64,000 nt of DNA from a bacterium (GCA_041664945.1 JBAYJY010000002.1:8721-72720); one strand, 5' to 3'. Numbered from the stretch's first letter, positions 1 to 64,000 are shown. A program made the numbers and translations. The notes: generated by a model not told the origin, from the letters alone.

Positions 1-481
1 TGTCGGCGGACGCGCCGGAAAGGGCGGAGGAGTCGGCTTCGAGAAACCTGTCGACGCCGCCGGGCAGTCCGCGCCGCAACAGTCGCCATTTAGCTCCGTC
101 GGTGATTATGCCCCAGTCGATACTTTCGCTTTCGAGCGTTGAAATCAGGCGGCATCTTTCGGAAACGCTGTTCGGGTCTGCCGCCCGCAGAAGAACCGGT
201 TTAGATTTTTCCTGAGAGTTTGCGAGAACGATGCAGCCGCCGGTTTCGCGGATCGCGCGCAGGCCGAGAGCGTCGAGCGCCATGCCGGTGCGGCCGTTTT
301 TCGCCGCGTCATCCAGAGCTCCGCAAAGCGCATCAGACGTTTCGGGCGCTCTGCGCCATTCGCGCCACTTTTTCATTTCACGATCGAAAACAATATCGGA
401 AAACAGACGCTTGTTGGATAGCGGCGGAGTTGCCGGCGCGGCGGTTTCATCGCCGAAAATGGAAATTTGTTTCGCAGCCAT
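1..481 (-). CDS. partial CDS (N-terminal ~160 aa; gene continues past the left window edge), possible restriction-modification/BREX-type enzyme N-terminal domain
   Basis: The frame is open from ATG (complement of 479-481) to position 1. It is absent from the ORF track because it has no stop inside the window. My translation is MAAKQISIFGDETAAP...ESIDWGIITDGAKWRLLRRGLPGG. From memory, the WGIxTxGxxWRL motif recalls N-terminal nuclease-like domains of type IIG/BREX-like methyltransferase fusions; this is unverified. Confidence 0.35.
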   Translation of the reverse strand, partial: MAAKQISIFGDETAAPATPPLSNKRLFSDIVFDREMKKWREWRRAPETSDALCGALDDAAKNGRTGMALDALGLRAIRETGGCIVLANSQEKSKPVLLRAADPNSVSERCRLISTLESESIDWGIITDGAKWRLLRRGLPGGVDRFLEADSSALSGASAD

Positions 482-702
482 ATGAAGCCTCTCAAAATAT
501 ATCGGACATTGCCGGGCGCATTTGAAAATGCGTTCGGTTTGTCTCAAACGCTATATTACCACATCTGAGGCAAAAAGCGCCATGTTCGCGCGCGGAAGCG
601 CCGCGGCGCGGAATTTGGTGTATAATCAGAAATGCGAAAAGCCGACGCGAAAAAGTAAACGGATGAAATCCGGGCGAGCGGCCGCGGAGAGAGGCGACAA
701 CG

Positions 703-1305
703 ATGGAAAGATTCAACAACGAAATTGAAAGACTGAAGAATTATTTCGACGGAATTGATAAGGAGCGGGAGAAGGCGTATATAATCGCGCGCGAAATGAG
801 GCGCGATTCTGTGCAGGCGGTGCGCGTCATGCATCGCGGAAAATTCGACGAAGCGCGCGAGCTGATTGCGAAAGCCACCGTCACCGCGGGGCAACTGTCC
901 GAGTGCGGCGGCAGATTCGGGTTCGCCGAGGAGGCGCATCAGGAATATGTCGAGGCTGCGCTCACTCTCGCGTTTTTGCTGCATGAATCGCCTCCGACGC
1001 AGGAGGAACTCAAAACGACCGAGCGCGGCTATCTGCTCGGCCTCGCGGACGCCATCGGCGAACTGAGACGCCACATTCTCGGACTGCTGACAAAAGGCGA
1101 CATCGAAAACGCGAATGAATACATGGACCTCATGGACGATTTGTTCGGGATGATTATGAAGTTCGACCACACGGACGCCGTGTTGCCGCTGCGCCGCAAG
1201 CAGGACGCGTTCCGCTCGATCATCGAGCGCACGCGCGGCGACCTTACAAACATCATCTGCCAGCGGCGTCTCGAAAAATGCATCACCGATTCAACGGTGG
1301 AATGA
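703..1305 (+). CDS. translin-family protein
   Basis: 200 aa. The segment GYLLGLADAIGELRRHILGLLTKGDIENANEYMDLMDDLF...LPLRRKQDAFRSIIERTRGDL parallels the translin/TRAX C-terminal signature (DYLxGxxDxxGELxR ... LRKKxDxLK...E). The protein is predicted all-helical. Confidence 0.6.
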   Translation: MERFNNEIERLKNYFDGIDKEREKAYIIAREMRRDSVQAVRVMHRGKFDEARELIAKATVTAGQLSECGGRFGFAEEAHQEYVEAALTLAFLLHESPPTQEELKTTERGYLLGLADAIGELRRHILGLLTKGDIENANEYMDLMDDLFGMIMKFDHTDAVLPLRRKQDAFRSIIERTRGDLTNIICQRRLEKCITDSTVE

Positions 1306-1375
1306 GTTCGGGACGAAGTCGGGAATAAATCTCGCCGCGCCTGATATACCGTAGAAATTCGTATAAAATATCGAA

Positions 1376-3202
1376 ATGAACGAACGCAGGCCGAAAGTCA
1401 TATTGTTTCTCATGCTGGCGGTCGCGTATGCATATTTTTTCCACCCCGTTCTTTACGACAACCAGACGACGCGACTCGATTTGACGTGTTCGGTCGTTAC
1501 GCGCGGCGTGACGAACATCGATCTTTACGCGGACAACACGATGGACAAGGCGGTTTCCGGCGGGCATATCTATTGCGACAAGGCGCCCGGGCTGTCGCTG
1601 GCGGCGGTTCCGCCGGCGATGGCGCTGCGGGCGGCATTTTCGCGAGGCGGAGAGTTCGCGCTTTGCGCGCCGAACGGGTTGAAACTGCTTCATTTTATTC
1701 TTTCGCTTTTGCTTCTCGGAATTCCGACCGCGCTTGCGGCTGTGTTGCTGTATGGCATACTGCGCGACGTCGGCGCGGGGCCGGCGGGCGCTTTCCTGAT
1801 CGCGGCGGCGTGGGGGCTCGGAACGAACGCGTTCACGTATGCCACTCATTTTTACGACCATCAGTTCGCGGCGGTTCTGACGCTCGCCGCGCTTTATCTG
1901 ATATGGCGGCGCCGTGACGGCGAGGCCGATTACTGCGCAGGGCGTCTCGCGCTCATCGGCTTTTTAATCGCCTACGCGGCGATTTCGGAGTATCCGTCGG
2001 CGCTCACCGGCGCGATTCTCGGAATATTTCTGCTGACGCGTCTGAAAAAAAAGAGCCGGATACTGTGGGTTGCGCTCGGCGGCGTCGCGCCGCTCGCGCT
2101 GCTGGCTTATTACAATCATATTTCGTTCGGTTCCGCGTTCGCGCTTGGATATTTTCATGAAGCGCACCCATACTTTAAAGCGGAGATGGGGAAGGGGCTC
2201 GGCGGCGTGACCTATCCGCGACTTGATCGTCTGTTCGCGATATTGTTCACGCCGGAGAGAGGCCTTTTCTGGGGATCGCCGTTTTTGCTTGCGGCGGCTC
2301 CGGGTTTCGTGTTTCTGATCCGCCGCATGCGGGGCCTGGGATGGGCGTGTCTGGCTGTCGCCGTTGCGCGACTGCTTGTAAACTCTTCGTACTATGGTTA
2401 TATGGGCGGCTTTACGCCGGGACCGCGCTTTCTCGCGCCGGCTCTGCCGTTCTTAGCGATAGCGGTCGCCGCGTGCTGGAGAGAGGCGAAGCCGCGCGCT
2501 CGAATGGCGCTCGCCGGTTTGTGCGCGGGCTCAATTGCGTTGCAGACTGCTTTGAACGCGGTAGAACCGCACGCGCCGGAGATTTTCACTGCGCCGTTTA
2601 CCCAATACGGACTTAAACTTCTGTCTCTCGGATTCATTCCTGCAAACGCAGGCTCAGCAGTCGGTATGTCGGCGGCCGCTTCATTGGCGTTGATATCGAT
2701 TATTATTGTTTTTTGTCTCACATCAATTTATGTGACATATTCGCAGCGAGAGGGAATGGCGATTCGGTTTGCGGCTGCGCTCGCGGTGGCGACGCTGACC
2801 GTCGGCATCTACCTGACAGCCGGACTTTCGCTCAAGCAGCAAAAAAGCTATTTGGCGCATTTCTATATAGGCACGGCGCTTAGCCAGAACGGGCGGCAGG
2901 AGGCTGCGGTTCGCGAGTTGAGCGAATCCGTGAAAGAGCGACCCCGGTTCGCGCGCGCGCATTTCGGTCTTGGAAGCGCGTATGCAAAGCTCAAGAACTA
3001 TGAGAAAGCCGAGGAGGCTTTTCAGAAATCCTGTGAACTGAATCCGGATGATTTTCAATGTCTTATAAGCTGGTCGGCGTCGCAAATGATTATCGGCAAA
3101 ACGGCCGCGGCGCGGATCAACTGCGCGCGCGCTATGAAGTTGCGGCCCGGCAATCCGCTTGCGATTCAACTAATGAATGCGATCGACAGCTCGAATCAAT
3201 GA
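1376..3202 (+). CDS. polytopic membrane protein, ArnT/PMT-like (GT-C fold) glycosyltransferase candidate with C-terminal TPR repeats
   Basis: 608 aa with many hydrophobic segments. An early loop reads YADNTMDKAVSGGHIYCDKAPGLS, which is GT-C-like. The C-terminus has TPR-like repeats (AHFYIGTALSQNGRQEAAVRELSESVKERP / AHFGLGSAYAKLKNYEKAEEAFQKSCELNP). Confidence 0.5.
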   Translation: MNERRPKVILFLMLAVAYAYFFHPVLYDNQTTRLDLTCSVVTRGVTNIDLYADNTMDKAVSGGHIYCDKAPGLSLAAVPPAMALRAAFSRGGEFALCAPNGLKLLHFILSLLLLGIPTALAAVLLYGILRDVGAGPAGAFLIAAAWGLGTNAFTYATHFYDHQFAAVLTLAALYLIWRRRDGEADYCAGRLALIGFLIAYAAISEYPSALTGAILGIFLLTRLKKKSRILWVALGGVAPLALLAYYNHISFGSAFALGYFHEAHPYFKAEMGKGLGGVTYPRLDRLFAILFTPERGLFWGSPFLLAAAPGFVFLIRRMRGLGWACLAVAVARLLVNSSYYGYMGGFTPGPRFLAPALPFLAIAVAACWREAKPRARMALAGLCAGSIALQTALNAVEPHAPEIFTAPFTQYGLKLLSLGFIPANAGSAVGMSAAASLALISIIIVFCLTSIYVTYSQREGMAIRFAAALAVATLTVGIYLTAGLSLKQQKSYLAHFYIGTALSQNGRQEAAVRELSESVKERPRFARAHFGLGSAYAKLKNYEKAEEAFQKSCELNPDDFQCLISWSASQMIIGKTAAARINCARAMKLRPGNPLAIQLMNAIDSSNQ

Positions 3203-3229
3203 AAAATAATAACATTCAATAGAATACCG

Positions 3230-5044
3230 CTATTTTATCCCTGTGAAAAAGTCGTCGTATTCTTTTTTCGCGGCGCGGGCGATCATCGGCTGCGCGAAGC
3301 GCCACGCGAATTCCTCGAGTTTTTTGAATGCCGGCGCGAGGAACTTCATTATGGATTCGCTCTTCGGAAGGATTTTTTCATCGAGAAGCGAAGGCAGCAT
3401 TTCGCAGATGAGTTTTTGCTCGCGTTCTACTCCGACTATGCCCTTGCGGTTGAATCCCTGCTGATATTTGTGGTTGCGCATCGGACTCTTGAAGTCGCGG
3501 TAGATCCAGATGAACCATCCGGAAATCCAGTCGAGTCCGTTGATCGTCCGGATGTAATGCGCAAGAAATTCAGCCTGCCGGTTCTCGGAATATTTTGAGC
3601 GCCGTTTCGGTGAGCGGAATCCCGAGCGTGCGCAGGCGCCGAACTCGGTGACGAGCCACGGCTTGTCAGGCGCTGTCTCACGCGTCGCTGTGAGCAAACC
3701 GGCGAGTTCCTTTTCGTCTCCGAAGTACCATCCGAGGTAGCAATTGACGCAGCAGACGTCGGACGCCTTTCGCGTTTCGTCTATGAGAAAGCGGGATGAA
3801 ACGTAAGTGACGAGTCGCGTTTCGTCGAGCGAGCGCGCTTCAGCCAGAAGGCGCTGGATGAACAGGTCGCATGCCTCGTTCTCCACAGGAACTTCGTTTC
3901 CGACCGACCACTGAATCACCGACGGATGATTGAAATCACGCGCTATCATATCGCGCAGCATGCTTTCTGCTTTTTCGTACACCGAGCGGCTTTCGTAATC
4001 GATGTCCCAGTAAACGGGGATTTCTTCGAGGACGAGCAGTCCTATTTCATCGGCTGCGTCGAGAAGCGCCTCGTCGTGCGTGTAGTGAGCGGTTCGCAGA
4101 GCGTTGAATCCGAGTTTTTTAATGTCGCGCGCGTCGCGGAAACGTTCTTCCCGCGGGATCGAGCGCCCGTAAGGCATAAGCTCTTCGTGCAGGCTGTCTC
4201 CTTTGAGCTTGATCGGTTTTCCGTTGAAAATGATGCGCGGACCGAAAGTTCTGATTTCGCGGACACCGAAGCGGACAGAGTGATTTTCGGCGTTCACGCC
4301 AGGCGCCGGTTTGAGTTCAAGCATATATAAAGAGGGTGTTTCCGGCGACCAGAGTTTCGCGTTTGGAATTATAATTTCGAACGAGCCGTCGAGCGCATGG
4401 CTTTCGATCACTCCCGAAGCTATCGGTTTATCCGGTTCGCCGCATTCGGTCACCAACCAGGAAAACGGGAACGTCTGTATTTGCTGATAGTTTACAGTGA
4501 TCTCCGCGCCGCCGTCCGAAAGGATGCTTGTTCTGACGCGCGCGTCTTTGAATCTGAACGGGCTGCGAATGAGAAGTTCAACGTCGCGGACAATTCCGCC
4601 GTAGTTGAACCAGTCGAAGAGCGCGCCGGGAATTCTGCGCGATGAGCGGAAATTTTCAGCCATTACGACGAGACGGTTGCCGCCTGGAAGCAGGCGTTCA
4701 TTCGGGACATTGAACTCGAAGGGCAGATAACCGCCCTCGTGGATGCCTATCTCGCGTCCGTTGACCCAGGCGCGGCAGAGATAGTTAACGGCGAGAAAAC
4801 GAATCGCGATTTCGGAATCGGCTTCGCCGGGGAGATCGAAATCAGTCGCATACCAGAAAATGCCTTCGTACCGCTCATAGCGCGGATCGGCATTCCAGCA
4901 TGACGGGACATCGACGCTTTTCCATTCCGGAATATCCGGCCCGGAGTTATTGACCCGGAACCATTCCTGATTCAGTCCCGTTTGTTTCGGGTCGGGACGT
5001 CCGCGCCATTCGCCGGAAAGCAATATATTCATTGATGACTCCAA
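3230..5044 (-). CDS. glycoside hydrolase family 2 (beta-galactosidase/beta-glucuronidase-like)
   Basis: 604 aa. GH2 hallmarks are present: FNALRTAHYTHDE, HPSVIQWSVGNEV (acid/base Glu) and PWLVTEFGA (nucleophile Glu). An N-terminal sugar-binding-like region contains FWYATDF. Confidence 0.85.
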   Translation of the reverse strand: MESSMNILLSGEWRGRPDPKQTGLNQEWFRVNNSGPDIPEWKSVDVPSCWNADPRYERYEGIFWYATDFDLPGEADSEIAIRFLAVNYLCRAWVNGREIGIHEGGYLPFEFNVPNERLLPGGNRLVVMAENFRSSRRIPGALFDWFNYGGIVRDVELLIRSPFRFKDARVRTSILSDGGAEITVNYQQIQTFPFSWLVTECGEPDKPIASGVIESHALDGSFEIIIPNAKLWSPETPSLYMLELKPAPGVNAENHSVRFGVREIRTFGPRIIFNGKPIKLKGDSLHEELMPYGRSIPREERFRDARDIKKLGFNALRTAHYTHDEALLDAADEIGLLVLEEIPVYWDIDYESRSVYEKAESMLRDMIARDFNHPSVIQWSVGNEVPVENEACDLFIQRLLAEARSLDETRLVTYVSSRFLIDETRKASDVCCVNCYLGWYFGDEKELAGLLTATRETAPDKPWLVTEFGACARSGFRSPKRRSKYSENRQAEFLAHYIRTINGLDWISGWFIWIYRDFKSPMRNHKYQQGFNRKGIVGVEREQKLICEMLPSLLDEKILPKSESIMKFLAPAFKKLEEFAWRFAQPMIARAAKKEYDDFFTGIK

Positions 5045-6055
5045 TCATTTGTTTAATAGCAGAATCGATGTGAGAAAAACGAATAAAGAGATAAAGAAAG
5101 CCGCGCGCCGCGCTCCCGCGGGCAAAGCGGCCATGAGGCGTGTTGAGAAAAGATGCGCGCCGGCGAACCCGGCGGTGACCATGACGATCGGCAACCACGG
5201 AACAGGTCCCGCCGCGACTGAAAAGGCGGCCCCCGCGCCGGATTTTGAGAAGACGATTTTTCCGACTATAAGCGGCATGGCGGCGAAAGGCAGGCCGTGA
5301 ATGATTCCCGTGATGTCCTCATTCATGAAAAACAGATATGAGAAATAGAGGAGCGCGACGAGCGACACCGTCCAGGAGAACTCAAGATATCCGAACCAGA
5401 AGCCGATGACCGGCCCGGCGGCGAGACTCCATGCCCAGTGGCGGCCGCCTGAACCGTCGGAGCGCATCGCCCACTTGGAGATTCCGAGAATTATTGTGGC
5501 GGCTGCGATGAACCCGGTCGGGTATGGGCCGGCGAACACTCCCCTGAACAGTTCATAAAATGACGCTGAAGTTTCGCGCATCTGCATGGAGAGGTACATC
5601 ACCGGAAGCGCGGTCGCAGGGATGAGAACGGCCGGTTCGTAACGTATTCTCTGCTTTTTAATGCCGTCGTAAGCGGCTACGGCTGCCATGACAAAAGTAA
5701 AAAATAAAATCGAAAGTTCGGGAGTGAAATAACGGTGCAGAAGCCCGGAAGGGAAACATGCGACGACAGACGGCGGCGCGCCGTAGTAAGCGGCAATTCT
5801 TGCCGGGAGCGAGTACCAAAGAGGGTTGCCGGAAAAACCGGCGAGCATGCCAGACGCGAGCGAAGCGGCATATCTAAGCGTGGAGCCGGCGCCGAGCAGC
5901 GCTTCAAACGCAAAAACGAGGCATACGGAAGCGAAGAGTATCGCCGCGAACATGATCGACGGCCTGAGACCGGCGTCGGATCCGGCGGGCGATTTCTTTT
6001 TCGACGCCGGCTTTTTCCCTCCGCCTTTTTTTGATTGCTTCGCTTTTTTTGCCAT
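5045..6055 (-). CDS. hypothetical polytopic membrane protein with Lys-rich N-terminus
   Basis: The ORF abuts the GH2 start with no intergenic base. Its start is ambiguous: ATG at 6055 (MAKKAKQSKKGGGKK) or TTG at 6088 as in the track. It has 8 or more hydrophobic helices and no motif I recognise. Confidence 0.5.
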   Translation of the reverse strand: MAKKAKQSKKGGGKKPASKKKSPAGSDAGLRPSIMFAAILFASVCLVFAFEALLGAGSTLRYAASLASGMLAGFSGNPLWYSLPARIAAYYGAPPSVVACFPSGLLHRYFTPELSILFFTFVMAAVAAYDGIKKQRIRYEPAVLIPATALPVMYLSMQMRETSASFYELFRGVFAGPYPTGFIAAATIILGISKWAMRSDGSGGRHWAWSLAAGPVIGFWFGYLEFSWTVSLVALLYFSYLFFMNEDITGIIHGLPFAAMPLIVGKIVFSKSGAGAAFSVAAGPVPWLPIVMVTAGFAGAHLFSTRLMAALPAGARRAAFFISLFVFLTSILLLNK

Positions 6056-6164
6056 CGTACCTGTCGCCAGTCCCCGGAACAGCCGCAATTTTCATTTTTT
6101 CACTTCTATAATATCAAAATATAGAGAGGATTATTTCATAGTTGCAAATACAGGCATGATAAAT

Positions 6165-6193
6165 TTGATTTGCACGTGACGGCGCTTCATAAT
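6165..6193 (+). promoter_or_regulatory. candidate sigma-70 promoter (TTGATT-N17-CATAAT)
   Basis: TTGATT lies at 6165-6170, followed by a 17-nt spacer and CATAAT at 6188-6193. This is about 15 nt upstream of the inositol monophosphatase-family ORF. Confidence 0.35.
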
Positions 6194-6207
6194 AATCGGA
6201 ATACAGA

Positions 6208-7023
6208 ATGCGAGGGATGACAGTGGAAATTCAACCGAGCGAGTTGCTGAAAAAAATCCGGCGCGCTACCGATCCGGCCTGCGAGACAGCGCTTAAATAT
6301 TTCGGAAAGGTCCAGGGCGAACTAAAGCCGGACAAAACATACATGACGGAGGCCGACACTGAAATCGAGACGCTTTTGATGAAGAAGTTGCCGAAGATCA
6401 TCGAGGGCTCGGTAGTTGTCGGAGAAGAAACGGCGCCGGATCGGGCGGCGACACGCGAGCTGAAGCGAAGGGAATTCGTCTGGGTGATAGATCCGATAGA
6501 CGGGACGGCGTCGTTCATAGACGGGTTGCCGATGTTCTGTATTTGCGTCGGGTTGATGAGGGCCGGCGAGCTTTATGCGGGCGTGTTGCGGTTCCCGGCG
6601 ACCGGGGAAATATATGAAGCTGTGAGAGGATACGGGGCGTTTTACAACGGGAAAAGAATACGGATCGACGCGAAAACAGAATTGAGACACGAGGCGCCGA
6701 TCTACGTTCCGCCGAAGGCGCACCTGAAATATAAGATTGCTTATACCGGAAAGACGAGGAGTATAGGGAGCGCGGCGGCGCATGTGGCGATGGTGTCGCG
6801 CGGAGCGGCGCTGGCGTCTGTGGCGAACGCCTATCTGTGGGACTTCGCGGCTGCGGCTGCGATCCTGACCGAGGCGGGCGGCGAGTTGCGATATCTCGAC
6901 GGCAAGCGGGTAAACTGGCCTTCTTTGATCGCGAGTCGCGAGAAGCTGCGCATGCCGGTCCTCGCCGCCGAACGCTCCCGCTGGCGCGATGTCGCCTCAA
7001 TGATTAAGTTTATTGGAAAATAA
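6208..7023 (+). CDS. inositol monophosphatase family protein
   Basis: 271 aa. It carries the WVIDPIDGTASFIDGLPMF motif and an upstream EADTEIE metal-binding motif. The start is uncertain (ATG 6208, ATG 6217 or GTG 6223). Confidence 0.85.
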   Translation: MRGMTVEIQPSELLKKIRRATDPACETALKYFGKVQGELKPDKTYMTEADTEIETLLMKKLPKIIEGSVVVGEETAPDRAATRELKRREFVWVIDPIDGTASFIDGLPMFCICVGLMRAGELYAGVLRFPATGEIYEAVRGYGAFYNGKRIRIDAKTELRHEAPIYVPPKAHLKYKIAYTGKTRSIGSAAAHVAMVSRGAALASVANAYLWDFAAAAAILTEAGGELRYLDGKRVNWPSLIASREKLRMPVLAAERSRWRDVASMIKFIGK

Positions 7024-7077
7024 ACGTGAAGCGTATATGCCTGAGATTAAAAACAGATCGCATTAACTGAAACGATT

Positions 7078-8082
7078 TTACAATGAGCCTTTCCAGATAA
7101 AAGAGCCGGAAACATTGATATAGCCGATCTTTCTGCCTGCCATTTCGACGTATATGTAACCGCCGGGTTTTATATCCGCGTCTCTGAATTGAGGATTGAA
7201 CAGGAATTGGCCGTCTTTGACGATGACTCCCCACTTGCCGCTCGATTTCACCGCCGCAAGACCGGAGTTGAATAATGTTACATCGTCGTATTGCGGCGCG
7301 ATCACTACTTTCCCTGATTTATCGATATATCCCCAGCGGTTCCCTTTTGCGATGCCTGCCCGGCCTTCGCGAAAACCTGTCGCTCCGTCGTACTTCGGCG
7401 GGAAAATCATTTTCCCTGTTTTGTCTATATAACCCCATTTGTCTTTGATTCTCACCGCCGCAAGGTTTTCCTCGAATGGTTTCGCCGCATCAAATTTTTG
7501 TTTGAAAGCCTGCTTGCCTGTCGCGTCAATGAACATATACCGGCACTCTGTTTCAGAACACGTGTCAGCGACCGCCGCCAGCCCCTGGGAAAAATCCGAT
7601 GCGTTGTTGAATTTCGAATCGATGACGATCTCTCCGCTTGCGTTTATATAGCCCCATTTCTCGCCGATTTGAACGGGCGCAAGTCCGCCTATGAAGGAGC
7701 CGGCGGCGATATATTGCGGCGCTATAACCACCTCGCCGGATGTGTTAATATAGCCCCACGAGCTGTCGATCTGCGCTCCCGCGAGTCCTTCGGAGAACGG
7801 CATTGTATTCTCGAATTGCGGTTTTATCGTCACGTTGCCTTGCGCGTCGATATAACCCCATTTTGAACCGACGGTCATGTCTGCCAAGCCTTCGGAAAAA
7901 GTTCCGATACCATTATATTTAGGAGGCACGATAACTCGGCCGAGCCTGTCTATCAGCCCCTGTTTGCCGCTGACATATATCAAAAGAAGGTCTTTGCCCG
8001 CGGCTGTGTTATCGGCGCCGAAACATGAGGAAGCGCTTAGAGCCGCCAGCAGCAATAACAGCGAGGCGCTTAACTTTTTCAT
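7078..8082 (-). CDS. secreted WG-repeat (KWG-type) protein
   Basis: 334 aa. The signal peptide is MKKLSASLLLLLAALSASSCFG. About 9 tandem ~35-aa repeats follow, of the form KWGYIDxxGxxVIxPxYD. Confidence 0.8.
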   Translation of the reverse strand: MKKLSASLLLLLAALSASSCFGADNTAAGKDLLLIYVSGKQGLIDRLGRVIVPPKYNGIGTFSEGLADMTVGSKWGYIDAQGNVTIKPQFENTMPFSEGLAGAQIDSSWGYINTSGEVVIAPQYIAAGSFIGGLAPVQIGEKWGYINASGEIVIDSKFNNASDFSQGLAAVADTCSETECRYMFIDATGKQAFKQKFDAAKPFEENLAAVRIKDKWGYIDKTGKMIFPPKYDGATGFREGRAGIAKGNRWGYIDKSGKVVIAPQYDDVTLFNSGLAAVKSSGKWGVIVKDGQFLFNPQFRDADIKPGGYIYVEMAGRKIGYINVSGSFIWKGSL

Positions 8083-8376
8083 AAATCAATCTCCCGCTCA
8101 TCGTCATTTCAATCGGTTATATTATATCGCAAATCGAACTCCGACAAACGTTGATTTTCTGATCTGACATTACACATGACGAAATGAACCTCTTGGCGTC
8201 GACAAATCCGACATCATTTTCTACTGACGTTCTAACGGTGAAACATTTTATTGCATTTATGATAGTTATTATGTTTTCATACGTTTAAAGTTAACTTATC
8301 GGGGAAGATATTAATCAGGCAAATTATTTTTCGCATACGACCAGTTGCATTAAAGTAAATATTTTTGGGGGAATAA

Positions 8377-11300
8377 ATGGCGTCAGCTAAGAAACGCTCA
8401 TTCCGGCTCATATTGTCATTTTTTATCATTTTCATTTCAACACAAGCGGGGGCAAAAGAGCTAAAGCTAACTCAGGGTTGGCAAATAGTAAGTGTTCCGG
8501 TCAAAGCCATCTCGTCAGGCGAAACGCCAAGCGACATAGCGGCAAATACTTCGATATATTCGTATGATGCCGGTCAAGTGGCAGAGGCGGTAGGCAAACC
8601 GCTTGTTTCCGGACGGGGCTATTGGATATACATGCGCGAAGCAAAGACAATAAGCGTCCCCGAAGTGAAGGCCGGACCGGACAGCGCATTCAAGGTGAAA
8701 CTCGAACCGGGCTGGAACATCATCGGAAACCCATACGAATATCCGCTGGACCCGGCTGTGTCGTTGCGCATATCAGGCGCCGCGTTTCAGGACTCGAAGA
8801 AAGTGATTCCCGTTTTGTTGACGTATGACGGCGATAGCGGAACATATCGATACGCGCAGATTCTCGAACAATGGAAGGGGTATTGCGTTTATGCGAATGA
8901 GGCGGCAGAACTGGAGATAATTCCGGCGATATATGAAGGGCCTGTGCCCGATATGCCGGATTTGTATGTGTTTCCGTTTAACGGAGGGGCTCAGATAGCG
9001 GATGCGGGCAACGGGGTAAAGTATGTAGCCGGCCAGTTGATCGCGGCGTTTGGCTCCGGAATTACGTATGAAGAAGCGTCGCGCGTCGCGCGCGAGGCAG
9101 GATTGTCCGTGGCCGGCGGGGATCGCGATGCCGGCGTGTACCAATTACAGATACCGCCGGGAATGAATGCAGAAGCGGCGGAGTCGGCGCTCGCAGCCGC
9201 TGGAGGCGTAATAGAGGTAGCGAAAAATTATCTATTTAAAGTGCAGGCTGTTCCGAATGATCCGGTTTTCACCGTGCCGCCGGTTGCAGGGGCGGGGTGG
9301 GGTTTTGAGAAGATTGGAATGCCGGGACTATGGGCGGAGTTCGCGCCGAAGAACGCGCCGGTTGTCGCCGCGCTTGACACCGGCGTCGACAAAACGCATC
9401 CTGAACTCGCCGGCCGCGTTTTGGAAGGCAGGAACTTCGTGAACTCCTCGGCGGGCGCGGACACGAGTGATGAGAACGGGCATGGAACGCAGGTAGCGGG
9501 GGTGATAGCGGCGGCTGGCAACAACTCGGCGGGCATGGCAGGCGTGTGCTGGAACTGCCGGATTCTGCCGGTGAAGGTGTGCGACGCGTCGGGACAGTGT
9601 CCCATGATGTCGATAATGAACGGAATAAGTTATGCGGCCGACATGAAGGCTCCGATAATAAATCTCGGAATCGGCGGCGACATGCCGCTCGACGACGCTG
9701 CGAAAGCAATAATCAGGATTTATGTAAAGTTGGCCCGGTCGAAGGGATCGATAATTGTGGCGCCCGCCGGGAACTCGTCTACGGACAATTTCGGAACTCT
9801 CACCGGAACGGACTCCGGGGTGGTGAATGTCGCGGCGACGGACGCGAACGACAATCGAGCGACATTCTCGAACTATGGCGGCATGGTAAACGTGGCGGCT
9901 CCAGGAGAGAATATTTATACGACCGATATGAACGGCGGATATAAGACGGTGAGCGGCACATCGATGAGCGCCGCGTTTGTATCGGGCGCGGCGGCGCTGC
10001 TGATTTCCGCAGGCGACAATTTAACTGTTGCGAATGCGATAGACCTGATCGCGGTGACTGTTGACCCGGTAAGCTCGAACGAGCCGATCGGCGGAAGACT
10101 GAACGTATCCTTGGCGATGAAATATTACAGACATTACACAAATAAGGCGCCGGAGATTGTGAATGTCGAAGTGATGCCGGGCGCAACGAACAAATCATAT
10201 ACGCTGAAAGCTAATGTCACCGATCAGGATGGGGACGCAATTACATACAAGTGGGCGGCTGGGAGCGGAGTTTTCAGCGCCGGCGCGGCCCAAAAGACAT
10301 GGACGCTGGACAAAGAGATAAAGGGCGTATACACGATAACGCTGACGGCGACCGACGCTTTCGGAGGCTCTGCTGAAAGCCGCGTTGGCGTGAATGTGAG
10401 CGGAACCGACCCGGCGCAGTTGACGGTGAAGGTCATTGATGCGAACGGCGTGGCGGTGACGGGGGCTATGGCGGAAGTGGGAGGCTCCGGGACGTTCACG
10501 ACCGGAGCGGACGGGCGGTTCTCCGTAAATGCCGGAGCGGCGGACGGCGTTTACGCTATTAAGATAAAGATAATAAAAGAAGGATTTGTCGACAAATTCG
10601 CAACGTTCCGGGTTTTAGCAGGTTCGCTTGAAAACGGAACGCAGAACATGACGGTTGAGCTTGAGCGTACGCCGACAGGTTCTGGAGCGGCGCGAGGACT
10701 TATAGTGCATGCTGACGGCACGACTGACACGGCGCTGCCGTCGAACGGAAGCGCTGCGGCGACGGTGACCGTCGGCGCGACAGACAGGGCTGTAGAGTTC
10801 ATCACGCCCGAGGTTGGCGGCGAACCGGCGAAAGTCGGCATTAAGTTCGGCGATGAAACAGGCGCCGGACCAGGAGCGGCGGCCACGCTCGGAGTTACAG
10901 GCCAAGTCACGGCCTCGATAATTTACGGCGATCCGACATCGGAAAGCGACATATTAAGAATGTTCCCCGGTGAATTTCTGACGAATGGCGACACGGGTTT
11001 CGGCGGTTCGGGAGAAGGCGCGCTTGTAACGGGCGGTTTCGCGCGAATCGATCTGACCGACGCGGCGGGCGCCCCGATCAAGAATTTCGCGGCGGGCGCG
11101 GAGGCGCTGGTGACAATGCGAATGCCGTTCGGCGTGCAGAACCCTGAAACTGGAAAAATGGCGGCGCAGGGCGATACGATTCCGATTCTCTTCTACGACG
11201 AGAATGCTGGCGAATGGATTGTAGAGCATGAAGCGGCCGGCTCGGTGAAACGCGCCGAAATCCAGCAGGACGCGGACGGAATGTTCGTGCAGTTCAAAGT

Positions 11301-14300
11301 GGCGCACCTGACGACATGGAATCTGGATTGGAAATCCATGTTGTGTCCGGAAGGACAGCCGACAATAAAGCTATATGACATGAACGGAATCTCGCTTGCC
11401 GGGCAGTCGGTATATGTGACTATTAACATATCGGGTTGGAACTCATGGCCTAATATAGTAACGGACGGATTTGTAAGTTTCCCAAGGGCGCCCAAGGATA
11501 TAGACTGGCAGTTGTGGGCGCAATGGAACGGATATACGTCAAAAGTGATGACGGTAAAGAATTGCGTTGTAGAGGAAAATCTCCAAGTCGGCCCGTGCGA
11601 TATGAAATGCGGGAACGACGCCGCATGCAGTGATGGGAATAATATGACGTATGACGTCTGCATGAGGCCGGGGCAGTGTACGGCGTCCTGCGTCAACATG
11701 CAATGCGCGCCCGTTTGCAACTCTGACGCCTCCTGCGACGACGGCAAACCGACGACGACGGACACATGCAGGAATGCAGGCGCGTGCGGCGCGTACTGCT
11801 CACACGTTAGCTGCAATGTTGGCTGCGGCTCAGACGCGAACTGCGAGGACGGCGATCCCGACACGCTCGACGTTTGTCTGCTGCCGGGCACATGCAATGC
11901 GACATGCAAAAAATATGACGTTCATTGCGATGTGCAGTTGGATAAAGTGAATTACTTCGCCGGCGATGAGATGCAGATCACTCTGACAGCCGTAAATAAA
12001 GGGCCGGCGGCGGTGACATGCGGAGTGGAGTCGGCGCTGAAAAGGGAACAGTCGATTGCGGTGTGGAATTCTTTCGACGACGGCATTTACATCACAATCG
12101 CTCCGGGTGATTCAGTGACGCAGACAATATATAAAACTATTCCGGACACCTGGGTCGCCACAGATTCCAACGCCGGGTCGGATTATGATTTGTACACAGT
12201 CCGGGAGGATGGAACGCGTTGGGACGGACGCGACAACTTCAACATTCACGTGCACAAGCCATGCGTGGTCGCATGCAAGACGGACGCGGAGTGCGCCGAC
12301 ACAAATCAAAATACTTATGATGTTTGCAAGGCTCCCTATCAATGTTTCTCTGCATGCAATCATCTGACATGCCCAGTGGCATGCGCTTCCGACTACGGCT
12401 GCGATGACGGCAACTCCGCGACAACGGACAGTTGCGCGAACCCGAAAACTTGCGACGCGAAGTGCTTCAACGGCTCGTGCGCGATCAAATGCACAACCAA
12501 TGCCGGATGTGATGACGGCAATCCGATGACCGCCGATTTATGCAGTCAGCCGGGCACATGCTCCTCGGCCTGCGTCAATGCGAACTGCACGCCTGTTTGC
12601 TCGAACGACTCGCAGTGCGACGATACCGATCCGCTCACGAGAGACACATGCGAGAATATCGGTTCGTGCGAAGCGACTTGCGCGCACACTGCCTGTGCGC
12701 CTGCGTGCGAGTTGGACTCGGAATGCGATGACACCGACCCGCTGACGATAGACTCCTGCCTGAATCCGAATACGTGCAATGCAGCCTGTACGCACGTCGC
12801 TTGTTCGCCGATATGTTCTGCTGATGGAGACTGTGACGACAATAATCTGCAAACATTGGATACATGCAAGAATCCGAACACATGCGCCGCTGAGTGCGAA
12901 AACTCGGCATGCACGCCACAATGCACTCAAAACTCTGACTGTAATGACAACAACGCGCTCACGCCTGTCGATGAATGCGTCAATCCGAACACATGCGCCG
13001 CGGAATGCAAAAACTGCACGCCATTCTGCGTAAACGATGTCAAGTGCGATGACTTCAATCTGGCCACGCGCGACAAGTGCGAAAACCCGAACACATGCAG
13101 CGCAACATGCTCCAATACGACATGCACGCCGGCGTGCGTAAATAACGCCGGATGCGACGACGATAACGCAGCTACTGCTGACGAGTGCTCAGCGCCGAAT
13201 ACTTGCGAAGCATTATGTAAAAATGTCGTTCCGGCGTGCAACAATAACGCCGACTGCAACGACAATAATCCGGGAACGGCGGACATCTGCTTGTTTCCGG
13301 GCAAGTTCTCGGCGAAATGCTCCAATACGTACAATTCGGTGTTTGTGTCCACGGCGAAAAACAGTTCGTGCTACATTGATGGCGGAACCGTAAAATGCTG
13401 GGGGTCAAATGGATATGGACAGCTTGGCGACGGCACGACAAATTATTCAGCAACGCTGGTAACTGTCAGTGGAATCACAAATGCGACAGCGCTCACGTCG
13501 GGGACGGACCACACATGCGCTCTGCTTTCCGACGGCGGCGTGAAATGCTGGGGTATAAATGATTACGGAACGCTTGGAAATGGAACGGGGATTGATTCAA
13601 GCGTCCCTGTAAGCGTTACGGATATGATGAACGTTGTTTCGGTTTCAGCAGGAGGCTCAAGCGCATGCGCTGTGATGAGAGACGGCTGGCTGAAATGCTG
13701 GGGGTATAATAAAAACGGAGAACTCGGAGACGGAACAACTAAGAACGCTTTCGTTCCCACGACTGTCGTTGGAATCACGAATGCGATATCCGTTTCGGTC
13801 GGATCCGGCTTTGCTTGCGCGCTTCTCAACAGCGGCGGCGTGAAATGCTGGGGCGATAATGCATTCGGAACTCTTGGGAACGGAACACCGGTCAATTCGT
13901 TATTGCCGGTTGCCGTCAGCGGGATAACCAACGCAGTTTCGGTGTCCGCCGGGAACAAGCAAGCGTGCGCGCTCCTTTCCGGAGGGAGCGTCATGTGCTG
14001 GGGGATGACTATTGTGGACGGGCAATTAAATATTGTGGAAACTCCGATAGAAATGCCCGGCGTAACAAACGCGTCGGCGGTTTCCGTCGGTAGTTTTTAC
14101 GTATGCGCAGTTATATCCGGCGGAAGTATGAAATGCTGGGGTGGCAACACTGAAGGACAGCTTGGGAGTGGCTCTGTTTCCACCATGCTTCCTCCCGCGC
14201 CTGTACCAGTTCTAAACGTCTCTGACGCTGTCAGCATTTCTGCAAGCGTATATCATACATGCGCGTTTCTTGCCTCTGGAAACGTCAAATGCTGGGGGAA

Positions 14301-14460
14301 TAACGATTATGGCAAGCTCGGCAACGGAACTACCGTTAGTTCAGCTACGCCTGTAGATGTGACGGCGTGTTTGACGGATGTCCACTGCGACGACGGCAAT
14401 TCGCAAACTACGGATGTATGCAACAAGCCGGGGCAGCCGGATGCTTATTGTACGCATTGA
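8377..14460 (+). CDS. giant secreted multidomain protein: subtilisin-like (S8) protease, Ig-like domains, Cys-rich repeat arrays and an RCC1-like beta-propeller
   Basis: 2027 aa. The signal peptide is SFRLILSFFIIFISTQAGA, and an SD-like GGGGGAA precedes the ATG. The S8 triad motifs are AALDTGVD (Asp codon 9376-9378), HGTQVAG (His 9481-9483) and GTSMSAAF (Ser 9961-9963). A PKD-like segment lies at ~10165-10400, a carboxypeptidase-regulatory-like segment at ~10417-10615, and a CARDB-like segment at ~11932-12255. Confidence 0.85.
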   Translation: MASAKKRSFRLILSFFIIFISTQAGAKELKLTQGWQIVSVPVKAISSGETPSDIAANTSIYSYDAGQVAEAVGKPLVSGRGYWIYMREAKTISVPEVKAGPDSAFKVKLEPGWNIIGNPYEYPLDPAVSLRISGAAFQDSKKVIPVLLTYDGDSGTYRYAQILEQWKGYCVYANEAAELEIIPAIYEGPVPDMPDLYVFPFNGGAQIADAGNGVKYVAGQLIAAFGSGITYEEASRVAREAGLSVAGGDRDAGVYQLQIPPGMNAEAAESALAAAGGVIEVAKNYLFKVQAVPNDPVFTVPPVAGAGWGFEKIGMPGLWAEFAPKNAPVVAALDTGVDKTHPELAGRVLEGRNFVNSSAGADTSDENGHGTQVAGVIAAAGNNSAGMAGVCWNCRILPVKVCDASGQCPMMSIMNGISYAADMKAPIINLGIGGDMPLDDAAKAIIRIYVKLARSKGSIIVAPAGNSSTDNFGTLTGTDSGVVNVAATDANDNRATFSNYGGMVNVAAPGENIYTTDMNGGYKTVSGTSMSAAFVSGAAALLISAGDNLTVANAIDLIAVTVDPVSSNEPIGGRLNVSLAMKYYRHYTNKAPEIVNVEVMPGATNKSYTLKANVTDQDGDAITYKWAAGSGVFSAGAAQKTWTLDKEIKGVYTITLTATDAFGGSAESRVGVNVSGTDPAQLTVKVIDANGVAVTGAMAEVGGSGTFTTGADGRFSVNAGAADGVYAIKIKIIKEGFVDKFATFRVLAGSLENGTQNMTVELERTPTGSGAARGLIVHADGTTDTALPSNGSAAATVTVGATDRAVEFITPEVGGEPAKVGIKFGDETGAGPGAAATLGVTGQVTASIIYGDPTSESDILRMFPGEFLTNGDTGFGGSGEGALVTGGFARIDLTDAAGAPIKNFAAGAEALVTMRMPFGVQNPETGKMAAQGDTIPILFYDENAGEWIVEHEAAGSVKRAEIQQDADGMFVQFKVAHLTTWNLDWKSMLCPEGQPTIKLYDMNGISLAGQSVYVTINISGWNSWPNIVTDGFVSFPRAPKDIDWQLWAQWNGYTSKVMTVKNCVVEENLQVGPCDMKCGNDAACSDGNNMTYDVCMRPGQCTASCVNMQCAPVCNSDASCDDGKPTTTDTCRNAGACGAYCSHVSCNVGCGSDANCEDGDPDTLDVCLLPGTCNATCKKYDVHCDVQLDKVNYFAGDEMQITLTAVNKGPAAVTCGVESALKREQSIAVWNSFDDGIYITIAPGDSVTQTIYKTIPDTWVATDSNAGSDYDLYTVREDGTRWDGRDNFNIHVHKPCVVACKTDAECADTNQNTYDVCKAPYQCFSACNHLTCPVACASDYGCDDGNSATTDSCANPKTCDAKCFNGSCAIKCTTNAGCDDGNPMTADLCSQPGTCSSACVNANCTPVCSNDSQCDDTDPLTRDTCENIGSCEATCAHTACAPACELDSECDDTDPLTIDSCLNPNTCNAACTHVACSPICSADGDCDDNNLQTLDTCKNPNTCAAECENSACTPQCTQNSDCNDNNALTPVDECVNPNTCAAECKNCTPFCVNDVKCDDFNLATRDKCENPNTCSATCSNTTCTPACVNNAGCDDDNAATADECSAPNTCEALCKNVVPACNNNADCNDNNPGTADICLFPGKFSAKCSNTYNSVFVSTAKNSSCYIDGGTVKCWGSNGYGQLGDGTTNYSATLVTVSGITNATALTSGTDHTCALLSDGGVKCWGINDYGTLGNGTGIDSSVPVSVTDMMNVVSVSAGGSSACAVMRDGWLKCWGYNKNGELGDGTTKNAFVPTTVVGITNAISVSVGSGFACALLNSGGVKCWGDNAFGTLGNGTPVNSLLPVAVSGITNAVSVSAGNKQACALLSGGSVMCWGMTIVDGQLNIVETPIEMPGVTNASAVSVGSFYVCAVISGGSMKCWGGNTEGQLGSGSVSTMLPPAPVPVLNVSDAVSISASVYHTCAFLASGNVKCWGNNDYGKLGNGTTVSSATPVDVTACLTDVHCDDGNSQTTDVCNKPGQPDAYCTH
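9250..10125 (+). other. peptidase S8 (subtilase) catalytic domain of the giant protein
   Basis: The D-H-S triad motifs appear in canonical order and spacing (DTG ... HGT ... GTSMS). Confidence 0.8.
11596..11931 (+). repeat. coding repeat block A: 3 copies of a 36-aa six-cysteine module
   Basis: The three copies are CDMKCGNDAACSDGNNMTYDVCMRPGQCTASCVNMQ, CAPVCNSDASCDDGKPTTTDTCRNAGACGAYCSHVS and CNVGCGSDANCEDGDPDTLDVCLLPGTCNATCKKYDVH. Confidence 0.8.
12262..13332 (+). repeat. coding repeat block B: 10 tandem copies (108-nt period) of the same six-cysteine module
   Basis: The pattern read from the translation is C-x2-x-C-x3-x2-C-[DN]-D-x-[ND]-x2-T-x-D-x-C-x-[NQ]-P-x-[TS]-C-x-A-x-C-x3. An example copy is CSPICSADGDCDDNNLQTLDTCKNPNTCAAECENSA. 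Confidence 0.85.
13364..14364 (+). repeat. seven RCC1-like repeats (predicted 7-blade beta-propeller)
   Basis: There are seven ~50-aa units with [GS]xVKCWGxNxxGxLGxGT ... V ... G[IV]TNAxxVSxGxxxxCAL. Confidence 0.8.
14368..14457 (+). repeat. orphan 14th Cys-rich module at the extreme C-terminus
   Basis: CLTDVHCDDGNSQTTDVCNKPGQPDAYCTH follows the propeller and has the same CDDGNxxTxDxC core. Confidence 0.7.
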
Positions 14461-14497
14461 GTTTCCGGAAGAAGGCAAAAGAATAGATAAAATAAAA

Positions 14498-14535
14498 AGC
14501 CGCCCCGGCCTTCAGGACGGGGCGGCTTTGTTTTA
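14498..14535. terminator. bidirectional rho-independent terminator between convergent genes
   Basis: The sequence is AAAAAGCCGCCCCG-gccttcagga-CGGGGCGGCTTTGTTTT. It forms a 10-bp GC-rich stem flanked by an A-run and a T-run, and lies between the stops at 14460 (+) and 14583 (-). Confidence 0.8.
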
Positions 14536-14582
14536 TCCGAGAAAAATAATCCCGAATTCTTAGTAGAGAAGCTTATTCGAAA

Positions 14583-15617
14583 TTATCTCTTTTCCGAAAG
14601 AGTTCTGCCTTTGAAGAAATCGTCCCACAGTTTGTCGGGAAGGTCCGGGTTGAGGGTCAGGTCGGAGAAGAGCATGACCTGAATCAGTTTGCCGTTCTCA
14701 TATTCCTGCAGTCCGACGAACATAAGCGTTTCTGGATCGATGAATGTTTCAACTTTGGTGATTCCGCGATTCGTTTTCACATTTTTAGGAACCATAGTTA
14801 TCATGTAAATGGAGGCGGGCCGGTTAATGTTTTTCTTAAGGGTGAGCCAGCCGGTGGTTTTGTCGTGGTCGTAATCCTCGCGTGTGTAGAGAGGAACTTT
14901 GGAAAGCGAGACTTTGCCGTCCTTGAAATAGTGTTCGTAACGTTTCATCGTTCTGCCGATGCCGAGGCCGGCGATGTCGTTGCCGCGCAGGTCTCGCATG
15001 TCGGTGATCGGCTTGTGATAGACTTCTTTGCGGGATGCGATCATGAGGAGTTTCATTGCCGCTTTCCACACCATCGGAACCGGCATCGCATTAAACTCTT
15101 TGTCTTTCAGGTATGGGAAAACAATGAAAATTTCGTCATCGTTTTTGTATCCGTAATTAAGCATTGTGCCTTTTGCGAAAGTGAGCATGTAGGCGACGCC
15201 GCGGTCGATAAGGCTGCCTTCTTCGAGATTTTCATTGAGCGATAGATCGTAGCCGAGGAGAGCCTTGTCCGGCTTTTTGAAACGGACGTCGAAAATGCGG
15301 TAATCCCATTTGATTTTGGGCGGTTCCTTGGGTTTTCCTTCGCTGGTTATGAAAACTTCGGGAAAGTTCTTAATGAACAAATCCGTCCTGTAAGTCCACG
15401 AGAACAGCTTGCAGTGATAAGAATTGATATCTTTGTCCCATTTGTTTGCGACTGCCGTCCAAAGAGAAACGGGGGTGTATTTTTCCGCAGCGGCGGTAGC
15501 TTTCGCCGGCGCCTTGGTCTTGGCCGCTTTAGTCGCCGCAAGCGTCATCTGCGTCGAGAACAAAAACGCGCAGACACATAGCGCCATAATGCATTTGATT
15601 TTTGTGTTTCTGCCCAT
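14583..15617 (-). CDS. hypothetical secreted protein (possibly LolA/DUF1571-like fold)
   Basis: 344 aa. The signal peptide is CIMALCVCAFLFSTQMTLAA, followed by a Lys/Ala-rich linker. I recognise no catalytic motif, and the fold suggestion is weak. Confidence 0.5.
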   Translation of the reverse strand: MGRNTKIKCIMALCVCAFLFSTQMTLAATKAAKTKAPAKATAAAEKYTPVSLWTAVANKWDKDINSYHCKLFSWTYRTDLFIKNFPEVFITSEGKPKEPPKIKWDYRIFDVRFKKPDKALLGYDLSLNENLEEGSLIDRGVAYMLTFAKGTMLNYGYKNDDEIFIVFPYLKDKEFNAMPVPMVWKAAMKLLMIASRKEVYHKPITDMRDLRGNDIAGLGIGRTMKRYEHYFKDGKVSLSKVPLYTREDYDHDKTTGWLTLKKNINRPASIYMITMVPKNVKTNRGITKVETFIDPETLMFVGLQEYENGKLIQVMLFSDLTLNPDLPDKLWDDFFKGRTLSEKR

Positions 15618-15972
15618 GTTGCTGTCACCTCAAATGTTATTTGTTACCTACATAAGTTAATATGAAAAGTCGCCTTAAGCTTACAGGCGAACGAAAACTG
15701 AGATCAGATTCTACCCGCGCCGGGTAGGATTTTGAACCCTTTTTTTAAAATATCCGTAACACAAGTCAATGTAGCGGCTGAAATCAGGCTGCGCAGCGGC
15801 GGCCAGCGAATCCGGAATTGTTATTACAGGCAAAAATGAAGCGGCGGCGGCGGCGGAATATTTTGACGGCCGAATACTTTCACAGCGCGTTGTTTCTGAT
15901 AGAATATATATAAATTAAAATCCTTTAAGTAGAAACGGGCGGGTTTCAAATGAAATTGGAGCTCATAATAAA

Positions 15973-16494
15973 ATGACAGTAAATGAAGGCAATAAAACAG
16001 AAGATCAGTTTCGGGTAAAAGCGCACGAGATAATCGACGAGCTATCGGCAGAGGACTTGGTCGAGGCCGCGTACTTTCTTGAAGATTTGTTGATCAACAA
16101 ATGCGCTGAAGCGGCGAAAAGCGGGAAGGCCGAAGTTGTCGGAAGCGAGCGGCGGGTGTTCAAGCGGCTCAGGGCGCATGTGCCGGTGGCATATAAAACT
16201 TTGGATGAGCCAGGCATGCACAAGCGCGTTTCGTCGCTGGACATAAGCACGGGCGGGATCAGCTTTGTGCTATGGTCGGCCGACCGGGTCAGGATGGGCG
16301 ATTACGTTGAACTCAGTTTCACGTTGCCCGGCAAGAGAGGGCTGATAACAGTTCAGGCTCAGATCAAGCGGGTGGCGCCGGCGAAAAGCGGAAGCGGTTA
16401 CGAGGTTGGCGTTGAATTCATTCATATCACGGATGATCAACAGCGGCTGATCGATGAGTTTATAGGCGATACCGGCGACGGAAAGCAGGACTGA
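15973..16494 (+). CDS. PilZ domain protein (putative c-di-GMP receptor)
   Basis: 173 aa. It has an RxxxR motif (ERRVFKRLRAH) and a D/NxSxxG motif (LDISTGGISF) in the correct order and spacing. About 50 aa of helical N-terminal extension precede the domain. Confidence 0.75.
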   Translation: MTVNEGNKTEDQFRVKAHEIIDELSAEDLVEAAYFLEDLLINKCAEAAKSGKAEVVGSERRVFKRLRAHVPVAYKTLDEPGMHKRVSSLDISTGGISFVLWSADRVRMGDYVELSFTLPGKRGLITVQAQIKRVAPAKSGSGYEVGVEFIHITDDQQRLIDEFIGDTGDGKQD

Positions 16495-16635
16495 AACGGC
16501 GTCGCTGTCGCTTTCAGGCGAATTAAACTAATATTTCAAATCCAAATAATTAAAAATATTTGTTGTAAAAACGGCTTGAAGTTCTATATTATATGTCTCG
16601 GAGTTAGGAACGAACTCTTTTGCGAGGTGCGCAAC

Positions 16636-17394
16636 ATGCCCGATAACGAAGTGATTCTCCGAATTAAAAACCTGTCGAAAATTTACGACAACACAGTGCT
16701 TGCCGTGGACAATCTGGATCTCGACATTCACTCGAGCGAGATTTACTGCATGCTTGGCGCGAACGGGGCCGGCAAAACGTCCACGCTGATGCTGATACTC
16801 GGCTTCTCCGACCCGACGGGCGGATCGGTCGAGATATGCGGCATCGACGTTAACAAGGATCCGCTCAAGGCGAAGAAGAAGGTCGCTTTCGTGTCCGAAA
16901 ACGTGCAGCTTTACGGCAACTTCACCGGCCGCCAGAACCTCGATTTCTTCACGAAACTGGCAGGCAGGCCGAACGTGTCCGACGATGAATACAACAAGGT
17001 GCTGCTGCGTGTCGGACTCGCCGAAGCGGCGCACAAGCGCCGCGTGAAGGGCTATTCGAAAGGGATGCGCCAGAGGCTCGGAATAGCGATCGCGATCATG
17101 AAGCAGGCGCAGCTCATACTGCTCGACGAACCGACGTCGGGACTCGACCCGAAAGGCGGCATGGAGTTCCTGCGCCTGTGCGACGAAATGCGGCAGGAGG
17201 GCAAGGGCATTCTAATGACGACGCACGACATCTTCCGCGCGAAGGAAATAGCGGACCGCGTCGGCATTATGAGTTCCGGCAACCTCGTGCGCGAGCTTGA
17301 ACGCAAGGAAATCGAGGATGAAAATCTTGAGGAACTTTATCTGAAATACATCAGTCAGGACATGACGCACGGCAAGGTCATCAGCAAGAAATAA
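16636..17394 (+). CDS. ABC transporter ATP-binding protein
   Basis: Walker A is GANGAGKTS, the signature is YSKGMRQRLGIA, and Walker B is LILLDEPTSGLD. I chose ATG 16636 (MPDNEVILRIKNL) over the track's upstream start at 16576. Confidence 0.9.
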   Translation: MPDNEVILRIKNLSKIYDNTVLAVDNLDLDIHSSEIYCMLGANGAGKTSTLMLILGFSDPTGGSVEICGIDVNKDPLKAKKKVAFVSENVQLYGNFTGRQNLDFFTKLAGRPNVSDDEYNKVLLRVGLAEAAHKRRVKGYSKGMRQRLGIAIAIMKQAQLILLDEPTSGLDPKGGMEFLRLCDEMRQEGKGILMTTHDIFRAKEIADRVGIMSSGNLVRELERKEIEDENLEELYLKYISQDMTHGKVISKK

Positions 17395-17436
17395 GGCCGC
17401 CGCCAGCGGCGCCTTTATCACGGGGTAACGATAGCC

Positions 17437-18840
17437 ATGCTCTATCACATAATAAGAAAAGAAATGCTTCTCAACCTCGTCAGTTTCAGGTTCATCATTT
17501 CGATCTCTTTGTTGTTCGTGCTGGTGGTCGGAAGCATGAACATAATGGCGGTGAATTACGGGCGGCGCCTGCAGGACTACTCGGTCGGCGCTGATATGCA
17601 CGCGACTGATTTGGCGAGCATGAACAGCCGCCCGCAGTTCGAGGCGTTCGGAGTGACGAAGGATCCGCGCCCGGCAATGCTGGGGATTTTCTCGATCGGG
17701 CTGGACCCGCAGATGAGCCGCTCGATCAGCATACCCGGCTTCGCGATGGGCGGCGGGGGCGGCGGCGGCGGACGGATTGTTTTTTCATACTCAAAGCTCG
17801 CAGGAGTCTCGCCGGAGGGCAGCAAGTATGCCAACCCGATTTTTAATCTCTTCCAGCCGCCAGATTTCATATACATCGTAAATATCGTTCTCAGCCTTCT
17901 CGCTATCCTTTTCGCTTTCGACTGCATCTCCGGAGAAAAGGAAAATCAGACACTCAAACTGATGCTCACGAATTCGATTCCCCGCGATGTCATACTGATA
18001 GGGAAATGGATCGGCGGCACTCTCTCTCTTCTTATTCCGTTCATTATATCTTTCGGGATCGGGTTTCTAACGGTGATGATGCGGCCCAACGTTGATTTAT
18101 CGAACGGCGCCGGCTTGCGCGTGCTTCTGATATTATTACTTTCCCTGCTGTTCATCGCGGTGTTCTTTTTGGTCGGAATGGTATTCTCAACATTCGCGGC
18201 GCGTTCATCCACCGCTTTAATTACATCGCTGTTCGCCTGGGTTTTCTTCGTGATCGTGATTCCAAACATCGCGCCGGTAATCTCGCGCCAGTTTGTGCCG
18301 ATCAAGACCTCCGATTCTATAGTTCGAGAGGCCGAGCGAATGGAACAGGACATGACGCACGAGATATGGAAAAAAGAGAGAAGCGATGAAGAACAGAAAA
18401 AAATGGTGGATAAGATGCACAAGGATCTGCCTGAAAAAGTCCGGGCGCTCGAAGACCGATGGCTGAACAGTCTCACGAGCCAAGTCAAACTCGCGATGAA
18501 TATCTCGCGCATCTCTCCGTCCGCCGATTACATCTTCGCATCAACCGCGATAGCCGGCACCGGCGTCGACGACTATCAGAAACTGCGCGATGAGATTCTC
18601 AGATACAGAACCCTCTTAAGCGACAATAGGAAAATATTCATCCAAAATGACGACTCAAAACCTATTCCGATGCTGTACATCAATATACTTATGGATAAAG
18701 TCCCAGTTTTTGAGGATCGCAGGCTGGATGTGGCGTCCAGCGTGAACAACGCGATCGTGGACTTCGCGATTCTTTCCGTTTATATGATCGTTCTATTTCT
18801 GATCGCGTTCCTCAAGTTCCTGAACTACGACGTAAAATAA
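17437..18840 (+). CDS. ABC-2 type transporter permease (large, with extracytoplasmic/cytoplasmic insertions)
   Basis: 467 aa. The N-terminus MLYHIIRKEMLLNLVSFRF is typical of ABC-2/NosY-like permeases. It has 6 hydrophobic helices, a Gly8 tract (GFAMGGGGGGGGR) and a charged helical insert before the last TM. Confidence 0.7.
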   Translation: MLYHIIRKEMLLNLVSFRFIISISLLFVLVVGSMNIMAVNYGRRLQDYSVGADMHATDLASMNSRPQFEAFGVTKDPRPAMLGIFSIGLDPQMSRSISIPGFAMGGGGGGGGRIVFSYSKLAGVSPEGSKYANPIFNLFQPPDFIYIVNIVLSLLAILFAFDCISGEKENQTLKLMLTNSIPRDVILIGKWIGGTLSLLIPFIISFGIGFLTVMMRPNVDLSNGAGLRVLLILLLSLLFIAVFFLVGMVFSTFAARSSTALITSLFAWVFFVIVIPNIAPVISRQFVPIKTSDSIVREAERMEQDMTHEIWKKERSDEEQKKMVDKMHKDLPEKVRALEDRWLNSLTSQVKLAMNISRISPSADYIFASTAIAGTGVDDYQKLRDEILRYRTLLSDNRKIFIQNDDSKPIPMLYINILMDKVPVFEDRRLDVASSVNNAIVDFAILSVYMIVLFLIAFLKFLNYDVK

Positions 18841-18865
18841 ATCCAACGGGAGAGCAAACGACATC

Positions 18866-20812
18866 ATGCTGTTCACCCTTATACGCAAAGAGTTGTTGGA
18901 CAACTTCCTGAGCTTCCGGTTTGTTGTCTCGTCCATTATCGTTGTTCTCATCATGACGCTGAGCGTCGGCATTCTGATGCAGGACTACACGAGCCGGCGA
19001 GACTCCTACAACCAGAACCAGAACGCCTACTACGACGCCGCGAAATCGCTCGACAACTACCTTGAGCTCATGTTCACCGGCATCGGCGCCGACCGGCCGC
19101 CCTCTGAGCTTCAGTTCCTTTACACCGGAACCGAGAAGAATCCAAACCGCAGCACGGTCATCTATCCGTTCTATAAGCCCAGCTTTCAGGGAGAACTGAA
19201 TTTCAACCCGGTGTTCCCGCTGTTCCCGGCGGTTGACCTGCTTTTCGTCGTCAGCATCGTCTTGAGTCTCATCGCTTTCGTTTATTCGTACGACGCTGTC
19301 TGCGGGGAACGTGAGAGCGGAACCCTCAAGCTTCTTATGTCGTACTCAATCCCGAGGGATAAGATTATCCTCGCAAAATGGTTTGGCGGATATATCTCGC
19401 TGATCATCCCATATGTGTTCGGCATTATTCTTTGTTCCCTGTTCATGGTTGTGAACACTTCGGTGAACCTAACCGGCCAGGCGTGGGCCGCATTTTTCCT
19501 GACAACGCTTGTGTCGCTTTTATTCATCGCTGTTATGTATTCAGTGGGTTTGTTCGTCTCGGTCAGGAGCAAGCTGTCATCAACATCGATATCGGTCCTG
19601 CTTTTCATCTGGGTCATATTTGTATTGGTTGTGCCGAACGCGGCCCCGTTTGTTGTAGACAAAATACAGCCTGCGCCGACGCCGAGTCAGGTGATGAGCC
19701 GCATCAAATTCAAGTCGGGCAACGCGATCAACGGTCTTTTGGAAGACATGATTAAGATGTTCGAGGACGCCACCGGATTCAACATCAATCAGATAGATTT
19801 CGGGGGTCAGGGCGGCGATAAAAAGAAGGAAGATTCAGGCCAGCAGGAAACGAAGCAGCAGGAGCAGACTCAGCAGCAGACGGCGTCCGCAAGCGGCGGA
19901 GGCGATTCAGGCGCGACAGCGGCGAAAGCGCCCGCAGGGCTGGACCTGCGCGCTCTCGAAAGCCTAAGCGGAGAAATAACAGACGCCGACCTGCGCGATC
20001 TGCAGTTGAAGGGCTGTTCCAACTGGGTGGACAAGAAGCTCAAAGAGAAGTTCGGCATGACAATGGATCAGGCCAAAAAGATGATCAAGGATTACGGCGT
20101 AGACGTAGATGTCAACGAAATAATGAAGCAGTGCGAATCGAAGAAGAAAGAACTGATCGCATTAAAGAAATCCGGAGCGTCGAACGCCGATATAGCGGCG
20201 CAGGCCGGTTCCGGCGCAGGAGCGCCGGCGGTCGCCGCAGCGCAGCCGGTTCAAAAAGAGCCTGAGAAAAAGGTTAAGCCACAAGAGGTATTTTCGAAAT
20301 TCATGGCTCTTCCGGAAGACGTCAAGGGACAGTTCTTCACCCGTTATTACAACACTTTCGTGGAAGCGTTCAAACAGACAAGCATCATGAGCGGTCAGGA
20401 AGAAGACAAATACAGCCGGGCGGTTGAGTCTCAGATCACGCTCACAAAATGGATTTCGCGTATATCTCCGGTTTCGGCATACGTTTATGCAGTCACCGAT
20501 ATCGCTGACACCGGCATTGAACACGAAAAATATCTCAAAAAGTCCATCTGGACCTATCAGAGCCAGTTCCTCGATTACATCACAAAGAAATTCAATATGC
20601 CCGACTCCGAGCGAACTCACGGCATTTTCGGAGGCGCGCTGCGCGAGCCCCCGTACACTCTCGACGGCCTTTCAAAATATCAATACAAGCCGATGCCGAT
20701 CGCGGAACGCCTGAAATTTGCGCTCGTCGATATCGCTATCCTCTTTATCTTCATCGTCGCTTTCTTCCTCGCGGCTTTCTTCTCTTTCCTCCGCGCGGAA
20801 ATCATCGACTGA
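18866..20812 (+). CDS. ABC-2 type transporter permease paralog with ~165-aa low-complexity/helical insertion
   Basis: 648 aa. The N-terminus MLFTLIRKELLDNFLSFRF is paralogous to the upstream permease. The insertion spans ~19800-20300 (GGQGGDKKKEDSGQQETKQQEQTQQQ...). Confidence 0.7.
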   Translation: MLFTLIRKELLDNFLSFRFVVSSIIVVLIMTLSVGILMQDYTSRRDSYNQNQNAYYDAAKSLDNYLELMFTGIGADRPPSELQFLYTGTEKNPNRSTVIYPFYKPSFQGELNFNPVFPLFPAVDLLFVVSIVLSLIAFVYSYDAVCGERESGTLKLLMSYSIPRDKIILAKWFGGYISLIIPYVFGIILCSLFMVVNTSVNLTGQAWAAFFLTTLVSLLFIAVMYSVGLFVSVRSKLSSTSISVLLFIWVIFVLVVPNAAPFVVDKIQPAPTPSQVMSRIKFKSGNAINGLLEDMIKMFEDATGFNINQIDFGGQGGDKKKEDSGQQETKQQEQTQQQTASASGGGDSGATAAKAPAGLDLRALESLSGEITDADLRDLQLKGCSNWVDKKLKEKFGMTMDQAKKMIKDYGVDVDVNEIMKQCESKKKELIALKKSGASNADIAAQAGSGAGAPAVAAAQPVQKEPEKKVKPQEVFSKFMALPEDVKGQFFTRYYNTFVEAFKQTSIMSGQEEDKYSRAVESQITLTKWISRISPVSAYVYAVTDIADTGIEHEKYLKKSIWTYQSQFLDYITKKFNMPDSERTHGIFGGALREPPYTLDGLSKYQYKPMPIAERLKFALVDIAILFIFIVAFFLAAFFSFLRAEIID

Positions 20813-20832
20813 AGAACACACTTCAGACTATC

Positions 20833-20868
20833 AAAAAAAGAGAGCCGCTAAGGCTCTCTTTTTGTTTT
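20833..20868 (+). terminator. rho-independent terminator after the ABC operon
   Basis: The sequence is AAAAAAAGAGAGCC-gctaa-GGCTCTCTTTTTGTTTT, an 8-bp stem followed by a T-tract. Confidence 0.8.
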
Positions 20869-20991
20869 AAACTATAATCCGAATTGATTCAGGTTGTACG
20901 GATAGAGGCAGAGAAACGACGTGAAATGAAACAAACGGATAAAAATTGCGTGTTGTTTTCAATCAAAAAACATTGTGTTTGACGCTTTTAT

Positions 20992-22542
20992 GTGATTTCT
21001 GTTATTATTTGCGCAGTGGATGCCAAGCATGGAACGACAACTTTCATAAGCTCCAAAGCCAATCAACAGCTTTTAATTATTACTGCTGAGCTGGTGATAT
21101 CCTTTGCTCTTATTTATATTTCCGTTTACCTGGACTGGCCTCAGCATGATATTCTGCGTTACGCGATTCTTGTCCCGGTATACCAGGCAGGCGTATATTA
21201 CGGACTCGTCGGCGGAATTATTGCAAGTGTCGTGTCCGTTCTGTCGTTTCTGCCGCTGATACCCGTTGATCCGTTAATTCGAGCCATGTCGTACGGCGTT
21301 CCAACGTTTATTCTGATGCTTGTGTTCATCATTTTCTTCGGCGCCTATATAGGCGCGACCTTAGGCTACGCCCATAAGACACAGAAATACATTGACGGCC
21401 TTTCTCTCGCAATCATGAAAATTGCGCGCGAAGTGGAGACGAGAGATGTAATGATAAAGCTGGCTGAAGAATCTGTCGCCATGCTTGACGCAATGTACGC
21501 GGCCGTTTTTATTGACGGCGCCGCGAAGGAAAACAGTGGCGGCGAGATACTGGCGCTTGAAGCTCAAAGCGGGGAACTCAGATCACTGAAAGATGTGCCC
21601 GAAGACAATGCGCTGATCAGCGCCGCGCGAGAAGGCTTGACGATTGTTTCAAATTCCATCTCCGGGGATTCGCGCCTTCAGTCTTTGCCGGGCGGCGAGT
21701 TGCTGAAAACAGCGGCGATCATCCCCGTGGTCATGAAGGATCGCTCGATAGGCTCGCTGCTTGTGTGCAACAAAAAAAACGGCGACTCTTTCACGGAAGA
21801 AGACTATGCCGTTCTTAAAATGTTAACGGAGGCGACCGCCGGAACCATTCTCAACATAGAGCAGGAGCGAGAGCGGCAGGAGGAAAAACTTCGCGTGGAA
21901 CAGATGAAGGAACTGTTTTCAAGATATGTATCCGCTTCCGTCGCCGACTTCGTTCTTGAGAATCCGGAAATAATGAAAGGCCACTGGCAGGAAGTGACCA
22001 TGCTGGTGTCCGACGTGCGGGATTTTACAAGAATTTCAGAGACTCTTTCTTCAAAAGAGGTTGTGAGGCAGCTAAACGAATACTTCACACGCATGGTGGA
22101 TGTCATTCTCGACCACAAAGGGACGATAGATAAATTCGTGGGCGATTGCATCATCGCCTATTGGGGCGCGCCGGCGCCCGATCCGGAGCATCCGCTCAAC
22201 GCCGCAAGGGCCGCGCTTGCGATGGCCAGGGCTTTGGACCTGATGAACGCCGAATGGCAGGATGAAGACCGCCCTCAGTTCAAAACCGGCATCGCTATTC
22301 ACACCTGCAGGGCGCTAATGGGCAATATCGGCGACGATCGGAAAAAGGCTTTCACTATCATGGGAGAGGAAGTCGAAAAAACCATACAGATCGAAGCCAT
22401 GACGAAAACCCTGAATGCCGGGATCATCGCTACAGATGAAACCTATAAAGCCATTGCGGGGAAAATTGACTGCGAACTGATATCGCAGTCAGGCGCGGCA
22501 GGAATGCAGAAGCTTTACAAAATACAGACTGGACAATGTTGA
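20992..22542 (+). CDS. membrane (4 TM)-GAF-class III nucleotidyl cyclase, Asn/Arg-deficient ('C1-like')
   Basis: 516 aa with a GTG start per the track, which is uncertain. The cyclase motifs VTMLVSDVRDFT and DKFVGDCIIAYWGAP are intact. The canonical GDTVNxASR segment reads GEEVEKTIQ. A GAF-like region contains IIPVVMKDRSIGSLLVCNKKNGDSFTEED. Confidence 0.8.
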   Translation: MISVIICAVDAKHGTTTFISSKANQQLLIITAELVISFALIYISVYLDWPQHDILRYAILVPVYQAGVYYGLVGGIIASVVSVLSFLPLIPVDPLIRAMSYGVPTFILMLVFIIFFGAYIGATLGYAHKTQKYIDGLSLAIMKIAREVETRDVMIKLAEESVAMLDAMYAAVFIDGAAKENSGGEILALEAQSGELRSLKDVPEDNALISAAREGLTIVSNSISGDSRLQSLPGGELLKTAAIIPVVMKDRSIGSLLVCNKKNGDSFTEEDYAVLKMLTEATAGTILNIEQERERQEEKLRVEQMKELFSRYVSASVADFVLENPEIMKGHWQEVTMLVSDVRDFTRISETLSSKEVVRQLNEYFTRMVDVILDHKGTIDKFVGDCIIAYWGAPAPDPEHPLNAARAALAMARALDLMNAEWQDEDRPQFKTGIAIHTCRALMGNIGDDRKKAFTIMGEEVEKTIQIEAMTKTLNAGIIATDETYKAIAGKIDCELISQSGAAGMQKLYKIQTGQC

Positions 22543-23390
22543 TGCTGTTAAAATACAGGGCGACGGAATCGTTTTACGAGGGTTTTCAAAAAACCAACAT
22601 TTTCGCCGACAGAACCGTGCGAATCACTGCTTTTATCTTTGTCATCGCCGGGCTGATCGACATTCCCTTCAAATTTATATTCCCCGCCGGTTTCAAATCA
22701 GAACTGGGCTCCATGCTCGTTTTTATCCTGTTGATTTTTCCCATATCCACGCGCCTTATCGGCGGAATATCGCGAGCGTCATGGAAATTGTATGCCGGAT
22801 TCGGGATATTCTTTCTTTCCGGGCTGATCCCGACATTATGGGGCTCGCCGGTTTTTCTTCTATTAATGATTCCCTCGGTTTGCTTTCTGGCGCTTCTTCT
22901 TCGCGCCGAGCCCGGCATTCTTCGCAGTTTCGGTTATTCGGAGAAACCGCTTGGCATGCGCGAAGTTCTTATAGCGCTGCTGACGTTTAGTCTATTCGCT
23001 CTTTTCACCTACATAGCGACGGTAATGGTGCAGAAGTCAAAATTCATTCTTCATTCTCCCATATCATATCTGTTGCAGTTTCTTATCGTAGTCCCCGAAT
23101 ACCTTGTTGCATGGGGCATCTTATACGGAGTTTTGATGAAACGTCTGTTGGAGCTGAAATTTGAGCCGATGGTTCCGATTTTTCTCAACATTGTTTTCAC
23201 GCTTGTATGGTGGGTTTCCACAGCGGTCAATGTCAAAGACCCGGGCATGATGTTTGCCGGGATATTCGCATGGGCCATAGCAGTGCATATGATTTCAGGA
23301 ATGGCCTATTATTTCACGGGATCCGTAAGGCCGGTTTTATTTGCGTGGTCGCTGAACTACATTGTTTTTGTCGCTTCATCCGTAACATGA
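22536..23390 (+). CDS. polytopic membrane protein, CPBP (CAAX-protease/Abi)-like fold lacking catalytic residues
   Basis: 284 aa. It overlaps the upstream cyclase by 7 nt. The segment VVPEYLVAWGILYGVLMKRL ... FTLVWW ... GMAYYFTGSVRPVLFAWSLNY parallels CPBP motifs EExxxRG / FxxxH / HxxxN, but the Glu/Arg/His positions are substituted. Confidence 0.5.
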   Translation: MLMLLKYRATESFYEGFQKTNIFADRTVRITAFIFVIAGLIDIPFKFIFPAGFKSELGSMLVFILLIFPISTRLIGGISRASWKLYAGFGIFFLSGLIPTLWGSPVFLLLMIPSVCFLALLLRAEPGILRSFGYSEKPLGMREVLIALLTFSLFALFTYIATVMVQKSKFILHSPISYLLQFLIVVPEYLVAWGILYGVLMKRLLELKFEPMVPIFLNIVFTLVWWVSTAVNVKDPGMMFAGIFAWAIAVHMISGMAYYFTGSVRPVLFAWSLNYIVFVASSVT

Positions 23391-23402
23391 GGGCGCGCAG
23401 CC

Positions 23403-24308
23403 ATGAGTGTTGAAAAAATCGATATCGCGTCTGAAGTCGCCGCGCTGAAATTCAGAACGGGCAGTTTTGACGTCTGGAAAAAAACAAACCTGCTCAGGGA
23501 ACCGATATTCATACATGCTGTTCTCATAATTGCGCTTTATGGCATCGGGAACGCTGTTGTTCAGATATTATTCAAAACAAACCATATATCATTTTCATTA
23601 AAAGAGGCTTCATATCCTTTATTGTATCTATCTCCTATACTTGGAGGTTTGTACATTGCCGGCGGTTTGAACAGACACAGCGTCTGCATCTCTGTCGTTT
23701 ATATGTTTTTATACGCTCTATTTGAATATGTGATTAGCCAATATTTTCACAGTATTCAATCAATTGTCGGAATATTTCAATTTATTCCCGGATGCGCTCT
23801 GATAGTTTGGTGGATAGTGACCAAACCTGAAATTATGGGCAAGCTCGGCATGAAAAAATCCGACTCTCTGACGGTTTCACTGTATGCTTTTATTTTGATT
23901 CTGATCATTGCCTCCTATGCGGCGCACCTTCTTATTGTATATGGTTTCAAGTTGGAGTTCAGGCCAGTTGAAATGGCAGCGTATTTTTTAGGCAATTTCA
24001 TAACCTGCTTGTTTGTTACCAGCTATTGTTTCGGCATGTGGAACCTGCTGAAGAAGCGAGGCGCAAACACATTTCAGGGTATTCTGGCGCTCATGGCGCT
24101 TTTCGGCCTCATAGAGGCCCCGGTCATGATAGCTTTTGCGCTTATTGGAATAGCGAGCCCGGCGATGGCGGTTGCCGGCATCGTCTTGAACTTGATGCTT
24201 ACATTGACCGTGATGCACTTTTCCTTCAGCGCGCTGAAAAACTCATTGACGGCGACATTCCTGTTGGCGATGGTCATGCTGCTTTTGAAGGCGGCGGGGG
24301 TTTTCTAA
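23403..24308 (+). CDS. polytopic membrane protein, second degenerate CPBP-like paralog
   Basis: 301 aa, starting 12 nt after the previous gene. It has 8 hydrophobic helices. The C-terminal half (CFGMWNLLKKRG ... HFSFSALKNSLTATFLLAMV) has the same topology, and I see no intact metalloprotease motif. Confidence 0.45.
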   Translation: MSVEKIDIASEVAALKFRTGSFDVWKKTNLLREPIFIHAVLIIALYGIGNAVVQILFKTNHISFSLKEASYPLLYLSPILGGLYIAGGLNRHSVCISVVYMFLYALFEYVISQYFHSIQSIVGIFQFIPGCALIVWWIVTKPEIMGKLGMKKSDSLTVSLYAFILILIIASYAAHLLIVYGFKLEFRPVEMAAYFLGNFITCLFVTSYCFGMWNLLKKRGANTFQGILALMALFGLIEAPVMIAFALIGIASPAMAVAGIVLNLMLTLTVMHFSFSALKNSLTATFLLAMVMLLLKAAGVF

Positions 24309-24334
24309 AACCGACAGCAGCGCCGGAAAGCCTG

Positions 24335-25801
24335 ATGATGGAACGAAAGAAAAAAATACTTTTTATAATTATCTCAAGCGCGCTATGTCTTGTGGCGACA
24401 ATGAGCGCTCACTATTGGGATATGCCGATGTGCGTGTGGACGAGCCCTCTCGTCGCAGTTCCCGTCGTCTATGCGGGAATCCATTTCCGGCGCGCCGGTT
24501 CCGCCGCCACGGCTTTCATTTTGTTAGTCGCGCAGGTGCCGGTAATACTCATATACGCTTCGCGGCATCTTGAAGGAGGAACGAAGTATTTCACATCTAT
24601 TGTGACGGCTTTGATCGTTGCGATATATGTGGGTCACAGGCAGCGGAAGAGCAGGGATAATTCCCGGCATCTCAACAAAATACACGACACGGTCAGGCGG
24701 ATTCAGCAGAATATCGAACCGAAACTCCTTCTTTCTGAACTGGAGGAACAGTTTAAGGAAATAGGAAGCGCTGATTCGGTTGAAATCTGTCTGCTGGACC
24801 AGGAAGGCATTCTAAGAGAATACAAATCCGGCGAGGAAGTGTCTCCGGACGACCACGCTTACTATAAGATTCTCAAGAATAGGAATTTTGTCGTAAGCGC
24901 CAATGTTCCGAACGATGCGCGTTTTGAGTATATCGGAGGAATGGAAAAAAACGACGCGGCGGAGCAGTTCGCGATATTTCCAATCGAGTATGGAGGCGCG
25001 GCAAGAGGAGTGATATCCATAATCGAATCAAGAGACGGGAGGCTGGGCAAAGAAGAGATTACATTTCTCAACGCGTACAAAAAAGCCATTGAAAATGCCC
25101 TTGAGGTTGTTGAGAAACGAGAGGATAAAATCAAGCACGAGCTTCAGAAGAAACGGATTAGAGACACGTTTTCATCCTATGTGTCGAGAAGCGTCGCCGA
25201 GGAGATATTAAAGGACCCCGACAAGCTTGAGCTTGGAGGGAAAAGCCAGATCGTAACCGTGATGTTCACCGAGATTGTGAATTTCAAGGCGCTTCAGAAG
25301 ACTGTGGAGCCGTCGTTGCTGTTTGACTCCCTTAATGAATATTTCGCCGCCGCGATTGACACTATATTCGAATACGACGGAACTCTGGACAAGTTCATAG
25401 GAGATAACGTCATGGCATTCTGGGGGGCGCCGATTCCAATGCCGGACAGCGAACTGAGAGCCGTTCAGTGCGCGTTGAGTTTGAATAGAAAGGTCAGCGA
25501 ACTAAATTCCCGTTGGAGACAGGAAGGTAGGGAGGAGTTCATTTTCTCGATAGGAATAAACTCGGGGGAAGTGGTTGCGGGCAACATTGGAAGCATTCGA
25601 CGCATGGAATATACGATCATTGGAGACACCGTCAATACGGCCTCGCGAATAAAATCTATCTCTATATCGAAAAGCATCCCGATATTGGTTGGAGAAACGA
25701 CATTTCAAAAAGTTAAAGACAGGGTTCAAATCGTTGAAAGATACGATGCGACTGTCAAAGGAAAAGCGGAAGCGATATCAGTATATCAACTGTCAGTGTG
25801 A
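24335..25801 (+). CDS. membrane (4 TM)-GAF-class III nucleotidyl cyclase, canonical Asn/Arg ('C2-like'), Glu at first metal-Asp position
   Basis: I chose the start at ATG 24335 (MMERKKKILFII), because the track ORF's 5' extension from 24026 overlaps the previous gene. Motifs are VTVMFTEIVNFKAL (Glu where Asp is expected), DKFIGDNVMAFWGAP and YTIIGDTVNTASRIKS. Confidence 0.8.
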   Translation: MMERKKKILFIIISSALCLVATMSAHYWDMPMCVWTSPLVAVPVVYAGIHFRRAGSAATAFILLVAQVPVILIYASRHLEGGTKYFTSIVTALIVAIYVGHRQRKSRDNSRHLNKIHDTVRRIQQNIEPKLLLSELEEQFKEIGSADSVEICLLDQEGILREYKSGEEVSPDDHAYYKILKNRNFVVSANVPNDARFEYIGGMEKNDAAEQFAIFPIEYGGAARGVISIIESRDGRLGKEEITFLNAYKKAIENALEVVEKREDKIKHELQKKRIRDTFSSYVSRSVAEEILKDPDKLELGGKSQIVTVMFTEIVNFKALQKTVEPSLLFDSLNEYFAAAIDTIFEYDGTLDKFIGDNVMAFWGAPIPMPDSELRAVQCALSLNRKVSELNSRWRQEGREEFIFSIGINSGEVVAGNIGSIRRMEYTIIGDTVNTASRIKSISISKSIPILVGETTFQKVKDRVQIVERYDATVKGKAEAISVYQLSV

Positions 25802-25936
25802 CCTATGAACTGCCGTTATGCCGCGCTAATTCAATGTTTCTAAATATCAAAACACAAAGCTTAAGGCATGAATCATCCGTGAAAAGAAGTGTTTTTCTTG
25901 CTATTATGAATTTACTATTCGCTTATTATCTGAAGT

Positions 25937-26485
25937 TCATTTCGGTCGCAAATCAATGTAGTAATTATCGCCTTGGCCGGAGGAGGGCGGCTGCGTTCCG
26001 CCGGTTCCTTCCTTCTGCGTGGCTTTGAGTTTTTCGATTTCAGCTTTCTGTTTTTCGAGTTCTTCCTGCAGTTTCTTAAGCTGTTCGGGCTCGACGTAAT
26101 CAGCCGGTTTCCCGCCGGCTACGCCTGCGGCCTGACCGCCCTGCGCAGCAACGTTTGAGGCGGCGTTCAAGCTCATTCTGGCGGCGCCTCTGTTTATCGC
26201 CACGCTGCCCGCCTGGCCGATTAATGGCCTTACTTCGTTCTCGGGATTCTTCTCTCCCTGCCCGGAGTTGCTCTGCTGCATTCCGGCCGGTTTTGTTTCA
26301 TATATGCCTTCCCGATAGTCTATTATTTCACTTTCCTTGGTCTGGATATCCGTTTTCCCCTGCGGCTCGAAGTAAGCGATCGACAACATGCCGACAAAGA
26401 TTATGATCAGCATGAAACAGAAGTCGATGTAAGGCATCAGAAAAGTGACGCGTTTTTTGCTACCCTTGCTGCTTTCTTGCTTCAT
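25937..26485 (-). CDS. ExbD/TolR-like transmembrane protein with non-canonical low-complexity/coiled-coil periplasmic part
   Basis: 182 aa. The N-terminal TM VTFLMPYIDFCFMLIIIFVGM matches the ExbD pattern PFIDVMLVLLIIFMV, including the conserved Asp. The remainder is Gln/Gly/Ala-rich plus a coiled coil (EQLKKLQEELEKQKAEIEKLK). Confidence 0.55.
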   Translation of the reverse strand: MKQESSKGSKKRVTFLMPYIDFCFMLIIIFVGMLSIAYFEPQGKTDIQTKESEIIDYREGIYETKPAGMQQSNSGQGEKNPENEVRPLIGQAGSVAINRGAARMSLNAASNVAAQGGQAAGVAGGKPADYVEPEQLKKLQEELEKQKAEIEKLKATQKEGTGGTQPPSSGQGDNYYIDLRPK

Positions 26486-27515
26486 AGCCGAATAACATGT
26501 TCAAGATAATCGAGAGCACAAGACCGGTGATGGTCGGCTCGATTTTGACGTAAATGCCATAGCCTATCGCATTGATGTCTCGCTGCGCGATGGCCGGCCC
26601 GATGAGAAGGCCGAGCCCGAACAGCGTACAGATCAGACCCGCGCCCTGCGCGGTTGACGCCATGGTTACAAGCTTGTCCTCATAAGTTTCGGTGGAGACC
26701 AAACCGATCGCCGAAGTAATTAGAATGACGATGCATACCCACCATGTGCTGAGCATGTAGTTGATTGCCAGAACCATGCAGACCGTTAGGAAGAAACCGA
26801 TTACGATCATGTCCTTCCAGCCTTCGGGTTTGCCGCGCACTGCGCCGTGAATCGTCCGGATTATCCACAACAGGCCGATGACAACCCACGCGATCAGCAC
26901 ATAAGGTTTGAGTTTCTTTGTGACCTGGTCTTTTCTCGCTTTTGCGATGATCGGCGCGAGAGGGTTGCCATGCTTTTCGCCGGACAGAATCGTTTCCTTG
27001 CCGGGTTTGTTGTAAGCTTTAATCTTCTCAGGGTCCAGCGTCAGCGCCATCGCATGCTTATTTTCCTCGACCCGGAAAAAGCCGCTTTCCGCAGTGGCTG
27101 CAAGAGGGATCATAGTCCTGTCGCCGTATAAAAAGGGAGATATGGGCAGTATCCTCTGAGTATCGCCGAGGTCGATTTCAGGATTGTTGATTGCCATCCT
27201 GATAGTGCGTCCGCCGGGAAAAGTTATCTCAGCCATCTGGTCTTTTTTATACCATGTAACATCAGCGCGCAACGCCTCCGCCACGAAACGAAGCGGCACA
27301 AAGATAATTCCGCCTCTTTCCACGGGCGTCACGTCGGGCGTGACTACTTGTTTGTTCACAATGATCGTATAGTCGCTGCGCACCTTGATGTCGCCGCCGA
27401 GCGCTTCTTCGGCCATATTGGCAGCCTGCGGCGTGATATCGACAGCAAACGCCGGCAGCGCCGCAAAAATCAAAAAAATCAGGATCAATAAGGTTTTTAT
27501 CCGCAAAAGCCTCAT
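26460..27515 (-). CDS. fusion of a copper-amine-oxidase-N-terminal-like ('stalk') domain with a MotA/TolQ/ExbB-like channel
   Basis: I chose ATG 27515 (MRLLRIKTLLILIFLIFAALPAFA), which is preceded by GAGGAAAGGAA; the track start is GTG 27557. The N-domain reads IIVNKQVVTPDVTPVERGGIIFVPLRFVAEALRADVTWY...DRTMIPLAATAESGF. The C-terminal 3 TM contain AGLICTLFGLGLLIGPAIA and GIYVKIEPTITGLVLSIILN, which is ExbB-like. Confidence 0.6.
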   Translation of the reverse strand: MRLLRIKTLLILIFLIFAALPAFAVDITPQAANMAEEALGGDIKVRSDYTIIVNKQVVTPDVTPVERGGIIFVPLRFVAEALRADVTWYKKDQMAEITFPGGRTIRMAINNPEIDLGDTQRILPISPFLYGDRTMIPLAATAESGFFRVEENKHAMALTLDPEKIKAYNKPGKETILSGEKHGNPLAPIIAKARKDQVTKKLKPYVLIAWVVIGLLWIIRTIHGAVRGKPEGWKDMIVIGFFLTVCMVLAINYMLSTWWVCIVILITSAIGLVSTETYEDKLVTMASTAQGAGLICTLFGLGLLIGPAIAQRDINAIGYGIYVKIEPTITGLVLSIILNMLFGYEARKQQG

Positions 27516-27536
27516 TTCCTTTCCTCTGTCTGGTTG

Positions 27537-27555
27537 GGCGAACACAAGGTTCGCC
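27537..27555 (-). other. intercistronic hairpin (GGCGAAC-cuugu-GUUCGCC)
   Basis: A perfect 7-bp stem with a 5-nt loop lies between the stop of the 83-aa gene (27557-27559) and the SD/ATG of the ExbB-like gene. Confidence 0.5.
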
Positions 27556-27556
27556 A

Positions 27557-27808
27557 CTATGTTTCTTCCGTCTCTATTATCACTTCTTTACGCAGCAGTT
27601 CTTTTGCTGTGAATTCATCCTTATCGAGTGTAAAAATTGGTATATCCACCTGTGACTCGGCAAGCGGATAATTCATTGTAGAAGCGGCATTCTCCTTTAC
27701 GTAGCAGCGTATGCCGTTTGCTTCCAGCAAGCCTTTGATTATATTTGCCTCTTGAATCCCTATCGCCGAATACACTTTGACCCATTTCATGTCTTTTCCG
27801 TGGTCCAT
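27557..27808 (-). CDS. small DUF2007-like protein
   Basis: 83 aa. KVYSAIGIQEANIIKGLLEANGIRCYVKE...VDIPIFTLDKDEFTAKELL resembles the DUF2007 small domain. Its start abuts the stop of the upstream SRPBCC gene. Confidence 0.45.
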   Translation of the reverse strand: MDHGKDMKWVKVYSAIGIQEANIIKGLLEANGIRCYVKENAASTMNYPLAESQVDIPIFTLDKDEFTAKELLRKEVIIETEET

Positions 27809-28369
27809 TCAGCTCTTCACTTTTCTCCGCGCGGCTCGCGTCTCCTCGCGGCACATGGATTCCACAATGCTGAACACCTTCTCGAAGTTCGGTTTCGTCA
27901 TCCTCAGCAGTATTTGCTCGACGAGCGCCGAAACCGGCATCGCAAGCTGCGAGGGCAGGCCGGGTATTCCGTTCGCGTTGATCCTTATGACTCCTTCGAT
28001 CAGGACCGTCGTCCGGCCGGGCGTTTTCTCGTTAAAAAACCAGCGACCGCTGATGTCCACGTTGTCTTTGAAAAAAAGCGCCTCCGTCTCGTAGTCGCAC
28101 GTCCAGTGCGTGGTGTCCCACGTCTGTATGCTATGCCAGATCAACTGCCGCTTGCTCAGAATCGGCTTGAGCAGCGCCGGAATCGGCGCCTCGGCGGTCA
28201 CTTCTGAAACAACGCGCTGGCGGCAATCGCTCTCGAAGCAGTCATCAACGATCCTGCAGCCGGCCATTTGCGGCAGCTTGCAGTTGATCTCCACCTGCCG
28301 GTCCCTAAGAAGATCGAACACAAGCTTTCGGGGCGCGTTTATCTCACGCTCGAATTTTGTCTTCACCAT
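27809..28369 (-). CDS. SRPBCC (START/polyketide-cyclase-like) family protein
   Basis: 186 aa. The N-terminus MVKTKFEREINAPRKLVFDLLRD is typical of SRPBCC ligand-binding proteins. The assignment is by pattern only. Confidence 0.45.
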   Translation of the reverse strand: MVKTKFEREINAPRKLVFDLLRDRQVEINCKLPQMAGCRIVDDCFESDCRQRVVSEVTAEAPIPALLKPILSKRQLIWHSIQTWDTTHWTCDYETEALFFKDNVDISGRWFFNEKTPGRTTVLIEGVIRINANGIPGLPSQLAMPVSALVEQILLRMTKPNFEKVFSIVESMCREETRAARRKVKS

Positions 28370-28643
28370 GTTGTTAAATACCCATACACAATAACTATAG
28401 TATAATTTCCGTTTTTAAGGGAATAAATTGCCGGACTATGTTTTGAGCTTTGTCACAACCAGGTCATTGCCCTATCGGCTGATTACGGGCTAATTCGGGA
28501 AATCAGACGCTTTGAAAGTCCTTTTTTCGCCGCCCGTTGAAAACACGCTCAATGGTATGATATGTTTATGCTCAATGCGGAATCCCGGCGGAGCCGGAAG
28601 CGGGACTGCTGCGGAAAATCTATTCGAAACCGCGAGGTAATTC

Positions 28644-29975
28644 ATGGCTCAGGCAAAAGGACAACAGATTTCCCCGATGAAATTGCAGGCAATGCTGATT
28701 TATTGCCTCGCAAATGTCGGCATGATGGTGCTCGACACATTGCTCGATCAATACACAATGTTCTTTTACGCGCCAAAGAAATCAGGCGCTGAAGCCGTCG
28801 GGCATGCGGCGATACAGTTAGCGCCGATAGCGCTTGTAGGGCTTGCGCTTAACTTCGGTCGCGTTGTCGACGCGATCGCCAACCCGCTCGTCGGGTTCTG
28901 GAGCGACCGCACGAAAACAAAATGGGGACGTCGCATTCCTTACGTCCTCTTCGGCTCGATCCCGATGACGGCTTTCTTCATTCTGCTCTACTCACCGCCG
29001 ATTCATCACCTTTCCAACTGGAACGCTGTGTGGTTCGGCGTGATGTGCGGCGGATTCCTTTTTCTTTATACGCTCACAGTCGCCCCCTACCTCGCGCTTA
29101 TACCCGAAATCGCGCAAACCAGCGACGACCGGGTGAAACTATCTTCGTGGCACGCTCTTGCGAGCATGCTCGGGCTCATCATCGGCGCTGTCGTTTCGGG
29201 GGCGATGATAAAGCCGTTCGGCATTCGAGGAATGGCGATTTCAATGGCTCTTTTCTCTCTCGCCACAATTCTGATCACCGCGTTGTCGGTTAAGGAAAAG
29301 CCGATTCAGGAATCAAAAGTCGCCCGCCTTTCGTTCAAAGACGCGATTATCCCGACTCTGAAAAACAAACATTTCATCATTTACGCTTTCAGCATTTCTT
29401 CTTTCTGGCTCGGTTATAAAGTCATCCAAAGCTCAACCATCTATATCTGCACGGTGATTTTGAAAAAGCCTGAAGGATATGTGAGTATGATAATGGCCGG
29501 GATGCTGGCCGTGTTGTTGCTCACTCTTCCTTTCGTTTTCTGGCTGTACGGCAGAATCGGGAAGAAAAAGCTTTTCATGACAGGGTTGGTTCTCATCATG
29601 TTGTTCTCGCCGCTTCAGTTCTTCGTTCAGAAAGTCGGCGTGTTCATGAGCCCGGTGATTTTTTTCCACATCATAGTCGCGATAATGGGCGTTCCTATCG
29701 CGCTGATGATGGTTATCTATAATGCTGTCATATCCGACATAATCGACTACGATGAAAAGCAGACCGGAATGCGGCGCGAGGCAATGTATTACGGAATGGA
29801 AGGTTTTTTTACTAAGATTGCTCGCGGTGTCGGGGCGTCTCTCAGCGCCTTCCTGTTCGCTATTTTCGGACTCGAAGCGGGAAAGGTCGGAGGACTCCTT
29901 CTGGCCGGACCATTCTGCGCGTTTTTTGCATTAATGGGAGTTATTATTTTCAGTAAATATAAGCTGTCGGATTAG
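28644..29975 (+). CDS. MFS transporter, glycoside-pentoside-hexuronide (GPH):cation symporter family
   Basis: 443 aa with 12 TM. The GPH signature is DAIANPLVGFWSDRTKTKWGRRIPY. Confidence 0.8.
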   Translation: MAQAKGQQISPMKLQAMLIYCLANVGMMVLDTLLDQYTMFFYAPKKSGAEAVGHAAIQLAPIALVGLALNFGRVVDAIANPLVGFWSDRTKTKWGRRIPYVLFGSIPMTAFFILLYSPPIHHLSNWNAVWFGVMCGGFLFLYTLTVAPYLALIPEIAQTSDDRVKLSSWHALASMLGLIIGAVVSGAMIKPFGIRGMAISMALFSLATILITALSVKEKPIQESKVARLSFKDAIIPTLKNKHFIIYAFSISSFWLGYKVIQSSTIYICTVILKKPEGYVSMIMAGMLAVLLLTLPFVFWLYGRIGKKKLFMTGLVLIMLFSPLQFFVQKVGVFMSPVIFFHIIVAIMGVPIALMMVIYNAVISDIIDYDEKQTGMRREAMYYGMEGFFTKIARGVGASLSAFLFAIFGLEAGKVGGLLLAGPFCAFFALMGVIIFSKYKLSD

Positions 29976-30174
29976 AAGACAGTAGCGAGTTACCGGTAGC
30001 GGGAACTCAGGGAAAAGAAAAAAACGGATAGCGCGTCATTGCGAGGAACGTTGTGACGAAGCAATCCAGACCTAAATTATATTAGTAAATTACCAGGTTT
30101 CACATCATTGAAACATTTTCCAGTTCAACAGTGTTTTGACATTATATTATAGCAAGCTGTTTTTGAATGCCGTA

Positions 30175-30197
30175 GGGGCGGATTTCAAATCCGCCCT
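30175..30197. repeat. 23-nt GC-rich palindromic element, copy 1
   Basis: GGGGCGGATTT-c-AAATCCGCCCT forms 10 Watson-Crick pairs plus a terminal G/T. Confidence 0.7.
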
Positions 30198-30234
30198 GCG
30201 ATATATGACTGCGAATATGCGTTCGAACATGTCA

Positions 30235-30257
30235 GGGGCAGGTTTGAAACCAGCCCC
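30235..30257. repeat. 23-nt GC-rich palindromic element, copy 2
   Basis: GGGGCAGGTTT-g-AAACCAGCCCC pairs at 10 of 11 positions. It has the same architecture as copy 1 and lies 37 nt downstream. Confidence 0.7.
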
Positions 30258-30290
30258 TACAACAATCGCTTGATACGGAGGAAACGCGAT

Positions 30291-30968
30291 ATGAAATTCA
30301 GAAAAATTGGGATAATCCTTCTCATACTGGCGGCGGCAGCCGGCGCCGCTATAGCGCTTCAGGCGAAGAAAGCGCCGGACGCGGCGAAGCTGCCGAACGT
30401 CGAAATCAAGGATTACAAGGGCGAAAAACTCGGCTCGGTCAAAGATTTCAGAGAAAACTCGATCAAAGGCCCGCAGAAAGTCGACCGCGACAAGTACCGG
30501 CTTAAAATCACCGGCCTGGTCGAAAAACCGAAAACATATTCATATGCTGATATTTCCGATAAGCGAAAGCATTACAAAAAGATCGTTACTCTGCATTGCG
30601 TGGAAGGATGGAGCGTTAAAATACTATGGGAAGGCGTTCTCGCGCGGGAACTGATAGGCGACTCGGCGCCGAAGCCGGCCGCGAACACTGTTATCTTCCA
30701 CGCCGCCGACGGCTATACAACATCGCTACCCCTCGATTACATCATGGACCCGAAGCGCAACATACTCATCGCGGACAAAATGAACGGCATTGAGATGCCG
30801 CCCGCGCGCGGTTTCCCTTTCGAGCTTGTCGCCGAAAACAAATGGGGCTACAAGTGGATAAAATGGATTAATGAAATTGAATTGTCCGACAATCCGAATT
30901 TTAAGGGCTACTGGGAGAAAAACGGTTATTCGAACGACGGCGATCTGAAAAAGGGATTTTTTGATTAG
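30291..30968 (+). CDS. membrane-anchored molybdopterin-dependent oxidoreductase-like protein (sulfite oxidase/YedY-type Mo-binding domain)
   Basis: ATG 30291 is preceded by GGAGGAAA. The protein has an N-terminal anchor and the motifs VTLHCVEGWSVKILWEGV, ADGYTTSLPLDY and GFPFELVAENKWGYKWIKWINEIEL. Confidence 0.65.
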   Translation: MKFRKIGIILLILAAAAGAAIALQAKKAPDAAKLPNVEIKDYKGEKLGSVKDFRENSIKGPQKVDRDKYRLKITGLVEKPKTYSYADISDKRKHYKKIVTLHCVEGWSVKILWEGVLARELIGDSAPKPAANTVIFHAADGYTTSLPLDYIMDPKRNILIADKMNGIEMPPARGFPFELVAENKWGYKWIKWINEIELSDNPNFKGYWEKNGYSNDGDLKKGFFD

Positions 30969-31057
30969 AGAAATAATCCGTCATATTACAGCTTATTGGC
31001 CTAAAACCGACGGTTAACTTATTTAACTAATTGCCCCAAAATTATTAAAATAATTAA

Positions 31058-31086
31058 TTGAAACATTTTATTATTGGTTTTATAAT
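31058..31086 (+). promoter_or_regulatory. near-consensus sigma-70 promoter (TTGAAA-N17-TATAAT)
   Basis: TTGAAA lies at 31058-31063, followed by a 17-nt spacer and TATAAT at 31081-31086. It ends 8 nt before GTG 31095 and 17 nt before ATG 31104. Confidence 0.6.
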
Positions 31087-31094
31087 CAACTTCG

Positions 31095-32507
31095 GTGATA
31101 AACATGCTAACTACGGTTGAGACATCGAAGGAAAGAGTTTTACTCCGCAATCTACAAGTTCTTGACGTGAAAAAAGGCCAACTATCCGGTCAGACGAACG
31201 TGTTGGTCGAGGGACGTATAATCCTTGACCTCGACGCGCCGGCGGCCGACGCCGTTTGCGACACGATTGACTGCGAAGGCCTCACTCTCATGCCCGGCCT
31301 GATAGATTGCCACTGCCACATCCTGAGTCCCTATCTGTCATCTCAGGACAGTCCGCTGCCGCCCGCGTGGTCGCTGAAGCAGATGCGGCTTAATTTCGAG
31401 GGAACTCTCGCCGGCGGTGTTGTCTGCGTCCGGGACATGCTTTCACCTATTAAAATCATGAACAGCAACCGGCGTAAAATCGCGTCCGGGAAATTTATCG
31501 GACCGGACATCGCAGCTTCCGGGGCGCTGCTCAGCGTCAAGGGCGGCTATCCGGAGTTCATCAACCCGATGCCGTTTCCGCTGTCTCTCGCGAGCGAGCC
31601 GAAAATGCACGCCGACACGCCTGAACATGGCGCGCAGTTCGTGCGCTATCTCAAGAAAAAAGGCGCCGACCACATCAAGGTCGGTTACACAAGTTTCTAC
31701 CGCGATTTCGCGATCAAAAAGCGGATGCCGACTGTCTCCGACGACACGCTCCATGCGATTTGCAAGGCTGCGCATGAACTCGGCCTGATAGTCAGCGTTC
31801 ACCACAACTGGTCGCAGGATCTGGACCATCTTCTTCAGTTCGACATCGATTCGCTCGAACATGTTGTTTACGACAGGGAATTGACCGACGAACAGATAGC
31901 TTTGGCAAAGAAGAAGGGCGTCACCTTTGTTCCCACTCTGACGGTCTCGGACAGTATGGCGCGTTTCGAGGAGAAACTCGGATTTCTCGAAAGCGACCGC
32001 GCGAAAGAAATGTTTGTCGAACCCGCGCGCAAACACCTCCACTGGATCTCAAGCACGTGGCTCGACTTCAAAAACGAAAGATATGACGAGGCTTTCGGAT
32101 TCTGGCGCGCGAACCGGAAAAATTACGCGGGTGTCGAGCGAAGTGTGAAGCGCATGCACGAAGCTGGAATTCCGCTGTGCGCGGGAACCGATCTCGGCGC
32201 TGTAGTCGCATGGCCCGGCGAGATGGCCGACGAAGTAATACGGCTTCACCATGTGGGGCTGACGAAAATCGAAGCGATCCGGGCGGCGACATTGAACGCC
32301 GCGAAGTTGCTGCAACGCGAAAAAACGCTTGGCAGCGTCGAACCAGGGATGTACGCCGACGTTTCTCTCGTAGCCGGCAATCCGCTCGAAGACCTCTATT
32401 CGCTGCGGCGGGTGCGTCTCGTCGGCAAGGGAGGCCGGTGGCACAGGCCGAAACACCCCGAGCTTCCGGATTTCTGGCCCGGCTTCAGCATCACCTTCAA
32501 AAACTGA
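31095..32507 (+). CDS. amidohydrolase family metallo-hydrolase
   Basis: 470 aa. Motifs include PGLIDCHCHI (HxH metal motif), a later SVHH and a C-terminal GTDLG. The start is GTG 31095 or ATG 31104. Confidence 0.8.
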   Translation: MINMLTTVETSKERVLLRNLQVLDVKKGQLSGQTNVLVEGRIILDLDAPAADAVCDTIDCEGLTLMPGLIDCHCHILSPYLSSQDSPLPPAWSLKQMRLNFEGTLAGGVVCVRDMLSPIKIMNSNRRKIASGKFIGPDIAASGALLSVKGGYPEFINPMPFPLSLASEPKMHADTPEHGAQFVRYLKKKGADHIKVGYTSFYRDFAIKKRMPTVSDDTLHAICKAAHELGLIVSVHHNWSQDLDHLLQFDIDSLEHVVYDRELTDEQIALAKKKGVTFVPTLTVSDSMARFEEKLGFLESDRAKEMFVEPARKHLHWISSTWLDFKNERYDEAFGFWRANRKNYAGVERSVKRMHEAGIPLCAGTDLGAVVAWPGEMADEVIRLHHVGLTKIEAIRAATLNAAKLLQREKTLGSVEPGMYADVSLVAGNPLEDLYSLRRVRLVGKGGRWHRPKHPELPDFWPGFSITFKN

Positions 32508-32556
32508 TTCGTTTCAGGATCAGAACACAGAAAAAAATTCAGGTTTAACATTTCCT

Positions 32557-32585
32557 TTGTGACTTTGCGATTTTGTTGTTAGAAT
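32557..32585 (+). promoter_or_regulatory. candidate sigma-70 promoter (TTGTGA-N17-TAGAAT)
   Basis: The spacing is exactly 17 nt, and the site lies about 70 nt upstream of rdgB. Confidence 0.4.
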
Positions 32586-32657
32586 TTTGTAACTATTGGG
32601 TTTGAAGCAAAGCAGTTTCGCGGCAGTCGCAAATGAGCGGAAAATGAGAGGGAATCA

Positions 32658-33251
32658 ATGGAAATAATTCTTGCGTCATTTAATGCGCACAAGGCGCGCG
32701 AGGTTGGAGAGATAATGGCGCCGGTCGCTGTGAAGTCGCTTAAAGAGTTCGGAGTCGCGATAGATTTCGACGCGGTTGAGGACGGCGAAACATACGAGGA
32801 AAACGCGTTCAAGAAGGCGCGCGCTGCCGCGGCGCATGTCGCCGGCATCATCGCCGCCGACGATTCGGGACTTGAAGTTGATGCGCTGGACGGAAGGCCG
32901 GGCCTTCTTTCAGCCCGTTACGGCGGCGCAGAAATTTCGGACTTTGAACGCTGCCGGCTGCTGCTCGAAGAGATGAAGGACGTTCCGGACGGACGGCGCG
33001 GCGCGCGATTTGTGTGCAAGGTCGCCGTTTTATTTTCCGACGGTCGCGAAACGCTGTACGAGGGCGAATGCCGTGGAATTATCACGCGCGAACTGCGCGG
33101 TTCCGGCGGTTTCGGCTACGATCCTGTTCTGTTTCTGCCGGACAGGGGCTTAACCGTCGCGGATTTGTCCGCTGAAGAGAAAAACGAGATCAGTCATCGC
33201 GCCATAGCTTTTCGCGCGTTGAGAAGCGATTTGATGAATAAATGGAATTGA
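32658..33251 (+). CDS. rdgB: RdgB/HAM1 non-canonical purine NTP pyrophosphatase
   Basis: 197 aa. Motifs are ILASFNAHKAREV, ADDSGLEVDALDGRPGLLSARYGG, GFGYDPVLF and EKNEISHRAIA. Confidence 0.85.
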   Translation: MEIILASFNAHKAREVGEIMAPVAVKSLKEFGVAIDFDAVEDGETYEENAFKKARAAAAHVAGIIAADDSGLEVDALDGRPGLLSARYGGAEISDFERCRLLLEEMKDVPDGRRGARFVCKVAVLFSDGRETLYEGECRGIITRELRGSGGFGYDPVLFLPDRGLTVADLSAEEKNEISHRAIAFRALRSDLMNKWN

Positions 33252-33363
33252 TGCGACATTAACAGCTCCTGTTGCGCTATTGTGCCCTGTCACCAAAAAA
33301 TGATAGAATATTGTGGATGGTGCTTTTCGTTTGTCTGTGAGAGAGCGGAAGGCAGGAGGATAA

Positions 33364-35547
33364 ATGCCGGTTGTCTTTAGAGATAAACTGGACGACCTAC
33401 TCCGAAAAGCCGGCGAGTATATGGATTTCGACGGCCTCGAACTTGTGCGCAAGGCGTACGAGTTCACGGTGGAGAGCAACCGGCGGTTTGAGTTTCTTCG
33501 CATGTCGGGCGAACCTGCGATATCGCATCCTCTTGCGGTCGCCTCGCAACTCACCGAGTGGCTCATGGACCCGGAAACAGTTGCCGCCGGAATTCTTCAC
33601 GACATCATAGAGGACCCCAACATTCACGCGCTCCAACTGCGGGCTACTTTCGGAGACACCGTCACGCGCATGGTGGACGGCGTCTCGAAACTGAAAAAAT
33701 TCGAGCTCCCCGGCACGACCACAGCCGACACGGCCTACCATTATAAAATCTTTCTCGCTGTCGCGCAGGACACGCGCGTCGCGCTGATAAAAATCGCCGA
33801 CCGGCTTCACAACCTGCGCACGCTCGACAGCATGCCCGGATACAAGCGCCTGAAAACCTGTTATGAAACAGAACAGATTTTCATTCCGCTCTCGCGGTTT
33901 CTGGGCATGGAAGCCGTCGCCGAGGAAATGGAAGACATCTCGTTCCAGTTCGCCGAGCCGGAAGAGTTCGCGCGGCTGCTCGATTATCTCGAAGAGGTAA
34001 TTCCGGAAGAGAACGAAATATTCGAGCAGGCGATCGGACAGCTTGAGCCGGCTCTTCTCGAACTGGGACTCGATCACCAATCGCACATATTCCGTTACAA
34101 CCTGACGCACACGCGGCGCATTCTCGACTCGCAGGACAGGCCGATGCCCAAAACAGGGTTGGTCGAAGTCACCGTGCCGGAGGAATTGGATTGCTACCGG
34201 GCGCTTCAGGCGGTCCATAAAACGTTCCAATGCCTGTCGATCGGTTTTCAGGACACAATAAATTTTCCGTCGATAGATTTAAAGCGGATGCTTGAGACGA
34301 GTCTGTTAGGCCCGTTCGGGCGTCCGTTTACAGTGCGCATCTTCTCGCGAGAAATGAAAGCGGTGAACCGGTGGGGCATAGTTCCTTTTCTTTCGGAACC
34401 CCATGAGCTTAAGCGCACGGACCTGCTCGCGGACCGCGTCGAACTGATCCAGCGGATAGTCAGCGATTTCAGGGCGCAGGCCGGCGACCGCGACGAAAAA
34501 ACGCTTGTCGATATAATGACCCGCATGGTGCTAAAGCAGAAGATATTCGTGTTTACGCAGGACCGCAGGCGGCTCGAACTTCCGGAATCGTCGACCGTTC
34601 TCGATTTCGCATATCTGATGGGGCCGGAAATCGGCGACCGTTTCAGCAAGGCGATGGTATATCATCAGACGGTGGACATGAGTTATCAGCCGCAGTTGTT
34701 CGACCATTTGAACGTAATCACGGACCGCGACGCAGCGCCGCGCGTCGAGTGGCTGGAACACGCGCACACGCCTGAAGCGCAGATGCATATCAAGAAATAT
34801 CTCGCCGCCGCGCCGCTTGAAAAAGCAGCCGAAGAAGGACGCCGGGCGCTGCTGCAGAGGACACGGGAAGAGGGCATCTCCGCCACAGGAAAACTTGAGG
34901 ATATTGAGCTGCTGCTTCCTCCGGTAATCATGTTCCTCGGTTTCAACACGGAGGAAGAATTTTTTCAGCAGATCGGGCGCGCCGAATTCGATCTGAACGT
35001 CGCTGCGGATTTCCTTAAAGAACAATACAAGCGTAAAGTGCTGATTGACAAAAAAGAACTTGATCCGGTGATCATCGGCCAGCAGATATATCAAACAGCG
35101 CTTCCGATAGGCATCGTTGAGTCTGAGCGCATTCCGAAGGCGCCGCTTTTCTCGTGCGAGATATGTTCGCCCGCGCCGGGCGACGAGATTGTGGTGAGCG
35201 CGTCCGCCAAAAAGGCGACGATTCATCGAAAGGACTGCGCCAACATAGGGCGCGGATTCCTGCGCGGCCCGAAGCAATCGCCCGCAACGTGGAAGGACAC
35301 CGGCGGCCGACGTTTCCCCGTTCGCATCAAACTTAAACTTTTCCCGACGAAGGACATTCATCAGAAAATCCTTAAATTGATAGCTAAATCGGGAGCGCCG
35401 ATCGCCGCCTATCAGTCCGGAGCCGCCGACGAAGGCGGACTTGAACTGATGGAGTTCATTATTGAAGTTCAGAATGTCTCGCTGGCTCAAAATGTCTGCG
35501 ACGAGCTGCTTTCCATTAAGGATGTCGTAATTGCAAAACGAGTCTGA
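33364..35547 (+). CDS. long RelA/SpoT homolog: intact HD hydrolase, degenerate synthetase-like domain, TGS and ACT-like C-terminus
   Basis: 727 aa. HD motifs are HPLAVASQL, AAGILHDIIEDP and KIADRLHNLRTL. The synthetase-region positions read GFQDTINFPSIDLKRMLETS and FTVRIFS, instead of RFKDYIAxPKxNxYQSLHT and EVQIRT. A TGS-like segment reads IFVFTQDRRRLELPESSTVLDFAY. Confidence 0.85.
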   Translation: MPVVFRDKLDDLLRKAGEYMDFDGLELVRKAYEFTVESNRRFEFLRMSGEPAISHPLAVASQLTEWLMDPETVAAGILHDIIEDPNIHALQLRATFGDTVTRMVDGVSKLKKFELPGTTTADTAYHYKIFLAVAQDTRVALIKIADRLHNLRTLDSMPGYKRLKTCYETEQIFIPLSRFLGMEAVAEEMEDISFQFAEPEEFARLLDYLEEVIPEENEIFEQAIGQLEPALLELGLDHQSHIFRYNLTHTRRILDSQDRPMPKTGLVEVTVPEELDCYRALQAVHKTFQCLSIGFQDTINFPSIDLKRMLETSLLGPFGRPFTVRIFSREMKAVNRWGIVPFLSEPHELKRTDLLADRVELIQRIVSDFRAQAGDRDEKTLVDIMTRMVLKQKIFVFTQDRRRLELPESSTVLDFAYLMGPEIGDRFSKAMVYHQTVDMSYQPQLFDHLNVITDRDAAPRVEWLEHAHTPEAQMHIKKYLAAAPLEKAAEEGRRALLQRTREEGISATGKLEDIELLLPPVIMFLGFNTEEEFFQQIGRAEFDLNVAADFLKEQYKRKVLIDKKELDPVIIGQQIYQTALPIGIVESERIPKAPLFSCEICSPAPGDEIVVSASAKKATIHRKDCANIGRGFLRGPKQSPATWKDTGGRRFPVRIKLKLFPTKDIHQKILKLIAKSGAPIAAYQSGAADEGGLELMEFIIEVQNVSLAQNVCDELLSIKDVVIAKRV

Positions 35548-36112
35548 AAAACCGATCCGCGCGTTTATCGCAGTCGAGGCGCCGCCGGAAGTGAAAGAGC
35601 GGCTGTCGGAGATACAATGCGACTTCAAGCCCCGGATTCAGGGCGCGAGCTGGACGCGTCCGGAAGGGTTTCATTTTACCCTTCGTTTTCTCGGCAATAT
35701 AATGCCGGTTCAGGCGGAAGCGGTGAAAGAGGCCCTCGCGCCGGAGTTTAAACAACGACAGTTCGAGGCTGAATTCGATCACACGGGAATATTTCCGAAA
35801 CTTGAAAAAGCGCGTGTTTTGTGGGTCGGACTTGGCAAAGGAAATTTTGAGATGAAGAGCCTTTTCGACGAACTGGAAGAACGTCTGGCTCGCGCCGGCT
35901 TTCCGGAAGAACCGCGGCCGTTCTCCGGCCATCTGACGCTCGCCAGGTTCAGAAATCCGCGACCGATTCTTCCTGCGCTGCTTTCGACTCAGTTTGATTG
36001 CCCGCCGTTCACTGTCGAAAAAATAATTTTATTTCAGAGCGTTCTTAATCCGGCAGGAGCGATCTATACGCCTCTCGCGGTTACAAAATTGCGCAAAGGC
36101 GATCCATGTTGA
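35531..36112 (+). CDS. thpR: RNA 2',3'-cyclic phosphodiesterase (2H family, ThpR/LigT)
   Basis: 193 aa with two HxT/Sx motifs (HFTLRFLG and HLTLARF). The TTG start per the track overlaps the RSH gene end by 17 nt. Confidence 0.75.
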   Translation: MQNESEKPIRAFIAVEAPPEVKERLSEIQCDFKPRIQGASWTRPEGFHFTLRFLGNIMPVQAEAVKEALAPEFKQRQFEAEFDHTGIFPKLEKARVLWVGLGKGNFEMKSLFDELEERLARAGFPEEPRPFSGHLTLARFRNPRPILPALLSTQFDCPPFTVEKIILFQSVLNPAGAIYTPLAVTKLRKGDPC

Positions 36113-36122
36113 TCCTCCGGCG

Positions 36123-36890
36123 ATGAACCCGGACACGGGACGAGAATATTCTGACATGCCCGCAAACGCCACAAAAAAAACGACGCTCGAACGCTGCCGC
36201 TCTCTGTGGGAGCGTATGTATCCAGACATAAAAAAGCCTGAGACTTATTTCCGGGGATGGAATGCGGAATCCGCTGCGGAGGGCAGCGGCCCGACTCTCG
36301 ACGCTGGTTGCGGCTCCGGCGGCTCTGTCGATTTCAAAGCGGTTCCCGGCGCCGGTTTCTCAGTCGGCATGGATATCGATCTCGAAGCTTTGAAAAGAAA
36401 CCCGAACGCGCTGTTCAAAGTCGCCGGCTCGATGGACGCGTTGCCATTCAAGGACGGAACTTTTGGCGTTATCACATCGCAGTACGCATTGGAGCATCTC
36501 GAACGTCCGCGTGAGAGTTTCGCCGAAATAGCGCGGGCGACAAAAACAGGCGGCGCTTTCATATTCATGACGACAAACTCCGGCGGCTATTTAGGAACAA
36601 TGATAAGGCTGATTCCGAACTCCATTCAGTTTGTGATAAAGAGGCGCGTTCTGAAAATGAGCGAGTCTGAGATTTATCCGGTATACATGCGCTGCAATAC
36701 GCGGAAGAAACTGATTCGCGCTCTTCATGAAGCCGGGTTCGGCGCGCCGGAGTTTGTTTTCATCGGCGGCCCGTTTTATTTCGGTTTCTCATACGCCGTT
36801 TTCAGGCTCGCCGTTTTATTCGAACGGCTCACGGACGGCGGGCTGAAACATCTGAAGTTTTATATCGTCGGAAGAGCAAAGCGGCGATGA
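36123..36890 (+). CDS. class I SAM-dependent methyltransferase
   Basis: 255 aa. Motif I is LDAGCGSGGS, and the post-I/II region is FGVITSQYALEHLE. Confidence 0.75.
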   Translation: MNPDTGREYSDMPANATKKTTLERCRSLWERMYPDIKKPETYFRGWNAESAAEGSGPTLDAGCGSGGSVDFKAVPGAGFSVGMDIDLEALKRNPNALFKVAGSMDALPFKDGTFGVITSQYALEHLERPRESFAEIARATKTGGAFIFMTTNSGGYLGTMIRLIPNSIQFVIKRRVLKMSESEIYPVYMRCNTRKKLIRALHEAGFGAPEFVFIGGPFYFGFSYAVFRLAVLFERLTDGGLKHLKFYIVGRAKRR

Positions 36891-36919
36891 CGCGAAGTAA
36901 TCAAGCCGACATTTATCCG

Positions 36920-37330
36920 TCAATCGAATAGACGTTTTGTGAGCGGCAGTTTTTCGAGCACGTTTGTCGCTTTGTCTATGACGTCGAAAGCGCGTTCGAT
37001 CTGCTTCATGCTGTCTTCCATCCGCGACGCCATTTTTTCGAGCCGCACAGTAAGCTCGCCGACGCGGTCGAACGTCACGTTCATCCGCTCCATGACGTCG
37101 TCCATCTTGTCGAAAGTTGAGCTGACCTGATTGAGCGTGCCGTCGATCTTGTCCACAGCGTTGCCTGTCTTATCGATAGTGAAATCGATCTTGCCGATGG
37201 AATTATCCGCGGCTGAAATCACTTCCGATGTGCTGTCTATAGTCGTGTCGAGTTTCGAAATCGCCTTTTCGAGGCGTTTAATAATTTTCTCAAACCGCTC
37301 GAACGCTTTAAATGGCTGAAAAATTTCCAA
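36920..37330 (-). CDS. hypothetical helical-repeat (hendecad-like) coiled-coil protein
   Basis: 136 aa with no hydrophobic segment. About nine 11-residue periods are visible (KLDTTIDSTSE/VISAADNSIGK/IDFTIDKTGNA/VDKIDGTLNQV...). Confidence 0.45.
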   Translation of the reverse strand: MEIFQPFKAFERFEKIIKRLEKAISKLDTTIDSTSEVISAADNSIGKIDFTIDKTGNAVDKIDGTLNQVSSTFDKMDDVMERMNVTFDRVGELTVRLEKMASRMEDSMKQIERAFDVIDKATNVLEKLPLTKRLFD

Positions 37331-37546
37331 GGAACTCTACCTCTTAAGAATCTGTATTATTCACCAGCGTATCGGGCGCAGCATGCCGCGCGCCTACGAA
37401 AGAATTATATTTTATATGCGGCAGCTTTGCCATAGCGCCGTTTCTTTTGGAATTCTAAATCTATCCGGAGATTTAAGATTCAAACCATTATGATGGTATA
37501 ATTGATAAGAGATGCAGAACGGGATAGCCATCGGAGAGCCGGTTTA

Positions 37547-38542
37547 ATGATCAGAAATTCAAAAGGAATATTCAGGTCGATATGCGGAATATTCATAGCA
37601 GCCGGAATTTTTGCGCTTGCCGGCTGCGGCGGCGGGGGAGGCGGCGGCGGAGCCGCAGCGCCGCCTGCTACGACCGGCGCGATCAGCGGCTGGCTTGACC
37701 GCGGCGCGGTGGCCCGGACTACGGGGCGGACGGAAGACAGAGCGGCGTCGATTATTCCCGTTTCAAACGCCAGCGTCACTGTTACATCCGGTTCGCAATC
37801 TTTTCAGACAAACACGAACGGGTTGGGTTATTTTGAAATCGCCGGATTGCCTCCCGGCAATTACATCGAGGCGACCGCAGTATCCGGCGCTCTAACGCTT
37901 AAAGCGTATTACGACGTTACAGCCGGCCAGATAGCTTCGAAGAGCATTAACGCGCGCACGACTGCGGCGGCAATGGTGTATAAGCGGCTGACAGTCGGCA
38001 TTCCGTCGCATGTTTCTTTCATCGAAAATTCGAGACTGATCGCAGATGTCGAGTCGGAGATTGAGACCGCTCTTGCGGCGGGCAATTACAATTACGATAC
38101 GGTTTATGCAGGAGCGAACACTCTGGCCGTTATCGCAAAAGTGAACGCCGGCGCAAGATTCGAGGACACAACAGTTCCAGTGATCTCAGTGATTTACCCG
38201 CAGGCCGCCGCTCAGATATCAGATGTCGATTTCCGCTCCGAATCCTTTTATATTGAAGTTACTTATTCGGACTCAGCGCCGATGGACGCCGGTTCTCTGA
38301 ACGTAACGCTTAAGATGGACAGCGATCCGGCGCAAAACGTAACTTCCTATTTTCAGGCGGTTAATTCAACGACTTTGCGCAGTTCAGGCATTTATGTTTT
38401 CAATCGGACCCTGTTCCTGCTGCCGAGCAACGATCACTCCCGCATTATGACCGTCAGCGTTTCTTTGAAGGACATGTCCGGCAACACTGGAACCGCGAGC
38501 AGGTCGTTCACGGTTTATCCGGTCTCGCCGCCGCCGCAATGA
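37547..38542 (+). CDS. lipoprotein with poly-Gly linker and carboxypeptidase-regulatory-like (Ig-like) domain
   Basis: I chose ATG 37547. The lipobox is IFALAGC, followed by GGGGGGGG. The segment NASVTVTSGSQSFQTNTNGLGYFEIAGLPPGNY is CarboxypepD_reg-like. Confidence 0.6.
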   Translation: MIRNSKGIFRSICGIFIAAGIFALAGCGGGGGGGGAAAPPATTGAISGWLDRGAVARTTGRTEDRAASIIPVSNASVTVTSGSQSFQTNTNGLGYFEIAGLPPGNYIEATAVSGALTLKAYYDVTAGQIASKSINARTTAAAMVYKRLTVGIPSHVSFIENSRLIADVESEIETALAAGNYNYDTVYAGANTLAVIAKVNAGARFEDTTVPVISVIYPQAAAQISDVDFRSESFYIEVTYSDSAPMDAGSLNVTLKMDSDPAQNVTSYFQAVNSTTLRSSGIYVFNRTLFLLPSNDHSRIMTVSVSLKDMSGNTGTASRSFTVYPVSPPPQ

Positions 38543-38642
38543 AGGCCGGTCGCCGGATGCGGCCGGAAAATCGCATTTTTAGAAAGGATGATTCTTTCAG
38601 CTTAAGCATTATGCCCAAAGCCGCTTTCGCTCAAAGTAGAAT

Positions 38643-39326
38643 ATGATTAGAGCTATCTTCTTCGACGCTTTCCGCACTCTGTTTGACAGTTACAAAACTC
38701 ACGATGACGCCACTCACGCGATAATCGAGTATCACAATCTCGATATCGACCCGGATGTTTTCCACACAAAGTGGGACGAGTTCATCCTCGCCGGCTGGAA
38801 AGACGGCGATTTCATTCTGCAGTGGCCGATGTTCGAGCTTTGCCTCGAATTGACGTTCAAACACTTCGGCGTTTCTGATTATGACGCCAAGACAGGAATT
38901 AATTTCTGGCTCGACCTCGTCGCCGGCGCGCCGGTTTTCCCGGAAACCCTGCCGGTTCTCGATTCGCTCGCGGATAAATACGATATTGCGATCTTATCAA
39001 ACACGGATAATTTCGAGATAGGGATGTGTCTGAAAAACCATCCGCTGCCGGTGAAAAAGGTAATTTCGTCAGAGGACTCTCGTTGCTATAAGCCGAACCG
39101 GAAGATATTTGACGACGCGTTGTCAGCATTCGGCGTCAACGCGGACGAGGCGGTTATGGTCGGCGACTCGCAATTCGCCGATGTGCTCGGCGCCGCAAAC
39201 GCCGGGATCAGATCGATCTGGATAAACAGGAACGGGAAGGAGCCGCGCGCGGACCTTCCGTCGCCGACCGCCGAGTTGTCCGACCTGACCGGCGTTCCTG
39301 ATGTAGTTCGCGGTTTCGACGCATAA
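38643..39326 (+). CDS. HAD-superfamily hydrolase (subfamily IA, haloacid dehalogenase-like)
   Basis: 227 aa. Motif I is IFFDAFRTLFD, motif II is ILSNTD, and motif IV is VGDSQFADVLGA. Confidence 0.75.
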   Translation: MIRAIFFDAFRTLFDSYKTHDDATHAIIEYHNLDIDPDVFHTKWDEFILAGWKDGDFILQWPMFELCLELTFKHFGVSDYDAKTGINFWLDLVAGAPVFPETLPVLDSLADKYDIAILSNTDNFEIGMCLKNHPLPVKKVISSEDSRCYKPNRKIFDDALSAFGVNADEAVMVGDSQFADVLGAANAGIRSIWINRNGKEPRADLPSPTAELSDLTGVPDVVRGFDA

Positions 39327-39427
39327 TTCTCAAATTGGAAATGTGAATCAAAACATGCCAGCGCTTGCGTTTCCGCGCGCATGTAATAAAATAGTTAGAT
39401 TATTAAACCGGACTGTCCGATTTATGA

Positions 39428-39991
39428 ATGTTACGGGATGAACAAGCGGATGGCCGAGAGGATAGCAAGTTGGATTTCGACAAGAAGTTTTACCAGCGCA
39501 ACTTTTTCAAGCTCGAACGCTATCGCGTTTCCGCTGACTTGCGCGAGGAAGACAAGGCCGAGGAGAACGAGGCGACGATAAAGATACTTGTGCCCGCCGC
39601 GGCGGCCGCAGGAAAAGTGACCGCCCGTTTTATCGCCGAGTACCAGCCTGAGGACAAGCATTACGTCGCGCTCTCGGCAACCTCGAACGGCGCCGGAACA
39701 GTAGATGCGCTGGACAGTTCGCTGCGAAAGCTGCTTGAGCCGATATATCCGTTCATATCCGACATAAGGCTCGTGCGTTACGGCGTCACGAATATTTCGT
39801 CGAAGCGGGGCACGTCAAGCGAAGTGGAAGTCTTCATTCTCGCCACGAATGGGGAAGGCAAGCTGTATTACTCCGAAGTCAGTTCCGTCAGCGTGATAGA
39901 AGCGTCATTTTTCGCGCTGTCGAATATATATAACAGATATTTCCGCGATGAATATATAAGCTGCAAGGCGGCCGGCGCGAGGAAAAGATGA
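39428..39991 (+). CDS. stand-alone LeuA/CimA C-terminal regulatory (LeuA_dimer-like) domain protein
   Basis: 187 aa. ATSNGAGTVDALDSSLRKLL...IRLVRYGVTNISSKRGTSSEVEVFILATNGEGKLYYSEVSSVSVIEASFFALSNIYN resembles the GxGPVDA...dy.v.a......a.v.v......G.g.diieAs..Al pattern. The assignment is tentative. Confidence 0.4.
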   Translation: MLRDEQADGREDSKLDFDKKFYQRNFFKLERYRVSADLREEDKAEENEATIKILVPAAAAAGKVTARFIAEYQPEDKHYVALSATSNGAGTVDALDSSLRKLLEPIYPFISDIRLVRYGVTNISSKRGTSSEVEVFILATNGEGKLYYSEVSSVSVIEASFFALSNIYNRYFRDEYISCKAAGARKR

Positions 39992-40977
39992 AAGCGCTTG
40001 TAACCGGAGCGACAGGATTTATAGGCTCTCATCTTGCCGAGGTTCTCGCCGACAAGGGGTGGGAAGTTCGCGCGCTCGTTCGCGAGACCAGCGATGTGGG
40101 ATTGCTGAATCGGATCGGCGCGGAACTCGTAGTCGGCGACATCCGGGATAAGGATTCGCTGAAGGATGCGCTTGCAGGGCGCGAGATAATATTTCATTGC
40201 GCGGCGCTCGTGGGCGAGTGGGGCGAACCTGTCGACTTCTACAACATCAACGTCGGCGGTATGAAAAATCTGATAGACGAGGCTGAAAAAGCAGGAGTCA
40301 AACGGGTCATAGATGTTAGCTCGACATCCGTTCACGGCTACGAAGGATTCAAGCGCGACACCGAGGAAAGTCCGTACATATCATTCGGAATTCTTTACAG
40401 CGACACGAAGCAGGAAGCCGAGAAACTGCTTTGGGAAGCGCACGCGCAGGGGCGCATCGAGGCGACATCGATCCGGCCGGCGATGGTGTGGGGCCCGAGA
40501 GATCAGGCTTTTTTCGCGAAGTTTATAAAACTGCTCAAAAAGAAACAGTTTGTATATATCGACGGCGGGCGGCATATCGCGGGCCTGACTCACGTACGGA
40601 ATGTTTGCGACGCAATGTTTCGCTCCGCGCAGAATCCGAACTCGATCGGCAAGGCTTTTATTATCACCGATGATAATGACATTACATATCGCGATGTTGT
40701 CGAAAAACTGTGCGACGAACTTGGATTTAAAAAGCCGCGCTTGAGCATTTCTTATTCAGCCGCGAAATTTATCGCATACTGGTCCGAGAAATACGCCCGC
40801 CGCAAACAGTCCGAGAAAGCGCCGATTCTGACGCGGATGGGCGTTTCCTGCATCGGCAACGATCTTTCCTTCGATATCACGCGCGCGAAAACAATTCTCG
40901 GATACGCGCCGCGCTATTCTTTCCCGCAAAGCCTTCCCGAATATTTGGAATGGCTGAAATCCCAGAATAACATATAG
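39988..40977 (+). CDS. NAD-dependent epimerase/dehydratase (extended SDR)
   Basis: 329 aa. The Rossmann motif is VTGATGFIGSHL, and the catalytic YxxxK is YSDTKQEAE. An ATGA start/stop overlap links it to the upstream gene. Confidence 0.85.
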   Translation: MKALVTGATGFIGSHLAEVLADKGWEVRALVRETSDVGLLNRIGAELVVGDIRDKDSLKDALAGREIIFHCAALVGEWGEPVDFYNINVGGMKNLIDEAEKAGVKRVIDVSSTSVHGYEGFKRDTEESPYISFGILYSDTKQEAEKLLWEAHAQGRIEATSIRPAMVWGPRDQAFFAKFIKLLKKKQFVYIDGGRHIAGLTHVRNVCDAMFRSAQNPNSIGKAFIITDDNDITYRDVVEKLCDELGFKKPRLSISYSAAKFIAYWSEKYARRKQSEKAPILTRMGVSCIGNDLSFDITRAKTILGYAPRYSFPQSLPEYLEWLKSQNNI

Positions 40978-41012
40978 ATTCAAACAATTGTTTATCGAAT
41001 GTTTTTATAAAT

Positions 41013-41363
41013 TCAGTCGCTCGGCGCTTTAGGTTTCAATCGCTCCAAATTGTAGGCGAATCTTGCGAAGTCACACTTTTCGTTTTGCGGCCCGCCAATG
41101 TATGAAGGTTTAACCTCGCGGCAGGGGCTTGGCCGTTTTTCATATATGGAGCAGCGGACGTTTTCCCCGACGATCCCCTCAAGCGCTACGCAATGTGGCT
41201 TTTTAGCGTTTGTGCCTTTCATCGCGCGGAAGAACTGGCTGACATCCTCGGTCAGTTCGACCGGGACGCCGCCGGGCGTCTCGTCGTCGGCTTCCGCCCA
41301 GTAAAAGCTCGCGCGGTAAATAGCGCAGCACGCGCCGCATTCAAGACAGGGATTCTTCCCCAT
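41013..41363 (-). CDS. YkgJ-family cysteine-cluster (CxxCxxCC) protein
   Basis: 116 aa. Motifs are CLECGACC near the N-terminus, and later HCVALEG and RCSIYEKRPSPCREV. Confidence 0.7.
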   Translation of the reverse strand: MGKNPCLECGACCAIYRASFYWAEADDETPGGVPVELTEDVSQFFRAMKGTNAKKPHCVALEGIVGENVRCSIYEKRPSPCREVKPSYIGGPQNEKCDFARFAYNLERLKPKAPSD

Positions 41364-41423
41364 GAACGCTTACCCCGCAGAGATGAAGTGTCACAAAATG
41401 AACGTTATATATAAAACACTATT

Positions 41424-42185
41424 TTATTTCAGCAAATCGCGAACTGTCAGAGTCCGGTAAGGCTCGACGACAAACTCCGGAGCGAAAAGGCCGGCGATAG
41501 CCTGAACTACCGTGTCGGCCGGTATTTTATTGAGATTCTCGACGAGCTTTTTCTGCTTTGCGTCGAGCATGTGTGTCGTCTGGCTTGCGTGAGAAAAGAA
41601 CGCGTCGTATTTTTTGCGGAAAAGCAAGCCGACTGGAATGAACGTGTCGGCTTTGCGGCGCGGCGAATCGAACAGCAGCATGTTAGGGCACTGGTGCGGA
41701 TTGAGGCCTTCGGCGAGGTGTTCGGGGAAATAGTGAGGGAGCAGCGCGAAAGCGTTCGCGCGAAGAGTGGCGAGAGCGACAGCGTGATGGTCCGGGTGGT
41801 GAGCGTAATCCGGCATCGACGGGTCGAAAGTGAGCAGCAGATCGGGGCGATAAAAGCGAATGAGTCTCATCAACTTGCCCTGCAATTCGATCGTCGGGCT
41901 GAGTTCGCCGTCCGGATAGTCGAAGAAAACGGTGTCGGCGACGCCGAGGATTTCGTTAGCGCGTTTCTGTTCCTCGCGGCGGATGCGGGTGAGTTCGTCC
42001 GGGTTTAGGCTGCGGTTAAGCGTGCCTTTCTCGCCGCGCGTGCAGATGGCGTAGATCACGTTCGCGCCCTGCGCGGCAAGCCGGTGCACGAGAGCTCCGC
42101 AATAATAATCCGCGTCGTCCGGGTGCGCTTGCGTCACCAGAACAGTTTTTTTCGAATATTTTCTGTAGTTGAATAAGAAATTCAT
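41424..42185 (-). CDS. PIG-L/LmbE-family deacetylase
   Basis: 253 aa. Motifs are VLVTQAHPDDADYYCG and HPDHHAVA. Confidence 0.8.
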   Translation of the reverse strand: MNFLFNYRKYSKKTVLVTQAHPDDADYYCGALVHRLAAQGANVIYAICTRGEKGTLNRSLNPDELTRIRREEQKRANEILGVADTVFFDYPDGELSPTIELQGKLMRLIRFYRPDLLLTFDPSMPDYAHHPDHHAVALATLRANAFALLPHYFPEHLAEGLNPHQCPNMLLFDSPRRKADTFIPVGLLFRKKYDAFFSHASQTTHMLDAKQKKLVENLNKIPADTVVQAIAGLFAPEFVVEPYRTLTVRDLLK

Positions 42186-42230
42186 ATTTTTAGCGTTCCT
42201 CAGCTTTCAGCTTTTCAGTTCAATAAACCT

Positions 42231-43148
42231 TTAAATTAGATCTCTAAGCGCTCTAATTGACCAGCCGAGCGGTTTTTGAAAGACCTGTTTGCCGGCGCGG
42301 GCCTGCTCGAATAATTCGACGCCGAGGTCGGCGTGATAGTTGATCATCGCTTCGCCGGCTTCTTTGGTCGCTATTGACGGGTTGCCCTGATAGGGCTCCA
42401 TTTTCGGGTCGCTTACCCAAGTGAGCCCGTGTGCGAGGAAATCGAAATCGGTGGCGGCGTCGTTCGCGCCGAGGGAGCGCAAGATTTTCGAGATGCCCGA
42501 AAGCAGGTGGAAGGGGAGTTGTTTCGCCGATTCCCTGCCTGGGCCGGTCTGCTTCCAGATTTCACGAATCTTTTCCGGCGCGATAGCGAGCATGAGAGAA
42601 GTTTCGTTTGTGCCGCCGTGGGCGTCGGCTGAGTCGCCGCAAGAGCCGGGTCCAAGGCCGGTTTTTTCGAGAAGGTCCGGGTCGTGAGCCACCATGCGGC
42701 GGAAAAGAGTATTGAAAGGCGCGATGAGATTAAGCTTTTTGCCTGCGAGTTCGCGGCCTGCGAGTTCGATAGCCATCTGGTGGTGAGGGCCGCCGTGGTT
42801 GTCTGTGAGAATCCAGTATTTGAACCCGAATGAGGATAATGTTTGGCCGGTATCGAGCAACGCGCCCAGGATTGCTTTGTATCTTACGCGCACGGAGCCT
42901 TTTACAGGAATTGCGTCGGAGCCGAGCGCGAGAGTGGGCAGAATGACGAACTGAAGCTCGGGATATTTCGCATCGAGTTTCCTAGCGATGAGGTCGCGAA
43001 GGCTTTCGGCGATAAAAATGTCCGTGCCGAGAGGCAGGTGTGCGCCGTGCGTTTCGAGCGGCGATATCGCGGACAGAAAAACCGTGTTCGCGCGGTCGAG
43101 AGCCTCGAGTTCGAGATAAGTCAAATCCACATAATTAAATGTTTTCAT
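42231..43148 (-). CDS. creatininase-family amidohydrolase
   Basis: Motifs are PLETHGAHLPLGTD, TDNHGGPH and AHGGTNETS. I chose the start at ATG 43148 (MKTFNYVDLTYLE); the track's longer start is at 43184. Confidence 0.75.
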   Translation of the reverse strand: MKTFNYVDLTYLELEALDRANTVFLSAISPLETHGAHLPLGTDIFIAESLRDLIARKLDAKYPELQFVILPTLALGSDAIPVKGSVRVRYKAILGALLDTGQTLSSFGFKYWILTDNHGGPHHQMAIELAGRELAGKKLNLIAPFNTLFRRMVAHDPDLLEKTGLGPGSCGDSADAHGGTNETSLMLAIAPEKIREIWKQTGPGRESAKQLPFHLLSGISKILRSLGANDAATDFDFLAHGLTWVSDPKMEPYQGNPSIATKEAGEAMINYHADLGVELFEQARAGKQVFQKPLGWSIRALRDLI

Positions 43149-43334
43149 GACGCTAATTATTGCGAAAAACCTATAAAAATACAAATGGATGAAGGAGTGA
43201 GAAAGCGCGCAAATGAAGGGGCCGCCGTTGAAACCGTTGATAAATAGGGTTTACAATTGAAGAACGATATGCTATATATCATTGTGAGGCATTAAGGAGA
43301 TTCACCGCTTTCAGCGTCAAATGGCTTTAAGTGA

Positions 43335-43362
43335 TTGACAATCCAAATATTGCCGCTATAAT
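43335..43362 (+). promoter_or_regulatory. consensus sigma-70 promoter of rplM-rpsI (TTGACA-N16-TATAAT)
   Basis: TTGACA lies at 43335-43340 and TATAAT at 43357-43362. Confidence 0.7.
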
Positions 43363-43440
43363 TGTTTGTTTCGTGGGGCAGAGACGCCCGAGATGGGTAT
43401 GTCGCGCGGCCACGGGAAGTAACGAGGGAGCGAAAAAGAG
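43363..43440 (+). promoter_or_regulatory. structured 5' leader of rplM (possible r-protein autoregulatory leader)
   Basis: The leader is about 70 nt. It has nested complementarity: CGTGG (43372-43376) pairs with CCACG (~43411-43415), enclosing GGGC-agagac-GCCC. An SD-like GAGGGAG precedes the ATG. Confidence 0.35.
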
Positions 43441-43875
43441 ATGAAAACGACGACGTACCCGAAAAAAGATGAGACGCCGATGAAGTATTACATATTCGAC
43501 GCGGAAGGACAGGTCTTGGGCCGTCTTGCGGTTCGCGCGGCGTCACTGATACGCGGAAAGCACAAACCGATCTACCATCCGGCGGTGGACACAGGCGATT
43601 ACGTTATCATAGTAAACTGCGCAAAGGTAAAGCTGACCGGCAGGAAACTTGATCAGAAGATGTACTACCACCACTCGAATTATCCGGGCGGTCTGAAAGA
43701 AGTTAAGTATAAAGATTTAATAGAGCGCCGGCCGGACTTCGTTGTCCGCAAGGCGGTTGAAGGCATGCTGCCGCACAACCATCTGGGGCGCAAGCTCATA
43801 CGCAAACTGAAAGTATATGCCGGTCCGGAGCATCCGCACGCGGCTCAGAAACCTGAAAAAATTACACTTGACTGA
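43441..43875 (+). CDS. rplM: 50S ribosomal protein L13
   Basis: 144 aa. Motifs are YIFDAEGQVLGRLAVRAASLIRGKHKP and GDYVIIVNCAKVKLTG. Confidence 0.95.
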   Translation: MKTTTYPKKDETPMKYYIFDAEGQVLGRLAVRAASLIRGKHKPIYHPAVDTGDYVIIVNCAKVKLTGRKLDQKMYYHHSNYPGGLKEVKYKDLIERRPDFVVRKAVEGMLPHNHLGRKLIRKLKVYAGPEHPHAAQKPEKITLD

Positions 43876-43892
43876 ATAGGGGGCGCACAATC

Positions 43893-44294
43893 GTGGCCAA
43901 AGCTACTGTTGAAAAATATTACGGAACCGGACGCCGGAAAGAAGCCATTGCGAAAGTATGGGTAATGCCCGGAACCGGCAAAATAACAATCAACGGCATA
44001 GAGATGTTGACGCTGTTCACCCGCATCGCGCATCAGGCTGAGATACTCGGGCCGCTAAGAGACACAAGGCTCGAAGGCCGAGTGGATGTCATAGCGCAGA
44101 CGGTCGGCGGCGGCATAACAGGCCAGTCCGGCGCGATCCGGCTCGGCATCGCCCGCGCGCTCCTGCAAATGGACGAAAGCCTGCGCAAGCGGCTCCGCGA
44201 CGGCGGCCACCTTACACGCGATCCGCGCATGAAGGAACGCAAAAAGTACGGCCAGCCCGGCGCGCGCAAGAAATTCCAATTTTCAAAACGTTAA
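43893..44294 (+). CDS. rpsI: 30S ribosomal protein S9
   Basis: 133 aa with a GTG start. Motifs are YGTGRRKEAIAKVWV and the C-terminal KKYGQPGARKKFQFSKR. Confidence 0.95.
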   Translation: MAKATVEKYYGTGRRKEAIAKVWVMPGTGKITINGIEMLTLFTRIAHQAEILGPLRDTRLEGRVDVIAQTVGGGITGQSGAIRLGIARALLQMDESLRKRLRDGGHLTRDPRMKERKKYGQPGARKKFQFSKR

Positions 44295-44505
44295 TATTCC
44301 GTTCGCCGGCATATTACCGGCCAGCGGCGGTGCCATTTCCTCCGCCTACCGGAATGTATTATATTTTATTTTCATTTCCCGGTTTATATGGCGGATCAAA
44401 AGGCGTTTTTTACGTTCCGGAAATATCCGGTTCGCTTCTTAAAAACACTGCTTTCTGAAAGTGAAATAATATCGAGAATAATGTGATCGAAGGAAGGTGA
44501 CGGAA

Positions 44506-45561
44506 ATGGCGAAACAAGCGAAACCGGTGAGATGCGCTATAGTGGGCGCGTCGGGTTACGCGGGTCTGGAAACGATCAGGCTGCTCGCCGGCCATCCGGG
44601 GGCGCAGGTTGTTTTCGCGACTTCTAATACTTATAAGTCGAAATCCGTGAGCGAGACGTTTCCGAACTCCGGCGCTCCAGAGGGCCTCTGCTATTCGCCC
44701 CACGAGGACGCGCCGGGATTCAAAGGCGCCGATGTATTTTTTCTCGCGCTCCCGCACGGCGAGTCGTACGGCATGATCGACGGCCTGCTGAAAAGCGCGC
44801 GCGTTGTCGATATCAGCGCGGATTACAGGCTGAGAGCGGCTGCCGATTACGAAAAATGGTATGGATATAAGCATCCGAAACCCGCGCTGCTCAAAGCGGC
44901 TGCATTCGGACTTTGCGAGATATACAGGAAAGAAATCAAAAAAGCGCGTCTTATCGCGAATCCCGGCTGTTATCCGACGAGCGTCGCTCTGGCGCTGCAT
45001 CCGTTGTCGAAGCTGCGCGAGTTCGTGGGAGGGCCGATCATTGTCGACTCGAAATCCGGCTACTCCGGCGCCGGCCGGTCGCTCAAACCGCATCTGTTGT
45101 TCAGCGAGGCAATAGGCGAGTTCGCGCCTTACGCGGTGACCGGCCACCGGCACACGTCTGAAATGTTGCAGGAATCGCGCGCTGCGCTCGGCCGGCCGGT
45201 CCCGCTCACTTTCACGCCGCATTTGATTCCGGTCGCCCGCGGAATCGTCAGCACGATATATGTGCCGTTAACCGGAGAAATTGACGAAAAGAAAATCCGC
45301 GCCGTATATGAAAAGTTCTATAAGGGCGAACGCTTCGCGCAGGTAGCGCGGCCGGGACGCATTCCGTCAATTAAGCAGGTCGTCGGCACGAACAACTGCC
45401 TTATCAATGTGTTTCTGGACAAGGAAACCAATATGCTGAAGATTATTTCAGCGATCGATAATCTGATTAAAGGCGCCGCCGGACAGGCGATTCAGAACAT
45501 GAACCTGATGTTCGGATTGCCGGAAGAAGCCGGCCTTGTCGCGACGCCTTGGGCTCCGTAG
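44506..45561 (+). CDS. argC: N-acetyl-gamma-glutamyl-phosphate reductase
   Basis: ATG 44506 follows AGGAAGG. Motifs are IVGASGYAGLE and the active-site NPGCYPTS. Confidence 0.9.
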   Translation: MAKQAKPVRCAIVGASGYAGLETIRLLAGHPGAQVVFATSNTYKSKSVSETFPNSGAPEGLCYSPHEDAPGFKGADVFFLALPHGESYGMIDGLLKSARVVDISADYRLRAAADYEKWYGYKHPKPALLKAAAFGLCEIYRKEIKKARLIANPGCYPTSVALALHPLSKLREFVGGPIIVDSKSGYSGAGRSLKPHLLFSEAIGEFAPYAVTGHRHTSEMLQESRAALGRPVPLTFTPHLIPVARGIVSTIYVPLTGEIDEKKIRAVYEKFYKGERFAQVARPGRIPSIKQVVGTNNCLINVFLDKETNMLKIISAIDNLIKGAAGQAIQNMNLMFGLPEEAGLVATPWAP

Positions 45562-45594
45562 ACGCATGCATCAGGATTAGATGGAGAAATCACC

Positions 45595-46827
45595 ATGATA
45601 AAAGTTAAGAAAACCACAGATAAAACGAAAATAAAATTCATAGACGGCGGGCCGGCGGCTGTCATAGGCGTCACGGGCGCGGGTGTTCACTGCGGCCTTA
45701 AGCCGGACAAAGAGCTCGACGCAGCATTGTTTTTGTCAGAGAAACCTTGCAAAACCGCAGCGTTTTTTACGACGAATAAGCTGCTGGGCGCGCATATCCC
45801 TGTGTTCCGCGAAAAGCTACAGGCGGGCGGCGGTCTTGTCTCGGCGCTGTTAGTGAACAGCAAGAACGCGAATTGCTCGACCGGCAAACAGGGAGAGAGA
45901 GACAATATCGCTGTGAGCGCGGCGCTCGCAAAGGAACTCGGACTGCCGGCCGAACAGGTTCTGTTCGCCTCCACGGGAGTGATAGGAGTCCGGTTGCCGA
46001 AAGACAAGATTCTATCTGGCTTGGACGCGTTGGTGACTCAGCACGGAAAGCGCGGCATGGCGAACGCGGCGCGCGCGATAATGACAACGGACACGCGTCC
46101 GAAATCGTGCGCGGTGGAAGTCGAGCAAGGCGGGCGGCTATACCACATAGGCGGGGTCGCAAAAGGCTCGGGAATGATCGCGCCGAATTTGGCGACGATG
46201 TTTTCTTTTGTTTTCACGGACGCCGACCTGCCGATGGCGCTTTTGAAAAAAATCGCGGCGGAATGCGTCGAGGAATCATATAACTCGATTTTAGTCGACG
46301 GCGATATGAGCCCGAACGATACGGTTTTGGCTATGGCTAACGGAATGAGCGAAGTGAAGCTCGCCGCGAGCGATGAGGCCGGACTCGCGCTGTTCAAAGA
46401 GGCGCTCGGCTCCGTCATGAAACAGTTGGCGATGGAAATCGTGCGCGACGGCGAAGGAGCGACGAAGGTGATGCACATCGAAGTGAACGGCGCCGCAAGC
46501 GCCGCTGACGCGAAATGCATAGCGCGAGCGATCGCGCTGTCCCCGCTCGTAAAAACAGCCGTCTTCGGAATGGACCCGAACTGGGGACGTATCATCTCCG
46601 CCGCGGGCGCATCCGGCGCGAAATTCGATCCGCTTCGAGCGAGTCTTCTCATCGACGGCGCGCGTGTTTTCAAGCTTGGCAAGCCGCAACAGTTCAAGGC
46701 TAAGATAATGCGAAAGCCCGATGTTTTCATCCAGCTCGACGCAGGCCTCGGAAGCGCGTCCGCTCGCTTTTGGTCTTGTGATCTCTCTATAGACTATGTT
46801 AAGATTAACGCCGAATATATGACGTAG
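45595..46827 (+). CDS. argJ: bifunctional ornithine acetyltransferase/N-acetylglutamate synthase
   Basis: 410 aa. Motifs are MTTDT and the autoprocessing region GMIAPNLATMFSFVFTDA. Confidence 0.9.
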   Translation: MIKVKKTTDKTKIKFIDGGPAAVIGVTGAGVHCGLKPDKELDAALFLSEKPCKTAAFFTTNKLLGAHIPVFREKLQAGGGLVSALLVNSKNANCSTGKQGERDNIAVSAALAKELGLPAEQVLFASTGVIGVRLPKDKILSGLDALVTQHGKRGMANAARAIMTTDTRPKSCAVEVEQGGRLYHIGGVAKGSGMIAPNLATMFSFVFTDADLPMALLKKIAAECVEESYNSILVDGDMSPNDTVLAMANGMSEVKLAASDEAGLALFKEALGSVMKQLAMEIVRDGEGATKVMHIEVNGAASAADAKCIARAIALSPLVKTAVFGMDPNWGRIISAAGASGAKFDPLRASLLIDGARVFKLGKPQQFKAKIMRKPDVFIQLDAGLGSASARFWSCDLSIDYVKINAEYMT

Positions 46828-46840
46828 AAGGTGGTGTGTC

Positions 46841-48055
46841 TTGAAACTCAAGGAAGCGATTGAAAAAGATAAAAAATATGTATTCCAAACATACCGGCGA
46901 ACGCCGCTTCTGCTGACTCATGGGCGCGGAGCGTACGTTTACGATTCCGATGGAAAGCGTTACCTCGATTTTTTGACGGGGATAGCTGTGAACGCGCTCG
47001 GACATGGAAATCCGCGAGTGACAGGCGCTATTGCGCGACAGATAAAAAAGCTCTCGCACGTTTCTAATCTATATTATTCCGAGCCGATGCTGCTTGTGGC
47101 CGAACGGCTGACGAAGCTCGCCGGGATGTCGAAGGCTTTTTTCTGCAACAGCGGCGCTGAAGCGAACGAGGCGGCGATCAAGCTCGTGCGACGCTATCAT
47201 TCAGAGATTCTTAAAGACGGCCGCTCCGAGATTATCTGTTTCGAGCACGCGTTTCACGGGCGGACGCTCGGTACGCTCGCCGCTACCGGCACGGAGGCGT
47301 ACAAGAAGGGTTTCGAGCCGCTCGCTCCGGGTTTCAGGCATGCTGTTTTCAATGATCTCGCGTCGGTCGAGAAGCTTATAACGAAAAAAACGGCGGCGAT
47401 TATGCTGGAGCCGACGCAGGGCGAGGCGGGCGTTTATCCCGCGACCGCAGCGTTCATGCGCGGCCTCAACGCGCTGCGAAAAAAACATGGGATTAATTTG
47501 ATATTCGACGAGGTCCAGTGCGGGCTCGGGCGGACTGGAAAATGGTTTGCTTTCGAGCATTATAAAGTCAAGCCGGACGTAATCACGCTTGCGAAGCCGA
47601 TAGGCGGCGGGTTGCCGTTGGGCGTCATGATGGCGCAGGGCAAGGTTGTTGAAGGATTCACTGCCGGGAGCCACGCGACGACGTTCGGCGCCGGACCTGC
47701 CGCATGCGCGGCGGCGCTTGCGTTCATCGATGAAGTTGAGAAGCTCGGCCTCCTCGAAAACGCGGCGCGGATGGGCGATTACTTTGCAGCGAGCGTGAAG
47801 GAACTGAAGAAAAAGAATCCGGAAATTATTGAAGTCCGCGGAAAAGGATTGATGATCGGAGTCGAGATAGCGGCTGATGCGCCGGCGGCGGCGGATTTCT
47901 TCCGCGAAAACGGGATGCTGATTAATGCGATCAGAAAGAACATCATTCGGATTTTGCCGCCGTATACTGTCACCGAAGCGCAGGCCGACAGGTTCGTAAA
48001 GCTTCTCGGCGAATATCTTGCTGCGGCGCGGCGCGCGGAAGGAGCATCAAAATGA
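46841..48055 (+). CDS. argD: acetylornithine aminotransferase (class III PLP)
   Basis: 404 aa with a TTG start. Motifs are FCNSGAEANEAAIKL, IFDEVQCGLGRTG and TLAKPIGGG (PLP Lys). Confidence 0.85.
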   Translation: MKLKEAIEKDKKYVFQTYRRTPLLLTHGRGAYVYDSDGKRYLDFLTGIAVNALGHGNPRVTGAIARQIKKLSHVSNLYYSEPMLLVAERLTKLAGMSKAFFCNSGAEANEAAIKLVRRYHSEILKDGRSEIICFEHAFHGRTLGTLAATGTEAYKKGFEPLAPGFRHAVFNDLASVEKLITKKTAAIMLEPTQGEAGVYPATAAFMRGLNALRKKHGINLIFDEVQCGLGRTGKWFAFEHYKVKPDVITLAKPIGGGLPLGVMMAQGKVVEGFTAGSHATTFGAGPAACAAALAFIDEVEKLGLLENAARMGDYFAASVKELKKKNPEIIEVRGKGLMIGVEIAADAPAAADFFRENGMLINAIRKNIIRILPPYTVTEAQADRFVKLLGEYLAAARRAEGASK

Positions 48056-48999
48056 GCAACCGGTTCAAGGGCCGCGACCTTCTTACATTGAGGGATTTCG
48101 AGGCCGGCGAAATAATTGAAATCATTGACTTGGCGGCGGCGCTGAAGGGCGAGTTGAAGCGCGCGGGATTTAATTCCGCGCAGCCTCTCGCGAACAAATC
48201 GGTGGCGCTGTATTTCGAGAAGCATTCGTTGCGCACACGCGTCTCGTTCGAGGTCGGAATCCGGCAACTCGGCGGGCAGTCAATTTTCATGAATTCGTCC
48301 ACGACGCATTCCGAGCGCGGCGAGCCGATGATGGACTCGGCGCGAGTTCTCACCCGGTATGTGCATGGCGTTGTTTACCGCGCTTTCAAACACGCTGACG
48401 TGGCCGAGATGGCGCGCTATGCCGACATTCCCGTCATCAATGCGCTTTGCGACCAGGACCATCCTTGTCAGGCGCTAGCGGACCTGCTCACGATATACGA
48501 GCACAAGGGCAGCTCCGGAAAAATCAAAGTCGCTTATATCGGCGACGCTGCGAACAATGTGGCCGCGTCGCTTGTCACAATATTTACAAAAGTCGGAATC
48601 GACTTCGCGCTCGGCTGCCCGGATAGTTACCGGCCTGCGGATGAACTTCTTGCCGAAGCGGAGGCCGACGCGAAAGCGGGCGGTTCGACGCTGAACGTGT
48701 TCAAGAATCCGGCCGACGCCGCTCGCGACGCAGATATTGTATACACGGACGTCTGGATCAGCATGGGAGACGAAGAGGAAGCCGGCGCGCGCAAACAGGC
48801 TTTTGAAGGATACATGGTTGATGTGAAATTAATGTCTGCCGCGGCGCCGAATGCGCTCTTCATGCACGATATGCCGGCTCACCGCGGCGAAGAGGTTCAT
48901 TCCGATGTGATCGACAGCGGCAGTTCGATAATAATCGATCAGGCGGAAAACCGGCTGCATGCTCAGAAAAGCGTGATGGCATTGACGATAGGCGATTGA
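48052..48999 (+). CDS. argF: ornithine carbamoyltransferase
   Basis: 315 aa with a 4-nt overlap with argD. Motifs are FEKHSLRTRVSFE, HPCQALADL and FMHDMPAHRGEEV. Confidence 0.9.
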   Translation: MSNRFKGRDLLTLRDFEAGEIIEIIDLAAALKGELKRAGFNSAQPLANKSVALYFEKHSLRTRVSFEVGIRQLGGQSIFMNSSTTHSERGEPMMDSARVLTRYVHGVVYRAFKHADVAEMARYADIPVINALCDQDHPCQALADLLTIYEHKGSSGKIKVAYIGDAANNVAASLVTIFTKVGIDFALGCPDSYRPADELLAEAEADAKAGGSTLNVFKNPADAARDADIVYTDVWISMGDEEEAGARKQAFEGYMVDVKLMSAAAPNALFMHDMPAHRGEEVHSDVIDSGSSIIIDQAENRLHAQKSVMALTIGD

Positions 49000-49045
49000 A
49001 TAATCGGGAATACGCGCTGTTTAACGAAATGGCGCATGGCGGTTT

Positions 49046-50089
49046 ATGAAAGACGAGAAACCAACGCAGCGTATAGTGTCCGGCGCGAAGACCGAAGACG
49101 AGCAGCGCTCGGAGATGTCCATCAGGCCGTCGAGTCTGGCGGACTACATCGGACAGCGGCAGGTTAAGAATAATCTGTCGATCTCGATCAGCGCGGCTTT
49201 GCAGCGCGGCGAGCCGATGGACCATACGCTGCTGCACGGACCGCCGGGGCTTGGCAAGACTACGCTCGCGCACATTATCGCAAACGAACTCGGCGCCGGA
49301 ATCACGGCAACATCGGGCCCGGCGATCGAGCGCTCCGGCGATCTCGCCGCGATTCTCACAAACCTGAATGACCGCGACGTGCTTTTCATAGACGAAGTGC
49401 ACCGCCTTAACAAAATCGTCGAGGAAACTCTCTACCCGGCGATGGAGGATTATAAGATTGACATCATAATCGGCGAAGGGCCGAGCGCGAGAACGATCAA
49501 GCTGGATCTGCCGAGGTTCACGCTTGTCGGAGCGACAACTCGCGCCGCGCTGCTGACGTCGCCGCTCCGGGACCGGTTCGGGATAACGCATAGAATGGAT
49601 TTCTATGAGGAAAAAGACCTTGTGGAGATCGTGACGCGCGCCGCGCGGGTGCTCGGAGTCGGGATAGAGCCGGACGCGGCGTCTGAACTTGCGCGCCGGG
49701 CGCGCGGAACTCCGCGAGTGGCGAATCGGCTTCTGAAACGCGTGCGTGATTTTGCCCAGGTGCGAGGCGACGGCTCGGTTACGCTTGCGGCGACGCGCGA
49801 GGGTCTTGAGATGCTGGACGTGGATTCTGTGGGATTAGAGAAAATGGACCGCCTAATTCTGGAAACTATTATAATGAAGTTCGGCGGCGGCCCGGTAGGG
49901 CTGGACACTCTCGCCGCGGTTGTCAGCGAGGAACAGGACACAATTAACGACGTTTACGAACCATATCTCGCCAAGCTCGGGTTCATTCAGCGCACGCCGC
50001 GAGGGCGGATTGCGACTTCGAGCGCGTACGAACACATGAAAATCAAGACCGGAAAGGAGAAACGGCAGAGCGAACTATGGGAGGGTTGA
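49046..50089 (+). CDS. ruvB: Holliday junction branch migration helicase RuvB
   Basis: 347 aa. Motifs are [31 protein letters not shown] and [15 protein letters not shown]. Confidence 0.95.
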
Positions 50090-50117
50090 AAATTCTTCCG
50101 CGCCTGCCGCTATATTA

Positions 50118-50921
50118 ATGAAGAAATTTCTTACAGCAGCAATAATCATGATTGCAATGTCGGGTCCGGCGATCGCGGCTCCGTCCGCGCCGGCGGCTCC
50201 AGCGGCCAAGCCGGCTGCGGCAAAAACCGCGCCTGCGCCTGCGGCCGTTCAACCGGCTGTCGTTCCCGAGGCAAAACCGGCGGAGGTTGTCCCGTCGGCG
50301 GAAGAAATTATCGCCGGCGTCAAGGCGGCGTACGCGCCTATCACTTCGTACACCGTCATTTTCGAGATGGTTCAGATGATAAAACCGGTAAATAAGCGCG
50401 ACGAGATCAAAGAAAAGAAAGCAATGAATATATTCGAGATGAAATATCTGCGGCCGGACCCGGAGAAAAAGGAATGGCTAATGAGGCTGACCGCGTTGCG
50501 CGGGAATCACCAGCGCACTGTGGCAGTGTACGCGCCCGACAAAAAAGGGAAGGGCAAATACACCGTTTACAAACCGGCGGGCAAAGTGGTAGTCAGCCCC
50601 GATGATCCGCGAGCGACCGGCCTTGCGATGGCGGATCTGCATTCGTTCATAGCCGATATTGAGACATCCGCGGCCGCGAAGGACGCTAAAACCAATGTGG
50701 CATATCTCTCAGGCACGAATCAATATTCGATAGAAATCGCCGGAGACGCCGTAAGAACAACGACTTATGTTGACCGCGCGACATTCCATCTTGTGCGCCA
50801 GGTTCTTGAATTAAAAACGAGGGGCGGCTATGGTTTCAAGCAAGAAATAAGCTGGCGCGATTTCAAGCCGAACGCAAAACTCAGCCCGGAGGCCATTACA
50901 AAGGCCCCGGCCAAACTATAA
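50118..50921 (+). CDS. hypothetical secreted protein with Ala/Pro-rich linker (possible LolA-like fold)
   Basis: 267 aa. A signal peptide is followed by APSAPAAPAAKPAAAKTAPAPAA. The fold call is weak. Confidence 0.45.
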   Translation: MKKFLTAAIIMIAMSGPAIAAPSAPAAPAAKPAAAKTAPAPAAVQPAVVPEAKPAEVVPSAEEIIAGVKAAYAPITSYTVIFEMVQMIKPVNKRDEIKEKKAMNIFEMKYLRPDPEKKEWLMRLTALRGNHQRTVAVYAPDKKGKGKYTVYKPAGKVVVSPDDPRATGLAMADLHSFIADIETSAAAKDAKTNVAYLSGTNQYSIEIAGDAVRTTTYVDRATFHLVRQVLELKTRGGYGFKQEISWRDFKPNAKLSPEAITKAPAKL

Positions 50922-50934
50922 GGAGCGACAGGAA

Positions 50935-52923
50935 ATGCTGATAACGAAGATCAGGAAGAAAACACATCTCATCATGTGGCTGTTTTTGGGAATCTTTGTG
51001 ATAGGCGGGGTGTTTTTGACCTACGGCGTGTTCATGCCCGGAAGCAGAGGGCAGGGGCCAACGGCAAAAAAATCAAGCGTTCCAAACGATGTTCTGAGCG
51101 TGGACGGCCAAAAAGTAAGCTTGATGCAGTTCGAAAGCGGATATTCAAAGCTCAAAAGGAATTACGAGAGCATGGGCGGCATGAGGTTCGACACTTACCC
51201 CATGCAGATGTATCTCAAAATGCAGGCGCTTGAGATGATGACGACGCAGCAGCTTCTGCTGCAGGAGGCGAAGAAGCGCGGAGTGCGCGCTGACAGCGCC
51301 GAAGTCGCGAAGCGGATAAAACAGGAGCAGGAATTTCTGCTCGGGCCGGAAACGAAAGCCGGCGGCGCGGGCGCGGGCGACAGCGTTAAAAAGTTCTTCG
51401 CGGCTAAAGAGCGCGAGAAAGAGTTTCGCGACAGTCTCAACAGAACCGGCGTTTTGTACGAAACATTCAAATTGGAGATACAAAACGAGGTCAAGCAGAG
51501 CAAAGTTGTGGAGCTTATTGCCGCGGATCAGATGAAAGTCGAAACGGCGAATGCGCGAAAAAAGGCGCTCGATGTTATCGAGAAGCTCAAGACCGGCGAG
51601 CCGTTCGAAAAGGTGGCGGCGCAGTTCTCCGAGGACGAAGCGTCGAAGAACAACGGCGGCGATCTCGGGTGGGTGAAGCGTGGAATGCTTCCGCAGCCGA
51701 TCGAGCAAGCCTCGTTCGCTCTCCAACCCGGCCAGGTAGCGCAGCAGCCGGTTGAGACCCCGGAAGGTTTTCACATAATCCAACTGCTCCAGAAGAAAGA
51801 AGCGGTCGGCCCGGAATTCGAGTCGCAGAAGAATCAGATCATCGCTTCCATCCGCGCGCAGAAGGGCGATGAAACCTTAAAAGTTTCAATGGATGAAATT
51901 AAAAATGCTTATGAAGCTTTTCACGCGCGCGACATAGTGATCCGGATGAAGACGAAGGACCAGATCGCCCAGGAATGGATTCAAAATGAGCGCACAAAAG
52001 GGAAACATAAGATCGATATTATCAACCCCGAGCTTAACGCGTACAAGTATCTATATGGCAACATGTTCTCGCAGACAGCGGCGCCCCCCGATCTTGACAA
52101 AGCGATAAAGCTTTACGAGAAGGCGGCGGACGCGGACCCGGCAAATCCTTATCCGTACTATGAGCTCGGAAATATTTACAAGCAGAAATATTCGAAAGAC
52201 GAGATAAAGAAAGCGGGCGGCGAGAACGACCCGTACGCGAAGGCGATAAGCGAAGAGAAGAAAGCGGCTCCCGCCGGTTCGAGAAAGGCGGGCAAAGATG
52301 AAGAGAATAACATGAAGGAAGCTCTTCGCGAGTACAAACGCGCGAATGAAGTCGCTATTGGCAATAACATTTACGATCCGATATTGCTGATCACTCTCGG
52401 AGACACGGCAAAGACGCTCGGAGAACATAAGGTGGCGATAGACAGCTACGCCGAAGCGGTGGATTTCTCCGCCGGGAATAAGCAGTATCTCACTCAGATC
52501 AAAAACGGCCTTGAGGGATATAAATCGGCAAAGGTCGTGAAGGCTCTGAAAGACGTGAATGAACTGCTCGCCGAGCTTGACGCGATTGAAAAGGAAAACG
52601 CGAAAAAGGCGGCTGAGGCCAACCCGGCGCCGGAAGCGCCTGCCGCTCCCGTGCCGCCTGAAGGCGTGAAGGCTGTTAAAGTTCAGAAGCCAGGCGCGCA
52701 AAACGCTGACAATCAGCAACCGGCTGGATCGTCTGCGGCGCAAGCCGGAAAACCTTTGACCGTTAGAACATTTAAGGTTCAGCCCGGCGGCAAAGCGGTT
52801 GAAGTCCTGAAAAAAGCGCCCGTTGCGAAACCGGCTGCGACGCCGGTAGGGTCAAACGCGTCGCCGACTCCGGCTGAGGCGCCGACTCCGCCTCCGCCCC
52901 CGCAGCCAGCGCCGCAGCAATAA
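50935..52923 (+). CDS. membrane-anchored PpiD/SurA-like parvulin peptidyl-prolyl isomerase with TPR-like region and Pro/Ala-rich tail
   Basis: 662 aa with an N-terminal TM. The parvulin motif is FSEDEASKNNGGDLGWVKRGMLPQPIEQASFAL...PEGFHIIQL. The C-terminal tail reads ...APTPPPPPQPAPQQ. Confidence 0.75.
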   Translation: MLITKIRKKTHLIMWLFLGIFVIGGVFLTYGVFMPGSRGQGPTAKKSSVPNDVLSVDGQKVSLMQFESGYSKLKRNYESMGGMRFDTYPMQMYLKMQALEMMTTQQLLLQEAKKRGVRADSAEVAKRIKQEQEFLLGPETKAGGAGAGDSVKKFFAAKEREKEFRDSLNRTGVLYETFKLEIQNEVKQSKVVELIAADQMKVETANARKKALDVIEKLKTGEPFEKVAAQFSEDEASKNNGGDLGWVKRGMLPQPIEQASFALQPGQVAQQPVETPEGFHIIQLLQKKEAVGPEFESQKNQIIASIRAQKGDETLKVSMDEIKNAYEAFHARDIVIRMKTKDQIAQEWIQNERTKGKHKIDIINPELNAYKYLYGNMFSQTAAPPDLDKAIKLYEKAADADPANPYPYYELGNIYKQKYSKDEIKKAGGENDPYAKAISEEKKAAPAGSRKAGKDEENNMKEALREYKRANEVAIGNNIYDPILLITLGDTAKTLGEHKVAIDSYAEAVDFSAGNKQYLTQIKNGLEGYKSAKVVKALKDVNELLAELDAIEKENAKKAAEANPAPEAPAAPVPPEGVKAVKVQKPGAQNADNQQPAGSSAAQAGKPLTVRTFKVQPGGKAVEVLKKAPVAKPAATPVGSNASPTPAEAPTPPPPPQPAPQQ

Positions 52924-52960
52924 TTCCGTTTACGGCGCGTATGTTTTTGTGTTCGATTCG

Positions 52961-52990
52961 AGGGCGCGATTTTTTTGATCGCGCCCTTTT
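52961..52990 (+). terminator. rho-independent terminator / intercistronic hairpin
   Basis: The sequence is AGGGCGCGAT-ttttttg-ATCGCGCCCTTTTCG, a 10-bp stem followed by a T-run. Confidence 0.7.
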
Positions 52991-53033
52991 CGATAGATGG
53001 ATTTTTTCAAAACGAGGACAAAGGTGTCGGATA

Positions 53034-54467
53034 ATGAAGACAATTAAGGCAAAGCTGGCGATATTTGCCCTTTTATTCCTCTCGCTCTGCCCGGTTATAT
53101 CAGGCGGATGCGCGAAAAAAATACCGGCTGAACGTACGAAAGCCTCGGATGCCAAGCCAGCGGCGGCCTTGATTGTTGACGGCGAACGGATTAACGATGC
53201 GTTTTTCAAATATGAATATCTACGATTCAAACTGCTGTATGAAAAATACGGCGGAGTGAAGTTCGACAACTACCCGGCCGTTATGCGCCTGAAGTCGCAA
53301 GTGGCAGATGTCCTTATAGCGCAGCAGATATTTTTAAATGAAGCGCGAAAGCAGTCAATTACAGCGTCTGACGCGGAGGTTGATGAGCAGATTGAGACGG
53401 AGATGGATGGTTTAATCGGCCCGGCCGAGGGCGCAAAGGGGAACGGCGCGCCGAAGGATCGAATGAAAAGAATGCGCGCTGAACTTAAGAAGCAGGGCAT
53501 ATCATACGATGCTTTTTTAACTACGATAAGACGCGGGATAATTCAGAACAAAGCTGTTGCCGAAATATCGGGAGAGCTTGCTCTTGAATCGGGAAGAAAG
53601 GCGAAAGCCGATGCGGAGGAAGTGATAGGGAAGCTGAAAAATGGCGCGAAATTCGAGGATCTGGCGAAGCAATATTCGCAGGACGAAGCGACTCGCTTGA
53701 AGGGCGGCGACCTTGGACGCATGAAAAAAGGAACGCTGCCGGCGGAGTTCGAATCGGCGGCTCTGAGCATGGCGCCGGGCGCGTTTACGGAGACGCCGGT
53801 GGAAACCGCGGGCGGCCTTCACGTGATTCAATTGCTCGAAAAGGAAGGCGACATATACCGGGCGCGGCACATATATTTTCTCGTGAAATCCGGAAATGCA
53901 ATCGCCGGCGAATGGGTTAGAAATGAACGCGAGAGCGGGAAACACAAGATAGATATCACCGATCCCGAATTGAACGCATACCGGTATCTTTACGGCAGCG
54001 TTTTCAACACCGGGTCCGGGAAGGCGAATTTTAACGGCGCCATCGCGCTCTATAATAAAGCCATAGATTCAGATCCGTCCAATCCTTACCTGTATTTTGA
54101 ATTAGGCAGAATTTACGAGTTGAAAAACGCAAAATCGGAGCTTGAAAAAAAGCGCAACTCGAAGGCGCCTGCCGCGAATGGAGATGATAGCAAGGCGTTT
54201 TTGAACGAAGCGCTGCGTTATTACAAAAAGGCCGAGGGGGCGGCGGAAAAGAAGAATATCACCGACCCATTGCTGCTTATCAGCGTTGCTAAAACGCAAA
54301 AGAAACTGGGCGACAACAAGTCTGCGGAAGCGAACTATATCCGCGCGGTTGAAAAAGCGGCTGGAAACGAACAGTATCTCAAAACGATAAAAGAAGGCCT
54401 TTCAGGATACAGTTCTGAAGCGGCAAAGAAAGCGCTCGAACAAACGAATGAACTAATGGCGAAATAA
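53034..54467 (+). CDS. lipoprotein PpiD/SurA-like parvulin peptidyl-prolyl isomerase (paralog of upstream gene)
   Basis: I chose ATG 53034. The lipobox-like signal is LSLCPVISGGC. The parvulin motif is YSQDEATRLKGGDLGRMKKGTLPAEFESAALSM...AGGLHVIQL. The shared block GKHKIDIxxPELNAYxYLYG matches the upstream paralog. Confidence 0.75.
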   Translation: MKTIKAKLAIFALLFLSLCPVISGGCAKKIPAERTKASDAKPAAALIVDGERINDAFFKYEYLRFKLLYEKYGGVKFDNYPAVMRLKSQVADVLIAQQIFLNEARKQSITASDAEVDEQIETEMDGLIGPAEGAKGNGAPKDRMKRMRAELKKQGISYDAFLTTIRRGIIQNKAVAEISGELALESGRKAKADAEEVIGKLKNGAKFEDLAKQYSQDEATRLKGGDLGRMKKGTLPAEFESAALSMAPGAFTETPVETAGGLHVIQLLEKEGDIYRARHIYFLVKSGNAIAGEWVRNERESGKHKIDITDPELNAYRYLYGSVFNTGSGKANFNGAIALYNKAIDSDPSNPYLYFELGRIYELKNAKSELEKKRNSKAPAANGDDSKAFLNEALRYYKKAEGAAEKKNITDPLLLISVAKTQKKLGDNKSAEANYIRAVEKAAGNEQYLKTIKEGLSGYSSEAAKKALEQTNELMAK

Positions 54468-54551
54468 GCTGGCGGTTCGCTAAAACAATATGTCTCGATA
54501 TCAGAAATTATTTTGTAATCAGCATAAATTCTTGTTCTTGAGGAAAACTCG

Positions 54552-55010
54552 ATGAAGCAGATTCCGAATCCACGAAAAACATTCGGCGTTATTTTCATCG
54601 CCATGTTCCTGTCATGCGCTCTTTATGCTTTTCTCGGCAACGTAATAGCCGGACACAGAGTTCCGGCTGAAGGCAATGGCGTGGAAACAATAAAGTTGAT
54701 TTTTTCGATAGCCGCCGCGGGCGCTTTTTTATTCGGTCTGCAATGGCCGCGATTCGCTTTGACGGAAGAGAAGCTGCGCTCGAAGGGTAACAGGGCGGAG
54801 GCAATGAAGCTGGTTCAGAAAACTGCGATCAATTCGCTTGCCTGTATTGAGTCTGTCGCGATATTTGGCCTTATGTGGTCGTTCATTGCATCCGAAGTGA
54901 AGCAGCTTCCGTATTCGTCCGGCTTTGCGATGCTTACGATGCTGTATTTGCGGATGCAGATAAACGGATATTTTGATAAGGTTGAAAGCCTTTTCCCCAT
55001 GGATAAATAG
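54552..55010 (+). CDS. hypothetical small membrane protein (4 TM)
   Basis: 152 aa with four hydrophobic segments. I recognise no motif. Confidence 0.45.
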   Translation: MKQIPNPRKTFGVIFIAMFLSCALYAFLGNVIAGHRVPAEGNGVETIKLIFSIAAAGAFLFGLQWPRFALTEEKLRSKGNRAEAMKLVQKTAINSLACIESVAIFGLMWSFIASEVKQLPYSSGFAMLTMLYLRMQINGYFDKVESLFPMDK

Positions 55011-55060
55011 ATATATAATTCTTTGAAGTCAGGGCCGGATCATTTTAGGAGGTTTTAATA

Positions 55061-57958
55061 ATGAAAAGGAAGTTTGCATTGGTATTTGCGGCGTTCATGA
55101 TATTTACGCTTCAAGCGTCGGCGAGCGCGGCGTCGGTGAAGATAGTTGTAGCCCCGGGCGCGAAGCCGTGCATTCTGCATGGAGTAGGCGTTCTCGAGAA
55201 CAAGCTTAAGGCGTCAGGTTTCGACACTCAACGCGTCGAGCAGTTAAAATCGGGAGAGAATGTCGAAGCGATAGTGATAGTGGACCTTTCCTCGGGAGCT
55301 GCCGGCGCGATTGAAAAGGATTCGCTGAAGAAAGCGGAGTCGTATATCGTAAAAAAGGATGGCGGACGCCTCACCGGAATAGGGAGCGACGCGGTCGGCG
55401 CAATGTATGCAGCATACGACATAGCCGAGCAGATAGAGATGATGGGCGCTTCGCCGTCGATCGCGAAAGTAGAGCCGCGCACGCGAATTCCGTCCATGGA
55501 CATCCGCGCGATTAATCCTTTCTTCCACGTCGACGCTTTCAACGATCCGAAGTCTTGGTTCTACGACGAGGAATACTGGAAAACCTACTTCGATGAATTG
55601 AGCTGGGACCGCTATAACCTGATTGACATTCACGCTATGTACGAACTGATCTCAACGTTTTTCCCCAATTGTTATCTGTATTTATTGAAGTCCGAAAAAT
55701 ATCCGAACATAGGCATAAGCGCCGCGCAGGCGGAAAAGAATCTTAAAATGTTCAACCGGATAATCGATCTGGCGGACGAGCGCGGAATCCGCGTGTCGCT
55801 GATGAGCTATCACGCGAGCTGGAAACTCACCGACGCCGACAAGACTCAGGAGCCGGATGAAAAGAAGCTCGCCGAATATACAGCCGAGATGGTTAAGAAG
55901 ATAATCGACATGTGCCCCAAGTTATGGATGATAGGATTCCGGATCGGCGAGTCCAGCATGAACGAGAATTTTTTCAAGGAAAGTTATATTAAAGGAATCA
56001 GGGAGGCCGACCGCGAAGTATTCATGTTCACGCGCTCGTGGCTGGCTACGCCCGCGCAGGTTCTCGATATCGCTGACGCCTATCCCGGCCGCACATTTGT
56101 TGAAATCAAATACAACGGCGAACAGCTCGGACTGCCTTACCACGCGATGACAACCCGGCGCCGCGACACTGCGGCAAGCTATTCTTATGAGTCCTATACC
56201 AATTGGCCGCGAAACTATAAGATTTTATGGCAGATACGCGCTAATGGCACACACCGCCTGTTCCGCTGGGGCGATACGGATTTCGCGTCGCGAGTGATGC
56301 GCACCGTCCAGTTCGGCTCCGCTGCGGGCTTCTCCATGGAGCCGATGACTTCATATTATCCGCCGACTGATTTCTTCTTCAAGCCGGAAATGAAGTTCGA
56401 TTTTTTCAAGTGGGATCACCAGCGCAACTGGTTCTGGTACATGGTGTGGGGCCGCAACGCCTACAACCCGGACGAGCCGAAAGAGGTGTGGCTCAACCGC
56501 TTCAAACAGCATTACGGCGCCGCCGGCGACGATACGTATGAGTTCCTCAAGCAGATGAGCAAAATTGTTCCGTTAATTTATTCGTGGCGCTGCCTCGGGC
56601 CCGACCATCGCAATATGGCCCCCGAATATGAAACCGGCGGCGACCTCAACGCGTTCGGAAAGAATTTTCCGCTCGACCCGCAATCGATATATACGATTGA
56701 CGACTATACGAACAATTATTTATTCAACGAACAGTTTCTCGGCGCCAAGCTCGGGCCGTTCGAGGCTGCCGATATGATCGACAAATATGCGGACAACGCC
56801 CGCGCCGCCGCCGAACGCGCCCGCGCCAGCGCCGCTCCGGACAATGTCGAGTTCAAGAGCCTCTATGCGGAGTTCGCAACGCTTGAGCATCTCGCGCGCT
56901 ACTACAGCGCCAAAATCCGCGCTTCGGCTTATCTGAATTTCTACCAGAAAAAACGCACTTATCCCGAACTTAAGCTCGCTGAAAAATTTTCTAACGACGC
57001 AATCGCGCAATGGGACGAACTGGCCAAGACAGGCGAATTGTACTTCGTTCCTCTTTTGGATACGCTTCGCATGCGCGGACAGGTGAAGAAGACCACTTTT
57101 ACATGGCGTGATATTGAGCCGCAGCTCGAAGCCGACAAGAAAATTATCACTGACGAAATGAAGCGATTTGAAATCTCGAAGAATAAAGCTGACGCGGAAC
57201 TTGCAGTCTATCACATTCCGACATTCAAAGCCCGCGAGGGCGAGCCGCTGATGATAACGGCGACCGTTCTCGGAACAGGCGATGAAGCTGCCGGACTGAC
57301 GTTGAGTTACCGTGCGGCAGGGACTGATGCGGTGTTTAATGAAGTTAAAATGAAACGCGACGAAGCTGGCGGGCCGGCTTACGTCGGAGAGATACCGGCG
57401 AAGGCAGCGATCGGAAAGATCGATTATTTCATTGAGGCGACTTCCGGAAGCAGAAAGGGCCGCTATCCGAGCAGTAAAAGCGCCGCAGTTCTCAAAAAAC
57501 GCGCCTACAACGCAGAGGAATATTCGGACGGCACAGCCAAAAGACTCACACGCGAAATGGAAAAACTCGCTGATTTCGAAAAGCGCAAATATGCTACCGT
57601 CTCGTTCACAAATGATTTTGCGGCGCCGGTTTTCACAAATGTCGAAGTAAAAGTTAACTCAGCCGGGGATGTCGCCACGATCACCGCTGCTCTTGAAGAC
57701 ACTGGCCCGGTCGCCAATGTCATTATGTATTATAAGCCGATACCAAGCGGTTTTACCGGATGGAACGTGGCGGAGATGAAGCAGTCCGGAGACAAAAAGT
57801 TTTCAATCGATGTCCCGCTCACGCCGGAAGGGCTTTTGTATTACTTTAACGCCGCTGACGCGTCAGGAAACGCGGCGGCCTATCCAAATTTCATTGAAAT
57901 GACGCCTTATCTTGTCATAGACTCCTGGGATCCGGCGATCAACCCGTATGCCAAATAG
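55061..57958 (+). CDS. large secreted protein, putative glycoside hydrolase of unassigned family
   Basis: 965 aa. AGGAGG precedes the ATG, and a signal peptide ends ASASA. The N-terminal module (IVVAPGA...GIGSDAVGAMYAAYDIAEQIE) resembles N-domains of GH20/GH67/GH115-type enzymes. A TIM-barrel-like core (YNLIDIHAMYE...IRVSLMSYHASW) follows. The coding call is strong but the function call is weak. Confidence 0.5.
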   Translation: MKRKFALVFAAFMIFTLQASASAASVKIVVAPGAKPCILHGVGVLENKLKASGFDTQRVEQLKSGENVEAIVIVDLSSGAAGAIEKDSLKKAESYIVKKDGGRLTGIGSDAVGAMYAAYDIAEQIEMMGASPSIAKVEPRTRIPSMDIRAINPFFHVDAFNDPKSWFYDEEYWKTYFDELSWDRYNLIDIHAMYELISTFFPNCYLYLLKSEKYPNIGISAAQAEKNLKMFNRIIDLADERGIRVSLMSYHASWKLTDADKTQEPDEKKLAEYTAEMVKKIIDMCPKLWMIGFRIGESSMNENFFKESYIKGIREADREVFMFTRSWLATPAQVLDIADAYPGRTFVEIKYNGEQLGLPYHAMTTRRRDTAASYSYESYTNWPRNYKILWQIRANGTHRLFRWGDTDFASRVMRTVQFGSAAGFSMEPMTSYYPPTDFFFKPEMKFDFFKWDHQRNWFWYMVWGRNAYNPDEPKEVWLNRFKQHYGAAGDDTYEFLKQMSKIVPLIYSWRCLGPDHRNMAPEYETGGDLNAFGKNFPLDPQSIYTIDDYTNNYLFNEQFLGAKLGPFEAADMIDKYADNARAAAERARASAAPDNVEFKSLYAEFATLEHLARYYSAKIRASAYLNFYQKKRTYPELKLAEKFSNDAIAQWDELAKTGELYFVPLLDTLRMRGQVKKTTFTWRDIEPQLEADKKIITDEMKRFEISKNKADAELAVYHIPTFKAREGEPLMITATVLGTGDEAAGLTLSYRAAGTDAVFNEVKMKRDEAGGPAYVGEIPAKAAIGKIDYFIEATSGSRKGRYPSSKSAAVLKKRAYNAEEYSDGTAKRLTREMEKLADFEKRKYATVSFTNDFAAPVFTNVEVKVNSAGDVATITAALEDTGPVANVIMYYKPIPSGFTGWNVAEMKQSGDKKFSIDVPLTPEGLLYYFNAADASGNAAAYPNFIEMTPYLVIDSWDPAINPYAK

Positions 57959-58046
57959 GGACTGAAGAAAAACCGGCCGTTTTGTTTCCCGCTCTCTCCT
58001 GTAGCATGGGGGCGAGGCGTTCCGAAAGAATCGAAGGTAATCTATA

Positions 58047-59708
58047 TTGAGTTCATTCAAGGTTGAATTCCCCGCCGATGCGAAACGGATTGCCGTCGTC
58101 GCGGGAATGACGGCGCTTGAAGCCGCTGCTGCCGCCGGATTGGAAATTGCGGCAGATTGCGCCGGGCGCGGAACTTGCGGGAAATGCAAGGCCCGAATCA
58201 GCGGAGACATTTCGAAGCCGACGGAGGCGGAGAAAAAACATCTTTCGGTCGCAGAACTGGCGGAAGGAATGCGGCTCGCCTGCCTGACAAAAATTCTCGG
58301 CGCCACGGAAATTGTTTTCTCCGTTCCTGTCATATCGTCTGAGATACTTCCTTTTCGAATGGATTACGACCCGGATCCGAGATTGATATGCGATCCGCCG
58401 TCGATTGCTATATCCGGTGGCTCTGAAGACGGCCAAGCGAAATTATTCGGCGCGGCTGTTGATGTCGGCACAACATCTCTGAACGCGCGTCTGGCTGATT
58501 TGCGGACCGGGCGCGTTCTTTCTTCGGTTGTAGCCGCAAATCCGCAAAGACTTTACGGCGCGGATGTGGCGTCGCGAATTAATTTTATCATAGAGAATAA
58601 AAACGGACTCGAAATCTTGCGCTCGCTTGTCGCGGGGCGCGTTAATGAAATGATAGGCAAGCTTGCGGCGGAGCAGGGCGGGTCGGCTGAAGATGTTCGC
58701 GGAATCACATTAGTGGGAAATCCGACTATGGCGCATGCGCTTCTCGGCATAGACCCGCGCGCCATCGCTGAATCGCCTTATGTGCCGCCGACTACGCAGG
58801 CGATGATTTTCGACGCGAACGAAGCAGGATTAAAAGCGGCGGCGGGCGCCAGATTGTTTGTTTTGCCGGCCGCCGCCGCATATGTAGGCGCTGACGCTCT
58901 TTCCGCGTCTCTGCGGGCGCGGCTGAACGAGCCAGGCGGACCGAGGTTGCTGATCGACCTCGGAACCAACGCTGAGATTATGCTTTCCAATGGAGACGAC
59001 ATATTTTGCTGCGCGGCAGCCGCAGGTCCCGCGCTCGAAGGCGCGCACATAAGATACGGGATGTCGGCGACGGACGGTGCGATCGACCGCGTTGATTTCA
59101 GGCCTGAAGAGGAGTTGACGACTGTCAACAATGAGCCGGCCGCCGGATTATGCGGAACCGGTCTGCTGGACGCAATCTCCGGTCTTCTCAGCCTCGGAAT
59201 AATATTGCCCGGCGGAAGGATAGTGGCCGAGGCGCCTTCCGAGCTTCCGGAGTCGGTTCGCAGCCGCGTTCGGGAAGGGGCGGGCGGACGCGAGTTTGTT
59301 CTGGCGAGAAAGGGCGAGCGCGGCGCGGCGCGGGACATCGCCTTGACGCAGCAGGACATACGCGAGGTGCAACTCGCGGTTGGCGCGATACGCGCCGGAA
59401 TAGATCTGCTTCTCGAACGCGCCGGCGTTCCCGGAGGGGAGATCGAGACGATATATGTTGCGGGCGCTCTCGGGACATATCTGCGCAGCGAGACCGCGTT
59501 GCGTGTTGGCATTGTTCCCCCAATAGCGCCTGAACGGGTCCGTTTTGTTGGAAACGCAGCTCTCGACGGCGCTACCGAGGCGCTTCTTTCCGGCCGTCAC
59601 TGGGATGAAGCCCGTTCTCTCGGCGATTCGGTTATGTATATCGAATTATCCGCGGAGCCGTCGTTCCAGGCCAGATTCGCAGAGCGCATGACTTTTCCGG
59701 CCGGCTGA
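58047..59708 (+). CDS. 2Fe-2S ferredoxin-ASKHA ATPase fusion (RACo/DUF4445-type corrinoid reductive activase-like)
   Basis: 553 aa with a TTG start. The plant-type 2Fe-2S motif is DCAGRGTCGKCKARI...LACL. ASKHA phosphate motifs are AAVDVGTTSL and LIDLGTNAEI. Confidence 0.7.
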   Translation: MSSFKVEFPADAKRIAVVAGMTALEAAAAAGLEIAADCAGRGTCGKCKARISGDISKPTEAEKKHLSVAELAEGMRLACLTKILGATEIVFSVPVISSEILPFRMDYDPDPRLICDPPSIAISGGSEDGQAKLFGAAVDVGTTSLNARLADLRTGRVLSSVVAANPQRLYGADVASRINFIIENKNGLEILRSLVAGRVNEMIGKLAAEQGGSAEDVRGITLVGNPTMAHALLGIDPRAIAESPYVPPTTQAMIFDANEAGLKAAAGARLFVLPAAAAYVGADALSASLRARLNEPGGPRLLIDLGTNAEIMLSNGDDIFCCAAAAGPALEGAHIRYGMSATDGAIDRVDFRPEEELTTVNNEPAAGLCGTGLLDAISGLLSLGIILPGGRIVAEAPSELPESVRSRVREGAGGREFVLARKGERGAARDIALTQQDIREVQLAVGAIRAGIDLLLERAGVPGGEIETIYVAGALGTYLRSETALRVGIVPPIAPERVRFVGNAALDGATEALLSGRHWDEARSLGDSVMYIELSAEPSFQARFAERMTFPAG

Positions 59709-59852
59709 TCTCTGCAGCATTCTTTTTTGCTTTTCGAATTCGAGACAACAAAATCACAAGCATCTATTTTTCATATAATTTGTCGCTGATGGAACAATTT
59801 ACTTCTTTTAATGTTATTAAACCAATAAGAGAAACCTGATGGAGGCTGAGCA

Positions 59853-60911
59853 ATGAAAAAAATATTTTTAGTATTGTCCGCGGCGCTATTATTGTCGTCA
59901 GCTATGATTTTTGCCGACAATATGGATGGTTCAGGCGATGGAAGCGACATCCCGCCGTTTAAGCAAAAAGCGCCGGGTGAATCGTTGTCTGAAATTAATA
60001 AGATTTTGGTGCAAGGCATATATTGCGGCCAGATAGGGCAGCCGCCGCTGAAATTCCTCGCAGAAAATGAGCCGCCGACGCTTCAATCATTAGGCGTTAT
60101 TCCGGAGACTCCCGGCCCGAATGATCCTATAGAAGTTTCAGCGTTGATTACCAACGATCCGAACAATACGCTGTCCAGAACGATAAAGGCCGATTTGTAT
60201 TATTCCTACGACGGAAAGAAAACGTGGAAACATGTGGAGATGGACGGCCCCAAAGGAGGCGGCTACTGGCAGGCGAAGATACCGCCGGTCGGCGTGAAAG
60301 GGACTCTATATTATTTTTTCACGGCGGCGGATAATGACGAAAATTACTACATGGAAATTCCGAAGGTTGATCTGAAATGGGGGGCGGCCGACAAGCAGGA
60401 GTATTTAAATACGATCATCGTCACAAATGACACAATTAATACCATGCCGGCGGATCTCGATCTGCTTGAAGCGTCAGTCGCTTACGACGGCGAATATATA
60501 TATCTCGACATGTTAGTCAAAGGCGAAATTTCCGGCGGAACGCTTACTCCCGTGTCGATAAATATTTATTCGGCCGGTTTTTATCCCGTGGACCTCAGCC
60601 GCGAGAATCCGACATTCATTCTGATGCATTCGCAGCTCGCGCAGTTCTTCGGTCTGCCGGTAATAGGTTTATTGGATGTGGACAGGAATCTGATTGAACG
60701 GACTGAAGCAGAAGCGCGTTATTTTTCGAAGGGCGGTTCGTTGTCCATGAGAGTGGCTAAAAGCGCTGTTATGTTGCCCGGAAGCAAGGGAGCCCGGATA
60801 ATTTTCGGGACGGCGCGAGGAACGCAGTGCAATCCGATTCGCGCGGAGTCGATAGACACGTCAGGATTCATTAACGCGGTTTTTGGAGAGCGTGAGATAG
60901 AAATCAAGTGA
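59853..60911 (+). CDS. hypothetical secreted protein
   Basis: 352 aa. The signal peptide is MKKIFLVLSAALLLSSAMIFA, and GGAGG lies upstream. I recognise no motif. Confidence 0.55.
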   Translation: MKKIFLVLSAALLLSSAMIFADNMDGSGDGSDIPPFKQKAPGESLSEINKILVQGIYCGQIGQPPLKFLAENEPPTLQSLGVIPETPGPNDPIEVSALITNDPNNTLSRTIKADLYYSYDGKKTWKHVEMDGPKGGGYWQAKIPPVGVKGTLYYFFTAADNDENYYMEIPKVDLKWGAADKQEYLNTIIVTNDTINTMPADLDLLEASVAYDGEYIYLDMLVKGEISGGTLTPVSINIYSAGFYPVDLSRENPTFILMHSQLAQFFGLPVIGLLDVDRNLIERTEAEARYFSKGGSLSMRVAKSAVMLPGSKGARIIFGTARGTQCNPIRAESIDTSGFINAVFGEREIEIK

Positions 60912-61955
60912 TTAGAGCCAGGAAAACGGAATGACGTAATAGAATCGGCCGAAGGTTTCGAGGATTTTCTTGGGGCCGGCGGCGCGCAGATGCGAGCAGT
61001 CGCGCAGCATGCGCGTGTAATATGAATAGTTGTATTCCCGGGCGCCCCAAGCCGCTTTGAAACGGTAGACGCCGCATTCCCGGTTCTCGGATGCGCCCCA
61101 GTTGAAGTAAGAATAACCGGTGTTGCGCGACTCGCGAAGAGCGGCGTCGAGCAGAAAACTATTCCCCTGATATTCCTTGAAGGCGCGATCGAAGCAGGTT
61201 TCGTGGTTCATGGCGCCGTCCCGGAAGAAGAACATGAGAAGTCCGGAAACAAGAACATCGCCGGCGAAAGAGAAGTAGAATTTTGCGCGTCCCGCCGGGA
61301 CCATGCGTTTCGCGACGCTGTCGAAAAAAGAACGCGGTTTCGGGGCGAGGCCGAGGTGGCTCATGTTCGCAAGGTATGCGTTGTAGAACCAGTCGAGATG
61401 CTCGGGCGTGAGTTCAGAGTTCAGCGACACTCCGAGCTTGTGCGCCTTGCTGATGTGGTTTCTGACGCTGGGCTTAAAGGAGTGAGGTTCTGTCAGGTTT
61501 GTGAATTGAGTTATACGATCATAAATAAAATCCGGCTTAAGCGAGTCGATATAGATGTCTCGAAGCCGGTTGCTGAGCGGGGAGGCGATAAAAGTAGCGG
61601 TGAGGCAGCCTGAATCGCGAGCGAAATCGAGCGCGTGTGATAGAAGCGCGTCGGCGATCTCGCCCGGCCGTTCAGCGCCTGAACGGATGCAGACGCCGCC
61701 GTAGCTGCCGCTGAATGCGAGAGAGTTCAGGACGGAGCCGAGCTCTGTCTCACGCGAAAAAGACGGAAGAACCCCGACCGGAGCGCCACCGTCATAGCAG
61801 ACGAAATAGCGGCTCTCGTCTCCGAGCGTGTCTTCGATTACGTTTCGCCATTCGAGAGTGTGAAAGACAGCGCTGTCCGGCGAGTTGTCTATGACCGCCT
61901 GGTAATCGACTTCTGTCGCGTCGCCTTTTTCGACAGTTATAATTTCCATTCCCAT
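60912..61955 (-). CDS. FemAB-like/GNAT-fold acyltransferase family protein
   Basis: 347 aa. The size and the N-terminal FHTLEWRNVIE...YFVCYDGGAPVGVLP pattern resemble FemAB/BioF2-like acetyltransferases. The call is tentative. Confidence 0.45.
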   Translation of the reverse strand: MGMEIITVEKGDATEVDYQAVIDNSPDSAVFHTLEWRNVIEDTLGDESRYFVCYDGGAPVGVLPSFSRETELGSVLNSLAFSGSYGGVCIRSGAERPGEIADALLSHALDFARDSGCLTATFIASPLSNRLRDIYIDSLKPDFIYDRITQFTNLTEPHSFKPSVRNHISKAHKLGVSLNSELTPEHLDWFYNAYLANMSHLGLAPKPRSFFDSVAKRMVPAGRAKFYFSFAGDVLVSGLLMFFFRDGAMNHETCFDRAFKEYQGNSFLLDAALRESRNTGYSYFNWGASENRECGVYRFKAAWGAREYNYSYYTRMLRDCSHLRAAGPKKILETFGRFYYVIPFSWL

Positions 61956-62114
61956 ATTTTATTTAACGGAGACCAAATAGCAAATGGCGGCTTGCAGACC
62001 GGTTCGAGACGTAAGCTGAGAAGGAACGAAGCGCGCCCCAAAGCGAGAAACCCGGCTGCCGGGCCGGGTCTCAGGGTGTTCTTTTTTGATAAATTTCTTA
62101 TTTGATAATATTGT

Positions 62115-62130
62115 GGGGGCTGTAGCCCCC
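62115..62130 (-). terminator. GC hairpin downstream of flagellin (GGGGGC-uaca-GCCCCC)
   Basis: A perfect 6-bp GC stem lies 22 nt after the flagellin stop. The U-tract on the flagellin strand is poor (ACAAUAUUAUC), so terminator status is uncertain. Confidence 0.4.
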
Positions 62131-62151
62131 GTTTTGATCGTTGATGACCGC

Positions 62152-63171
62152 TTATTCGGCTGTCGGTCCGACATGTGAATTGAACGCCATTCTCTGGTTC
62201 AGGCCGTCATAGATCGCTTGCACCAGTTTCGTTGTAATGAGAGGTTCGGCGTTGGCCTGCGAGGCAGCCATAGTCGTGCCTTGCTGCTTGATCATGTTCG
62301 TCGTCATCGCCGCCACTTCAGCGGCCATATCAGCGTCCGAAATTGCGGATTTGGAACCGGAGATCGCGGTGTATTGCGCAGACAGATCATTAATCGTATG
62401 TTGCAGCGTATTGATTTGAGTTCCTAATGAAACCCTTAGATTTGACAGCTTGTCCAGCTTGGCTGTTAATGAAGTTATTTTGTCGTTGGCGTAGTCCTGA
62501 TACCACTGAAGATCGGCGTCTCCGTTGGGGTTCGGAAAAGGATGGTATGGCGTTCCGAAATCAGAGAACTCAGCGGTCAGGTCGTCTATGATAACCTGAA
62601 CCTGATTGGAAACATTGTTGTCCGCGCCGATCTGAGCGGGAAGGCCGGAGTCGAAACCGCTGCCGCCTCCGCCGTTAACGAAAATCTTTTTGAGATTGTA
62701 GTTCAAACGAGTTGTGTCGAAAATGACGGTGGAAGTTGAGTTGTCGCGGTCGGAAAAAGCAATATAAAGATGATCTTTCATCAACTCAATTTCGCGGTGA
62801 AGATTCATGCAGTCGCTGGATAAAGGAGTTGTAAAAGGACTTGTGCCCGGGTTGCAATTCAATGTAGCGGAGTTTGCAAGCCGTACGCTCAGGTCGCGCA
62901 TCCTGGCGAGCGCGTTCCACTGTTCGCCTATGTAGCTGTCCACCAGTTGGAGAAGCGTGGTTGTGTCCTGCGCATTGCCAATGGCAGTGTTGACGCCGTG
63001 CAACTGGGCGTTCATTCCCTGCGAAATAGCGAGCCCGGACGGGTCGTCAGCGCCGCGGTTAATGCGAACGCCGTTTGATAAACGTTCAACCTTTTCGTTG
63101 TATTGGAGTAAATTGAGCCTTGAAAAGTTCTGTGAATAAAGCGCGCTGATATTTGTGTTGACAGAAACCAT
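62152..63171 (-). CDS. fliC: flagellin
   Basis: The start ATG (complement of 63169-63171) is preceded by AAGGAGG 5 nt upstream. The N-terminus MVSVNTNISALYSQNFSRLN...RLSNGVRINRGADDPSGLAISQ is canonical flagellin D0/D1. A conserved C-terminal helix is present (ISDADMAAEVAAMTTNMIKQQ). The track's 5' extension to 63282 is rejected. Confidence 0.9.
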   Translation of the reverse strand: MVSVNTNISALYSQNFSRLNLLQYNEKVERLSNGVRINRGADDPSGLAISQGMNAQLHGVNTAIGNAQDTTTLLQLVDSYIGEQWNALARMRDLSVRLANSATLNCNPGTSPFTTPLSSDCMNLHREIELMKDHLYIAFSDRDNSTSTVIFDTTRLNYNLKKIFVNGGGGSGFDSGLPAQIGADNNVSNQVQVIIDDLTAEFSDFGTPYHPFPNPNGDADLQWYQDYANDKITSLTAKLDKLSNLRVSLGTQINTLQHTINDLSAQYTAISGSKSAISDADMAAEVAAMTTNMIKQQGTTMAASQANAEPLITTKLVQAIYDGLNQRMAFNSHVGPTAE

Positions 63172-63199
63172 ATCTACCTCCTTGCAGATACGACTCTCG

Positions 63200-63223
63200 C
63201 GGAACAAATTCCGTTTTGTTCCG
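63200..63223 (-). promoter_or_regulatory. 5'-UTR hairpin presenting ACGGAA in its loop (candidate CsrA site)
   Basis: The RNA is CGGAACAAA-ACGGAA-UUUGUUCCG, a 9-bp stem that ends about 17 nt upstream of the SD. Confidence 0.4.
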
Positions 63224-63279
63224 TAAACCAGCGGTTTGCATGATTCCCTATGCCGCCAAAAACCTTTAGTCGGCCGGCT

Positions 63280-63326
63280 CAAGCAAATGTTCCGAAAACA
63301 GATGCTTTTCTCTCGACATTTGCTTG
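63280..63326 (-). promoter_or_regulatory. 5'-UTR long hairpin (11-bp perfect stem, 25-nt loop)
   Basis: CAAGCAAAUGU at 63326-63316 pairs with ACAUUUGCUUG at 63290-63280. Confidence 0.5.
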
Positions 63327-63370
63327 CCCCAGGAAAACGGGGCGACCGGGTTGCTTTCCGCTTAATGAAT

Positions 63371-63398
63371 AAATCGGCGTTTATCCAGTAAAACTTTA
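63371..63398 (-). promoter_or_regulatory. sigma-28 (FliA/SigD)-type promoter of flagellin
   Basis: The minus strand reads TAAAGTTTT-actggataaac-GCCGATTT. This compares with the consensus TAAA-N15-GCCGATAA; here the TAAA-to-GCCGA spacing is 16. Confidence 0.6.
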
Positions 63399-63615
63399 GG
63401 AAATGGAAATAATTTTTGTCAGATCATGCGACAGAAGCGGTTCCCGAAAGTCGTTTGTTTCGCTTGAAACGCTTGAAACAGGATAAGTTTACGCTGACTG
63501 AATGGATTCATTTGTTTCATTCATAATGGCTGCCGATGTGGTATGATCTTAATATATGCGCCTTTCAGGCTGGCTTGGTGGAGGCGCGCTCAGACCGCAT
63601 TAGTCAGGAAGACAC

Positions 63616-64000
63616 ATGTTATATGGATTAATACCATATCTTTTGACGTTTGTGTTTGGAATAACCGGAAGCTCGCTATTTTTTCCCAATTGCGAGATAA
63701 CGCTGGTCGCGATGACTAATATCGAACAGACGCCGCCATTCAATTTTTTCAACTTGATGATAGACTTGAGCCATTATCAGGCGCGACTGCCTTTCATGCT
63801 CGCGATTTGCATGGCTGCCGGAAGCGCGATCGGCAGCAGCGCATTTTATTTGATGGGAACCGGATCGATGAAACTCTCGGGGCGGGTCAAAAAGAAAATC
63901 GAGAGTTTCGATTTCTCAAGACTCGAAAGAGCGGGAGCGGCGCTTATATTCGTTTCAGCGGTTTCGAGCATTCCTCCGATTACTCCGCTTGCTTTTGCCG
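63616..64000 (+). CDS. partial CDS: DedA/YqaA-like (VTT/SNARE-associated domain) membrane protein, runs off right edge
   Basis: The frame is open from ATG 63616 to the window end and is not in the track. My translation is MLYGLIPYLLTFVFGITGSS...AAGSAIGSSAFYLMGTGSMKLSGRVKKKIE...RAGAALIFVSAVSSIPPITPLAFA. This matches the YqaA pattern GsxxGaxxxYxlGrxg...ryGxxxlxxsxxxPiPxd. Confidence 0.45.
   Translation, partial: MLYGLIPYLLTFVFGITGSSLFFPNCEITLVAMTNIEQTPPFNFFNLMIDLSHYQARLPFMLAICMAAGSAIGSSAFYLMGTGSMKLSGRVKKKIESFDFSRLERAGAALIFVSAVSSIPPITPLAFA

Follow-up and report, generated by a model that had tools for sequence, protein, structure and literature searches.

Four tightly packed genes, all on the minus strand, occupy one segment of the window, by which is meant the whole 64-kb stretch of bacterial DNA that was analysed. 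Their open reading frames as called mechanically (n = 4) run 25937-26485, 26460-27557, 27557-27808 and 27809-28369, and these coordinates bear out the close packing described in the original prediction. In order of transcription the genes, and a hairpin lying among them, are:

27809-28369, minus strand: SRPBCC (START/Bet v 1-like) gene, 186 aa, cytoplasmic protein, assigned from its fold and orthologs
27557-27808, minus strand: DUF2007 gene (Pfam PF09413), 83 aa, small cytoplasmic protein
27537-27555, no strand assigned: 7-bp hairpin between the DUF2007 stop codon and the ribosome-binding site of gene A
26460-27515, minus strand: gene A, candidate channel subunit, 351 aa, with a signal peptide, a Cu_amine_oxidN1 domain and five transmembrane (TM) helices
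25937-26485, minus strand: gene B, open reading frame for an ExbD/TolR/MotB-like subunit, 182 aa

As had been noted, the SRPBCC-like gene directly adjoins the DUF2007 gene (27809/27808). Genes A and B share 26 nt, again in agreement with the earlier reading, the ATG of B at 26485 lying within the end of A (GYEARKQQG followed by the stop codon), and an overlap of 23-32 nt is kept across most loci of the family. The mechanical reading frame of A reaches further, to a GTG at 27557. Its likely start is the ATG at 27515, which has the ribosome-binding site GAGGAAAGGAA ahead of it, and the hairpin therefore lies inside a 41-nt spacer. This hairpin, already reported ahead of A, is real: its arms (27537-27543 and 27549-27555) form a perfect 7-bp inverted repeat with a 5-nt loop, and by chance alone such a 7-bp hairpin would be only mildly surprising. 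A role as a terminator was considered and ruled out, since the mRNA strand carries no T-run 3' of the hairpin.

Of the two upstream products, the DUF2007 protein passes the threshold of its Pfam family (PF09413, E 4.5e-7, 30.4 bits against a cut-off of 25.7). A Pfam scan of the SRPBCC protein of the window returned no match; despite this the label given to it was right, as judged from the predicted fold and the orthologs. Foldseek relates its AF2 model (pLDDT 75) to ARO/CYC proteins (ZhuI, TcmN), START and PYL at E 1e-7, and the ortholog at locus L012 passes DUF2505 and Polyketide_cyc. The SRPBCC gene is found upstream in 10/12 loci, whilst the DUF2007 gene, in 0-2 copies, lies directly upstream of A in 7/12 loci by tblastn and 8/12 by ORF clustering. 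A survey of gene neighbourhoods recovers the set of SRPBCC, DUF2007, A and B genes in most loci, and a distant subclade carries A and B without the SRPBCC and DUF2007 genes. The two upstream proteins are probably ligand-sensing or regulatory accessories and not core parts.

The A–B family itself is tiny, amounting to ~35-40 clusters among 5.8 billion proteins, and its hosts are exclusively metagenome-assembled genomes of unclassified candidate phyla, UBP15 included. Full-length homologs of A fall into 35 clusters and homologs of B into 56, the latter on the same contigs as A. Wherever the contig extends far enough, the two genes occur together, in 12/12 genome loci and in 3 metagenome loci alike. 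They follow the canonical order of A then B and are translationally coupled.

Gene A combines an exported domain with a membrane part, and its features are as follows:

27444-27515, minus strand: Sec-type signal peptide, MRLLRIKTLLILIFLIFAALPAFA, with a basic n-region, a hydrophobic core and AFA
27060-27359, minus strand: periplasmic Cu_amine_oxidN1 ('stalk', D1-like) domain, from Pfam and Foldseek
26697-26927, minus strand: TM helices 1-3, from AF2 secondary structure, hydrophobic segments and loop charges
26466-26684, minus strand: MotA/ExbB-like core, comprising two long C-terminal TM helices

The N-terminal signal sequence expected on A was confirmed, and an equivalent N-terminus is present in nearly all full-length homologs, a few being 5'-truncated. 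Behind it, a stalk domain of ~170 aa had been proposed. Its identity as Cu_amine_oxidN1 is clear, but the match spans ~100 aa (residues 67-166) of a periplasmic part of ~160 aa. In the HMM search suggested as a check, A passes the PF07833 cut-off (E 6.3e-19, 68.4 bits against 24.2); the profile is matched in all 39 A members (35/35 and 4/4), and Foldseek pairs the domain with the N-terminal domain (D1) of E. coli amine oxidase at prob 1.0. In the literature Cu_amine_oxidN1 features as a module that cell-wall hydrolases typically carry, and wall binding is its predicted function (PMC4137172; bioRxiv 10.64898/2026.09.23.753664).

The membrane part departs from what was anticipated. Three ExbB/MotA-like TM helices had been envisaged; the AF2 single-chain model (pLDDT 84) predicts five after the periplasmic domain (residues 211-241, 246-267, 271-287, 292-325 and 328-364), and the last two alone match the MotA/ExbB core. 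The TM2–TM3 hairpin sits where ExbB and TolQ have their cytoplasmic domain. That domain is absent between TM1 and the core helices, where the TM hairpin (residues 246-287) and a ~15-aa loop are found instead, and since the hairpin replaces it, A is left almost without cytoplasmic mass. To our knowledge a cytoplasmic domain is present in all characterised A subunits. The signal peptides and the five TM helices together suggest an ExbBD-like topology, in which the N-terminal domain of A lies outside, its C-terminus inside and the Asp of B near the cytoplasmic face; the basic stretch before TM1 would be periplasmic, contrary to the positive-inside rule.

The core helices carry T311, in …GLICTLFGL…, and T342, in …KIEPTITGL…, which align to TolQ T145/T178. 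The pore threonines are T148/T181 in ExbB and T145/T178 in TolQ. T311 is Thr in 35/35 sequences, and T342 is Thr in 32 and Ser in 2. The PF01618 (MotA_ExbB) match predicted for the C-terminal region of A is present at the last two helices (residues 295-357) but is sub-threshold (E 0.053), at 13.7 bits against a curated cut-off of 22.9. Across the family MotA_ExbB is the recurrent Pfam match besides the N-domain, in 30/35 and 3/4 members and always at the last two helices, and in these 33/39 members the PF01618 matches are sub-threshold only, the best at E 9e-4. Aligned with hhalign to a TolQ and ExbB profile of 73 sequences, A scores 27.8 (P 1.6e-3, Prob only 16%), a value reached by 0/120 shuffled controls (mean 15±3, maximum 25), with the reversed sequence at 22.3. 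Foldseek with the AF2 model retrieves ExbB (5zfp_B, E 0.029, prob 0.97) and TolQ (9kq0_A, prob 0.95), and further membrane matches to ZorA, PomA and MotA. The ExbB/TolQ matches are weak (E 0.03-0.1, TM-score ~0.3); A subunits of 5:2 motors form the only coherent membrane set, ESX-3 chains are the sole others listed, and MFS or other folds do not appear among the membrane matches.

Profile searches at larger scale place A at a distance from known families. HMMER, run exhaustively over 1.84 billion representatives, recovered the A family alone and no canonical TolQ/ExbB, and a membrane-only A profile run against PDB sequences had as its best match the MFS transporter NorA (E 0.02), not ExbB/MotA. 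These results would also fit an explanation without a motor, in which A would be an unrelated five-TM anchor displaying a wall-binding-type domain and B a bitopic coiled-coil protein. The MotA/ExbB and ExbD likeness would then be TM-helix composition, and the pair an envelope scaffold, a simple channel or a sensor. Such an account fits Pfam matches that are sub-threshold for all of the TM parts, HMMER profiles that fall short of the canonical families, the NorA helices matched by the A profile, and an hhalign Prob of 16% with a reversed control of 22 against 28. It has, in addition, to accommodate gene B, whose features are:

26369-26437, minus strand: TM helix, MPYIDFCFMLIIIFVGMLSIAYF, with Asp21 (codon 26423-26425) near its cytoplasmic end
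26087-26368, minus strand: periplasmic juxtamembrane segment and tether, from the alignment of homologs
26009-26086, minus strand: predicted coiled coil, EQLKKLQEELEKQKAEIEKLKATQKE, an E/K/L-rich helix without P or G
25946-25972, minus strand: C-terminal motif GDNYYIDLR, with the family pattern [GST][ND]xx[YF][ILM]DL[RG]

The ExbD-type helix with its Asp, as foreseen for B, is found in PYIDFCFMLIIIF and is invariant in 39/39 sequences; MPYIDFCFMLIIIF, within the same helix, is invariant. With a TolR and ExbD profile of 51 sequences, hhalign gives Prob 82% and P 1.1e-5 for B, laying MPYIDFCFMLIIIFV on VPYIDVMLVLLVIFM with the Asp on TolR D23. The score is reached by 0/120 shuffled controls, and neither cross-control, A with TolR or B with TolQ, reaches significance. 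A TolR HMM run over the 632 six-frame ORFs of the window has B as its top match. The proposed ExbD (PF02472) check found a match, but a sub-threshold one (E 0.09), at 13.3 bits against a curated cut-off of 25.4. There is a good case for the homology of B to TolR, ExbD and MotB. For A the sequence comparisons by themselves are weak and all stay under the formal thresholds, but together with the structural matches and the pore threonines they make a coherent, if less strong, case for a relationship to MotA/ExbB.

Searched against 177,635 PDB sequences, the B profile has MotB chains (C. jejuni MotB) as its two best matches, the post-TM 'plug' region included, and two B homologs have weak MotB_plug Pfam matches. 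Both observations would suit a variant of the MotAB-type stators, serving a flagellum or another cytoplasmic rotor. However, A has no cytoplasmic torque-generating domain for contact with FliG, B has no OmpA-like peptidoglycan-binding domain, and flagellar genes are absent from the window and from the flanks of related loci. We give a stator scarcely any credence.

Beyond its helix, B had been described as having its folded periplasmic domain replaced by low-complexity sequence and a coiled coil, and this description holds. Pfam finds no folded periplasmic domain in B, either of the ExbD/TolR C-terminal or of the OmpA-like kind. An acidic, moderately conserved juxtamembrane segment is followed by a low-complexity tether rich in Gly, Ala and Gln, and the periplasmic part of the homologs varies in length from 106 to 191 aa. 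The E/K/L-rich helix of 26 aa that comes next has a P/G-free counterpart in 37/39 homologs (median 28 aa), and the coiled-coil Pfam matches are weak. The C-terminal motif (G[ND]xxYIDLR) is present in 39/39 homologs, 1-19 residues from the C-terminus, and is retained even where the tether consists of pure GPGE repeats.

Taken with gene A, these results speak against the absence of a motor. Two independent proteins point to matching subunits of one machine, in canonical order and coupled; the Asp of B and the two Thr of A are invariant (T342 being T/S) at aligned positions; Foldseek's only coherent membrane set is that of 5:2 A subunits; and the hhalign cross-controls are silent. We regard it as unlikely that A is an unrelated anchor and B a bitopic coiled-coil protein, and equally so that the pair is a scaffold, channel or sensor owing its likeness to helix composition. 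On balance we favour the view that A and B belong to the MotAB/ExbBD/TolQR superfamily, the ion-driven '5:2 motors' of the inner membrane, and are a very divergent representative of it. The original prediction of an atypical ExbB/ExbD-type pair, with A fused to Cu_amine_oxidN1 and conserved beside SRPBCC and DUF2007 genes, thus finds support in hhalign, Foldseek, the key residues and the linkage of the genes.

The wider gene context is of a housekeeping kind and varies among loci, the pair being conserved by vertical descent in a single lineage. At locus L002 an OEP/TolC-type gene is found close to the pair, and SurA-like chaperones are encoded in the window; from these the hosts are probably diderm. 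One subclade has a TPR gene downstream of B. At one locus an AbiEii-like AAA_21 gene lies downstream, and at another HicAB is nearby. The earlier report that no TonB, Pal, TolA or flagellar stator partner is adjacent extends to the whole 64-kb window, which contains none, and TonB, TolA, TolB and Pal are likewise absent from the flanks (±8-10 kb) of 15 related loci.

This context bears on whether the pair could simply be the lineage's own fast-evolving TolQR/ExbBD orthologue, doing the ordinary Tol or Ton job with partners encoded elsewhere. The diderm-looking hosts, a B helix closest to the TolR/ExbD consensus, and the TPR gene after B in one subclade, which loosely resembles cpoB of the tol-pal operon, are in keeping with such an orthologue. 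Set against these are the missing TolA, TonB, TolB and Pal genes in the window and flanks, the loss from B of the ExbD/TolR periplasmic domain that contacts TonB/TolA, the loss from A of the cytoplasmic domain together with the gain of an exported one, and the isolation of the family from canonical TolQ/ExbB in the exhaustive HMMER search. An ordinary orthologue is accordingly rather improbable.

It also has to be weighed whether a MotAB-type motor has here been put to use in anti-phage defence, in a module like Zorya or of another kind, a Zorya-type role having been raised at the outset. ZorAB is a precedent for the recruitment of such motors, ZorA is among the weak Foldseek matches, and the AbiEii-like and HicAB genes mentioned above lie near single loci. 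Nevertheless PADLOC matches none of the four products at E≤1, ZorC/ZorD-like, nuclease or other conserved effector-like neighbours are lacking at the loci examined, A has no long cytoplasmic tail, and the housekeeping, locus-variable context and vertical conservation within one lineage are at odds with defence. The suggestion is left without support, and we consider a defence module very improbable.

Returning to the reading of A and B as a divergent motor, the pair is probably an undescribed and rare form of a known machine, a predicted motor acting in the periplasm, and it may energise an undescribed envelope process. A dimer of B would be encircled by a ring of A subunits, and protons or sodium ions passing along the Asp/Thr pathway would drive relative rotation or conformational change. 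Since A has almost no cytoplasmic mass, the output is presumably periplasmic. The exported Cu_amine_oxidN1 domains may secure the A ring to a partner or to the cell wall itself, an anchoring that would replace the peptidoglycan-binding domain missing from B. The periplasmic part of B could then serve as a TonB/TolA-like tether made up of the acidic juxtamembrane segment, a variable spacer, a dimerising coiled coil and a terminal peptide, and the invariant …YIDLR peptide might engage an envelope target, or the A domains as a plug. It is attractive to consider, albeit as a tentative and rather doubtful model, a minimal 5:2 motor with inverted anchoring. In such a motor the A ring would be fixed by five exported Cu_amine_oxidN1 domains whilst the B dimer moves, B being an ExbD axle joined to a TonB/TolA tether that transmits force through its terminal β-strand motif to an envelope target.

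The 5:2 ion-driven motors (MotAB, ExbBD, TolQR, GldLM, ZorAB) are a small set that carries the energy of the inner membrane elsewhere in the cell, and newly recognised variants have each revealed a new coupled process. A stripped-down A and B that keep the ion-pathway residues help to define the minimal motor core, and a wall-binding-type module on the ring subunit bears on which part turns and which is held. If inverted anchoring were true, the motor core would need neither a cytoplasmic domain on A nor a folded periplasmic domain on B. The impact is limited mainly by the rarity of the family and its restriction to uncultured candidate-phylum bacteria.

A number of parallels can be drawn with known systems. 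By analogy only, B resembles TonB and TolA in having an N-terminal TM anchor, a variable low-complexity spacer and a conserved C-terminal element. No homology to them was detected, however, and the helix that anchors B is the axle with the Asp instead of a peripheral helix with an SHLS motif, whilst the C-terminal element is a 9-residue motif and not a folded domain. With ZorA–ZorB the pair shares the non-canonical recruitment of a MotAB-type complex and a weak Foldseek match to ZorA; in contrast to Zorya, it has no PADLOC match, ZorA tail, peptidoglycan-binding ZorB domain or ZorC/D/E effectors. GldL–GldM and PorL–PorM, of gliding and type IX secretion, are similar in concept, with periplasmic output through a long dimeric B-like extension and an A-like ring in the membrane. 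GldM, however, crosses the periplasm with folded domains, whereas the corresponding part of B is a disordered tether that leads through a short coiled coil to a terminal peptide. GldL in turn combines a cytoplasmic domain with two TM helices, and no sequence or structural match to GldLM emerged from the analysis.

With MotA–MotB and PomA–PomB the likeness is closer, the best PDB matches of B to MotB taking in the Asp-bearing TM helix and the stretch that follows it, the genes overlapping, and MotA and PomA appearing among the Foldseek matches of A. The differences are that B has no OmpA-like domain, A no FliG-contacting domain and the locus no flagellar context, and that anchoring would pass from B to A, should the wall be bound by A's periplasmic domain.

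ExbB–ExbD and TolQ–TolR form a 'generic ion transporter' clade in which extra N-terminal domains on A subunits are known (DUF3450, DUF2341) (PMC12505986). The pair differs from them in the five TM helices of A with essentially no cytoplasmic domain, in the predicted export of a Cu_amine_oxidN1 domain behind a cleavable signal peptide, in a B subunit without a folded periplasmic domain or an adjacent TonB/TolA, and in scores that do not reach the PF01618 and PF02472 cut-offs. Despite this, it has in common with ExbBD and TolQR the A-then-B order, a B helix and Asp that are nearly the TolR/ExbD consensus, and last two A helices with GxxxT…TxxGL-type motifs and both pore threonines. Furthermore, the N-terminus of A is predicted to be outside and its C-terminus inside, as in these systems, and the host is, like theirs, probably diderm.

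The pair formed by A, a candidate MotA/ExbB-like channel subunit, and B, its ExbD/TolR/MotB-like partner, very likely belongs to the MotAB/ExbBD superfamily. The two genes are part of a group of four ORFs arranged head to tail, all on the minus strand:

27809-28369, minus strand, SRPBCC-like ORF, 186 aa
27557-27808, minus strand, DUF2007 ORF, 83 aa
26460-27557, minus strand, ORF of A, 365 aa from a GTG
25937-26485, minus strand, ORF of B, 182 aa

This is the packed arrangement described in the original prediction, in which the SRPBCC and DUF2007 genes were also recognized as contiguous (ends 27809/27808). The DUF2007 stop codon is a TAG ending at 27557, followed by a 41-nt spacer before A. Within this spacer is the 7-bp hairpin noted before the ExbB-like gene, a perfect repeat at 27537-27543/27549-27555 with a 5-nt loop, and 3' of it a strong RBS, GAGGAAAGGAA, and then an ATG at 27515. 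We take this ATG to be the real start of A, giving a protein of 351 aa. A function for the hairpin as an intrinsic terminator or attenuator was rejected, since it lacks the T-run on the mRNA strand that a terminator requires and only a short spacer separates it from the strong RBS. The ATG of B (26485) resides inside the last codons of A (…GYEARKQQG, then stop), producing the 26-nt overlap already noted from the sequence. Public gene calls place the start of B at Met17 (P0036, 166 aa). In the homolog alignment a basic stretch, KKRxSFL, is conserved upstream of Met17, most homologs having an MKQE…KKRxSFL N-terminus; the upstream start is therefore favoured, and the Met17 start is probably an annotation error which drops this conserved basic N-terminus.

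The order SRPBCC-(DUF2007, zero to two copies)-A-B recurs in the 12 genome loci compared. Both genes are visible in 11 of these (the L011 contig stops right behind A, and contig ends truncate B in L003 and L010), SRPBCC in 10, and DUF2007 in seven by tblastn or eight by ORF clustering. A and B overlap by 23-32 nt in most genome loci; they are strictly co-inherited and translationally coupled. Two tandem DUF2007 genes precede A in L006 and L007 (~7370-7900) and in L008 (131-654), where the window has one, and in L005 (~7370-7900) one DUF2007 gene and an unassigned 113-aa ORF take the place of the tandem pair. No other conserved neighbours were found in the 12 genome loci, and a conserved third partner downstream was rejected, as the genes there vary by locus (AAA+DUF4143, nucleotidyl transferase, AAA_21, methyltransferase). 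The predicted association of SRPBCC and DUF2007 with the pair holds for most loci and fails in a distant subclade (P0020, P0027, including a 1.6-Mb contig), where A-B occurs without either gene, both being dispensable there.

A TPR protein of 540-595 aa is conserved after A-B in this subclade only, and a homolog is absent from the window. In three metagenome loci its gene lies directly downstream of B (L096 11926-13542, L097 10336-12123, L098 11776-13563), with 43% identity between loci. TPR domains often bind terminal peptides; speculatively, the C-terminal motif of B has a candidate receptor in this TPR protein. A HicA/HicB toxin–antitoxin pair a few kb from A-B in the subclade (L097 3536-3972; L098 424-860) is probably unrelated.

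The 186-aa SRPBCC-like protein of the window has no Pfam match. Its label is nevertheless upheld, as its orthologs pass Pfam DUF2505 and Polyketide_cyc and its AF2 model (pLDDT 75) matches ARO/CYC, START and PYL folds with E 1e-7. The 83-aa protein matches DUF2007 above the cut-off. For A, the copper-amine-oxidase-N-type domain of the original prediction is clear (PF07833, Cu_amine_oxidN1, E 6.3e-19, residues 67-166), whilst the channel assignments are not reached by Pfam: MotA_ExbB on A scores 13.7 bits against a cut-off of 22.9 (E 0.053; residues 295-357 on profile positions 48-112) and ExbD on B 13.3 bits against 25.4 (E 0.09). An NCBIfam scan gave nothing for A and B, whose membrane parts are annotated by no family model. 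PADLOC returned nothing for the four proteins, and a defence role for the locus was rejected on this ground.

Both families are small. A homologs form only 35 clusters among 5.8 billion proteins, all of them full length with PF07833 as sole annotation. An exhaustive HMMER search of 1.84 billion representatives with the membrane region of A yielded 10 clusters that all share this architecture, and nothing that links the family to canonical MotA/ExbB. B homologs form 56 clusters, many of them on contigs equal in length to A-carrying ones. The pair is present in twelve GTDB species genomes, all unclassified 'bacterium' MAGs, among them UBP15_UBA6099, ADurb.Bin236 and a DeMMO deep-mine bin. The candidate phylum UBP15 comprises six genomes recovered from digesters, wastewater and vents, at 51-60% GC (PMC11382960); the window has ~52% GC.

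Comparison of A with single E. coli ExbB, TolQ and MotA sequences by hhalign was not significant, so profiles were built from 71 metagenome TolQ genes, together with E. coli TolQ and ExbB, and from TolR at 51 metagenome loci, with ExbD added. For B, these comparisons provide good evidence of kinship to ExbD/TolR/MotB. Its TM segment, SFLMPYIDFCFMLIIIFxGMLSIAYFEP, is essentially invariant in the homolog alignment, and B matches the TolR+ExbD profile with Prob 80-82% and P 1.1e-5, a score reached by no shuffle. MPYIDFCFMLIIIFV is aligned on VPYIDVMLVLLVIFM of the profile with the Asp on TolR D23; B thus retains the ExbD/MotB-type Asp helix attributed to it at the outset. The cross-controls were not significant (A versus TolR P 0.24; B versus TolQ P 0.04). 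Among 177,635 PDB sequences, the two best matches of the B profile are C. jejuni MotB chains, in an alignment that covers the TM helix and the plug region, and a TolR HMM run over the window's 632 six-frame ORFs has B as its best match. Beyond this part, B does not resemble ExbD: an acidic juxtamembrane segment, moderately conserved, is followed by a low-complexity spacer and then, in 37 of 39 sequences, by an E/K/L-rich helix free of P and G (median length 28 aa), in keeping with the proposed replacement of the periplasmic fold by low-complexity sequence and a coiled coil. An invariant motif, [GST][ND]xx[YF][ILM]DL[RG], stands 1-19 residues before the C-terminus in all 39 sequences; it persists even in a homolog whose spacer consists purely of GPGE repeats and lacks a coiled coil.

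For A as a MotA/ExbB relative, the lines of evidence are coherent, each being weak alone. MotA_ExbB is the recurrent sub-threshold Pfam match in the family (30/35 and 3/4 members), always on the last two helices. Against the TolQ+ExbB profile, A scores 27.8 (P 1.6e-3, Prob 16%), with KLVTMASTAQGAGLICTLFGL aligned to FLATVGSxSPYVGLFGTVWGI and, in the extended alignment, PTITGL on ATAIGL. Column or block shuffling never produced this score in 120 trials (mean 15-16, max 25), and the reversed profile scores 22. In the AF2 model of A (pLDDT 84), five TM helices follow the exported domain, correcting the three originally proposed. In Foldseek its N-terminal domain matches E. coli amine oxidase and its membrane part ExbB (E 0.029, prob 0.97), TolQ (prob 0.95), then ZorA, PomA and MotA, at low TM-scores (~0.3); the other membrane matches listed are ESX-3 chains only. 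T311 is invariant and T342 is T or S across homologs, and they align with the pore threonines TolQ T145/T178 and ExbB T148/T181. A appears to have an ExbB-like core hairpin and keeps both threonines. Speaking against the relationship, HMMER profiles of A (whole-protein and membrane-only) against PDB sequences matched only TM helices of the MFS transporter NorA (E 0.02), never ExbB or MotA; E-values in this range thus carry no more weight in HMMER than noise from TM composition.

A Sec-type signal peptide begins nearly every full-length A homolog, a few being 5'-truncated. Given this and the five TM helices, the Cu_amine_oxidN1 domain comes out as periplasmic and the C-terminus as cytoplasmic. 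The last two helices then cross the membrane in-to-out and out-to-in, in the manner of ExbB TM2 and TM3. In B, the basic N-terminus is inside and the Asp is near the cytoplasmic end of the helix. Where ExbB, TolQ and MotA have their cytoplasmic domains, A has a TM hairpin (residues 246-287) with short loops, which leaves it almost nothing in the cytoplasm. The stretch before TM1 of A (KARKDQVTKKLKP) is strongly basic though expected to be periplasmic; the basic stretch IIAKARKDQVTKKLKP (26880-26927, residues 203-218 of the 365-aa ORF), runs against the positive-inside rule and faces the acidic juxtamembrane segment of B, with which it may pair.

No TonB, TolA, TolB, Pal, MotAB or flagellar genes were found in the 64-kb window, extending the earlier statement that none is adjacent. 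Ordinary chromosomal genes make up the window flanks: two adenylate cyclases, an MFS transporter, a YedY-like protein, an amidohydrolase, Ham1, a SpoT-like protein, rplM/rpsI and argC. Two features suggest a diderm host: L002 has an OEP gene close to the pair, and the window contains SurA-like genes. The latter encode two tandem SurA-N/PPIase proteins, each with a TPR segment (50935-54467, plus strand), consistent with a diderm envelope. They are followed by ORFs of 152 aa (54552-55010) and 965 aa (55061-57958), neither with a Pfam match, and by a RACo-type reductive activator of corrinoid proteins (58047-59708, plus strand; Fer2, Raco_middle, RACo_C_ter), which hints at corrinoid-dependent (Wood-Ljungdahl or methyltransferase) metabolism. 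A 2027-aa ORF (8377-14460, plus strand) joins a subtilase (Peptidase_S8) to PKD/Big_9 Ig-like domains and a C-terminal RCC1-repeat β-propeller, which suggests a protease of very large size, secreted or displayed at the surface. The cyclases (20992-25801, plus strand) are paralogous, membrane-anchored class III adenylate/guanylate cyclases, one with a GAF domain; between them are multi-TM proteins without Pfam matches (22536-23390, 23403-24308), and the second is convergent with B. A 136-aa coiled-coil protein (36920-37330, minus strand) matches many Pfam families weakly and below the cut-off, FliD_C, Flagellin_C and MCPsignal among them; these matches are probably generic coiled-coil noise.

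A carries an exported PF07833 domain and B a conserved tether and terminal motif. In the mechanism we propose, which as a whole is at best modestly favoured, a ring of A would enclose a dimer of B, with relative rotation driven by ion flow. Since A lacks a cytoplasmic domain, the output would have to be periplasmic. PF07833 domains occur typically in cell-wall hydrolases and are regarded as predicted modules for wall binding (PMC4137172; bioRxiv 10.64898/2026.09.23.753664), so the A ring may be the anchored part, doing the work of the peptidoglycan-binding domain lost from B. B would act as axle and TonB/TolA-like tether in one, its terminal motif engaging an envelope target or, as a plug, the domains of A. 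A regulatory or ligand-sensing role in the cytoplasm is probable for SRPBCC and DUF2007.

Among known systems, ExbBD and TolQR of the 'generic ion transporter' clade come closest, and this clade is known to have acquired additional domains at the N- or C-terminus, for example DUF3450 and DUF2341 (PMC12505986). Our literature search found no paper linking PF07833 to ExbB or MotA. What is new is the combination of a five-TM A that lacks a cytoplasmic domain and carries an exported domain of wall-binding type with a B that has a terminal motif and no folded periplasmic domain. It is a variant of a known machine, not a new kind of machine.
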